Below, in pieces: positions 1-64,000 of a DNA stretch of 64,000 bases. The notes under the pieces were generated by a model, which had not been told where the DNA came from, did no database searches, and saw nothing but the letters and a program-made list of their open reading frames with translations. A program made the position numbers and the translations under genes. Every line of letters starts with the position of its first letter. Within the stretch, counting starts at the first letter, position 1. This stretch comes from Lingula anatina. Lineage: Eukaryota; Animalia; Brachiopoda. Location of the stretch: the NCBI GenBank assembly GCA_051362555.1, contig CM120642.1, forward strand, positions 13,826,001-13,890,000. Reading direction: 5' to 3'.

Positions 1-3000
1 AATGAATTAGTTTATTTCTGATGGTAAATATAGCATGGAGTCGATATAAAAATAGTTTAGATTACATACTTCCATTATCTTAACCTTATATCTTTGTCTC
101 TCCATTTTTTTTTCAACATCTCAAATTAAATACATTTTCTGCTATTTACTAGAGAAGTACCAAATCTACCAAAATGCAGGAAACGTTTTAAATGTCTTCC
201 TTTCTGCCCTGTACTGGCCTGAGTCTGTGTGATAATATGACAGCCAGGTACTGCTGGATCTGACTTCATACTTGTCATTGTGCCTTTCTGACCCATTTTT
301 TAAAACATATTATAGAACAGCAATAGGGCCAGGAAAGTTGTGTAAAGGATTTGAATATTTTCAGTTTTTAAAAAGAGTATTGTGTAGTGAATGAATTTGA
401 GTGTGCATTAAGAATTTACCTTGAATTTGCCATAAAAGTGATGGATAGATAAGTAGTTTCTAAATAAAACCTAAATAGATAAATGAATTATTAGATAAAC
501 AAATAGATATTAATAAGTAACTGGTTATTTATCGATTTGTGAATTGTTTAAATTACTGCACAAACTATGAAAAATGAATATAGTACCTTTGATGCCATCT
601 TTGCTTCACTAAATTTTGTAAAAACACTACACTATCAAATTAATTAATTTCAGAACATGAATGAAATTAAAATGTCTATTTTGGTGATAAAAATGTGTTA
701 AAAGCTGCGTAAATGAATAATAAGGAGAAAATTTAGGATATTTTTTATAAGTACCTCAGAATTGAGAGTGTCAACTCCAAGGCCAGACCATGAAATGCTC
801 AGTGGGGCACAATGACAAGCAGAATCCTCAGGGAATGGCTGTTTTATGCCTTATGTGGCTGTAGACTTTTATCATTCAATCGGTTTGTCAATTTCATTCT
901 TTGAATTTTTTTCAGTTTCAGAAACCACAAATTTTCAGTTCAGTTTTTCAGTAGAACTCCTGTATTTATATTTGTATATGTATATACATTTGCACTTTTT
1001 ATGTATATATATATATATTTATGACCATGTGATTTGTGAACTTGAGTCGCCCTAAACATAATTATTATTATTATTATTAACATTCTCATTAGATGACGCT
1101 TTCTGAAATTCTCACCACCAAATATACGTGTCGTTCTTTTATTATTATTATTTTATCAACTAAATTAGATGTGGACACAATCTTAGTTATTGAGTTGTGT
1201 TGAAATCCATCCACAACATCAGTTCTTCATGGCTCAGATGTGCTACTGACACTATCAAGGGGGGGTCCAGTAACGTTGCCTGAAGAAGAAAGGGTGGATG
1301 AATATGTAAAACGGCCTGCCACAAATTATCATCTTCCTTATAAATAAAAGAAGCCATGCTTTGCTATAAATCAAATGTTACTGCAACAAATGGGGCTGGT
1401 ATAGCCTTTTTCAGGGTTTTTACCTGGTTATTCTGATCTTTGGTTGAATTTTAGGTAAACACCTTGTCAAAAGATGTTTTTTGTATGCAGAGATAGATTC
1501 CCACAAAGTTAAGATTTGGAAGAAAGCAAAAATGCAACATGATGTATAAATTGGCCCATGGTAATATTTCTTTTGGAATATGCCATCTAAGCTGCTATTT
1601 GTCCACCCCTTCTGAAAGGTTTTCTTCCTGGATTCTCTTACCAGCTTCAAACTGAGTATGGCTATACACCTTGACAGCTTAGACAAGTGCCTCGATGCTT
1701 GATACACTACGTATTTCACAACTGACAGATGGAACATTATTCCAGCTATTATAAATAATTGTTTTCGGAAGTTTGTATTTTGGCTTATCTGTTTAAACAG
1801 AAAAGGGTACATGAAAGCGAATTATTGTTCCATTTGATCACAACTGCCTTTATACTTGTTTACATTATTTTATTTTATGTTATTTTTCAGCATGCATTGC
1901 CTATTTTTTTATACGTGTGCTGTACCCATTGAATTGTCTGTTCATATAATTTGGTGTGTTTACCTGTCCTGTTTTGTCTTCCAAACTTATATATGAAGGT
2001 ACCTGTTCAGAATACATAAAACAAAAAAGCATATCTTTTTATTTTTTTCATCAAGAATTGAGTATGATATTATGCTATAATGATGTCATAGAGAAAAGTT
2101 TTAATTAACCAAACTTGTTGACCTCATAATTTCTCCTAAATCCCTTAAAAATATTGATTCCTGTTGATGTGAAATTGATATGTATAAGAATTCAGTTCTG
2201 AAAAAAAAAAACAGTAAATACTCTTATCTAGATTTTGTTCAGTTTTGTCAACAGAATAAAGTTTCCCAGTGTAAGTCTGAACAGAAACCATTATGTTATA
2301 CATGTAAACTCCATTGCAATAAACAATTATGTTCTGACACTGTGATTACCAATAGAAGAGGTGACTCATCCCTGCCTTGATTTTGTAGATCAAAGGACTA
2401 CTGATTTAACTTGTGCTTTGCTCAGCAATCAGATTTGGATATTTGTAACTAAATTAGATTATGATAGAGTTAAAATCCAGTTGGGCAATGTTTCATAGCG
2501 AAGGAATCTACAGAAAGTATTTTTGTTATATTTTGTATGGGGGACCTGGTGTGATATACTTTAAATGTATGGAATCACACTGGATTTCCCTTAATTTCAA
2601 GGCACAAAAACGACTTTCCTTAATTTATCAAATTGAATATTAACTTCAATTTGTGAATACTTGCCATCTGAAATCAAAGACATTTGTTTGCTGAGCATTT
2701 CTTTCATTTATGGTTCTTTTCAAGATTAGTTTAAAATAACTTCTCTAAACATGCCATATTTTAATTTGTCTTGTTATTTTTTGAGAATGATAATCAAATA
2801 TGTATGGTCAAAAAATCCTACCATTTTCAGTTATAAGTGATTAACAAAGTCCATTTTATTTATTTATTTATTGGTTGAAAAGGTGATATTGTACTATTGC
2901 ACAGATTTCTTTGATTTGATTTGTTAAGTCACCCATTTTCCTTTAGTGAAGAGGGATTTTAATCATCATAAAAGGAGTTAGTTGAGCTGTTTTGTTTCAA

Positions 3001-3304
3001 AGTAGATGAATGATACTAATTGCAGGTTGAAAAATTACCTTTAGTATCTGCAAATCAAGGGGGTAGTTACCTAATTCTGTTGTGTTTTCACATGTCACAT
3101 ACCAAATGTTGCAGATTTTGTCTAAAATTGTATTAAAATTGTGTACACAAAGCTTGCAATTTGGCCAAAAATAAGCAGGCAAATCTAATAAGTTAAAGGA
3201 AAGGTTTCAGCAATTCAGTGCTGGTAATAGGGCCACTTTTTCAATTCACTCATTCTGCACAGCGGGGGGATTGTGACCCAATGTTTCTTTGTGTATATTT
3301 GTAG

Positions 3305-6300
3305 AAGAGCAGATGAAAAACCAAACAACACTGAAGGTGGCAGTGATAATGAAGCTGAGGAACCTGGAGAGGAAGGGTCAGATGGTAAGATTTTAAAAAA
3401 AATTGAGTTTAAAGGGTTTAGAGGATTAGTACCGTTCATAGTTTGCCAAAATTTTGCAAATGTTTCCTATGTATATACATTTCAACTTTTGATTTTAGGA
3501 GAAGGTGAAAAGAAGAAAGAAGAGGAAGATGAGCCTGCATTTGGCAAACCTAAACCAATGTTACCTTACAGCTCTATGTTTATCTTTGGACCTAAAAACC
3601 CGTAAGCAGAATTTCATAGTTGAGAATATCTGCCAGTATTAAAAACTGCATTTACTATTATTGCTGACAACAGAAAGCACATTGTATTTTTCTTGTCTTT
3701 TTGAATGTCGGAAAATGTGTTTCATTCATGCATACCTTTTCTAAAAGATTTTATTTCATGATCGACTTCATGTTTTTCAGAGTGCGTAGGATATGTCACT
3801 TTGTAGTGAACCTGCGCTACTTCGACCTTTTCATTATGATAGTAATCTGCGCTAGTAGTATTGCCCTTGCAGCAGAGGACCCAGTGGATGAAAACTCATT
3901 CCAAAACCAGATACTGAATTATTTTGATTATGTTTTTACTGGCGTCTTTACTGTGGAAATGATCCTCAAGGTTTGTATTATAAATTGTAATATATAACCC
4001 TACTCAATCCAAAATTTCAAGAAAATGCCACTGATGTTTGACATTTATCTGTCGTCAATATATTCATTTTCCGCATCTTATCTGAAAAAGATAAAGATCC
4101 TCATTGGAAATAAATATGTGAAAAAATAACACTCAAAGATTCAAAAGACACTGTACGACTAATCAGATTGTCCACAGGTATTCACGTCCATTATAGTTTC
4201 GAAATCTGGCATTTACACCTATTTAATCCTAATATCATAAATTTACCAAATGATAAAAAAGAAAAATTCTTGTCATTGCGCCTGTTCACATGTATAAATG
4301 ACTTCTTTTAATACACCTTTACCCTTCAGATTGTTGACCTTGGTATCTTGTTTCATCCTGGAGCCTACTTCCGTGACCTGTGGAACATTCTGGATGCCAC
4401 TGTGGTAACCTGTGCCCTTGTGGCATTTGCATTCAGGTGAGTGTCCATTATTCAGTAAATTATATTATTGGGAATGAACCAATCCCATCAGCTTTTGCAT
4501 TTGCTGGCTGTATGGTGTTCAAGTTTTTTTTCTGAAATATTCTTCAGAAGGAGGAATGGTAAAAGATATGTACATCACTTAGGCTTTAGTTATAGGTAGG
4601 TTAGTTTTAAGCTTAGTTTGAAGAGTGTGAATATGACAGGCAAGAAACAATTTGGCGAGTGTCAAATGTGAACAGCAGTAATTTGGAAGATGGCATAGAT
4701 ATAGCTCAGTTGTCCATCTCATTTAATTTATAAAACAAAACTTTTTATCTGTTCATTCAGATTCTGGACTTATAATGATGTTTTCAATCAGCATAGGCTG
4801 AGTGATGAAAAACTGTACTAATTTTGATTGATAACTTATGCATGGTTACATTTATATACCTGTACAGTTGAAAGTGGGACAAATTACATCCAAATGTCTT
4901 CTCAAAACCAAGAGAAAACACTACTAAATAACGGTTGCTTTTTAACTAAGAAATCAACCCTTTGCCATTATGATTTTCATGGCATTCATTTAGTGTTTAT
5001 TCCAAATTTGCAATAATTTTTTGTGACAATTTTCTTAAATGTATAACCAAATCATAACAGCAGGGGCGGATCCAGACATATTTTCTGACAGTCTTCCAAA
5101 TTATCTTTGTTGATCCATTCTTCATTTTTGACCGTCTTCCGACAGAAAAATTAGTTACCCGTTATTGTAAACTTGAAAATCTGACCGTTTACCGGAAGAC
5201 CCAGAAGACGGCCTAAATCCGCCCCTGAACAGCATATTAGTGCTTGCTTCCATACATTAAAGGAGTTATCTGTGTACAATAGGAATACATTAATTTTATT
5301 TTTTTAATGGTGTAAGGATATTTACATAAGGGAGCAAAGTCAGTAGTTACGTTTAAAGTTAATTGTCCTCATCTGAGAGTGTGATTTTAAAAATATCAGA
5401 CATGAATAGGCAAAGGTGCTCATGTGTTGAAAATGTAACTTTTTTTTCGATTGCATGTTTTTTTCTAATTATTGAATGTGCTGTGAAACGTCCTGTTTGA
5501 ATCAAAATGATCCATCTGTAAGCCCAGCCATGAATGATCTCGGTGCCTGTCTCTCTTTCGTCCATTATTTCTGGCTGTTGCCTTTAATTACCTTTTGACC
5601 TTGATCTGACCTTTATATCTCAAAGCTTATTATGAACTTTGACCTCTTATATTGTTCACTAAACATTAAGCTGGATAACTGAGGCAAACAAACCATCTGA
5701 AGGGTAAGATTTTGGTTTAATCTAATGCACATTTTCTCACTTTGTTTTCAGTTTTAGTTTATCAGGAAAAAAATCTGTGTTTTGAAAATTTGAAGATTTT
5801 AGAAAAAGATTTGCACTGTTTTATGATATTGCATAACTGTATTTTTGATTCACACATTGTCATATGCCCATTAAAATTATCGACGATTTTGAAAACCCTA
5901 GCTATTAAAAGGGGCAAGATTTTAAAGAGGTATACTAACAATACTAACATGCAACAGTGTGCTTCTTTAACAGTAATACAGACCTGTGAAAATACATTAT
6001 TGGTTTTTATAAAACCTAGAAGTAACTTTGATTATATGAGATTTGAGAAGGAAATTTTATATTGATTAAAAGGTCCAGGAAATAATATTACGACTTAATC
6101 ATTTTACCCATCATAGCTTTTATCAGATCCGTTATTCGTAAGTGTCCGTGTGTCTCCCGGATCATTGGATATAGGCACACATGCTTGGCTGCCTTATAAT
6201 GCACCTCTACAAAAAAATACTGCAATCTGTTAAACATGCTTACTGGGAGAGAGATGAGAGAGAGAGAGAGAAAGAGAGAGCTGGTGTGAGAGAGAGAGAA

Positions 6301-9300
6301 AGAGTTGGCTTTCATATTCTATGGCTCTGGCATTTCAGCTATTTGTACCTTGAAATGCATTCATTTCAGCAGCTCCATCACTCACTGCATCCATCTTGGA
6401 ACGCCTGTCATTCTGATATGCTATACAAATATTTTTGTACATATAACTATATTCTGCTCTTAAGCTAACAATTTCCATTTCTTGCTCTGCCATAAATGTC
6501 ATTGTATGGTCAAACTCTTACATACACAGGTTTGCCAACTTCTGAAAAAAATGTGTTGATGTATTATTGTTAATTTTGCTATAAACCATAATAGAGTAAC
6601 AGACTAAAACAAAAAGAAATAATAGGCATGATAGAAGAATGAAAAGCTCAGTTGGCACACCTGTATGCTGCACCATGATTGAAGTGGCAAAATAACATCA
6701 CTCTTATACATAGCTTGTGCACCCATTGATAGTATGTTGCCAGTTTTTGTGTATATAGAAATGCTTTTGATTCAAACCTGAAGAGGTCATTGTACCAATT
6801 TATCGAAAGTTTTAGGATTGTTTGTATTATTATGAGACATACATTTGAATGTATTTTACATATATTTTAATGTTTACTGCTGCATCAGTTTATTTTTACC
6901 AATTACAGAATTGTTATGACAGCTATGTGGAGTCTAGGATCAGTAGTTGCCCTTATTTTATTCTGAACAGTTTGTGTAATTTAGATTGCAAAAAAATGGG
7001 ATGTTCCTTTTTTGGAGTTTGTAGTTTGTATCGAAAGAGTACATGAATTGATTTATTTGCATTTTGATTTTTTTTGTCATTTTAGGGTCTGTTTTTCAAC
7101 AAGATGGTGCTAAAAGTTTATCATTTTCTAATGTTTGACTCATTTTAACAAAATCAAGGTCGTCAATTTGCATGATTTGTTTAGCTAAATAAGCCATTTT
7201 GGATTTTAATTCATTCTGAAGTTAATAGATTTCATTCATCAAATAAAAGCAGTATTTTAAAGCAGTCTATCCTACAAAAAATGTCAGGAATTGTCGGTTT
7301 GGGTGTATACTTCCCTTCACAAATATTGATAATGATTATATAATTTAAATATATCTGGAAAAAAGGAAATTATGAAGTCTTATATTTCGGTTAATTTGAC
7401 CAAATGAACAGAAGCTGAAAAGTATTACTGCATATATATACTTATGATGAAGGGTTGTTTTGAATAGCATGCTCGGTAAAACTATCACTTTTTTAGCATT
7501 AAAAATATACAGATTCATTATCTTTCTTAATTTTTATTGAAACACAATAATAGAACTATCCAAAGTTTTGCACAGGATTGTTGTTCATTGAATTGGTAAA
7601 TTTGAGCAAATATCTATTGCGCCTCTTGTACATTGCAGTGGGGAAACAGGATCTGCTGCTGGCAAGAACTTAAATACCATCAAATCACTCAGAGTGCTAA
7701 GAGTACTGAGACCACTCAAAACTATCAACAGAGTGCCCAAACTTAAGGTAAGTGCACAAAAACTAAAACTTAAACTGGACTTAAAATGTCTGCAGCTGGC
7801 ATCAGTGATGAGTCAATGCTGTGTGAATTTGTGTTGCATGCATGTGTATATGGACTATTGACTAAGCTATTTAAAAACGTTAATTTGAATATGAGTGCAG
7901 TGACAAGTTTAAGCATGTTTTTGCATTCCATATGGACACAAGGTCTATAAAGTGTACTTTTAAATGTATTTCAGGCTGTGTTTGACTGTGTGCTGTCATC
8001 ACTGAAAAATGTATTCAACATCCTCATAGTGTACACTCTCTTCCAATTGATATTTTCCGTGATTGCCGTTCAGCTATTTAAAGGAAAGTTCTATCACTGC
8101 ACAGACTCATCAAAGATGGAAGAGAAAGAGTGCCAGTGAGTAACAAACCTTGTTTTACAGGATTTTTTTTATCTTAAAGATTTTATGTCAGTTCTGAATC
8201 AGATAATATACATCTGAAGGCCCTTTTTGTCTTTTTTATTGTTAGGAAATACATGTGAGGAATGTTTTGTGAGGAATCTATTAAAGTATTTTAGAGGACA
8301 AAAGTTAACAAATACTATAAGACTCTGCCAGTGAATGACTGAGTCAGCTGAATGCGAAATGAGGAGATGAAATGTACTGGGATCATTATTGATTCTTCTT
8401 TTGTCATTTTAGGGGACAATATTTTGTATATGAAAGTTCAGACGATTCTGATGCCCAGACTCCGAAAGTGGAAGAGCGTGTATGGGAGCCATATGACTTT
8501 GCCTATGATAATGTAGCTATGGCATGGTTAACACTGTTTACTGTATCCACGGGAGAAGGATGGCCTCAGTAAGCACTACTTTCAGTCAACTTTGTGCATT
8601 CTAGCATATTATTATTGAAGTTGCCAAAAACATTCAACAATCAAAGCTTGACTTGAAGATTACCGTGTTTTGCCATTTTATACGTAATCTTATACACGAG
8701 TTTTTTCACAAGCCAGGATTTCTTTAATTAAGTGTTAGAATTAAAATGAAAAAATAAATAAAATGAATTAAAATGAATACAGCTTGTGGAACCACTCTGT
8801 ATTCCTGCATAATTTATACTATGCCAGGTCCCACTTGTTTACATTGAGCACTCCTGTTTCAGGGTACTCCAGCATTCCATGGACTCCACAGAGGAAGGAA
8901 GAGGTCCTTCACCCGGTGCCCATCAGGAGACAGCCATGTTTTATGTTGTCTTCTTTATTGTCTTTCCATTCTTCTTTGTCAATATATTTGTTGCCTTAAT
9001 CATCATTACATTTCAAGAACAAGGCGAAAATGAGCTTGTGGACCAGGATTTAGATAAAAATCAGGTAACGTCTTCACTTGCTATGGCCTAACAAAGGATA
9101 ATATGTGCATGACCAAATGGTCAGATATTGTTATATTCAGGCACAATTTTTCTGACATCATTCCAATTTTTTCTTGCAAATTTGCCACGTTAAGGGACCT
9201 CCATACCCTCCAGTCTTATGGCCACTAAGCCATTTTACCTACTTGTTTTTAGATGTGTATAATTTATGGTAAAATGGTGAAGTTGGACTAACTTTTTGTG

Positions 9301-12300
9301 GTGTATGGTAGTTGAAAATCTGTCTGATTGCTTTCTGCAGCTAATTAAGCTCGTAGTTTAATTTCTTAAATTTATTCTTGTATCATATTGAATAATTACC
9401 ATTCCTTAGTTTTTAATCTTGTTTCATGCTTTTTTTATTTTTTAAAATATGTAGTAAAGAATGGTTTCTTCTTTCCAATTTTACAGAAACAATGTATAGA
9501 CTTTGCTATTCATGCAAGGCCTATATGTCGCTATATGCCCAAAAACAAAGACTCTGTAAAGTTTCGCATTTGGAAACTTGTCACATCTGCACACTTTGAG
9601 TATTTTATCATGGGCATGATTGCTTTGAACACAGTGGTACTCATGATGAAGGTATGTATTTAAGTATGAAATTGTAACATTTGTAAGCTGGAAATCAATT
9701 AACTGATTGTTTAGAACTGTTTTAACTTGTGTCAAGTGTTGAAATGGTTTTGAAATAGTCATACTGTAGAGTTTAAGATTACTCTATAATTTTAAAGCAA
9801 ATTAAAATTGTTGACAAATGAAGTTATGATTTTTTATCAAAAAGAACTTATTGTTGGCAAAAAAGATAAATCATTTATTTCAGAATTTATCACCAATTAC
9901 CATTATCTTTATTTTTCTGTCAGTTTTGATTCCAGGCTGAGACCTTGACATCTTTTTACTTTCTTGATAATTGTTGATGATTTGTTTGTCAGTAAATAGA
10001 ATGATTGCTGATAAGATAATGAATTAAATGTTTAGGTTATCACCTATTTTTTAATGAAGAATTACAGTCAATGTTTTATATTATATTTTCCATAATAACA
10101 AGAGATTTATATATTTTTAAATTGTATTGCTTCAAACTATATCAACTTTAATATGAATGATTTCTTTATCTCTCCACAGTTTTATAATATGCCAGAAACA
10201 TACACCTACGTCCTTAGCTACCTTAATATTACCTTCACCATCTTATTTACCGTGGAATGTGTCCTTAAGATTATTGCTTTTGGACCAAAGGTAAAAATGA
10301 ATGCTGACTTAGCTCTTGCTTTAGGGTGGTGGTGAAGGGAAACTTTAAGAAAAAGAATGAATAATATGAAATAGCCTTATCTTTTTTTCTTATCACACTG
10401 CACAGAGATGTTATATATATATATTATGGGCTTGGTGGGTTTTTGGTTCAACAATTTGAAAACCAAAACATTTAACTTCCTGAAGTCAGCAAGTTTTTAC
10501 AGCTTTTAACAATTTATTTTTGACTGAAGGTTTGGTTTAGCTTTTGGAAAGTTTTAATGACACATATTTATGAAGTGCCCACACTCTGTGATAAGACAAG
10601 AGAGATGAGGTATATTTTTGCCTTGCTGAACCAAGTTAACTTGTAAACTCATGCTTCTGGCAGTATTCTTACCATCCCATGGTATGCCCCTTTTCATTTT
10701 AAAAAGATGATGGATTCACAAGATGGTTGACTTGTAATCTGAATCTAGGTATGCCCTTTGGACTTTAAAATTCACACATGACCTTTCAAAGTCTACATCC
10801 TGCTGTTATGACCCTCACCCTAGATACTCAAAGTGCATTAAAAAAAATAGTGATCCTTATTAGAATAGAAAAATTTCCTAAGTAGTATGTAGGTCCTCAA
10901 TGGTTAAGCTATGAAGAAACTCCTGTGTGCATAACCCATGACTTTAAGTGGTTTGCACCTGTGTTCTAACTGATGGCTTGTGGTGTTAGGAATTACTGTT
11001 CCAGTACCACTATTTCAGATCATGTGTCGTTATTATCAGTTTTCTTTCTCATCTTCAGGGTAGTGGCCTGCAGCCTTTCTTTCAACCTTGGTGCTAGATT
11101 TGGTTTTACAACATTTAGACCTTTTTCATTTTGATTTTTAATGCTTTGTATTAGATATACTTTGGGGAAGAAGATAAACTTACCCAGACGCAGATTACCT
11201 ACAATGCATTCTTGCAACATTTCAATACTGGCTTTACAGCCATCTTTGTGACAGAGAGTATACTAAAGATGATTGGCTTTGGAGTCAAGGTTTGAATGTA
11301 TATGTGCATAATAAAATGTTATGTTCACATGGCCATTAAGTGCTTAATGTATGTCCTAGAAATGGTGTAAAATTCATGGTATTCTTGTTCGATGTTTTGT
11401 TTATTTAGGTCTTCATGTGACTTATGAAAATATACATGTAATTGAATGAATTTGTCAATCTTGCAATGTTTGGGAAAACAAAGTTTTTTAAAGACATTTT
11501 TTGGTGAACTTTCCACTTACTTTTTTGAATATTTATTTTAATAATGAAATGTGTTATCCAAAGATATACTTATCAATGTTATGTGTATTCAAATTTTTTT
11601 TAATGGGATTTAAAAAAAATTTCACTTTTTCATTTGTTATGGCAAACCATGAGTTTTCAACCATTGTGTGTCTATTTCTCTCTCTCTCTTTCTCTGCTGG
11701 GCTCTTTGTTGTAATTCTTTAACAAGATGTTGTTTTACTTGTAGTCTCTTGTTGTAAGTCTCCCCCCTCAACCTACAATGTTTTCTTGGGTGTATGCTTC
11801 TGTCCAAGATACATGTGTAGTGTATTTAGTGGATTACATGGAGAATTCTAGTGCTGGGATACTTCTTTAAGCAGATTCTTTTGTACCAGGTCTTGATTTT
11901 GCAGTGTCAATGCCAGGTGGATTTCATTAAAACAAAAACTTCATGGTGTTTAGTTTACATTCAATTTTCCAGGACCCAAGAAATGTTATGCAACTATCCC
12001 ATTTATGTTGTCTCTGCACCAGTCATGCCACATTGTTAAAAGCAAAAAAAGTTGATATTTGGTATTTACACCTACCCCTTTCATTAGTTGAAAGTCATGT
12101 AAATTATGTCAAAATACATCACATGATTTGGCAACTTATGGTCAAGTTAGTGATGTGCAACACCAAAAGATGTCCATCATACAATAAAATGATCATATAC
12201 TGATGCCAGAGGTGCCACAGTAAAGGTGACTTTTTATATTTGATCAAAAATTTTTAAAACCCCATAGTCATATTTTTTCATCTTTTCAAAGCTTCTTTGG

Positions 12301-15300
12301 AAGGCAAACTGCAAATTAAATATTTAAATTCAATGTGCTATTATGTATATGACTCACATTGTCACCTTTGCTGTAAATATAGCTAATTGTGCGCCCTGCT
12401 TTCAGTTTCTCTGCATGTTACGATGTATTCATCTACTGTCATAAGCATGAGACCTTGCAAGTTAACTTGCCTGGTTGTGGTTGCCTTTGCTGTTACGTCA
12501 ACCAGCTGTTACCTAGAAACAGGTGTCATGGACCTAACCAGACAACCATTTTGATTGGCTGTCCTGATTTGGTTGCATGGAAGTTCATCTGTTTGTATTG
12601 GCCAGCTGTAATTGTTATGGCAACAAATAGTTCTTTAACATTAATTTGCACATATATATATATAGCAAGGTATAGGGAGCCTTTAGGCTGGAGTTTTACC
12701 ACTGGACATTGATTTTATTTTGCTTTCTAGATGTGCCGCTGTTACAATTCTCTGATTTACAGACACCAGTTAAGCTCTTCATCAGTTGGCTGTCAAAGCA
12801 TCTCACATTTATTATTATTATTATTATCTGCTATTATAAATTCATCTTATTTATGAGTATCTTGTTTTTCTACTTTTTTACTTTTGTGTCTATCACTTCT
12901 TCTGCGAACCAGACTACCTCAGGTCCAGATCCTACCCCTGCAGACAAAACATACGCTGAAACACTGGGCTACTTAAATATCGCCTTTACCGCTGTATTTG
13001 CCATTGAGTGCATCCTCAAGATAATAGCTTTTGGACCTCAGGTTTGGTCTTGTACTGCAAAGAATGGCAACTTAACAATGTTTAAAGTCAAGCAAATGGG
13101 CTAAGACTGGAGATGATGCTGGCAGAAACCTATTTTGAAAAAATATATGAATATAAGTATGTATATATGTGTATATGTACTAGTATACCTGATAAACAAT
13201 TGTTTCAAGGTCTTGGGCAGTTTATACAGATGATCTGTGATTACCAGATTCATGCTGCTTGGTGGTTTCTATTCCAAAATGCATAATTGATCAGTAATCA
13301 TTCAATTTTTTTTAAAAGAAAGGCATTATTAGATATCACTTGGTGGTTTTAATGTGTTTGCATAACATAATCCTGCCATTTTCATCTCATGTCTTATTCC
13401 TTAGCTAACTGACAGTAAAATAAAGTGGCTGATGTATCGAGTGTTTTTGCCAAGCCAATTTGTCCCCCTTGTACAATGTAATTGTTCAGACCTATAGCTA
13501 TAGTGAAGTGGACATGACGTCTGTTGCAGCTATCCTGCTATCCTGCCATTAGGTTATTGATATGATTGTATGTCACCTTCAGCAACTTTATAAGATTTTA
13601 AATGTAATGGACCTTTTAACTGATTACCACTTGGTAAGTTAATTTGTTTGCTTTTGTCAAGTTTTGGAAAGCCATTTACAGTTTATAGTTTGCTGCTAAA
13701 TGTTACCCCAATCTTTGTATTAACTTACCATAGGCCATAATATTAATGTTTCCCGTTGTATCATTTTTGTGTGCACTATATGTCATAATATAAGGCTCGA
13801 ATATGTGAGTACCATATAATGCTTTTATCCCTCAACAAACTTTTGCTACAGTAATTTTTGCTGGACTTTTTAACAATGTGCAGGAAAGATTATTAGAAAT
13901 TAGCAGTTGGATTTCTCAAAATCTGATTCCATTGCAAATTTTAGGAAATGTCATTAGAAATTAACCGTTCCACTCCAGCCATACACCTTGTCTGTAAGTC
14001 AAATAAAATTCATTGGATTTAGTAACAATATGGTTCACTTTGGATGTAGGTGAATAACATATTTAAATGAAGATAAAAAGAAAAAATTATTTTTCTGATT
14101 CGTAAAATTGAATCTGTGTGTAAGATGTAGAACCTTCATTTAACGAAGGCAGGAAAAGGATGTGGAATTGACTGGCAAATAAAAAACCTGATTACCCCAG
14201 TCTTAGAATATCTAGCGCTGACATAAGTATGACGATGTTTAAAAATGATTGGAGCTCTACCTTCTAACTAAGTTTGCAGAAACCGATGAATCATATATGA
14301 AACCAGAGTGCACTTGATATTTGACAAAAGACAAAACATTTTGAACTCAGAATTTTTATCAAAATACTATTTATTACCTTTTTTGACATTTAAAGTTACA
14401 TTCTTAAAGCAGATTTTTGCCTTTAAAAAAGTAGTTGGGGACTTTAAAATTCTCTGAAATTGGGAAAAAGGGTATTTTTTCTTATGATTTACCAGAGAAA
14501 GTGTAGACATAAAAGCAACAGAGATTTAGATAGACATAGGAACCTCAATTTAACACTTGATAGCATACTTATATATGAATCTCATGCATGAGAAAACTTT
14601 TTCTCAGCTTTTAATAGCCTACTTTTGATTCATTTTGCTTCATCACATTTGCCCGTCTCCCTAGCTTCCTTCATACCTGCAATGTTTTTGCTGCTAGTTG
14701 CTTTTTTTTTTTTTCATTTGCTGTTTTCTGTTATGGATCTTAGTGTTTAGTTTATTTATATAATCCTCTACAAGCTATCAGGTTTTCATAAATTGCTTTA
14801 TTTAAATAGATTTTGTTGTTGGTAAAATATTCTGTAACAGTTGTAATATCCAGTGAGCATAGTATTGCCATAGTATTTTATGGATTGAAAATCAATTGCA
14901 TTGATTAGTGATAGCACCCATGCCTTATTTTGCATCTGATCAGTGATATAGCACAACATGCATAAGTTTCAATTTGATCTTCCTTACTTTGTTTAATATG
15001 AAACAAAAAAGAATACAGGAATAAGATGCTAGCTGCAGCCATATCATTTGCCACATTCTGTGCCACCTTTGGATTAAATTGTATGAAATTTAATGATTGT
15101 ATAGATTTTGATTTTTTTTTAAACATCAAATTTACCATGTAGTTTATTTTAGATTTTGAATCGGAATTAAAATTTTTGGTGGAAGTCTGAGATAAAAATT
15201 ATTATTCATATGATATGTGCCTTTTTGCACCTAATTTGATTCTCATCAGACAAAAAACTCTGCCTTCAAGAAAGTCAGTATAAATAATTGCCATACATAT

Positions 15301-18300
15301 TAAAACTTCCTTTTCTTAATGCTTTCAGTAGAATTGATCAGATATATGATTTCAGTGATGTTTAAAAACTGAAATTTTCAAAATTGCTGCCCTTTCAGAT
15401 GTATTTCAATGATAACTGGAATACCTTTGATAGTGTTACAGTATTGGGTTCTATCACTGATGTTATAGTAACTGAACTTAAAATGTCTACAGTAAGTAGT
15501 AAATATAAATGATAATCAGTTTGGTTTTTGGAATGATAAGAGCATATCTGTGCATCTTCATTGGAATGAATCTTAGCCATTGCAAAATTTTAAAGGTCAA
15601 TATACATATGAGATGTGATTAAAAAAGGCACAATTACAAAGATTTCTACCTTTTGAGAATTATCTTCACTAGTGTATGAACACTAAAAAGTAACCTTATA
15701 TTTTGCAATGGCAAAGAACATTTGTAATGCCTACACCATGTAATTAATTGACATTTTAAGCACATTCATCTTTTTCAGAATTATTTCCGAGATCCGTGGA
15801 ACGTGTTTGATTTTGTCACTGTGCTTGGAAGTATCACGGATGTTTTAGTCTCTGTTCTCAACACAGTAAGTTATTCAGTTGATGACACATTCAACACACA
15901 CAAAAGCTGCATCTGAATGGGCATATATGTTTTGTCATACCATTGTTTGTTGTAAGCCTTGTCAGAAGTTATAATGGCACTTTAGGTATGGTTTTAAATT
16001 GTAGTTTTAGAGAAATCAGTTGATGGGCATAAGATATTTAAAGAAGAAATATTTTTGTATTTTTGACAAAGATTGATTTGCAAAAAAGTTGACATGTCAG
16101 TAATTTCCATATATCCTTAACAGTTGGTTCCTAGTCTATTTGAGGTAGGAGCACCGCTAAAAAAGCTTTAAACTGCATGGTGCAGAAACCAGATTGTTTT
16201 GAGATGATTGGTTAATTTTTCACCAATTGCAAAAGTGCTGTCAGACTGGAAATGCTTGATTGAAAACTTAAGTTTTGTTGTTTTGTTGAAATTGTGGAAT
16301 TAGAAACTTATATGTTAAAGTTCATGAGTCTTACTACCTACCAATCATTGCATCAAAGCATTTTCATTTTTTTTTTCTACCAATTTTTCACTATGAAAAA
16401 AATTCAAATTCAAGAAAGGTAAAATGTATTACACAGTTGTTCTAATTTTTGTAACTAATTGAAAAAAAGATGAATATTTGGGAAGAAACCATTGATGGTA
16501 TTTACTCATTTACTGAATAAAGGGAACCCCTGGCTATGTGGTTTTTAATCTGACAGCATTTGGCAGGCATTTTATTTAAGTTGATTGATGTGGGTTTTCA
16601 TTGAATTGCAATGAGGTGACATCTGAGTGACTTTTTCTATGCCAATCTGAGATATCCCCCCCCCCCCTCTGGCCTACCTCCCAACCCCATAAACACACAA
16701 ACCATCTCCCCAATTTATTAAGGGTTTTTACCAAATATTACTAGATTTTGACCTGGGTTAGTTTGCTGTGAAAATTGAGTATGTAAACAACAAGGCACCT
16801 AGCATCAGGCTGTTGGTAATTATTTACAAAACATCCACAAAGAGAAACTTACATTTGATGCTGCTTGCAAAAGACAAAACTTGTTTGCAAGCCAATTTCA
16901 AAAAAGGTTGAAATTTAGAAGTCTGAATTGAAAGGGTGTTTCTTATCAGGTTGATTTTTTTTTAGTCGAATTATGTGTTTTTTGGCTTTTTGGGGGGAAC
17001 AAGTGAAATAGTGAAATATACCTGATGATAGTTGCCAAGATGTGCTAACATTCCCCACAGCCTAAGCTACTTCTTGGAGACCCCTAATACATTTTATACT
17101 ATTGTCATAGGATCTCTGAATGTAGCTTCAAAACACTTTGTAGATGTGTTGCATGAGCCCACTAACACTACTAGGTCACTGGATATTTCTGAATGTTTTT
17201 GTCTTTTGCATGCATTTATACTTCATAGATATGGCTCACCTATATGTGGTCTACGTCTTCCATCCTGTACTCTATCACTTCTAATTGTTTTCCTTACATT
17301 TGACCTTTTTTGTCTTCTTTTTATAGACATTTGTATAGGATACTTAGAAAAGGCAGTTGAAAAACATTATCCAATATATCATTTCAAGTTTCACTGAAGA
17401 CTTTGACACATTTGGTTGAGACGAATGTGCCAGTCGCACCAAACGCAATCACTTCTGTAAAGAACACAATTTACTATTATGCTTTACACTTATATTTTAC
17501 ACATCTGTCCCACTCAGCACAATAGCAGAAGACAAGTCAAAACACTTGGTACACAAGACAAATGATAAACAGGTACTCACGCCAAAAAAAAAAAAAAAAA
17601 GCAATTTGCCAAATACCTAATCTGGGTTAGGATTTTGACTGTTACAACTATAAGCATTCTACAACATATTGGCAACAGCTATGTTTATGCTTAATACACT
17701 TCACTACTTAACAATAAACCCAGTGAACTGCCTTTTAGATCTTATGCTGTGTCACTGCTAGTGCACGAACATCTAACAACAAAAACGGATTCATAGAATT
17801 GTTAAACTATTGAAGTCACATGTGCTTATTGTTGAAAAATGAATATCCTTTTCAGTAAAAGTATTTCCTAACTGAGTTAACACAAATGCAATTTAAAAAG
17901 TGCATAGCATAAAAGAAACTTACTGCCTGAAGATTCCTTATTTTTATAAGTTTTTGGTCAATGATTAAAAATGTAGAAGTATAGACATTTATTTATTTAG
18001 TTTTTTTTACATGTTTGTAGAAAAAACATCCTAGATTTGATTTGTACCACCATTTTCTCTGATGTGTTTTCTTTGTCTGTTATTTATTTTATATATTTAT
18101 TTATTTGATTTTTTGTCATACTTTTAACTAGTTCTCTTTTTCTAAGTGTAACGTACTTGAATACTATCTTCATTCATTCTGTGTTGTTTAGACTTAGTCT
18201 ACTAATAATGCTCTGTATTTCTACTAATTCCTCAGGACCTGGTAGTGGCATTTTATATACTATTGGCACCTTAAATCACAGCAGTTCCTTATCAGCATGT

Positions 18301-21300
18301 TTGTAGAGTGATGTTGCACTTGCTTGGAGTGATAGTGAAACACTTTCCAGATTAAACTGAAAGGAAATTAGCATTGCTGCCCATGACATCTTGCACATCA
18401 CAGCAAAGGGCATTTTTACAGTAAGCTGTGCAAAGCTTAGCATCACTGTACTAATTTTAATAAACCAGGCTTGGGAATTAAAAAAGTCAGAAAGGTCCTC
18501 CTGAAGATTTGCAAATTCAGCGTAAAAACTGTGTTTGGCAAAATTTTGCCTTTTTATCTGAAAGTTGTTTTCATCTGTGACTCTTAAATGACATAATATG
18601 GAAGAGGGTAGAAAACATATGAAGTCTATGTGGATGGGATTATTGGAATCCTCAGGAGGGGGGGGGGGGTCTGTAGCATGGAAACTGCAGAAGGTAACCT
18701 TGTAAAACAAGCCCTGGTGGAAAACACTAAGTCATACTCTGCAGATTCATATGCCTTTTTGCCATAGTTAATCTCTATTTTCTGTTAATATTACTTTGAT
18801 TTTCCACATGCTATTGATATATTGATATACCAAACAAATGTAATATTTTGCACAACATATTATCAAGGGAATATCCAGGAAATATGAGAGGGGTGTCTCG
18901 AACTAGGGTAAACTCAGAGATCTGGTTTTGTGTCCATTGTTTAGTATTTGGTTTTTGGGGTACATGTGTATCTGGCTCCAGAAAAGAGCATTTTCTTACG
19001 AATAACCTTTCCTTTGGTATATCCAGAGTACAGGAGAAATTCTGAACTTTTGTAAAGAACACATCTATCACTTTATGTTTGTAAACAAAAAATATCAAGC
19101 AAAGTTGTATTGTATTGTATTGTTATTTCACCAACCACCTAAACTGCCATGCTCATGATATAGCTAGTTGTGTTGTCATGCTTATCTACTCTATTTTCAT
19201 GGTTACCAGTTATATTGTTGTGAGAGCTCAATATAGCATGGTGATTAGCACCATTGCCATGGTAACCATGTGACATTATCTTTGAAACTAAATGTAAACT
19301 CATTGTATTCGGGGTTTATGGCTAAAGGGGTTATGAAAGGGATCTAAATTGACAAAAAAAATCTAAAATGGGTCTGTAAGTCAGTGTTTGGTATGCTTAT
19401 TTTAAAGTTGTAAATGCATTTAAATGTTTCCCAGTGTGCATCCCCTTTTACCTTTAAGACAAACATGTTGTTGGCTGTTATTGGACAGAACTTGTAATAG
19501 TGGCAATTACTCACATATTTAAGACTTCTGACTTATTCCAATATAAATGTATACATACATATATATTTGAAATTTTTTATTTCTGTTTTAGTTCTAAACA
19601 TTGTAGACAACTAACTGAATCTGTACAAGATGGATCTGACACTTTGCAGAATATTGAATTTTTGGTTAAAATATTTTGTAAAATATAATTGTTTAAACTT
19701 GGTTGAAAGATGTTAATAATTCACACTTCTATCCATTAGATATATTCATATTGCTTTTCTGGATTTTGATATAGTTTTTTTTCTGTATCAAAACATATTT
19801 TAAATAGGAATTGTAATTTTTTTAAATTGTGAGTAAGTGATGGCCACATCTACAAGAGTTTGTATTCACTGCTTGTAAAACTAACCTACCAACCCAAACC
19901 TGCCATTCATGTATGGATGTAAATACTTCATAAAGCACTAGCTTTGAGAAATTCATATTACTGGTACCCTAAGTTTTGCTGTTTGAATGAAAGAAAATTA
20001 AGATCTACATTTTGTTGCCATTTTGGGATAATCAAAAAAAAAAAAAGTTGAAATATTGTTAAGTGGTATATCTTGTTTAATATATATTATTCCCTTTAAG
20101 GAGGGTCTGCCTGATATGTCTCTGCACTGCAAATGTCACACAAGGAACTTGCAATAGCTTTTGGTCATAGTATTATATAGTATTACACCAAACTGCTTTT
20201 AATGTCCATTAAAAATTGCAGACTAAATGAAGTTATGATAAAATCTTCATCATGTACCGTTATGACACTGCTTGTTTGCATCTACTCAGACACAGTAAGA
20301 CATTTCAGTGTTTATGGAAGGACCTCATGAACATGATTCATGGTATTCACAAGGACTTGTTTTCAGTGTTGAAAATAGAATTATTTGCAATAACACTGTG
20401 ACACTTGTTTCTTAGTGGTTTGAATGAAGTCAGTATATAAAGCAATATGTGAAAAATGACACGTTTGCCTTTTTTCTCACTTTTCCTGTCAGTTGTGATA
20501 AGTTTCAAAGAACTGTGCTGATAGCACTAGTTTCAGATCAATGAACTGATTACCTTATGCATTTGCGTATGAAAACCACAGTGACATAGGGCGATTCTAT
20601 AGATATTAAAAACAGACCAAGGAAAAGTAAATCCATGTGATTGGTTTGTTACTTTGGACTGTGGAGACAATATTTGAAATAGCCACTATTACCGGGTAGC
20701 TCCTTTAGTTGGGCATGTACAACAGGCTTCCAAGTGATGCCCCTTAAAGTTCTGACCTCCGTTATCTGCTTCCTGTATTTTATTCCCTTCTTGCTATTTT
20801 TGTCATATTCCTCCATTACAAAATTCTGTCATCAGTATTTAAGTTTTAGGTAGTAGTATTTATGCTGTTGTGATAAGTGTATTTTTTATGTGATGATGAT
20901 TAAAAATGGAAGAATTTGAATGTTCCCAAATGGGGAAATGAAGTTTTTTTTTTATACAAAATTTCTTAAATCATTAACCTTGTTGTTATGTGGCTAAATT
21001 GATCTAATGATTTCTGTTTATAAAAGTTGTGGCAACTATCTGAAATGTTTAATTTTGTACCACCAGCTTGGCAAGTTGGAGGTGCTGTGGACATGTGTCT
21101 TATTCAAAACCTCAAAACCACATAGAATCACAAACAATAAGATGTTTTAGTCCTAAATAATAAAGGATACCCTGTTCATTTTTCATTATTTATCACTCAC
21201 TTTTACATTGCTTGAAAGTTTGCCACTGTTGCTTCTCATCCTCTGTGATGTCTTAAGACAAATATTGTCCGTCCAAAAACTTCTATATTACAGTTATTAA

Positions 21301-24300
21301 GTCATGTATTTGAGAAGTATAAAATTGACATTATTTGGTGTTGTTGACCTATTTTAAGTTACAGAAAGCCGTTTGGTGGTACATAATAAGGAGGTAACTG
21401 TTACCTCTCTGAAATCTCAGGTTTTCCTTTTCTTTCATATGTTGAGAGTCTGAATTAGATTTCATTTAATTTTAGATAGTTTAACTAATCAGTTTATTTG
21501 TTAGCCATGAATTCATCTTGTTAACAGAAAATTTTTCATGACCTGTCTATCATGCCATACTGCTTACCCACATTTGGTATTCTTCTTTCTCATATATAAA
21601 CTCAGCTCTTGGCTGATATTCTGCTTTGCTTTTTCATTTTTCATCCACCTAAAGCAAACTAATTCAGAGGACTATTTTTTTTTCAATTTTCATGGCATTC
21701 ACTCCTACTTTCATTAAATTTTTACTTTTTATTTTTTGTTTGTTTTGTGACTTGTGTTATAGCCAGGTGGGCTGATTAAATTGGGATTCCTTAGGATGTT
21801 CCGTGCTGCCCGCACTATCCGTATTCTGAATCGTGGCTCCACTATCAGGTGTTTGCTGTGGACTTTCATACAATCGTTTAAGGTAATCAGGGCACTGATT
21901 GCTCAGTTTGACCGTTACGCAACTGGCCAGGAGGGTGAGAAAAAACTGGGCACCTCTCTGCAAGTTTGTCAATGTCACGGCTTCCATGGGGAGAGTTTGG
22001 GTTAAAAATACCAGGCAAGGCCACACAGTTGAAACAAACTTCAATTTTGAAATCTCATTGTATTTGGTAAAAATTGTTCTGTTTGCAGAAATTGTTATGT
22101 TTTTTAATCAGTTTCATACTTTAAACTAAAATCTTGAACTAAATGAATCACCCAGATTTCTCCTTCCAAAGAAGCATTGTGTGACCTCTATCTTGCAGAT
22201 AGGCACAGCTATAAAACTTTTTCTCACTGTGACCTGACCTTTCACTTACAGTCTGGTAGAAGCATAAATTTGGGATTTCTACGTCTCTTCCGAGCTGCTC
22301 GTCTGATCAAATTGCTTCGTCAGGGCGGTACAATCCGTATTCTGCTCTGGACTTTTGTGCAATCATTCAAGGTAAATATAGTACTATGTTGAAGTTGATT
22401 GGGTGTTCACTTGTCAACAGAAAAATGTATATATTATATAAAACCAAGGTAAACATAAAATGCAGACCTTTCTTAATTGTCCTAAAAGGAAACAAAATTT
22501 GAGTAAGTAATTATATATAAATAGCAAGTCTTTGAGCTGTTCATGTTTTGTGGAATAGGGTGGTTCAAAATAGCAACTTTTTTCCACTGTCAAGTTTGTC
22601 AACTTAGAATACTGAGAGAAGTTTCTTTATTTGTAGATTCATACCATATTCTCATTTATATTTCAATACAGTTGTGATATGCATTTTCATTGCAATCGAT
22701 TGTGTTTATCTAGGCACTGCCCTATGTGTGTTTGCTCATCCTTATGCTGTTCTTCATATACGCCATTGTTGGGATGCAGGTAGGTTCTGTGAGTGATAAA
22801 AGTGAGATATATAATGTAAAAATTAGAAAATAAACCATTATGAAAGTATCTAGAAGTTTTTATTCAGCAAAAATATTTCTTTTTGTTCTGTTTTGCTTCT
22901 CAGATCAACATTTATGTACTTCATTGTCAAAAAAAATTTTTTTAAATTTTATTTTGAAATAAGGGAGGTTTAGGTGATCATTTCATCTAAAAAATAAAAT
23001 TAGACATTTGAACAATTGATATTTTGCCCTAAGACTTTGTCAGTTTATAAATAATAACATGATAGACATTAAACAATCCAAGTTTTCTTTGTAGATATTT
23101 GGAAATATTAAATTTGTCGACGACAAGGCTATCAATCGCCACAATAACTTCCGTACCTTTCCTCAAGCCGTGGTGCTGCTATTTAGGTAAGTGCTTGAAT
23201 CTGTGTAACAGGTGAGCAGTGGATGCCAAGATTTTAATGTGAAAGTAATAAATAGATTATGAAAGAAAAATAAATTTGCTTTTATATGAAAAATGAGGAT
23301 TAAGTTTTGCTAAGAGATGAATGTATTTTGGATTTATCCAGGTATATGGGTATTGTATTTATGCCCCCCCCTCCCAGCACCCCATATAGAACTGCCTTCC
23401 TCAACCTCTTGCATTTTCTTGATTTCTCTTAAAGGTCAACTATTTAAATTTTTCACCTTTCTCTTTTTACTTCTTTAAAGATAAAATAATGGTTTGCAAA
23501 TAAAATCCACCCCTGAGCCAGTCATGTTGTTTGGGGACGTGTTGATATATTGATTTTTAAAATCAAAATTAATACAATTACAATCGAGCTAATGGATGCA
23601 AATGAGTTTTTTTTTATCAATCATATCATGCTGATCAAGGAGAATTTTTGTTCCTATCAGGTATTAATCTTTACCATTGGCTGTTTAACCAGAGGTCTTA
23701 CATTTTTGCCTTAAAAAAATGCTAAATTTCAGCCATGATGCATTTTTTAATTCCTGTTAATTGTTACATCTGAGACATGTTGCCCCTACAAGTGTCTTAC
23801 GTTTTATTATTTTGGCTTCTATTTTAGGTGCTCCACTGGAGAGGCCTGGCAAGACATCATGTTGAGCTGCATTTCGGGGGCTCCATGTGAAGTGCCTGAA
23901 GACGAGGAGGAGTCAAATGACTGCGGCACTGTTCTGGCATACATGTACTTTGTATCATTCGTCTTTTTCAGCTCTTTTCTTGTAAGTAACATAAATGTTG
24001 TTTGTGGTGTGTGTTATGCATATTTTCCTTTAGATATGAAAAGAATATTTTATTTCGATCAAGACAAAAAAAAAAGGATTTTGATAATGTTTTCAGTTAA
24101 AATGCAAAGAATACACATTGATGATAGAATCTACATAAATTCTTTGCTTTTTATATGGTTATCATGATGTTTCACAAATCAATTTACGATTTGTTGTAGA
24201 TGCTGAACTTGTTTGTTGCTGTTATTATGGACAATTTTGATTATTTGACGCGAGATTCCTCTATTTTGGGACCACATCATTTGGATGAGTACATCCGAGT

Positions 24301-27300
24301 TTGGTCAGATTATGACCCAACTGCATCGTAAGTATGGCTTTGTATAAAGAATGTACTATATTTTTTTAAAGCAGAGTAAAGATCTGCTCAGGCCATGGTA
24401 ATTTATACAGAATGATAATGTCAAATTTTCTTTTCTTTTATATGATGGCGTGAAAGCATGTTTAATCATATTCTTTACTGAACATGATACTAAAAGTAGA
24501 TGCATCCAAATATACATACTTGTCTTTTCTTTGAAAGGTTACATTCATTCAAATCTGTTTCAGTGGCCGGATCTCTTACCAGGATATGTATGATTTGCTA
24601 AGAAATCTAGAACCGCCTGTAGGATTTGGCAAGAAATGTCCATACAGGCTTGCCTATAGGGTAGGTGGTGATTATTTTGTTGAAATATGACTTGTATACA
24701 GTTCTGTCACTAGGGTTACCTTACTGGTCAGCTACAGATAAAATAATGTTCTTGTGCGACTTAAGTGTGGCCACAAGGCACAAACTTCATGATACCTGAT
24801 TTGAAGCTGGAATTAACTTAATAATTGATTAGTTATTTGTAAACAGAATGTTGCACTTGCAAAGTCATAATCTGGGCTAACCATAGCATAACATTGGTGT
24901 AAGCAAGATAACTGAAACATTTAGACATCAGAAATTAAAAATTTGGTCAATAGAGATAGAGTGTCGCATTCTGAACAGACCCTAATAGTGATGTAGATTA
25001 ACTTATTATTTAGCGCATGCATACCTTACTTTGCTGGGTTGTGGTGACCCAGTCATTTATCTTAACATGACAACAAAATAGAATGCTGCTAGTAATTAAC
25101 CTTAAACATTTGCACCAAAAATACTAATAATTTTTGGTCTTGTAACAAGATGGTATGATGTATCGCTAAACGCTTACAAACTTTGAATTTTTGTATCAAA
25201 TGTTACTACCATCCCCCTCCTGTATTAAAATCTGTTTTGACAATTGAAGTAATAACTATAGTAAAGTTGGTAACCTTTTTTTAATTGACGATATGGACAG
25301 TGAAAACAATCGCACAAAAGCACTGCTATATTTCAGTGAATCAAAATGATGATGCAAGCTTAGCAGAATGTGGTGTTTCCCAATCATAGCTTATTTACTA
25401 ACTGATATCTTACAGAAACTAATCCGCATGAACATGCCTGTAGCAGAGGATGGTACTGTGCACTTTACCACTACTCTTTTTGCCTTGGTGAGGGAATCGC
25501 TTCAGATAAAGATGAGCCTAGGTATGAAAATTGAGAGTAATTTTTATGATTTATTTAGTACTAATTATTATATTTTTCTTATAAATAGGATTGTCATGGG
25601 TCTGTTGTGCTGGGTTTTAGGACTTATTAGAAACTGGCCCCTTCAGTTTATGCATGGTTGAAATCATTGAAATTATTAAGATGGTGGAAACAAAAAAATG
25701 GAAGCCATTTTTAAAAGTCCTGGCTTTTTCTCACATCTTACAGTAATTGTAATTGTATTGTTCTCTTAAAGCATTGTGGTTGGTCTAAAGAGCTTGATAC
25801 ATTCTCAAAAATTCACAGAATATTACAGAATGTTTTTATGGCCAGAAAATTTGAAGTCTACTACCCAGCTTTTTATAGAAACATCCAGTTTGTAGAAGCA
25901 CATGGCATTTCTATATTTGCATCAAATGGATATTCAAGTGTTACACATTTGTAAAGAAAAAAGTGTAACATATACATGCAGCTCCATGTCAGTCGGAGAA
26001 AGGCCATCAATGATGACAACCACACAATAATGAAGGTTAAGATTTCCTCTGCTTTTGTACATAGAAAACATCTCATTGGATAATTTACCATGTTGAGGAT
26101 GTGCAATGGCCCAACAAGGTGTATTCAAGGACAGATCATCACACCTGTAAAATTATTGATATTTATTGGAATATTGTTTCAGGTCATTGGAGAACTCATA
26201 TATTATATATTTTGAGTAATTATTATGGTAATTTGTTATCTTTTGAGGTCACACAAGCCTTTTTTTATTTAAGAAAAATAATGTTTTCAGTGATATGGTG
26301 GCATGAACCTATTAATAATTGTATTACTATGAAAACTATACCTGTCATCTGCAAAACATTAAATGTTGTGAGAAATTTCCATCTAATCATATACCTAATC
26401 TTTTGCATGGCCTTTTAGACAAGGAAGTTTCAGGTTTGGAAATTATTGATACAGTGCATTAGTGCGGTGAATTTTTTTTTCTTTGCTTTTCTTTTCTTTT
26501 TCTGCAACTGGTGCTACATTGTATTCTTATTGCAACACATTTGTGCACCTGTACCATTCTTTGACATATTTAAAAGATACTATCTTATGATTGCACTTAA
26601 CAAATTGCCATTTTAGTTTGGCACATATTTCAAGTACATATGCGCTTGCATATAAGGCATTGAAAACCATGAAAAACAGATCAGGTTTTGTTCATGATTG
26701 AAATTATGGTGGAAACAGAAAAAAAATGGAAGCCATTTTTTAAACTCCTGGCTTTTTCTCACATATTACAGTAATTGTGCTCCAGTTGCAGATCACTTGA
26801 ACTGTGCGTGCATTGTGATATATCATTTACAGAGTTTAAAGAATCTGCCCAGCCTATTAAATGCCTTCTTGATAGATCTTGAAGAAGAAAATAGACTGCT
26901 ATTTTTGTAACTTTTTAACTATCACATGCTTCTTCCTTTAAATTGAAAATTTCAAAAGCCCGCTTCACTTTCTCAGCCACTTTTGCCAGCCACTGCCTTT
27001 TGAATAATTAAAAGTACCTTATAAAATCAATTCTGTTTATTTCAGTCATTAACATGCTATTTCTATGAACAGATTTATTATTTCATATTTGTTAAACCTA
27101 TTTATAAATTACACTTCTAACATATTTCCAATGTATCAATTTTCATTTTATAAACTCTCTCATACTGACAAAGCCATGCAATTTTAGTTGAACCCATTCT
27201 TGATTGTCTAGCCTTTTAGCTGGCCAGATACAAGCCAATAACATGTAACCATTGACGAAAATATGTTTCTCATATTTATCCTCAAAATACTTCAAAAACT

Positions 27301-30300
27301 ATCTTTTAGTAGAAACATTTGGTTGAACTAGTTGATATTTGTAGTGTGGTGTATTGTCTTTGACAATTAGGCTGTGAAATGTTATTTAGATAAAATTGGT
27401 TGACTTCAGTGAGTATATTACATATAAAAAAGAGTTTGTGTGTGTGTGTGTGTTATTTTAGCAGGAAGGTTAATCGTTGCTGAATTTAAAAAATGCTCCT
27501 TTTACAACCATCATGTTGATTGATGTGGCCAACTTGGACATAGTTTTGTATTGTGTCAGAAATGATATCTCAACAGATTACATTTGATGTTTTGAAAAGG
27601 AGTAACATGAAACAAATTTGCAGTCTGTGGGATCTGAATGTTATTGTAATTTGGGAGTGTGCAGTTTAGGTCATTTATTATTTGAAAAACTTTGTAAAAA
27701 AAACTTCTTCAGACAAATGCTGGAAATTAAAATTTGAAATTTGATAGACACATAAATTTGATTTAGATTAGGGATATGCCATCTATAATAAAAAGCATTT
27801 TACACTTCTGTTAATACTGAAATATGAAATGATGTAGGCTTTTGGTTTATTCATAATTAGTTGAATACAAATGTGATGATAAAGAATGATAATAACAATG
27901 CCCAATGTAACAAGAAAATCTACATGTTATTTTAAAGAAAGTGTAAATTAGGTCCAGTTTTTATGTAATCTTAATACATTGTGAAGTTTTATACATCTTT
28001 ACTGGTTTCATTTTATAGCTGATGAAATGGATCAAAAGGATGAAGAACTCAGAGATGTTATACGGAAAATGTGGCCCTTGCAGTCAAAGAAACCAAAGAC
28101 TATCAAGTTGTTGGTGCCACCAAATGAAGGTTTGGGTTCACTTGATTTATTACAATTACGTTTGCATTAAAGAAAAGCTGTATCAATTATCATGATGATA
28201 GCTAGGCCAGGGTGAAGAATAAGGGTTAAGTTACAGACTTCATCTTACTGAAAATTGTGGGTGGAAATCAAAAAGTAGTTGTAGTAATGTTAAAATGCAG
28301 TTATTATAAGCATCTATTATAATTGAAAGATAAAAGTTGAAACATCCAGACATTTAGATATCATTTGGTCAACTTAATGAAAAAATTAGGGATTTTATCA
28401 TTTTCATGCATAGATAACATATGTTTATTTATATATATTTTTTTTCAGAATTGAATAATGGAAAGATGACAGTTGGTAAGATCTATGCAGGCCTTCTGAT
28501 AGCAGAGAACTGGAAAGCCTACAAAGCCAGTCAGACAAGAACAAACCATGCCAAATCAGTAAGTTTTCCAGAAATTCATCTGATTCATTTCTCTTATTTT
28601 CAGGAAATGGCAATTAATGTTCCAATTGCTGGCATTTGCTTCAGTGCAATAAAAATCTATAAAAGTTATACCTTTCAAGTAAAATCTGTTGTTAAAAGAG
28701 TCTTGTAATTGAATGGCTTATTATGATAGACATTTGCCTTTGTGCTTTAACTATATGCCCAAATGTAATGGTGCTCTTTCGTATTTCTTTATGTAAATAA
28801 TGGGCAATATGTACTACTTTCTGTGCCTTTAATATACATAAAGATGATCTTCTTAAATGGTACCCCTACACCCCTTCCCAACTCACCAATTAAACACCTC
28901 CTGCACTCTACCCAATGCACCTATTAATCAACTGCTGCGTGTTTGCACAGTCACCTATAGTGATGTATTTATAACCAACACAGTAAAAGTGCCTTAGTTT
29001 AAACTGTGAACTAACATTCTAAGTCCATAATACTTACAATTGATTTTTTTATTATGCTTTCTTATCTACAATGTAGCCTCATTGTAATGTTGATCAAGTC
29101 GAAAATTGTGAGGTAGTTTACTATATATTTAGCATCTGTGTAAAAATCCCACCGCTGCTGCCACTGTTGCCACCTATAGTTGGAGAAGTTCCCATGTACA
29201 GAACAGAACAGTGTTCATTTTTGGCAAATTAAGATGCATGCTAGTCAAATGGTAACTGGGAGAGGGATGAAGAATTAGATATTATGTATACATATCCATA
29301 AACTAGTATCTCTTATAAACAGGTATTTGGGTTCATGCATGAAATGTTCTGAATCATTTTTATGGTGATGTATATGATTGCAACTGTCCTCATTGGAAAT
29401 ACGTTTCTTAACTGTTAACCTGATACTTATAAATGAGCACTGTTTAACTGGGATTTTAATCCTGGTGAGGAAGGCAAGTGTATACTCTGTGGTGAGAGCT
29501 GTTCCCAAAGGTGCATGCAATTAAAGTGATTTTCATTAATTAAAAAGGTAAAATCACTTTAGTTTTATGGTAAATGGGTGATACGGTTCAGAACCACAAG
29601 GAGCTGAAGCATCATGGCAACATCTGTTCTTGTGAGTAGATAGATGTAACCTGCTTCTCCCCACCTTCTTGTTGCAGGTCACTCCTCCACCTCCTAAAAA
29701 AGCTGAAGAGGTTAGTCTGCACAAGCACTGTAATCTTCACATGACTTGATTACTATCACTCACTGATGATCAGCAGTCAACACAAGTCATGTGGCTTTCA
29801 ATTTTTTACATTTTGCATGTTTGCTTGCAGAAATTTACTATGTAGTTGTATTTTTTCAGTATTAATTCATGTATACTTTTTATGAATGTTGATTGAAATT
29901 GTGGATGATACTCTTCACTGCAAACCATACTAAGCCTTGTAATGTAGTCACTTTCCTCCATTTTCATACCACTAACATTTTCAATGAATTATTTACTTTA
30001 CAAAATGTAATTCCTGTAAGACCTGTCAAGTGAAGGTGCAAACAAAATATACCAGACAATCCTTGAACTAAAGATGCATGCTTTGCTTATGGACAGTGGT
30101 TGGGGGATTTCTAAATGTGTTTTAGTTTTGTTTTAGAAGTAGTTCAAGTTTTTTATTGGTGGTCATTACTTATATTAAGCCAGTATCCAAAATTATAGAT
30201 ATTTAGCATCCTACCTTATATTTATAGTTCCCAACATACGTATGTCATCTGGGTATTCAGAAATTGCTCAAGGATGAATGGATGTTGAAAAGAAGTTTTA

Positions 30301-32801
30301 CTTAATTTATAACATACAAAATTTTGAACTTGCTGGCTTCAAAAACAAATACCTACAATCTAAAAAAAGCTGTTGACTAGATTCTATTTGTTTGAATCAG
30401 TGTCACAGACATTCTGTTTGCTCAGTTTGAATACCCATCTGTAGAACATAGGTGTATTTTCATTTCATGTTGTAAGCTACAAGCTAAGATATTGCATTCC
30501 ACCTTTCCTTAAAACATGCTTGAAATGAATTAGTGCAGAATTTTGGGCAATGATATTGAAGTATAACATCTCTTGATCTGAATTTTATAGAATTAATGTC
30601 ACTGATTTGAGGCGATTTGCATCTTGGATTTGATGCCCAAGTAGCTACTGATATTGTGCATGACCTTGAGGTTTGACCTTGACCCTGGTTTCTTATGATA
30701 AGATTTAAATCTTGAGATGTTATATGTTATTGTCTTTTTAAATGCTGGTGATTGATTTGTAACATGTTTCATTAAAGCCACTTATTTCCTTTAAAACTTA
30801 CAAATAATTGTGTCAAAGATATTTATAAAGAAAGCCACCTTGATTATAGGTATTGTATGGAAATATCAGCAGAAAAAGACAATTAAATGCTTACTATGAT
30901 ATCAGTACAGCTCATAGGTTATGTTACATAAATATATAACCTGGGAGCTGCCCTGTATTTTTGTGTTGAAATTTTCCCTTGCTTATTACCATACTAAACA
31001 CTTGCTATATTGATTATATTCAGGTGTGCATTTTTATATATGCTAACAATGTTATGCTTTGCCAATGGGAAATGCTGTCTCAGTTGTAAGGACGTTTTTG
31101 GAAAAATTACCCATATGACATTAAATATCCAAAACTTGAAGTTTATACATAACAAAACAGATCATATGAATATACATTTTTCAGTTGAAGTCAAACTCAA
31201 GCAAATTGACATTCAAAGTGTTTCCCCTTGGCTTCTGGAAATTTTGCTTTTGAATGGGCATGTATATGCATGATTGCTGATTATTTAATATTTTTCTTCC
31301 TTGTGCTCCACAGTTTATTAAGTTTCTGCAAGATGCAAAGGTATATATGATTTTTTTGTAATCAAACCTTTGGCCTGACTGATCAATCAATCAATCAATC
31401 AACTTCTAGCAGAGTTCAGAGTTCAGACCATTGGAATTTTAACAGTATTTTGATAAACTTTTTATTGGTTAATTCAGTTATTTTGATTGATAAGTCTGGT
31501 CTAGGTATTGTATATGATATATGACTTGGGTCATGCTAGCATATATTTTCTCTTTTAGCCAGACTTTACTAAATTTTACCAAATCACCAATACAAAAAAA
31601 AAATAAAAATAAAAATAAAAAAATAATAATAAAATTGGTCTGTGTTTTCATTGTATTAAGTCAAAATATCCCCATCTTTCCCCTGTGGCTTATATATACT
31701 GGCATGAGCTTAGCAATGATTAAGTGGCGATATTGTAATTCCTGGTACTGGCTGGTTGCCTGCCTGCTCGCAATGTACCCGGGCTAGATATGTGCATGTT
31801 ATGAAATTAAAGCTAGGTGTGTGCATTATTAATGTTTTAAGCATATATGTGCATTTTTGATGTTTTAAGTATATATTTGCATTATTGATGTTAAAAAGCT
31901 AGGTGTGTGCAGTAAGGCTGTTTAAAGTCTGGGTATACATATTTTGGGTATTATAGGTTTGTATGTGTGGATTAAGGGCATTATAAGGCTTGATATGTGT
32001 ATTATGGAAACGATGAGGTTAGGTATGCGTTTTGTTATGTATATGTGCAGAAAAAGAGTCTGCTGTACACTGCCATGAGGAGATGAATACCAGAGTTACT
32101 GGTTATATGATAACAAAGTGCCCATATGTGGATAATAAGAAACTGGTTTAAAGAAACAATTATACAAAATGTATCTTGTGGCATTAATTCATAGGTATTG
32201 CTGGTGGTACCTATTTTCAGAAGCAAGTTACACCTCTCTTTACCTTTGCCAAGACAAAATTAATAGTTGGGATTTTGATCTGGAAATGAGAAAATTTACA
32301 AATCCCATCTATTGTGAAAAAAAGTTTTTAATGTACAATCTTGTCTTTGTAAAGCAGACTCATTCATAAATGTATTGTCAGTCTTGTCCTTACTGTCACA
32401 GTGACTAATGTTACTGTATGTGTTTAAATATGATGTACTGTACTGTATAAAGCTGTGTTGTTGATGTTTATGTTAGATTGTTATAAATTGGTAACAACAG
32501 AGCTTATGGATTTTAATGAAAATAGTATACAAAACTTGGGATCAAAAAAGGGAGAGTCCAACACTTATAAAGGTAAAACAGGATTGAGACTGAGTCAAGA
32601 GAAATAGTTTAATATGTGAACCTGTCCACTATGTAAATCAATGACTCAGGACAAATAGTGAGTTGATGGGTTAATCAAAGTGTTATCTTCAAGTCCCCAG
32701 TTTCATATTTCATTTCATTCAGTCCCAATGTGTTATTTGCCAGTAGGCTCTGGAGGAGATTGATACATTAAATCCTTAAAGCATTCTAATCTCATGTGAA
32801 T

Positions 32802-32856
<55 letters not shown>

Positions 32857-35800
32857 CATGTCTTGACAATGCAAGAAATCTTTTCACATCAGTTATGTTT
32901 TCAATTTGTATCTGATTTCAGTTTCCATGCTTTAAAAAAATGCCCTTCTTCTTCTTCTTATTATTATTATTATAAAGATTTGGCCCAAACACGTAATTGT
33001 GAAGGATTTGCCCGTAGCCAGAAAGATATTGTTTAGAGTATTAAAGCTAATCACGTTCATTAATATAATGGTCTTCAGTTACTGCTTTGCAGTTAATGAT
33101 TCAGAAGGTGTGTAGAAAAATCATCAAAAACAATTAATCTATGTTGCACTTATCTCAGAAATTTTTCTGGTGGTAGTTACTTTTCTATGTATTGAAGAAA
33201 TTGCTTTATCAAGGCAGTATTGGAACATTTTTTTTTTTTTTACTCTGATGTAAATGGCTTCCCATGGGTAACAAGGGATTTAGTGCCATCTAGTGTCAAT
33301 TTTTACAATAAGAGTTGAGATTCAGTACACTAATTGTTTTAATCATTATGGATGGCTGTTCTTTCATATGATATGATTCAACACTGTACTTGCTTACTTT
33401 CACAATCACTGATTGAGAATATTTGACCTTGGCATCCAATTGTCAAGTATTACATAAAAATGCATTCAAAAACATGTTCATTGAACAAGATTGTTAGATA
33501 AGTTAGGTATTATTTAGTTACATGCAGTTATGTTGGCACAGCATCTAGATATTTGTTGACCAAATGGTATAAATCTCTTTTCCAGAGACCCCAGTCATTG
33601 TTGAAGAGAGTAATGGGTGTTCTGAAGACCACGCCCACCCAGGACAGTTTTGATAATGGAGATGAATATGGCCATGAGCCTGGATACAGGTACTGAACAC
33701 TTGACCACAGTTTGTGGCTTGTCTGAAAAGTTTATTTTGCTGTGAGTCTCAACATCTGTCTTCGATATTACAGGATGTGAAAGGGCTGGGGGGGGGGGGG
33801 GGTACTTTACAATAAGACCTGGAATAAGACCTGAAGGGCAGTGCAAATTTTAAACAATTTTAAACATTGCTGCTGATCAGATTTTATATTTGAAGTCTTT
33901 ACAGAGTAGTACTTTGAACTGATTTTATTATCCAAAAAAGTGTTGGCCAGAGTCAGTTCTATTTAATTGGTTCAAAACCCAAAAGCTTTAAACGAAAATC
34001 AACATGAAAAAAAGTTGAACAAATGAATGGGAATATGTAAGTGTCTGGAAGAACCACTTGATAATTCTCACTCAGATAAAAGACATTTTCTTAGTCTCTG
34101 AAACTAGATATTCTCTGACTCATTTATTTCATGAGCCTGAGAATTGTTTTTGCTTAATCTTGAAACGAAAAAGATCATGGTTTAATTTACAATTTGCTAA
34201 AATAGTAAAATGTATGTAATGCTTCTTTATGTGTGGAAAATTGCATACATTTCTTCTCCTTCCTTGAAAGGGTTTGAGTGATTGAAATGTTCCTGCTTTT
34301 CTTACTGTTTTCTGAACTTATAAGCTAAGATTCATACTGATTTTGCTGTCATATTCTCATCTGTACATTTTGTGAATAGCTATGCAGTGTACTGAGGTTC
34401 CACATATTAATCCCCAAGTATGACTAGGAAAATTGTGCAAAAGTGGTATATGCTTAGTTTTATATTTGGCAGAAATTACTTACAAGTTTGTTTTTTTTTT
34501 TTGGTTTGGGCAGATACACCAGCTGAAAGAATAATACAAAATCTTGCAAATACCAACACATTTGTAACTAGTTGAATATGAATACTAGGAAGGGTGGAAT
34601 GCTTGAAGATATTTCAATGTTACATTTAGTTAGAAATGCGGAGAATGAACAGTCTTTTAAAAGGGAAATCAATATAGATAGGTTTATTTCAGCATTGGAA
34701 CATCTACTAGTTTTGTATCATACAGAAAACAAAAATGATAAATCAATTTAAATGGAATGTATTTAGATGCTCAATTTTGTTTTGCTTTTTCCTCCCCTGC
34801 TTTTCTGCTAGCCCCAATCACTTGTCTCCATCACGGGGACTGATTGGGACTAGCTCTCGCTCAGGAAGCAAGCAAAGGTGAGGCACTAGCTGTCACAACT
34901 AACGCAATAGCTGACACCTGCTTATGGCACAACTAACGCAATGACTAATACATGCTTCTAGGATTGCAGTAACCAGCACCAGTCGCTAATTGCACAACCC
35001 ATCACAATTACCATCACAATGTCAAATTCATCACTTGGTTAAGCTGATATTTTTATTGCACCATTGAATATCATTTGCATATTGAAAGGTTTTTTATTTA
35101 ATGCATTAACCAATACCTGTATGCCAAGTAATAGGTTTTTACCTTTTAATTAATGAATTTGATTTGTTCATCATTATGAATGGCTTCTTTGCTAATGTAT
35201 GATAGAATAGGCTTATATTTAAGTTACAAAGCCTTGCAAAAATAAGTTGCCGTCCAGCCCCCCTCTCATAATTTGCTTTAAAACAACATAAGTAGTTTTA
35301 GGTTGCTGTGTCCCTGGGAAGCTAGTTGATGAGAATTGGGATATTAAATGAAATTTTGGAGTTATTCTTTTTGATTGATGTTTAACAGGTAATGAGCTCT
35401 AGGTCAACTGAACATTTAAGTAATTTTATTCCTTAGTAGACTGAACTCCTTGCACACCACAATAAAATTGACAGTAAACTTTGATTTGTTGAATGAATCA
35501 TCACAGAATTTCCTAATTATTGTTTTCTAAAGAAGAAAAGAAGCTCCGGGTTCATCTTAACCTTGAACCAGCAAAAAAAAAAAAAATTGATAAAAAAAGA
35601 TCCCAGTTACTATCTGCTCTAGCATGTACTGCAACAACTGAAGTAGTTAAACTGGTACAACAGTTCCATATGTAAGAGGCGAATACCCATCTACAGCTGA
35701 CTTGTAAATAACTTATTGTCGGATAGACTAGTAACAACTAATATAGGATAGAAATATCTAACAAATATGACTTCCTTTCTATGAATGCTCACTTTTAAGA

Positions 35801-38800
35801 TGATTGTTTGGTTTCTTTTTATTCTTTGGTATGTTTTACGGTAATTTTGGTTGTAAAAGCCATAAAACAGTAACTTGAGTTCAATTCACAGGTGATTGGA
35901 TTTTCTTTCTTTTTTTTTTCTTTTGTCAAGAAGTGAAGGGGTCAATGCATATTTGATACCCAAGACCAGAACTTCATCTTTCTGTGAGCATGTCATATTA
36001 CAACTCTTACTCACTTTTCATTCAGTGGTACATGTTTTAATGTTGTTTTTTCCTACTAGACGTGTGAACATCCTGAGTTCAAAAAATCATCCCTCTACTT
36101 ATTCATGCCTATGGCATGAGGCATTGCTTTCATCTTCACAAACTGAGTAAAAACACTTCAACTTTGATAAGCAGCGTTGCCAATATTGTTAGACTCAGAT
36201 GATTTCTTAAAGATTTTTATGGACAGTAGCATGACAAAAGATAAAGGACAATTTAGTAAAATAAAATGAGTAAATACTTATAAATGAACTTGCTTGGCAA
36301 CACTGTATAAATAACTTTATATAATAACAATTAAAATGATGTTCATTTTCTCTTAAATGTAAATATTCTATATTGGAATTAATGGTATGCATGTTGACTA
36401 GTGATTTCTTGCATCAGGGTCAGGCAGAAAGTGATGAAAAACTTGCAGGATGAGCACTTGTAAATGTAGCTAAACAAATTTTAAAACTGGGTTTGGGGGA
36501 GTTTATGGTAGCTCAACTGTCTGGCCATGTTGCTCTATATATATAGATGATAGATATTAATTCATTTATGTCCGTGTCCAGCTTGCTAAGTGTGATTGAC
36601 ATGGTTCAACAAAGAGAGAAATATAGTGGTAGTAACAACAGGTACGTAGAATGGGCCAGTTTTTTGGTCATCAGGAGTCATGTGATCACCTTAGGTCACA
36701 TGACCAGTTGGTTGTGTGATGATGCCAAGTAACAAACCTATATGACAAACAGCATTGTGACTGCTCCACAATATTTGATTGGGTACTTTGGATTTCTCTG
36801 TCTGGGCACCATGAAAGTAAAAGCATCAGATTAAGTGTTGTCAAAATGTATAGTCACACATGACTTTAAGTTGTTGACTTGGCATCTGTGGTGAAACATA
36901 TGATTTTCAGTATTACATTACCATGGGTTTTATGACCACAATTTATTAATTGGTCATGTGAACAATAATCATGTGATTATTGTTCACGTACCAAAAGTTT
37001 TGTCATTGGTCATGTGATTATGGTCAAAGGGCAACTTTTATGAGTGAAATGAGTTCTTTTTTTGTCGTGAGCTGGATCCATATGTGCTGGAGCATCATGG
37101 AGAACTGACTGTCAAGAGCTACACAATTTCTAATTGACTTGCATGCTATTATGATATCAAATATTTTGGTTTAAGAGTGCATTACTTATATTGAATTTGC
37201 AGTGATTGACACTTGAGTATGAATGTTTGCAACACAGATCAAAATTTTGTAATCTAATAAGCTAAGATGAGTTATGTATATCAAGAATATCAATCTGTGC
37301 AAAATGAAAATCAGCAGTTTTTTTGTATAATATTTAAGGTTGTTTATGGTTTGAAGTGTTTTCTATTTGCACTTAATTATATTAAATTATGATACTTTAG
37401 AGAAAGCATGACTTAATTCTCATGCAACATTTAAAAAAGAACATGCTGGTTTCATGATTATTTGGTCTTTGATAAATAAGAATCAATTATTATTGTAGCA
37501 GTTTCTTTCCCTATGATATGATTTTTTTTTAACAGTTGAGAATATGTTCTTTAAAAATTATATTTAAACCAGTGCATTTTGTTAGGGTGCGTCTTATTTT
37601 ACTTTATGTATTGCCATATTTAGTTACATCAAAAATAAGTATAAAACTGTGAGTTATGTTTAAGGTTTACTTTGGATAAAACAATATTTGGGGTTTGAGT
37701 TTTTGAATTTATACATGGAATAATCTTTTAAAAAAAATAGAAAAACATTCATTTATAAGAGTAAATGATAGTGAAATAATTTACTCAGTCTACCATGAAA
37801 ACATTTTCAGTTAGATATTGAATTGGATTGTTTCAGCATTGACAAACCTCACCATGGCAACCCAGACAAATCTTGGTCAAATAAGCCTTTTGGCTTTTTG
37901 AGGAGAAACAGCAGCAAGAAGAAGAAACTGCAAGAACAACAGGTAAGATATTTCTTCATTTAATGTTGCAGTAACATGTAAACTACTTTGTTTAGGCTAC
38001 CAGGAAAGCTAAGACGAAATCTGTCTTAAACTGACATTACCAGAAACCACAATTTCTTAAAATGGGTTTTAAAAAGTGAAGCCTCCACAGCCAAGTGATA
38101 TTGATAAGCCATTTTTTGGTCCAAGTTAGTCCTGTGTGAACTATCCCACATATTTTCACCAGGCCTGTTTTACAAAAAATGAAAATAAAAAAATAAAAAA
38201 TTTACTGTAATTTACTATTATAATTTTATTTATTTAATTATATATTTTGCTTGACAGAGACTGATAAACACAAACATGTAGATAAGTGGGTACAGTTGGT
38301 TTTCACAATATCGGTCTTACTATGAGGATTTTATAAATGATGGCTTAACTGACATGAATTGGCATCACTGAGAGTAAAGAGCAATGTCAATACAAATGCT
38401 ATTTTCAGTGGGTGCATAATTCAAAGACAAAAAGGGGTGACCAGCCTTTTAGGCTGTGAAGTGGAATTAAGCTGGCTAAGACACATAAAGTCTTTTTCAA
38501 TATAGACCAATTTTCATTTGTGAAACAAGTCCCAGATCTCCAGAGGTTTGGTCATCAGTGTACATACAAGTCATTTGGTATTGAGGTGTTATATGTTATA
38601 GCTATGAAGTTTCAGGGTAGGTCAACAGTTAGATCATCAGGAACCAAGATATCAAATGGACAGGATTGTACTGATGTGAGGGCCTAAACTGTTTTTGTCA
38701 TGTAAAGTGATATAATTCTCATGCTAGCATGCATATATATATTTCCACCAATTGAAAAAGAAGACTTGAACAAAAATGATACAGGCATGACACTAGCGGT

Positions 38801-41800
38801 GTTGTTCAATATATTTAATATGATCATAACTTTTAACTGTTTACAGGAAGGGGAGTATTTCAGTGACCAGAGTGATTCAGTATGTATCAGCATGGTCAAG
38901 ACTGCCCATGTGTTCTAACTGTCAATATTATCATTATTATCAATGTTATTTATTGAATGTATCTTACTTTGGTATGCTGTTATAATGCAATAACCCAGTG
39001 TTTGTGAACCAGTTGTTTTGAAGACCTCATAAATTTAAATCAGGTATAAATTAGCTTGCCAAAAGTTAAACCTAATATGAGAGGCTGCTTCAGCTTACTA
39101 ATAGTTTAGAACTGATTTTATGAATGTTTGCCATAGAAAAAGTGCCATAATTGTTTTAAAGCATCAGATCATATAGAAGGAGCACAACAGTATGGAACAT
39201 AGTAATTGATAATAACTCTTTATATTGAATATCATGAAAATTCAGGAATGTTTTGTGTGTCAAGTTGAACAGTAATTGTTGTTTAAAGAACTTGTAATTT
39301 TGCTTTAAATTTACAAAATGAGGGCATGCCTAGACAGCACCACCTTGTGTTTTGTTTTCAGTGATTTGGAACTACCCTGTATAAGTATTAGTAATATGTG
39401 AGCTAAACCTGCCTTCGGTTAATTTTTAAGTGAACCGTGGTGTTAGCTGTTGTTGTTCAGTAAGAGGTGTTCACTAAGGAGAAGGTTCTGAAAGTTCCCT
39501 TCTAATATCAAATATTAAACAAAACTGTACTGATCCATTTTGTCTTAATATTTTGTTTGATTTTGTGTAACATGACCACCTGCCTACCTTTTGCTTTTAC
39601 TCAAATTTACCATCTTATCCTGACCATCACACCTTTTTAACCATGATATAAACAAGGCTTTACCTAATAGATTTTTGAAAATAAAGAAAATTACTATGCA
39701 TATATCATAATATTTTTGTAATTGGTGATGAAGTTATATAACCATATTCTGTGTGATATGCTTTCAGACTCTCATTAGGGTAACTGCTTGAATTGGCTAG
39801 ATTTCCAGTGGGATAGCTTTACAGTGAACAGTGAAAGCACAATTTTGTTGTCCTTGAAACACTTGCTTCTGTTGTAGTCCAGCAATATCATGAAAATATA
39901 TATGAACGTAGCTTTAAATAGATTGTTAACTGGACCAAATGGAAAATTAGATTTTGCTGTGTTAGAATTTGCAAACTGGCACCCAAATTTAAGATGTTAC
40001 AAACAAATGATCCCATTTATGTATAGTATTGCTGGTCTATTGTAACACTTTTTTTTTTACAGAGCATGAAAATGGTTGCCCATTCCCTTGTTTTTATTTC
40101 AACCTACTGTATCAAAGTGTATGTAAATTAATTTTTTCCAGGATAGGGCATTAACAGTTATTGATTGATTTCAGTATATAAGTTGAAATTATGAGAATCA
40201 GTATGCAATGTTTTCCAGCACATGATTTGGATCTATAGCCTAACATTGTTACTCAGAATTCAACGTAATTATGTACACAATTTTTTTTCAGTGAATGCTC
40301 ACAGTATTTTTCATCTTTATATTTTTTGATTCAGACATAAGAATAAATCAAACACAAGCAATCTTTTATAACAACTTACAAGATCCCACCACCAGTTTCA
40401 TGTCTCACCTCATGAACCTTATGTTCTATGCATGACAAATCAAACATCAGATACTAATATCAGAACTTGCCCTGACCACATGTTAACCAGCTCTGTCTGA
40501 TGTTTCAGAGCATGGAGATAAGTGACCACACCTACTCTAGTCAAGAGCTGATGCCCCTGCAGAGTATGTATAATGGACCACGCATAGAGGTGGATGAGGT
40601 ACTTATTACTTTAAGTTACATCTCTGACAGGGGCTTGTATAAAATGATGTTGTTCAGAAATGAAATCCACCATAACAACACAGAGTAACTTTTTTTTGCA
40701 TTAGTGTAGCACAGAAATCTTGTACAGTTGCCATATGTAGCACATAGGAGTCTTATACCACATCTAACCCATGATGTTGAAAGCTTTTGATTTTCTGAAG
40801 TCTAAGAAGGCTATAATCTTTTTTGCTTCTAAAAATCATAAAGTTCTTTAAGTTGCTAGCCTTTTCTGCTTTTATGCAAGCTCCTTCCAAATTTGTTTTC
40901 CTGCCATTAGTCTAGAAATCAGACAAGATAAAATAAATTCTGCTTTAGAAATGTATATATAGAACATTTCTATTGACATGTACATTTGTCATGTCTGATG
41001 TCTAGTCTTGGGTCTAATGTTTTATTCTTGATCAGTTAGTTCAATAATACTACTTGCTAATATATTGTCTGCATTTATTTCCAAAGACTTAGTGATATGA
41101 TGCTGAATCTTGACTATTCTGTACCTTTTCTAAAGCCAAGATCTCTTTGAAGTGATCCTAGGAATTTCCAGTTGGAACTTGTTTGAAAATGAAGTAGATG
41201 TTTTTTTTTTTTTTTTTTTTTTTTTTTGCAGTTGGCCTGCTGTGGTTGTTATGTCTCTAAATATGAGTAAATAAATTCTTTGTTTCAGAGGCATCTGTGT
41301 TACTCTAGTCTTCTGACAGATAGTTTTATTTGTAAAAAACATTAATTGATGCATTGCGATGTATTTACTGAGTGACAAAAATTGAAAATATACAAAAGAT
41401 ACCAATGACTGTGTGCAGTGGTTGAAACTATTTAACATGATTCTTTCCTTTTTTTTTTGTATTTTGTATTGGACATACTGTGAAGTGATCATTGGTATCA
41501 AGAACTTAATATCATGTTATTTTTGAAGGATTATTCATATTAAACTATTATTGCTCACAGTTTTGTAAGTGATTATCAAAATTGAACAGAAGCTGACTGA
41601 TAAGAGTAATTTGGATAAGACACATGATGCAAGCTCCTAGATAGGATGCAGTATTATATATGATGAGAATTAGATCTGTTAATTTTATTTTTAAGACCAG
41701 GTCTTATGCGTAACTAAATCAGTTGTTCAGAATTTAAGTATAATTTCATAAAGTATCACGTTATTTGATATAGTACTAACCAAGAAATGTAGTAATTGAA

Positions 41801-43483
41801 ATTGAATTGGTAAAGTGTTTAATGCCAGCAATACTAATTTTATCAAATATTCATATTTCAGCCCTCAACAGACGCTTCAAGAAATGACCTCTCTCTGGCC
41901 TTGACACCTGGCTACTATGGAGATCGCTCTGGTCTTCCTTCACCACAACAGTCACCCAGATCTCCAAGGTCACCAGGAGGGTCACGCTTTGGAAATAGGT
42001 CAAGGTCACCATCCCCTCGTAGAGAAATTGGGTTTTCTGGTGCTGTAACAGATATCTGTGATGCTGCACATACTATTAAAGAACATGACAGATTGAACAG
42101 AATGAGAATTAAGCCGGGTAAGGACTGACTGGTGAATTACTGGTAGCACCTGCAAAGTGAATGTTATTTGCTTGGTCATTGACAATTAATGTGAAAATTA
42201 AGTACATCCAAATGATCTACATGCCCTGTGATCTATAATTTTGAGATATATAGTTGCCTCTTTAAATTTACGTAAATCCCATTTATTTTAATTATTAAAT
42301 GCTCTGTTTTAGATGTACTATTTGGTTTACTGTTTTTTTCCTACAAGTGTTTATTAATAGTTTTCTCTTCAAAAAAAAAAAAACATTGGAAGCCTTATCA
42401 GTGACCGTACAATTCCCTTTTCTAGACTCACCTCAACTTCGAGGTCGTAGTCGCAGTCGCAGCAGACCTCCCTTACAGCAGCAGAGACCAGTAATGGGCT
42501 CGCCAGCAGCAAGCCCAGTGGGGAGCAGAGCCAGCAGCCCAGCCAGCAGTTCACGCCAAAATCTCTACAGAACAACCTCATTAGAGACAAGGTCACGTAG
42601 CCCGTCTCCATCGGGCACAGCAACATCCACTCCTCAGCATGAATATTACGGGCGTGTGAACCTGACTGACAGGTCTCGTAGCCCTAGCCCTGCTACAGCC
42701 AGGAGGAATCGCAGACTGCCCCACACACCACCGAGTAAACCCATGACCTTGCCCCTGGGGCAAATGATGGACCAACCTGGTGATGTGTATTCTGGCAACC
42801 TGCCAAGGGTAGTCCCCTCTCCTACTGTTCCCAAAGCTAGTCCTAGTAATATTAATTTCCCCAAGTTACAGCCATCACCCACTCGGCTGACCAAACTTGA
42901 TCAGCCTCCTTCACCGCATTCTAGGCGCTCTAGTGCAAGATCACAGACACCATCCCCTCCAGTGCGAGATAGACGCTACATGGATAAAAATAATCTAAAC
43001 CGACAAGCCAGTCTAGAACGCAGGCTTGATAGAGGGAGACTGTATGATGAGCCCCCTCAATACACAGACATAGTAGATGGTAGGACTTATGGATCTCAAC
43101 AAGGACCTCCATTTAGGGGGAGAATCTTAAACAATGGACAAAGAGATCCTTATTACAGTGATCGAGAAAAAGATTATGACCAGGACTCAGATGTGTCTGG
43201 TAAATACGAGCGGCGAGGACAGAGCATGCCCCGTTCTGCAAGTAATATTCCGGTTGGTCGACCTCCCCGTCAAACTAGCAACATACCACGTTCCTCTAGC
43301 AGTTTATCAAGGGGTGCAACACACATACCCCCAGTTGCCTCCAGACATGGCACTTCACAGCATGGACAGACATTACCAAGTATTCCAAATGGCTTTAAAC
43401 CAGGTCAAGGTCATAATGTAGGTCAAGGCCGCGTGACATTGCAGCGCAGTGACTCAGAGGAAGATGATGATGATTGGTGCTAG
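3305..43483 (+). CDS. cac: Voltage-gated calcium channel Cav2 alpha-1 subunit (cacophony / CACNA1A-B-E co-ortholog), 5'-partial multi-exon gene
   Basis: Core exons with continuous frame and GT-AG ends: 3305-3384, 3499-3601 ([13 protein letters not shown]), 3781-3970 (IIIS1-S2), 4330-4436 (IIIS3), 7639-7747 (IIIS4 [13 protein letters not shown]), 7975-8135, 8413-8568 (pore TGEGW), 8863-9064 (IIIS6), 9487-9651 (IVS1), [IVS2 alternatives], [IVS3 alternatives], [IVS4 alternatives], 22714-22779, 23095-23186, 23828-23981 (pore TGEAW), 24200-24327, 24564-24660 (EF-hand, 97 nt), 25416-25521, 28019-28129, 28449-28558 (IQ-like [12 protein letters not shown]), 33586-33689, 37837-37942, 40509-40598, 41862-42117, 42426-43483. 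The C-terminal DDWC is characteristic of Cav2. Confidence 0.96.
3781..3970 (+). CDS. cac: Cav2 exon, domain III S1-S2
   Basis: [34 protein letters not shown]...EMILK; ttcag acceptor, gtttgt donor. Confidence 0.95.
5061..5227. mobile_element. MITE-like non-autonomous DNA transposon, copy 1
   Basis: TIR CAGGGGCGGAT...ATCCGCCCCTG; flanked on both sides by AACAG (5-bp TSD); homologous to 48308-48434. Confidence 0.85.
5671..5703 (+). CDS. cac: Candidate 33-nt cassette microexon in the Cav2 domain III S3-S4 linker ([12 protein letters not shown])
   Basis: aag|...|gtaaga; 33 nt; phase 2-2 matching flanking exons 4330-4436 and 7639-7747; no stop; pyrimidine-rich upstream region with TTCACTAA branch-like motif. 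Confidence 0.6.
6247..6304. repeat. (GA)n microsatellite, interrupted
   Basis: Direct reading. Confidence 0.85.
7639..7747 (+). CDS. cac: Cav2 exon, domain III S4 voltage sensor
   Basis: [29 protein letters not shown]; cag/gtaagt. Confidence 0.95.
8413..8568 (+). CDS. cac: Cav2 exon, domain III pore loop
   Basis: ...[21 protein letters not shown]; selectivity-filter glutamate present. Confidence 0.95.
8863..9064 (+). CDS. cac: Cav2 exon, domain III S6 and start of III-IV linker
   Basis: [30 protein letters not shown]...LDKNQ. Confidence 0.95.
9487..9651 (+). CDS. cac: Cav2 exon, III-IV linker and domain IV S1
   Basis: [18 protein letters not shown]...[19 protein letters not shown]; ends phase 0. 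Confidence 0.95.
10180..10290 (+). CDS. cac: Cav2 alternative exon IVS2-a (S1-S2 loop + S2)
   Basis: 111 nt, phase 0-0: [37 protein letters not shown]; cag/gtaaaa. Confidence 0.9.
11155..11289 (+). CDS. cac: Cav2 alternative exon IVS2-b (S1-S2 loop + S2)
   Basis: 135 nt, phase 0-0, absent from the ORF track: [45 protein letters not shown]; tag/gtttga. Confidence 0.85.
12913..13041 (+). CDS. cac: Cav2 alternative exon IVS2-c (S1-S2 loop + S2)
   Basis: 129 nt, phase 0-0: [43 protein letters not shown]; cag/gtttgg. Confidence 0.88.
15399..15491 (+). CDS. cac: Cav2 alternative exon IVS3-a
   Basis: 93 nt, phase 0-0: [31 protein letters not shown]; cag/gtaagt. Confidence 0.88.
15779..15865 (+). 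CDS. cac: Cav2 alternative exon IVS3-b
   Basis: 87 nt, phase 0-0: [29 protein letters not shown]; cag/gtaagt. Confidence 0.92.
21763..21882 (+). CDS. cac: Cav2 alternative exon IVS4-a (divergent voltage sensor + S4-S5 linker)
   Basis: 120 nt, phase 0-0: [40 protein letters not shown]; tag/gtaatc. Confidence 0.88.
22252..22371 (+). CDS. cac: Cav2 alternative exon IVS4-b (canonical voltage sensor + S4-S5 linker)
   Basis: 120 nt, phase 0-0: [40 protein letters not shown]; cag/gtaaat. Confidence 0.93.
23828..23981 (+). CDS. cac: Cav2 exon, domain IV pore loop and S6
   Basis: [14 protein letters not shown]...[14 protein letters not shown]. Confidence 0.95.
24564..24660 (+). CDS. cac: Cav2 EF-hand exon (equivalent of vertebrate exon 37)
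   Basis: 97 nt: [32 protein letters not shown]. Confidence 0.93.
25681..26778 (+). repeat. Intronic ~70-bp imperfect direct repeat (25681-25750 and 26706-26778)
   Basis: ATGGTGGAAACA...ATGGAAGCCATTTTT...TCCTGGCTTTTTCTCACAT.TTACAGTAATTGT occurs twice. Confidence 0.8.
28449..28558 (+). CDS. cac: Cav2 IQ-like calmodulin-binding exon
   Basis: [19 protein letters not shown]; ends phase 0. Confidence 0.93.
29077..29112 (+). CDS. cac: Candidate 36-nt cassette exon in Cav2 C-terminal tail ([12 protein letters not shown])
   Basis: tag/gtagtt; phase 0-0 matching flanks; upstream pyrimidine tract with TGC, and ACTAAC further upstream. Confidence 0.5.
29678..29710 (+). CDS. cac: Candidate 33-nt cassette exon in Cav2 C-terminal tail ([11 protein letters not shown])
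   Basis: Strong C/T tract, gcag acceptor, gttagt donor; phase 0-0. Confidence 0.65.
31783..32035. repeat. Degenerate ~29-bp tandem repeat (minisatellite)
   Basis: Units resembling GCTAGGTGTGTGCATTATTAATGTTTTAA, about 8 copies, decaying toward the 3' end. Confidence 0.6.
32808..32847. repeat. Poly-T run
   Basis: Direct reading. Confidence 0.9.
33586..33689 (+). CDS. cac: Cav2 C-terminal tail exon ([14 protein letters not shown]...)
   Basis: ccag/gtactg; phase 0 to phase 2; frame continues into 37837-37942. Confidence 0.75.
34812..34877 (+). CDS. cac: Candidate 66-nt cassette exon in Cav2 C-terminal tail ([21 protein letters not shown])
   Basis: Long pyrimidine tract, tag/gtgagg; phase 2-2 matching flanks. 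Confidence 0.7.
37837..37942 (+). CDS. cac: Cav2 C-terminal tail exon ([30 protein letters not shown]...)
   Basis: cag/gtaaga; phase 2 to phase 0. Confidence 0.8.
38847..38879 (+). CDS. cac: Candidate 33-nt cassette exon in Cav2 C-terminal tail ([11 protein letters not shown])
   Basis: acag/gtatgt; phase 0-0. Confidence 0.55.
40509..40598 (+). CDS. cac: Cav2 C-terminal tail exon, possibly cassette ([30 protein letters not shown])
   Basis: 90 nt, cag/gtactt; phase 0-0. Confidence 0.65.
41862..42117 (+). CDS. cac: Cav2 penultimate exon (Ser/Pro/Arg-rich)
   Basis: cag/gtaagg; ...[21 protein letters not shown]...; phase 0 to phase 1. Confidence 0.85.
42426..43483 (+). CDS. cac: Cav2 terminal coding exon with PxxP motif and DDWC PDZ ligand
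   Basis: Long open frame, RRLPHTPP motif, ends [11 protein letters not shown]-stop. Confidence 0.92.
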
Positions 43484-44750
43484 CATATCCCATGATTCCT
43501 TTTTCATGCAAATCTGATATTGATTGGAATTATTTTGACAAGAAATGATACAATTCTAGAGTACAATTTTGGTTGACATAGCCTTCAATTGAAACTTCAG
43601 TTGACAAAATCAAATACATTGATTTTCAAGGCCTGTCATATGGATTTTGATTTTTTTAAGAGCCTTTAGGTGCAAACAATTTCAGTTGATTGGAATTGTT
43701 AGTTAATGTTTGGTGGAGATATCTGTATAAAAAAACAATTTTTTAAACTTGAATTCAATAACAAGTGAAAAATATTTTTACTTCAAAATGTAATATAGAC
43801 CCAGATGTTAGTTAGATCTTTCAGTGATAGTGTTTCATACATAAGTGTAATGTATAATGAGATAGATGTTGCAAGTATTGTTGTCCAGACAGCATTTAAT
43901 GAATATTCCATGTTGTAGTGATGATAGAGATGCTTAAAACAATTCAGTTAGAATTCTGATAATTGTATAAGCAAGTGTAGGAATAATTCATATTTCAAAA
44001 AAATAGATATTATACATCTTGTGGCCTGTTAACTTAGGCAGTTAAAGTTTAAGACATTGTCAAAATATAATTTCGTTGAACAAAATGAGAAGGCAGTGGA
44101 ATAACTGAGAGTAGTTGGCATATTTTAATAAGTTGCCATCTTGTACATGCTTGTAATATTTAACTTAAATGTATTATCTTTCTTGTTCTGTGATTGGCCA
44201 GTTTATAATTGGCTCATTGTGTCCGTTATAAAGCCATTGCTGCCACTATTTGGCAGTAAAAGCATTCACAGTATTTAAAGATCTAAGTCTGTTCAGCTAA
44301 AGTGATTTTGTCTTTTGGTATATTTATTACATGAACAGAATGTTGGTCAGCATGTTTAGTTTGTGATAACAATGCAGTGAGAGCCAGCATGAGAGCTTTT
44401 TTCTCTCTTTTTATCTGGTTACGACCTGAATTTAGCCAACAACTGAAAATAATGTGTATTTCCCTAGTTGAGCTTAGCTACATTCTAGAAAAGGATATTT
44501 CAGAAAAACAGTAAAATATTTCATGTGTGGTTTGCTAAAATTTTAGCTTCTGTGCTTCTCTCTGGCAAAGGTCCATATCCTTGTCTATAGTTTCTATTTC
44601 ATTCTACATATTTCATGTGGAATTTATTTTGTTTTACAGTAGATAAAGAAATATTATGTACAGAAACCACATTTTCAAATTGAAATGTGGTATTAAAATT
44701 CTCTCAAATATATTTTACATTAAATGACTACATATTTTTATTGTATTATT

Positions 44751-44756
44751 AATAAA
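44751..44756 (+). terminator. Candidate polyadenylation signal for Cav2
   Basis: AATAAA about 1.27 kb after the stop codon, followed by a T/GT-rich stretch; weak evidence in AT-rich DNA. Confidence 0.35.
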
Positions 44757-47325
44757 AAGTGATACTTTGTGCTATAATTTATACAACTCTGCAGCCAAAG
44801 TGAAAGGCCAGGGTTCAACTCAGTTTTCATGTTTTCTATTTTATCAGATATATCTTGATCCCTTTATACATTACACATTCAAACAGAATTTTTTTCACAT
44901 AAGTATATTAAGGAGTTTTGCAGACACAGCTTTAAAATTGTACTCCTATCCAAACCTTTTGGTGGAATGAAGAGCTCCTTCCTATCAAGAAGACATCAAA
45001 AAGCATACGTAGCTTCCTGTTTTAGGTGCAAATACTGCATTCTCTGGCTTCTTTGGAAGGGGGCACAGTATTTAGATTTGCTGTTTCTTTTGAATAAATT
45101 AAAGGTACAAGCAGTCAAAAATTGATTTGATATCAGAAAATTAAACTGCATGCTCCAGCACTCAAAATAATTTTTTTTAGCCATCATTATTCAATTGTGC
45201 TTTCATGTGAACTACTAGGTCACCTGTACTTAAAAATCTGTACATTTACTACATTGATTTTTTTAAATTTGGGTGAATGGGCCACTTCTTTCTGCACATC
45301 TTACTTTGCTTTGCCTTGAATGAAGGATAGATGGCACCAGTTGCTCTCTGAAGCTCTGCAGTAGCAGAATCTGATATACTTTGTGCTTGCACCAATATTG
45401 CACAAGTTATTCATAATATTATTAATAATCAAATTTGATGATGCTTCAAAATGTGGCAACATTTTCTATGCAAACATTCAGTGGAGAGATGTTTTGTACG
45501 TGTTAATGTGCATGGATTGAAATGCTCCTTTGTATGTATATATACAAATAATTCCATTTCATTCATTCATTCATTAAAATATCAATTGCAAGAAATGTTA
45601 TGTCTTCTTTTTTTGTGAATCCATGGTCATATTTGCTTAATCATAAGTAGGAATGCAATTTTATCTAGACTACTTAAAGGGAGATTTGCAATTGAATTTG
45701 CACTAAATGACTTACCTCTAACATTTTAAAAACATAATAACTAAAATGAACTTTCAAAAAACAAAAAAGGGATTTACTTGACATTTAACCTGGAAGATAA
45801 AAGTTGGAAGAAGACCCTCAATTTTTGGCAATAGATGACTCACATTTATAATATGGTTTTCCAAAGGAATCTTCATATATAAATTTTCAAATATGAATGG
45901 ATGGGAGTAAGTAGATATTGGTTAAATAGAAATGTATGTCTTAATTTGATCACCTTTTTAAACAGAACGTTGTGCTCCTATAATATGAATTGAATTTCAG
46001 AATATACTTGTGATTTGGTGAAATAGACGTAACGTAAGGGGGAAACAAGCATCTTTTCCTTTTAAAAGTATTTTATTAGGAATTCATTCACTTACAATTT
46101 TGTAACTGATCTTTTCTAGTTACATCTGGCAAAGTGACAAAAATCAGGAGTCTATACAATTCTTTACAGACTAAAAAAAAGTATGCTTAGAAACTAGCAC
46201 ATCATAATCTTTACAACTTGTGTCCCTTATAAATAACATTGCCCTTATGTTCCAGAAAGCACCACATGTTCAGCACCTTGGATTACATTGGCTTTAGCAG
46301 AACCTGCATATAAAAATATTCACACAAAATGGAAGAGGAAAGTGCAAGGGACCTTACCACACCTCAATCCAATAATTATACTGTGAATAATTACAAAATT
46401 TACATTTATAAATTAAAAGATTAAAACATGACTGATACCTTATAATTGGCCCCTCTTCATTCCTGTTCAACTTTTTAAAAAATTCAGGAGTCATTTTCTG
46501 TTGGGACCATACGTTTATTACCGACCAGACTCTTCTTAACCCAGTATATCCTCTTTACTTACTTCCAGCAATGAGGGGTAATAAGGCAATCATGGTACTT
46601 GCCACAAATGCAAGTTTTTACAGCAGAAGTTAAAACTTGGGGTGGTGAGAGGTTGGGGCTGCAGAATTTGATACCTCCAACTTACATATACGACAGTTTA
46701 CTAGAATCAAAGTCTCTAACTTGTTCATACCTAATCCTAATAGCCAAACAAATTTTGTTGAGTCAAACACTTGCAACTGTATAAAACTACATGAGGGGGG
46801 TCTTTTTGCACTTCTTAGACAATTACCATGAGTTTTGGAGACTAAAGTGGACCACACCTCTATTCAGAATATAAACAAGACGGAAATTCCTATAACCCTG
46901 AACAAAATTATGTTTGGGATATTTCTTACACTAAAATATCTTAAACACTACAAAGGAATTTTTCCAAATAAAAAGAGGACCCCCCATCCCCCAGAGAAGA
47001 ACGGAAAATTCCAATGCATACCTATTCTTTGACCGATGATACTTGCTGTAAAGGTACAAGTGAACTGGCCGAGTCTCAGGGTTTGCTCCAAAATGACTAG
47101 CTTTTTCAGTAATATCATATCTACTCCTATCTCACAAACCATGTCAAATCCCAAGACAGCATTATTTTTTCAACATTTGCTGAAACTGAATAACTACGCA
47201 TATGCATTCCAATGCATTTATGCGCATTCCAATGCATTTATGCATATTGCATTACATTAGTTAATAATGGGCTCAATAATTTTTTTAACTCAAGACCTAT
47301 AACTAGGCAACTTTGACTTAACATA

Positions 47326-50300
47326 TCATGGACTGTACCAATGTGAATGAGAATATGGCAGGCGCTTGCTCTTGTTTAATTTGCGTTGCTTCATCGCCAT
47401 GTATTCCTTGCGTACCAGGCTTGAGCGTAATTCCAGGATTGTGTTTATGTGCTGAATTATTTCATTGGCTTTGGCAGATTCTGCCTCGAAATCATGATGT
47501 TTTTGGTCCAAATTGCTCTTGTAGATCAAACGGAATGTAGACTTGCCTGAAACATTGAATTTGTTCATAATGTTCAGAATGGGATGTCTCTGAAGTATTA
47601 AACAATATAACATATGTTATCTACCAGCAACAAAATAGTATTGAAAATGATGAAACATTGATGCAAAGGCAAAAAACAAAGTATCAGAGTTATGCCTCAA
47701 GTTATAAACAACATTCACAAAGACTGTGTTAAGATAACACAGAGAAAATATTAATGCTACATTTAATTTGTTTCAACCACAGAATTTTTCCATGATATAA
47801 ATCTAAAAAATAGGAAAAACTGTCACTATGTTCTATCCTCATAAAACAAGCCACATGAATTCATTGCACAGTTAAACAATTGTGCAGGTTTACCCTCTGA
47901 CTCATGGTACAATGCTTGCTGACACATGAACGTTCTGAAAAAAATTAACCTTCAACACCACTGTTTAATCCCTTTCCCTTACTTTCCTTTATCCATTTTA
48001 TAAATGTAAAACCTTTTAAAAAAATTGTTTTCTCACCAGTGGACTTTTCCTCAATCAGTTCACAAGCAGCCACATCTTCTATGTTATAATTTGATGGTTT
48101 CTGTTTCTGAAACAGAGTCCTGGTAGAAGCCTTGCTGCTAACTGGATCAATCTCAATCTTGTCTCCAGATATACCTGGTGAATAATCCATTTAGTATGAA
48201 ATAACTTTAAGTTTAAAATGCCCTATTGTACATCTACATAACCATGAAAAATACAAACATTGACTTCTATTTCTAGAACCTTTTGCTTCATTTAATTAAG
48301 TAACAAACAGGGGCGAATTCAGGGGTATCTACTGACAGTCTTCCAAATTATCTTTGTTGATTCATCCTCCAATTCAAACTTGAAAATCTGACCGTCTTCC
48401 GGAAGACCCAGAAGACGGCCTAAATCCGCCCTTGACAAAATTAAATTCACTTTGCATTCTTTGAAAAAATAATGTTAACAAAAGATCCTATTTTCTTCCT
48501 CATGTATGTAATGTAATAAAACAATTCCATCTACAGAAATCTTCTTATGATTTGCACAACCTCACACAGTGTATATCTGCAAACCAATTATCACGCCAAA
48601 AATGTGCCTATCTATGTACTACACACAACTACATTATAACTGTACCTAGGTGTACTTCTGTATTTCTCCCCAATTTGAGAGCCATGCTGACTCTATAGGA
48701 CTTATACTGGTGGCTGGTGAGAGAGAACACGGCAGATGACGCATCAGCCGGAGCAGACAGCATGTGCTGGTCACCTCGGGCACCTGGAAGTCACAGGACA
48801 AGTATTATCACTGATATAATTTGTCAGTCACAACATCATGGGATATTTCAAAAGGTTGTTAAGGAACTTATCTTTATACAGATAATTTGCTCATAGCACT
48901 AAAGCCATTATGACGAATATGTTGTTGTTGTTTTTCCAAGATATCATCAACAGAGATAATTCTAATTTACTCAATTTATTTTTCTATTAAATTGTTCATG
49001 ATTTCAAGGTTTCATATTTAATAACATTTAGTGATGACAATCACTTACTTTAGAACATAAAATATTTGAGAAATGGCTATGCTTGGCTTTATTTTTACCT
49101 ATTTCATTATTACTGGACACATGTACACACTGTCATGACTATAAAATAAAATATCTGAAAGAATCAACTCAACTGATAATTGAAAAACTGAAAATTAAAT
49201 GCAAAATTTACAATTCTGAACACTGTTAACTTACTGTGTTCCCTAACCAAACAAAACTCCAATGTCTCCATTGCACTAAGTGGACTGTCCAGGTCTATAG
49301 CAACCCCTGGTTCATTCTGCTTCTCCAGTAAGTATGAAAGACCTGTATGTATGCACAGTAAAAAAAATCTTTGCAAATTAAAAAATAATGTTTTTTTTCT
49401 TTAAAAAAATGAAGTAATATGTTTGTTACATGACACATTCAAGTCATATAGGGGCTACTGACAAAATATTTTTAACATGGCTATAAAATTCAATTCACCT
49501 TGATATAAAACTTGAGTTTGAATGCAATTTAAAAAATAATAAGCCCATAATAATAATTTAAAGGAATAAGCCCATCCTAACTAATTTCTATCCTTCATCT
49601 CCTTTTACCTTTGGTATTTATCTTTCTCTTTTGCAGCACTTTTTCAAGTATTTCCTTCATTAAAATGGATTCTGACTCCACCTGAATCTTATTGAAACCT
49701 TTGGATGGCAAGTAGCTTAAATAAAATAAAATAAAAAGAAAATTTAGAAATAACATCCTATCCACTTTGACTTTGTCTTTAATGAGATGAGTAGAATTAA
49801 ACACCAATGCAACTTATGTAATTTCATATTTCAAGAATACCAATTATTCATATTTTTACAAATATTTGGGGGGTGTAACCATTTGGTTATAAACTAAAAA
49901 ATCACCCAAAACTGCAGGTAACTTACATAGTAACTACAGGTGCAGCTTTGTTAATTTTGGCAACAGCTTTCTCCTGGACCAGAGCAAGCTTAGAGAACCC
50001 AAACTTGGAGATAGGCTCCCTGATATCAAGACTTGGAAAATCATAATCCACTTCCCCATCATCTTCTGCCATATAAAGACTATACAATTCCAGGTTTTTG
50101 CTGGAAAGAAAGAGACATTTTAATTAAAGGGAATTTCAAAAAAACAAGATCAGCAGAAATGCCACTCAACAAATAAGTTTAGGTAATACTATATAACCTA
50201 CACATGTGTAGTTCTGTTTACTTATCCAAACTTTGAACCTAAACTTATATTTTATGATATATGTGTTTATGTTGAATTTAAAGGTATGTGTTACACTATG

Positions 50301-51963
50301 TCTTTTACTAAAGAAACTGACTGGAATTCAATCTAAAATTCAAGCTATGTATACTTTCCCATCAAAGCAGTCTAAAGAAATTTAAGCTGTTCACCTGAGT
50401 GCTGGCTTACGACCCTCATTGGTATACTGCCAGCAAATCAGACCAATCAAATCCTGAACTTTGGCTGTTGCTATGGTGACAACCAGCATAGGATATGGTC
50501 TTTCTTCATCGGATACCATAGTAAGAAAAATATCAATAGCCTTTGTTGCTACACCTGAGTGGGCCTGAAGAAGAGCATACAATCTACCATTTTATCTGAG
50601 CAACAATGCCTGTTTTTTCACAATACTAAACACCCAATAAATGAAAGCCTGCCTCAATCAAACCAAAACTACCAAATTCTAATCATCAAAAGGCATCTGC
50701 AATGTACTATGTACCATGTTCACATGAGAATGATGTCAAACTAATCCTAATCAAAGCTAGGCAGTTTTCATTTAAACCATTTACAAACTAACTTGAGGGA
50801 ACATATGGTTTGATTGCAGTCACTTAATACGTGCTAGGTGATTTTGGTTGGAAACATGATATTAGGCTGGAATAGTAATTTATAGAGAAACTTCAGGAAT
50901 GAGGGACTATAGACTACTAAAATGTCTGGTGAAGTCACAGGCTGTTGGTGAAGTTTATTCTATCTTTGGCCTTAGATAGCTCTGTATGAGATCAAGACCA
51001 CTGACATTACCCTGTGACCTCACATGTTCATACTGGAAGTATAAGTTTTTAAAATAAAACCAAGTCATCTTCAATCTGTGTTTGAGTGAGTCAATATAAT
51101 CTGGACTAATTCAGATGTTTTCCATTCAAGCCTAAGATGAAAACCTTCTCACCTTTCCATCAAACTTAGCATAATCATGAAATAGGTTGTTTGGAATGCC
51201 TGAAGATTTTTCCAGTCTACGAGAAAGAGCGGAGGTTGAACGAACTCGAGTCTCTGCCTTGTCAGTATCTTTCTTCCCAAAGTCAACTTTCTCAAACAAG
51301 TGACCAAGTTCTTCCACTAAATAAAAATGATAGATCTGTCAAAGTGAAATGATATATGATTTCGATAACCATATGATCTATAGAAAAATAAGTTTAACGT
51401 TTTTGTATTTATTAATGTGCAATGTGTGGCAATTTACTGTCACAAAAAGAAAAGAATCTGTTTCATAAAAACTTGTCTGAACAGATAACAAGTTGCACAG
51501 AAATATGTAAACTTCAACACTGCCATTTATATTCCAGTACCAACAATTGGCATGGGAAAGAAATTATGCACAAATCTATAAAGCAACAATTTATCCTAAC
51601 ATAAAGAACATGGGGATTACAATGCTTCAATAGCCCTCCTCAAGAAAAATTCATTTTGGAGGGCAAATCCTCAGAATTTGAATAATTAATTTTGACCATG
51701 TTGGCAGTTTGCAACTGTATATTTATAGATTTTGCAAAAGAAAAAAGCTAGCTCTTCAAGGTTCCTTATGCCTTACCGTTATACTCTTGACCTTCTTTCC
51801 ATTGGACATGTTTTATCCTACTCTGTCTCTGTTTCTGCACTTTGATTCTCTCCAATCTCTGAGCTGTGTTAGACCGTCTCCGATGTGCACCTGTTGTAGA
51901 ACATTTATAATCTATTAAAATGACAAAATATAATACATGCACCTATGCACGCATGCATGCACG

Positions 51964-52033
<70 letters not shown>

Positions 52034-52764
52034 AATAGGTTCTATTACATAACAAATGGTTGTTTTTTAAAAGAGGAATTCTGAAATATTATTTTGGCCA
52101 CCAGACAAGACTCCTCTATTTCTTCAGCTTACCAATGTCCATATCTGACACAATGTCATAGGAAGTTGAGACCTCGGAGTCAGAGCCATCTGTGCTGCAA
52201 CCACTGTCATACTGAGCTGGTAAAGTCCTAGAAAATAATCATTTATTCCTGTGGTCTTCTTTGGGTTAAGAAGAATAACAAATGCCAGTGCCAATTATTC
52301 AGCAATAGTGAAAGTCATATACCAAATGTCTTTTGTCATTAACAATACAGTGCAGTGATCAAAAAGTAGGGCTGATTGAAAATATGCAAATATGAAAACC
52401 TAGGTGTTCTAATAGTAAATCTGACAAATATGAAAACTTCTGATCAACAGCAGACTATAATGCTGCATAAGTTCTCTATCCACACATTATTCAAACCAGT
52501 TTATTTGTTGTATGAAAATATGGCATCATCTTAAGTGTAATTTTCAATACATTGACAAACTGCTGTCCAGCAAACTACTTTCATAGCCAACAGCTCAACT
52601 ACTCACCTGTGTTTGCTATAACCATCTGATATTCTTTTCTCCTTTGGTTTATCTGGGTACTCCTCATTCTCTATGACTATTTCACAAATCCCAGTATCAT
52701 CACTGGTGATGTAGGAATTCCTCAAATGTGTGATTATAAAGTTCACATCATCAAATAATGCCAT
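47326..52764 (-). CDS. MAPKAP1: SIN1 / MAPKAP1, target of rapamycin complex 2 subunit (complete, 11 coding exons)
   Basis: Exons on -: 52764-52607 ([28 protein letters not shown]), 52227-52133, 51890-51777 ([12 protein letters not shown]), 51316-51153 (YAKFDGK), 50564-50395 ([14 protein letters not shown]), 50100-49927 ([19 protein letters not shown]), 49715-49609, 49342-49235, 48783-48646, 48174-48037 (PH domain [12 protein letters not shown]), 47546-47326 (stop). Phases consistent, GT-AG throughout. Confidence 0.94.
48308..48434. mobile_element. MITE-like non-autonomous DNA transposon, copy 2 (shorter internal region)
   Basis: CAGGGGCGAAT...ATCCGCCCTTG; shares CTGACAGTCTTCCAAATTATCTTTGTTGAT and CCGGAAGACCCAGAAGACGGCCTAAATCCGCCC with copy 1; ACAAA on both flanks. 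Confidence 0.85.
51966..52029. repeat. (CA)n microsatellite
   Basis: Direct reading, in a SIN1 intron. Confidence 0.95.
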
Positions 52765-53026
52765 ACCTGCAAAAACAAATGGTAAAAAATCTATTCAAAT
52801 TTCAAGATTTGATAGTTACTGATTACTTAGTGAGCAGCTCGTAACAAATGTGCAAATTATGAAATTATCACATGTACTGTAACTCAGTCAACAACATTAA
52901 AACTTGGTAAAAGCGATCATGGGTGTACATGTACCTAGCAATTTAATGGAAATATGACAGATAATTATTTTTTACAATATTAAAAAGTACAAGCCTATAT
53001 AAGACTTGGTTTATCTGTAGTCTCAC

Positions 53027-53130
53027 CTCGGAAAGAACAGACCTCTGTCTTTTCTCATTGTTATTAAATCAACATAATAAACAACACCAACATCCCAGCT
53101 GAATTTCCTCGTGAAGTGAAGGATAGATGG
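53027..53130 (-). other. MAPKAP1: Probable non-coding first exon (5' UTR) of SIN1; upstream end approximate
   Basis: Minus-strand donor gag|gtgaga at 53027/53026; matching acceptor ttgcag lies 2 nt before the ATG (52767). Confidence 0.5.
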
Positions 53131-53886
53131 CGCTTGAAACAGGCTCTACCTGACCCAAGACTCCCAGATACAAAAATGTACCGTTACCGTGCAGCTTGTA
53201 GAGTGCTGTTCTTCAAAAGACAGGATTTGCTGATTATTATTACTTGATATAATCAGGGAAAATTTTCAATACACGCTAAAATTAGTTTTGGTTCACTCTG
53301 ATATACTTAATCATGAATTCCTTGTTAGCGTTAACGTTGATGAAACGATTGATCATGGATTTTTTCATTTATCGTTCACTCTTCTCAGGAAAAGCTTTAA
53401 CAACATAATGGTAGTTATTGGTGAAAAGTTGAATGTTTTTCAGTTGATGGTCTTTTTAATCCCTGAACGAGTTCGTTTAAACGGGTTAAATTTCCTTCCA
53501 AATTTGTTCGCGTCCTGTTTATCCCCGCAGGTGCCCGCCCTTTTAAAGGAAAGGTCCAATTGGTTGAATGACATATATCCATGTTACGCGTTATGCTATT
53601 GGCTTATAGAAAACATAATGATCACCAGATGGCGGCATGTTCGGCTTACTGATGAGATGCAAGAGTTGTGAAGATATCGAATGTTGTGGCCACAAAGTGA
53701 TAATCAAATCTGGCCATTTCTGATAGCGTGAGCAACTTGATTGCGCCTCCAGGTACCGCTAAAGATTTGCAAAACTGCACGGATTTGTCTAGAATAATCG
53801 ATTAGGTTCAAAGAGGTTAGACTCTCGTGCAAAGCACGTTGTTTTTGAGGGGACTTCTCGCGTTCCAAGAGAGACAACATCACAAC
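53100..53886. promoter_or_regulatory. Compact divergent (bidirectional) promoter region between SIN1 and PBX
   Basis: Head-to-head genes with ATGs about 1.1 kb apart; visibly CpG-enriched relative to flanks; YY1-like AGATGGCG at ~53125 and ~53626. Confidence 0.6.
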
Positions 53887-56809
53887 ATGGATGAACAAAG
53901 AATGATGGGGATGCTGTCTCAGGCCGGCTACGGGATGCAGGGAGGACCTGTAGACGGTGTTGGTGACCCAGGAGTACAGGAAGGAAGAAAACAAGATATT
54001 GGAGATATTTTACAACAAATCATGACCATCACCGATCAGAGTTTGGATGAAGCACAAGCTAGGTAATTGTACATTTTAAGATTCCATGTATTTTTAATTC
54101 AAATGCTTCCTTTCATATTGAATCGTAAACTGGCTTTGACAGTAGTGTGTATCACTTAATGAGACATTTCCTCACTCATTCCATGGACTGGTGTCATTCT
54201 TTGACATAAAATCTCACTATAAGTAGTTATTCTTATAGTCACCAGTCTACTACTGCATAACAAAAAACTTCTGTTCACTTCACCAAAAACTTGAAAAGTT
54301 CACTGGTAGTGGTAGTCTCATATTTTAAGAGCTACCGACAACTAAAGAGGTTATTTAGGCTTTGAGGGGCATTCTGTTAGACATATAATTGTTTGCTGTA
54401 TATTTATGTATATGGTGTGGAATTATAATTGTCTTTAATTTCAAGTGCAGTACACATGTCACATTTGATACATTTCTTCATTTCATGTGAGGGGATTATA
54501 TGATGAGCAAGTTTACAAGCAATACACATTACCTCTAGATTAGTTCGGCAGATCATTTATGAAAAAACTTTCAAACCAGTAAATTCATCAGTCTAAAAGA
54601 GTACTTATAGACATTGACATTAGAGTATGGTAGGAATATTTTAACATTGGTTTCAGAATTTATTAGCAGTCAGCTTTGGCATTTACTGAGTAAATTGGTC
54701 ATCTTTTTAATACTTTGGATGTAGATATTTAGCTCTTTGGCTGTTCTGTTATTGTCATTATCTAAACTGTTATATTTTTTTTTCATTTAATGCACAATCA
54801 CATGATCCCCTCACTGATATTTGCTTGCTTTGTTCTCTTCCTCTTGCATAGAAAATGCTTTAGAACACTTGAAGAGTCTGCTGCACTACTGTGTGCTTAT
54901 AATGTTTTAATAAATTTACATCATAATCATAAACTGTTATTCAAATGCAATGTAACCTACATTTGATTTCCCACTAAATTTCCCACTCAGGGCCAGCTAT
55001 GAAGCTCAAATGAACATGCAGTGAGTATTGACAAAAACACCATTGTAGCCCCTCTTTTGTTTGTGATCTCTGAGAAGAAAACACTTTTTAACACTTACTA
55101 TCATTAAGGCTTTTTCAACTGACATCTTCAATATTAATTTCCTAAAAATAAAACTTAAATCCGTATGTTGGGAATTTGCAGAATTTCCCATATGTTTTGT
55201 TGTGGCCATTGCCTTTAGTATGTCCTGGTTTCTGTATTTTGATTACATTCCTGGAAGCCTTCTCTTTATTTGGAACATCACATTTTTGTGTTGACTTTTG
55301 TATGTATGTTTGTGATCACAAGCAGATCTGGGCCTGCAATATTTCTACATGTATGTGAAGTATACAGTGTCTACACTAGAGACATAGTTTATTTAATAAC
55401 TGAGAAGATAGATGCTGCTCGAAGGTGTTTTATAATCACAACAGTTGTTAATTAATCACATTTCTTGAACAAGGTAGTTAAATGTTGCATGGACCTACTA
55501 AATGGTAATGGCCACAGGGATTAAGGGTAGTTAAATAACGGCCGTGTTAAGAACTATGATACTTAATGTCAAGTATTATCTGTTATTTCAGACTAGTTGC
55601 ATAGAAATGTTGATCCCCTGTTTGAATTTTAACCAAGTAGTTTGCATGATCCCATCTGACAGGTGTATTAACAAGTCTGTCTGTATTTGTATTAATGTAT
55701 CAACATGTTATGTTAATGGGCTTTTATTTTATATTTTAAAATGTACATTTATGTTTTTGTTCATGTTAATGAATATCAGCTTAGAAAAAAGTAATTTATT
55801 TTCGAGCCGTAAAATTTCCAACTTTTAAGAAGATTACAGACAAATTCAAAAGTGCATAAAATCTATCCATGTAGGCCATTTATGTGTTGTGGCCTTATGG
55901 ATGCCGTGTTGAAAATTAAACAGGGTTCAGTCTTTGGGTCCATCTTAGAATGAATTGTGCATCTAAAACTCCCACTTTGTACACATTTCTAACCTGGTAT
56001 TTTCAGAAGGTCAGTATATAGGGTATTTATTTTTGGCATGTGGGGTTGTATAGATATGCAATGTGTGTGATTCGCGAAAGGTATCCTGTTATTTCAATTA
56101 TTTGGAGACTTGAAGGCCATCAGGCTTATCTCATTAATTTCAGAGGAAACTGCATACCAAGTTTTTTAAAATAAATTTTTATGAAATGCTCTTGTTAAAA
56201 CTCAAGAAACCTATTATCAACAATTTGTGCTGAGTTCAACTTTTAGTAAGATAAATGGTTTGTTACTTTTTGGCTTCAGTTTATACCCAATGGTTTGATA
56301 GAAAATGGCGGTTATTTGATTTAAAAATAGAAAGAAACACTAAAATGACCACATAAAATTTTAATTATATACATTCAAATCAAAACAAAAAGCACAGCTT
56401 TCAAATATTATCTTTCAAGAAAAAAATTATTGAATCAGTTAACATGCCTTTAAAAATTGTACTCCTCAATTTTGTACTTGAATTCTTATTCCATATCCAA
56501 GAAAACAAGACCAAGATACAACATAGAAAGAAATATAATGGGTTTATTTTGTCCCCTTGTTCACAAAAAAAAAAATCTTTTTTCATTTTTACCTTATTTT
56601 AAATACTAGTAGCTAAATCGATGAAGCCTTTCTGTTACAAAAAAATAATCTGATATATGGCATGCCACTGACTATATAGAAATTTTGAGAGAGCATATGG
56701 TGAGTTCATGATCAAAAGTTACTTTCTCTTTACAGGAAACACACATTGAACTCACATAGAATGAAACCAGCTTTGTTCAGTGTTCTGTGTGAAATCAAGG
56801 AAAAGACTG
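53887..56809 (+). CDS. pbx: PBX / extradenticle TALE homeobox transcription factor, 3'-partial (exons 1-2, PBC-A domain)
   Basis: Exon 53887-54062 MDEQRMMG...[26 protein letters not shown]; exon 56736-56809 [24 protein letters not shown]; intron 2 runs off the window. Confidence 0.95.
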
Positions 56810-58665
56810 GTAAGAGAATCTGAAGTTTGTCTGATAATATATTGATGCTTCTTGTGGTTGTTTAAATTGTTTTGGGGAGGGGGGAATGTCTTTGTTGTTT
56901 TTTTTTGTGGCACAGAAGAGGTAAGTGGTACTTAATATTGTCACTATTTTATTTTAATTATCTAAATCTTTATTTCATTGCTTTGTTATATTTGTTTGAA
57001 TCATCCAAACATCTATACACATTTGTTGTGCTTGACAAACAATTGGTTTTAACAAGTTTTTATTTCAGTTCTTCATGCTTTGTATAAAAAAAACATTAAC
57101 AGAAAGATCTTGTGTACACATCCCCCATATATAACTCATTTCAAAGGTTAAAATGTTACAGACCAATGCAGTGAATGAACAGGTTTAGATTAAGAAAAAA
57201 GGAACCTATGAAAACTTTTTGATAGATGAAATATTACATATTCAATACAAATCTAAAACCGTGCCTGTCCTTCACAGAAAAAGTCGGCACTTCAAAATAT
57301 CACAGTCGTGCATTCTTTTTTTGTTCACCGACATTTAAGCTCAGCAGATACTTCATATAACAGGCCTCTACGCCTCTTGTAAACTTCTCAATAACTGACA
57401 GAGTGACAGGCGGCTGTCAATTTATTCTCCTCTCCAGTCCACCTCTGTGAAATGCCCAGTCAATTAAAAAGACAAGTGTGCTTTGAAGGTTTGGTCTAAT
57501 GTGACCCATATTACAGTAAGAGCTTACCCTGCCTGTCACCGCTGTCATCTAACACTGTAGTTTTGACATCCGCACATGATAGAGGGCTATTAGAAGACTG
57601 ATTGTTAAGGTGGAAATGAAAAAAAAAGGTTAGGTGGGGATGGTGGTTGGGGTTTTCAGAGATGACCTTTCTTTATATAGTGAAGTTCAGATCTCGTAAG
57701 GTGTATGAGAAAAAAGACATTACACAATTTTAGTAAAATGTATATGTTATAAGTTATTGATTTCCTTTTAAAGAAAACAAATTCAGGCCAAGATTTAACA
57801 AATGTCTGAATGTTAAAATGTTAAAAAATCTGAATAAATTTATGAAGCAATGCTTTTTAATAAAAGAGCTAGTTTGGTGATGCGAATGACTGAACATGTT
57901 TTTCTAGCTGGTGAAATTGATACTAAAGTTAAAAAACATTCTTTGCTATGCCCTTTTTTAATATGCATGTAACAGTATTTTTTAAACAAAATCTAACAAA
58001 AAAATATAGCACTTATTTTTTCAAGCTTTGTTAAGAGAAAGTTTTTATCTCTAAGCAGGGAAGTAATAGATAAGATCAGTTCCAGGTGCAGTCATGCACC
58101 AGCTAATATTGGCCAACACAGTTTTATATACACAAGAATGACCCCTGTTTTATTTGAATTTGATCTGGAGTATCAACTTCTATAATATACGCTGGAAGAT
58201 CACAACAAGCCTTTGTCAAACAGATCTACCTTAATTGGTAATTATACCCATTTATTGAATCGTAATGGAACAAAAGATATAGCAAGCACCATAGGGACAT
58301 TGTCATTGTTTGAAAAACTTTCTACAAAGACAAATTTCTGGTGGACTTGAACTGAAAATATCGATCACTTAAAAGGTTCTTGAGGTTCCATTTAATGTAT
58401 GGAGCAGGTACTTAACAAGAGGGGCCCCTTGTGGATACCCCGGTTTGACCTGGCGCACAAGCTCAGTAATAATACTCACTGTATGAGAGTTTTATCCTCC
58501 TCTGGCACCTGTTTAATACAAATATTTATTTACAGGATGATTTGAAATGTATCTCCCCTGGTTCTGTTATGCTCTGATAACCCTCAACTCAGTCTTTTTT
58601 TTTCACACTGATGAAAATTAAGAATGAGAAAAGTGCATGCAATAAAATAGCATTATCCCTCATGT

Positions 58666-58668
<3 letters not shown>

Positions 58669-58718
<50 letters not shown>
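58669..58718. repeat. Poly-T run
   Basis: Direct reading. Confidence 0.9.
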
Positions 58719-58721
<3 letters not shown>

Positions 58722-61700
58722 GAAGGACTTACCTCTGAAGCAGCAAAGTTAGGGGCATTGTTTTGATATGAAACTGTAGTGATAATTTATTGACAATATT
58801 TGGCAAAAAAAGGGGGGAAAAGGCAGCATTAATTGTGAATGAGACAATTTTTGCTTTTTCAATCATTGTGAGACATCTTTTAACTAAATTTCTCCCTGGT
58901 TTCTTTTTGATGTGAGTTGAAAATAATTTATTTGAAATTCAGCTACATTCTAGTAGATAATGAACTGTTGATCATTTATCAAATTTGTACTGAATTGATA
59001 ACAATCTAAACATAATTCTCAAATTTTTTCATATTTATGTGAAGTATGATTTCATTTCAATCGTAAATTCTTTTGCAGGGAAAAACATCAAGTCATTTCA
59101 GTTTTTAGCCTTTTCTATTTTATATCAAATTTCATAAATTAAATCAGTCTCCATTAGACTCGAGGAATGATCTCAGCTCAGAATCTGATAGAACTTTAAC
59201 ATCACTGCACCTTAAATGGTGACTTCTGAAAAAAACTATATGGTTGCAATATATGTATGCAAAAGAAACGGTGCCCTTTCCTTTGTTTCCCCATGTAGCA
59301 GAATCTTGCTGTCCCACTTAGCAAAGCTGGAGGCATATTTAGGCCAGTGTGTGATTTATAGGTCTAGGGTAAAGCCCCATACTGCTGGCCAGGGCCCCTT
59401 GTCAGTGCTATGGTGCAGTCATGGGTGAAAGGAAGGGAAAATCCATGTGGTAACTCTCATGTTAAATTCATCAAATTGCTTTTACTATAATAGATATAAT
59501 ACATGAGTACTCCTGTTGCTGCCACGTAACTGCTTTTGTATTAGGTAGGATGCAGTTGGGGATTGTTAAAAAATAAATAAATATTTATTTATTTATTTAA
59601 ATAGTTGATAATATATTGGTTATTAAACTAAAAAGATGCTTTGTTTGTTTTATTTTCTTTATTTTGGAGCAGGATTAATTTTTGCAAACCAGCAGTATGA
59701 CATGTTGCATGTGTTTAAGAAATTGCCAACCCCTTTTCTGGTTCAAACCACATCTAAAAAATTAACAAACAACACAGCAGAGATAAGAAATTTCCTCTCA
59801 TTTCTCTGCATTTTGTCTTATATCTAATCTAGTAAAAATCACTGTCGTCATGCAAAGATTTCATGCAAGCTTTCCCAATGTTGTTGCTGGTTGAGGTTTG
59901 TCAATAATGTGCAACCACACTTATTGACAGAACTATTCATTTACAGCACTACTATGAGATGTTTTTCTTCAGCTATTTATCAGTGTATATCATTATGTTC
60001 ACGAATAGTCAATAAATCATGACACAAGCTTATTTAACTGAAATTTAATTGTTAATACCTTTAACAAAAAGCACTGGCTGATTTTAAAATTTTTTTGGTT
60101 CCACTGAATAGATTTTATACATGAAAAAGAGGATTTAAGGTGTAACATAAAATTATCACTGATGTAGATGTCAGATAGAAAGATAGATATTTACTTATTT
60201 TGATTTGAAAAAATTAGCGCTTAAAAAACAAGCAGTGCCACTAAAAAAATTTGTCCTTGTTCTTTTATGTTAAATATCTAAATCTTTTAGGGTTATGGGC
60301 AGCCTATTAAATCCCACCAGTTATTCGATAAATATACACATTAAGAAGAGAGAAAATCCCTGCGAGCTTTGGCTAGTTTATGCAACGGGTCAGTGATTTC
60401 ATTGTTACCAACAAAGGCGAGGGGCATGTAGAGCCGCCATCTTTGTGTTTAAGACGCCTTCTCGGGGTGCATAATGTAGCATGACAGACTTAGAAGTCCT
60501 TATCACTAAGTGGGCTTTTTAGTGGAAGGTTTAGATTTGGGGGTCTATTTTGTGTATTTAGCCTGTTTTAGTGTTAATGTAGGCATTGGTCCACTCTTCA
60601 CAGTGGACTAAAGGGGCCATGTGAGACAGAAGATGGATAAACAAACATTGCCTATCATTTTTATCCTCTTTTTCTCAGTAGTCTGTTGTACATATTCTAT
60701 ATTTTCAGATAAATGGATAAACCTTTATTGTAAACATGAGTGGAATCTACTTTTTATTTCTTTTTTTTTTTTTTTTTTTCATTTATTATTATTTTTTAAT
60801 TGTTATCTGAGCTAAAAAGAGATGTGTCCAAAAGAACTGACAAGCATTTTAAAAGAAAATAAAAGAACATGTGGAAGGTCGAAATTGGAGCAAGTTTTTG
60901 AAAAGGACTAGACATAATCACATTTCACCTTTGAGAAAAAAGGTGTTTACTTCCGAAATGTGTACACATTTTTGAAAAGAACTATCAAATATATCATCTC
61001 AGTAGCTTCCTGTCATAGTAGGAAACCTCTGTGTGTATAAAAAGAGTTCAAATTGCAGCCAAGATTTTTGAGTTGAGGATGATTTTGTTATTTGTATAAC
61101 TCAAGAAAATGGCAAAAAATGTTGAAATGGCAAAAAAAAAGCTGATTGTATTGATTTAAAGTTTAATTTCCCTTACATGTAGGAATAAACTTGTATGGAC
61201 ACTTGATCCACTTCAGCAGTTTCAAAACCAAATTCTGGACTTAAGCAAGCAGAGAAAAAATTCATTTGCAATAATTGCTGAATTTGATAATATTGAATTT
61301 GTTGTCAGGAGGAGTTTTTTTGGGCAATTTGTTGTTTAATTTGACTTTAACTTGTATCGTTTGTGTGCAGCATAAAGGATGTTAAAGTTATCCTAAGAAG
61401 GACGTCTGAGGACAGGTTCAAAAACATTTCAGCCTTTAAGTTTTAAGAAGTGTGAAGATAAGGTTGTTCTTTGCTTAGTATTGCCATACCCCAGCTGTTT
61501 GTAGAGAAGTAACAAGTTAAACACTATTAAATACACATTAGGGCATCTGGGCGGCCTGGCTTGGTGGAGTCTGCTTCTAGTATATGGTTCATAATGGGAA
61601 CAGCTTTTCACACATTCCCTAACCTCGGAGGTGGTGGGAGTATTTATTGCTCCATGTAAATGTTGAAGTCATTAGTTACTTACTGTGTTAAAATGTGCTT

Positions 61701-64000
61701 ATTTGAGATTACTGGGGAAAAAAACTGCACAACTTCAGGGGATTTCTTCTGGGAGCATACATATACCAAATGGTAATTTTATCCACACTACTTGAAAATG
61801 AAGGCGGATCTTTCCTTGGGAAAGCCTAGATTTTAATGATGTTCAAATTTATTTTATACTAAAAGATACCAAAGATTAAGTTGTTCAATTTGAGGATAAA
61901 AAGTATAGTGTAGACAGAGCTAGTTCATCCCATTCAAAAACCTGTCTCAGTCTCTTTTTCTTGTCTTGTCTGTCGCCATTTAAGAGTTCATTGGGTTCCT
62001 GTTACCCATTCTCTTCACATACAACCATTGTGTGTAGCCCCTGTTTCCTCCACCCATTACATAATGCAACAGAACCTTAGATTGAATGTTTTGGGTTGGT
62101 CAGAAGGCCTGACCATCATATATATATATACACTAATGGTGGCTAGAGAAATTTCTTTGTACCTCCACAGCCTAATGGTCTCATTAAACCTTCCCCCATC
62201 TCCATAACTGCTCTTTAATCGCAGAGCACCCTGTGACAGCATTATGAGTTCTAATGACATTTTCGTGTTTAAACGTTAAACTGTTAAAGAGAAGAACACA
62301 TCAAAGCAGTGCTTTTTAATGAAGGTTGGGACATTTTTTGTGCATTTAGCGCTCTTGTTTTTGTGCACTTTTTGAGATTCTTCTTAGATCAAGGGATAAA
62401 TGTTTGATGTTCTGTGTCTGTTAATAAGCCCACACACACAAGCATACGTATAGATCAGTAGACCACTAAATGAGCATCTACTAAAAAATAATAATAATAA
62501 TAATAAGGAATTAAATTGCTCTCTTCACCAGGACATCATTATAACATCAGTTTTCTTTTGATTTTCAAAAATGCTTGCTTATTTACAGTTCATGTCCAGT
62601 GCCATAACAAAAAGAGAAAACTGAATGAAAGATGGCTTTGCTCTATTTCACTGGAAAATTTTATAACTTCATGCAGCGTTAGTCACATATTATTAGAGAT
62701 GTCGTTTTTCCTTTGTGAAAAATCTGCCTGTATGTAATGACATTAGAATGGCTCCTTATTACTCACAATACATGTAACTGCTATAAGTGGATGGCATGGT
62801 CTTTTTTCCAGGCTTTGTGGTTTTTGTGTTTGAATGATTTATTCCACCCATGTTAAACATCCAGTATTTCTATGGCACACATGCATTTATTAATTTTCCA
62901 TAACATAACGTATAATCAGTTCATGTAGGAAATTAACCCTATTGGTAACAATAGCATTTACACTGATATGAATTGCAATTTACTTAATATCAAATATAGA
63001 TACAAGTTTGCTTTTAAACAATATGTGTGAGTTTTGAGGATTATCTGGCCTGGTTTTTTACTGACTATGGAAGGAAGCACTTGATTAGCTCCAAACTTGA
63101 AAAGAAATGACCTTTCACATTATTTGAGTTGACAAGAGCAAAGCTTTAAACAAGGAAGAAAAACAAGGGCAGTCTGGTAGACTTCCCTGTCTCTCAGTCT
63201 GGAGTTGCCACCTCAGATATAAAATACATTTTGAAAACCAGTTTTTTATGAAGCAACACAAAGCGGCAGACAACCAAACTTTAAAAAATCTATATCTTTG
63301 GAGTTTTCCACCTAGTGATGTTAAATGTTAACATAATCTAGGTTTTAAGAGAGAAAGGAAGGTAAAAATGTAAACCTTTCTTTGTTATCTAGAACAAAAC
63401 ATCTAGGAAGGATTAAGTGAAGTCATGCTCAGTACAGGAGTGACTTGCACCGACAAAAATTAGACTGACTGTGACATGATGAAAAAAGGCCTTGGGGTTT
63501 CTATTATGCAACAAAGATTCCTATCGTAGAGAATCGTTCAATGCAGTTAATATTTCTAGTATACCTTAGTCAATTTGTGAACATGCACCAACATAGGTTT
63601 TAGTAAAAGTCATGCCTTTGTTCAGAACTGTACTGGCTTGAAGCAAATAGTATATCAGTGGAGATTGGGTTGAGATAATTATTATGAACTGAAGTCAAAT
63701 TGAAAGGGTTAGTAAGTCACCCTAGCCCACAGGGCATTGGGCAGTAGTTTTCCAAACTGAATTGTAAGAATTACAGTTTAGCTGGCATGATTAGGTGGAA
63801 AATTGTAGTGCGTACAGAAATTTCTTAGGGACCAACTTGACACCTCCCCTCTTCCTCTAATCAGTAGAGAGCATGGGTGGTAAAGCGTCAGGTTAAAGAA
63901 TGTTTCAAGATAGTGGTCAGTTTTTAATAAGGAAAAGAAAATACTATTTCATATACTTTTACACATTTCTGAATACATTTCAATATTCCTTTAAATAAAT

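Follow-up and report, generated by a model that had tools for sequence, protein, structure and literature searches.

Tandem voltage-sensor exons in domain IV of a brachiopod Cav2 gene are predicted to be used as alternatives

How many versions of a single voltage sensor might one calcium channel gene encode? The question is raised by a stretch of 64,000 nucleotides from the brachiopod Lingula anatina (GCA_051362555.1, contig CM120642.1, positions 13,826,001 to 13,890,000; hereafter, the window), in which exons for three helices of the domain IV sensor occur in more than one copy. The channel gene in the window is the L. anatina Cav2 alpha-1 gene. Its mapped part lies on the forward strand, as do all features described below, and spans the II-III linker through the final coding exon (3303..43480), based on the exon chains of two public Lingula models and the translation of the last exon. 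We refer to the RefSeq model as P0003 and to the older public model as P0121. The original prediction had assigned the gene to Cav2, and the comparisons bear this out. The IIIS6 exon is 100% identical to P0003, and both IVS4 exons are nearer to Cav2 than to Cav1. The first of these, S4a, scored 36 to 40 bits against Cav2 and 26 to 31 bits against Cav1, while the second, S4b, scored 50 to 53 bits against human Cav2.1-2.3 and 27 to 31 bits against Cav1. In addition, the final coding exon ends in DDWC, an acidic WC PDZ ligand of the kind described as a C-terminal motif of Cav2 in the literature consulted.

The clusters are bounded by a single exon for the end of the III-IV linker and IVS1 (9487..9651), which is exact in both Lingula models, and a single exon for IVS5 (22714..22779). 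Three exons encode the S1-S2 loop and IVS2. S2a (10180..10290; 111 nt, 37 residues) has a short loop and is the copy used by the RefSeq model. S2b (11155..11289; 135 nt, 45 residues) and S2c (12913..13041; 129 nt, 43 residues) have long loops and the same boundaries in P0121; S2b is the most diverged S2 copy and has the weakest donor by a crude score. IVS3 is encoded by S3a (15399..15491; 93 nt, 31 residues), found in neither public model, and S3b (15779..15865; 87 nt, 29 residues), found in both. IVS4 and the S4-S5 linker are encoded by two exons of 120 nt and 40 residues, S4a (21763..21882), again in neither model, and the canonical S4b (22252..22371), in both. All seven exons are phase 0-0, free of stop codons, and bounded by AG and GT. 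Within each cluster the paralogs are adjacent, share their phase, have compatible lengths, and retain intact splice sites, as tandem duplicates do. Using helix profile HMMs with a cutoff of at least 8 bits, we found exactly one, three, two, two, and one matches to S1 through S5 between positions 9000 and 23500, each scoring 52 to 118 bits, and no additional helix copy in that span. The predicted set of seven intact paralogous exons between single IVS1 and IVS5 exons is confirmed, and the rest of the mapped gene region showed no further duplicated exons.

The predicted ceiling of 3 × 2 × 2 = 12 sensors, however, overlooked a microexon of 21 nt that adds seven residues in frame to the S3-S4 loop (16124..16144). 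It is present in P0003, absent from P0121, and the sole candidate exon in the S3b-S4a intron by a crude splice-site score. Because this microexon is likely optional, the ceiling becomes 24. The exon order (S3a-S3b-loop-S4a-S4b) indicates that single exons were duplicated separately, rather than copied as one block.

Duplicated exons in a genome sequence could be an artifact of assembly or haplotypes, and P0121 offers some grounds for suspicion. It carries a duplicated block from IVS5 to the C terminus that is absent from the window, pointing to a false duplication in some Lingula assembly or model. Yet the window contains no N, and the copies differ at 60 to 78% of synonymous sites. Their flanking introns are unrelated: when 200-nt flanks of paired copies were compared with 200 random window pairs, the fraction of random pairs scoring equally well was 0.105 to 0.905. 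Near-saturated synonymous sites together with unrelated flanks argue against duplication by assembly or haplotypes, as the original prediction had held. P0121 also contains all three S2 exons letter for letter as in the window, which refutes an artifact for the S2 copies. We therefore give this explanation almost no credence.

The copies also bear the marks of constraint. The dN and dS components were 0.26 and 1.28 for S2a/S2c, 0.35 and 1.47 for S3a/S3b, and 0.34 and 2.04 for S4a/S4b, giving dN/dS of 0.17 to 0.24 for these three measurable pairs; dS was saturated in both pairs involving S2b. We simulated decay by letting one copy evolve neutrally while its partner stayed under constraint (3,000 runs at each of nine ages). 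The highest joint probability was 0 for S4a (0/3,000 at every age), 0.0013 for S3a, 0.013 for S2c, and 0.019 for S2b, with rejection weakest for the last two. These simulations rule out neutral pseudo-exons since duplication and are compatible with recent loss after long use. Judged by their substitution patterns, the seven exons are old and under purifying selection. The disruption that would have spoken against functional copies was not seen, given the intact frames, the low dN/dS, and the rejection of neutral decay.

The residues on which voltage sensing depends are largely kept. All S2 copies retain the charge-transfer-center Asn, Phe, and Glu in their sequences, the Asn and Phe being residues that we take to belong to that center. 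Both S3 aspartates are kept in S3a and S3b; PMC5330888 describes what the S2 Glu and the S3 Asp residues do. S3a keeps the outer-S3 glutamate and carries Ser where 57 of 62 relatives carry Phe; S3b carries Val where 51 of 62 relatives carry Glu. In S4a, R1 to R3 are kept and K4 is replaced by Arg; Asn takes the place of the fifth in-register Arg, and an Arg follows at the next position. At seven positions S4a has a residue seen in none of the 42 distinct S4 sequences from outside Lingula, whereas S4b has a common one. Replacement of K4 by Arg with loss of the fifth Arg also occurs in nematode-type Cav2, and S4a and human Cav1.2 IVS4 are alike in having x-R-G at the end of S4. We considered whether S4a had been captured from a Cav1 gene and rejected the idea, as S4a is still nearer to Cav2 by the scores given above. 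Because S4a differs in its S4-S5 linker and inner gating charges while retaining R1 to R3, it is predicted to be the copy likeliest to shift gating. In the literature consulted, the domain IV sensor is described as activating close to pore opening in human Cav2.2 and reported as a noncontributor to gating in Cav1.2. Cav2 IVS4 is nearly invariant across the animals sampled, so a long-conserved S4a with rearranged inner charges would amount to a natural experiment on the gating role of domain IV.

How the copies are used is partly reflected in the gene models. P0003 takes one exon per cluster (S2a-S3b-S4b) plus the microexon, while P0121 strings the three S2 exons together and is the only one of the two models to include S2b and S2c. 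S3a and S4a appear in neither, leaving the Lingula Cav2 locus under-annotated. Their absence could mean that S3a, S4a, or both were long used and are now silent or negligible, with only the S2 switch and the loop microexon in operation. Substitutions at near-invariant columns in both exons would fit such a loss, as would the search for S4a-like proteins, a weak test that returned three candidates, none significant; among the best 150 of 511 representatives, none was more S4a-like than S4b-like. However, both exons have intact frames, lengths, and splice sites, they score like used exons, and neutral decay since duplication was rejected. The composition of P0121 moreover suggests that predictors choose among the copies arbitrarily. 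We consider silencing of these exons unlikely.

Instead, we think it likely that the three clusters and the loop exon are alternatives, with each mRNA taking one S2, one S3, and one S4 exon, with or without the seven-residue loop insert. The resulting channels would be expected to vary in kinetics or in the voltage at which they activate. S2a-S3b-S4b would be the predominant form, with S3a and S4a marking minor, cell-type-restricted ones. We infer from sequence that the exons exclude one another, combine freely, and affect gating; one-per-cluster use fits both the S2a-S3b-S4b composition of the RefSeq model and the PCR-confirmed IVS2 pair of Aplysia. Strict exclusivity may leak, given gene models from other species: both IVS2 exons are included in every one of the four Panulirus RefSeq isoforms, and IVS2 is missing from one Biomphalaria isoform.

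If the copies are kept apart, splicing factors would most likely be responsible. Steric exclusion was not supported, as copies are separated by 288 to 2,357 nt and three of the four between-copy introns have branch-point-like motifs near the 3′ splice site, more than 250 nt from the donor. With such wide spacing and ordinary branch points, enforcement by splicing factors would be the more probable route. Nonsense-mediated decay was not supported either, since all exons are multiples of three and double inclusion or skipping would keep the frame. The locus yielded 483 inverted repeats, and in the 25 inspected no docking-site/selector RNA pairing stood out. One stem around S3a (-31.8 kcal/mol) was stronger than all 12 shuffled controls but was dropped: it was the best of eight tests, two of the 50 control intron pairs did as well, and the local fold lacked it (z = -1.21).

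That double inclusion and skipping preserve the frame, and are annotated in other species, also raises the prospect that the extra exons turn current down by yielding nonconducting or poorly trafficked channels, whether through double inclusion or through S3a and S4a. A mere poison exon, however, would not need its charged sensor residues kept under purifying selection, and in Aplysia transmission was sustained by expressing either of the IVS2 forms (PMC10657410). We regard down-regulation as a very improbable role.

If alternative use is accepted, the number of sensors depends on whether choices are linked. Cell-type-specific coupling, in which S3a might for instance occur only alongside S4a, would leave few sensors rather than 12 or 24, and we rate it only slightly below an even chance. 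S3a and S4a are both upstream, unannotated copies; S3 and S4 of domain IV are described as pairing through countercharges; and the exon choices reported for Aplysia and Drosophila are strongly cell-type biased in the accounts consulted. On the other hand, the exon order shows separate duplications, an intron of 5.6 kb lies between the microexon and S4a, and no sequence feature linking cluster choices was found in the locus. Coupling would narrow the alternative-use explanation rather than exclude it. Entirely free combination of S2, S3, loop, and S4 modules, giving up to 24 sensors including some with a Cav1-like inner charge pattern in S4, is doubtful; if true, it would provide a natural helix-swap library showing what every helix contributes to Cav2 gating.

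There is a precedent for every component, namely the mollusc IVS2 pair, the Cav1.2 IVS3 pair, the cacophony S4 pair in domain I, and loop microexons. Aplysia Cav2 exons 33a and 33b encode the IVS1-S2 loop and IVS2, and the pair was confirmed by PCR (PMC5818475, supplement). The Aplysia pair and the Lingula cluster share gene, helix, exon ends, and short-loop and long-loop versions. Lingula, however, has three S2 copies, and its S3 and S4 pairs have no counterpart in the cited Aplysia passages. Use of the Aplysia exons differs between sensory neurons and the whole nervous system, and swapping them left PSP amplitude, depression, and depression reversal unchanged (PMC10657410, sections consulted). 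Drosophila cacophony has mutually exclusive IS4A and IS4B exons that differ in charge and activation voltage, and exon choice standing in for vertebrate Cav2.1/2.2/2.3 diversity is a published hypothesis for that gene (PMC11828482, PMC12370356). The original prediction carried the idea over to Lingula, where such diversity in gating and toxin sensitivity would be conjectural. The cacophony gene resembles that of Lingula as a Cav2 with an S4 pair differing in charge, but the pair lies in domain I, and the cited passages describe no neighboring S2 or S3 clusters. Sodium channels likewise have tandem-duplicated, alternatively used voltage-sensor exons, with mutually exclusive S3-S4 exons in insect IIIS3-S4 (PMC3805903) and SCN exon 5a/5b (PMC12772994); the accounts consulted give one cluster per sensor, whereas Lingula has consecutive, separate S2, S3, and S4 clusters.

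Cassettes in the IVS3-S4 loop are described for Cav2.2 (e31a), Cav2.1 (exon 31 site), Cav1.1 (exon 29), and one Drosophila exon, and in those accounts they alter activation kinetics, voltage dependence, or agatoxin sensitivity. The Lingula insert of seven residues falls in the same loop as these cassettes, a likeness of place. Cav1.2 exon 33 presumably lies in the IVS3-S4 loop as well. Vertebrate Cav1.2 has mutually exclusive IVS3 exons 31 and 32 and the cassette exon 33, with effects on drug block and gating (PMC3596553). It is thus like Lingula in having an IVS3 pair and a nearby optional exon, but it is a Cav1 gene, its S2 pair (exons 21/22) is in domain III, and the cited passages describe no IVS4 pair (PMC3596553).

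The original prediction knew of no Cav2 in which S2, S3, and S4 of one sensor are all swappable. Neither the S3 nor the S4 pair turned up in another species (0/20 and 0/21 spanning loci, respectively) or in any of 193 gene models, and no report stacking IVS2, IVS3, and S4 alternatives and a loop microexon on one sensor was found in the literature searched. These pairs are likely later additions on the lineage to Lingula. The S2 cluster, in contrast, is already known: it is published and widespread. Both molluscs and arthropods repeatedly show IVS2 exons in tandem, with IVS2 alternatives also listed for Crassostrea and Octopus (PMC5818475 and PMC10657410, in part). Those of Lingula start past IVS1, close with IVS2, and share their exon ends with Aplysia. 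The choice among S2 exons is probably ancient in protostomes. In a tree of S2 copies (50 rows, 32 columns), no Lingula copy had a strongly supported sister group. Three IVS2 copies, as in Lingula, are also present in a model from Elysia crispata.

The gene is a brachiopod Cav2. Its IIIS6 exon (8864-9064) is 100% identical to the Lingula RefSeq model (P0003; XP_013405220.1, Lingula anatina voltage-dependent calcium channel type A alpha-1), and human Cav2.1-2.3 score 50-53 bits against the canonical S4 exon, versus 27-31 bits for Cav1. The DDWC that closes its coding sequence also marks it as Cav2. Seven paralogous exons on the forward strand lie between the single IVS1 and IVS5 exons: three encode S2 (S2a, 10180-10290; S2b, 11155-11289; S2c, 12913-13041), two encode S3 (S3a, 15399-15491; S3b, 15779-15865), and two encode S4 (S4a, 21763-21882; S4b, 22252-22371). 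Each is a multiple of three in length, phase 0-0, bounded by AG...GT, and free of stops. Helix-specific hidden Markov models (HMMs), trained on known proteins together with the Lingula exons, matched S1, S2, S3, S4, and S5 one, three, two, two, and one times within 9000-23500, with no further match at or above the 8-bit threshold in that interval. No second copy of any other exon was found among the gene's mapped exons. The seven-exon anatomy of the original prediction was therefore borne out in coordinates, frames, splice sites, and helix counts. Its inventory had overlooked a 21-nt in-frame microexon (16124-16144, +) encoding 7 aa of the IVS3-S4 loop.

The two public Lingula models follow different paths through these exons. 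The RefSeq model uses S2a, S3b, the microexon, and S4b; the older model (P0121) has S2a, S2b, and S2c in series, with the same boundaries as in the window, followed by S3b and S4b without the microexon. Neither contains S3a or S4a. From the two models we infer that the microexon is optional, which doubles the ceiling on combinations to 24. Vertebrate Cav1 and Cav2 have regulated loop inserts at the same site, and IVS3-S4 inserts are known in vertebrate Cav2.2 and Drosophila (available text of PMC10657410). The S2c-S3a intron also holds an 81-nt stop-free AG...GT stretch (13553-13633, +) that passes a crude splice-site score; it matches no helix HMM and is probably due to chance.

The extra copies appear to be old and maintained. 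In 10 comparisons, their 200-nt intron flanks showed no closer alignment than random pairs did (0.105-0.905 of 200 random pairs were as good). Divergence was dN 0.26 and dS 1.28 for S2a/S2c, 0.35 and 1.47 for S3a/S3b, and 0.34 and 2.04 for S4a/S4b, while dS was saturated in both S2b pairs. Because one constrained copy alone could yield low dN/dS, we simulated one constrained and one neutral copy (9 ages, 3000 runs each) under a simple mutation model starting from the annotated copy, counting runs with no stop and with amino acid identity and third-position divergence each at least as high as observed. The highest joint probability under a neutral copy was 0 for S4a, 0.0013 for S3a, 0.013 for S2c, and 0.019 for S2b. 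For most of their history, the extra copies have thus been translated and under selection; recent silencing is compatible with the simulation.

The sensor-core Asn, Phe, and Glu are present in all S2 copies, whose differences lie largely in the extracellular S1-S2 loop; the S2a, S2b, and S2c exons encode 37, 45, and 43 aa. Among 62 distinct non-Lingula sequences, 57 have Phe at a position where S3a carries Ser. At an outer-S3 column with Glu in 51 of the 62, S3a has Glu and S3b has Val; we take this position to matter for gating-modifier toxins in vertebrate Cav2.1. Both S3 copies retain two aspartates, described in the available text of PMC5330888 as domain IV countercharges. S4b has five in-register basic residues. 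S4a retains the first three gating charges (R1-R3), with Arg at the fourth (K4), Asn at the fifth, an Arg one place on, and an extra Lys upstream, so that charge is rearranged rather than reduced in total. Its x-R-G ending is the same as in human Cav1.2 IVS4, and nematode-type Cav2 likewise has Arg at K4 and lacks the fifth Arg. Given these precedents, the changes are compatible with a working sensor. S4a is still nearer Cav2 than Cav1. One site of the S4-S5 linker is Tyr in 38 of 42 distinct relatives and Gly in none; S4b has Gly there and S4a has Ser.

How would a single copy be chosen from each cluster? Decay would not eliminate double-inclusion mRNA, since every exon keeps frame. Steric blocking is unlikely, given introns of 287-1623 nt between neighboring copies and branch-point-like motifs close to the 3' splice site in three of the four. 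A stem that would loop out S3a (15177-15248 pairing with 15612-15651, +; -31.8 kcal/mol) was better than 12 of 12 shuffles; as an exclusion device it was set aside, since 2 of 50 control pairs of real introns did equally well and the local fold lacks it. With these mechanisms unsupported, the choice would by default be driven by splicing factors. Among relatives, Ornithodoros and Oedothorax place one IVS2 copy in each of separate isoforms. All four Panulirus RefSeq isoforms (P0161, P0265-P0267) have both in tandem, and a Biomphalaria isoform (P0126) has none; errors in the models or leakiness of splicing may account for this.

The locus is best read as three mutually exclusive clusters and a loop cassette, together tuning the domain IV sensor, a reading we consider probable. 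That the modules combine freely and also shift gating is doubtful. According to the available text of the sources, cacophony IS4A and IS4B differ in charge and activation voltage (PMC11828482, PMC12370356), and the Cav2.2 domain IV sensor activates near pore opening (PMC11389781), whereas that of Cav1.2 is cited as having no gating role (PMC5330888). Excerpts of PMC10657410 report that Aplysia sensory neurons and the whole nervous system favor different IVS2 exons, and that swapping them left PSP size, depression, and reversal of depression unaltered.

For the S2 cluster there is published precedent: the Aplysia Cav2 IVS2 pair is PCR-confirmed as mutually exclusive, and such pairs are also listed for Crassostrea and Octopus (PMC5818475). 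The remaining elements each have a counterpart in some related channel. Exons 31/32, 21/22, and 33 of Cav1.2 are covered by PMC3596553, and mutually exclusive S3-S4 exons of sodium channels by PMC3805903 (insect IIIS3-S4) and PMC12772994 (SCN exon 5a/5b). New here are the concentration of these elements on a single sensor and S4a itself, a conserved S4 with rearranged charges. A literature search without most subscription journals found no report of alternative IVS3 or IVS4 exons in invertebrate Cav2, nor of this locus.

The IVS1-S5 region was complete in 193 of 290 sampled proteins. Two or three IVS2 segments stood in series in 16 of the 193, representing 9 species (Lingula, Nucella, two Elysia, Pinctada, three spiders, and a lobster). 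None of the 193 had two S3 or two S4, a count with little power because many rows are vertebrate Cav2.2 and the Lingula models themselves omit S3a and S4a. Among the best 80 of 198 confirmed metagenome-contig loci, a redundant set in which 42 share one S4 peptide and which may include no close relative of Lingula, two S2 exons occurred in 5 of 12 loci spanning S1 to S3, two S3 exons in 0 of 20 spanning S2 to S4, and two S4 exons in 0 of 21 spanning S3 to S5; S4 was a separate exon with introns on both sides in only 7 of these 21. Five loci with two IVS2 exons (L016, L039, L042, L067, and L075) have S4 and S5 in one exon, joined by S3 in four, so S4 cannot duplicate alone there. A protein search for S4a-like sequences gave three candidates, none significant, and none of the best 150 of 511 hits was closer to S4a than to S4b (top identity, 73%). 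The S2 tree (50 segments, 32 columns) was too short to place the Lingula copies relative to molluscan or arthropod ones. We take the S2 cluster to be ancient or recurrent among protostomes, and the pairs of S3 and S4 exons have so far been seen only in Lingula.

Further downstream, exons continue through 33586-43480 (+), past the ends of P0003 (33693) and P0121 (42862), to the DDWC that closes the last coding exon at 43480. The true C-terminus is thus missing from both public models. The exons from after IVS5 to the proximal C-terminus (23095-29710, +) occur once in the window and twice in P0121, probably because another assembly or model duplicated them falsely. Beyond Cav2, on the opposite strand, are exons of a gene for Sin1, a TORC2 subunit (49926-50591, -), with a CRIM domain above the Pfam cut-off. 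The segment 53893-54063 (+) is likely the opening coding exon of a PBX/extradenticle gene; it encodes the beginning of a PBC domain, with a score under the Pfam cut-off.
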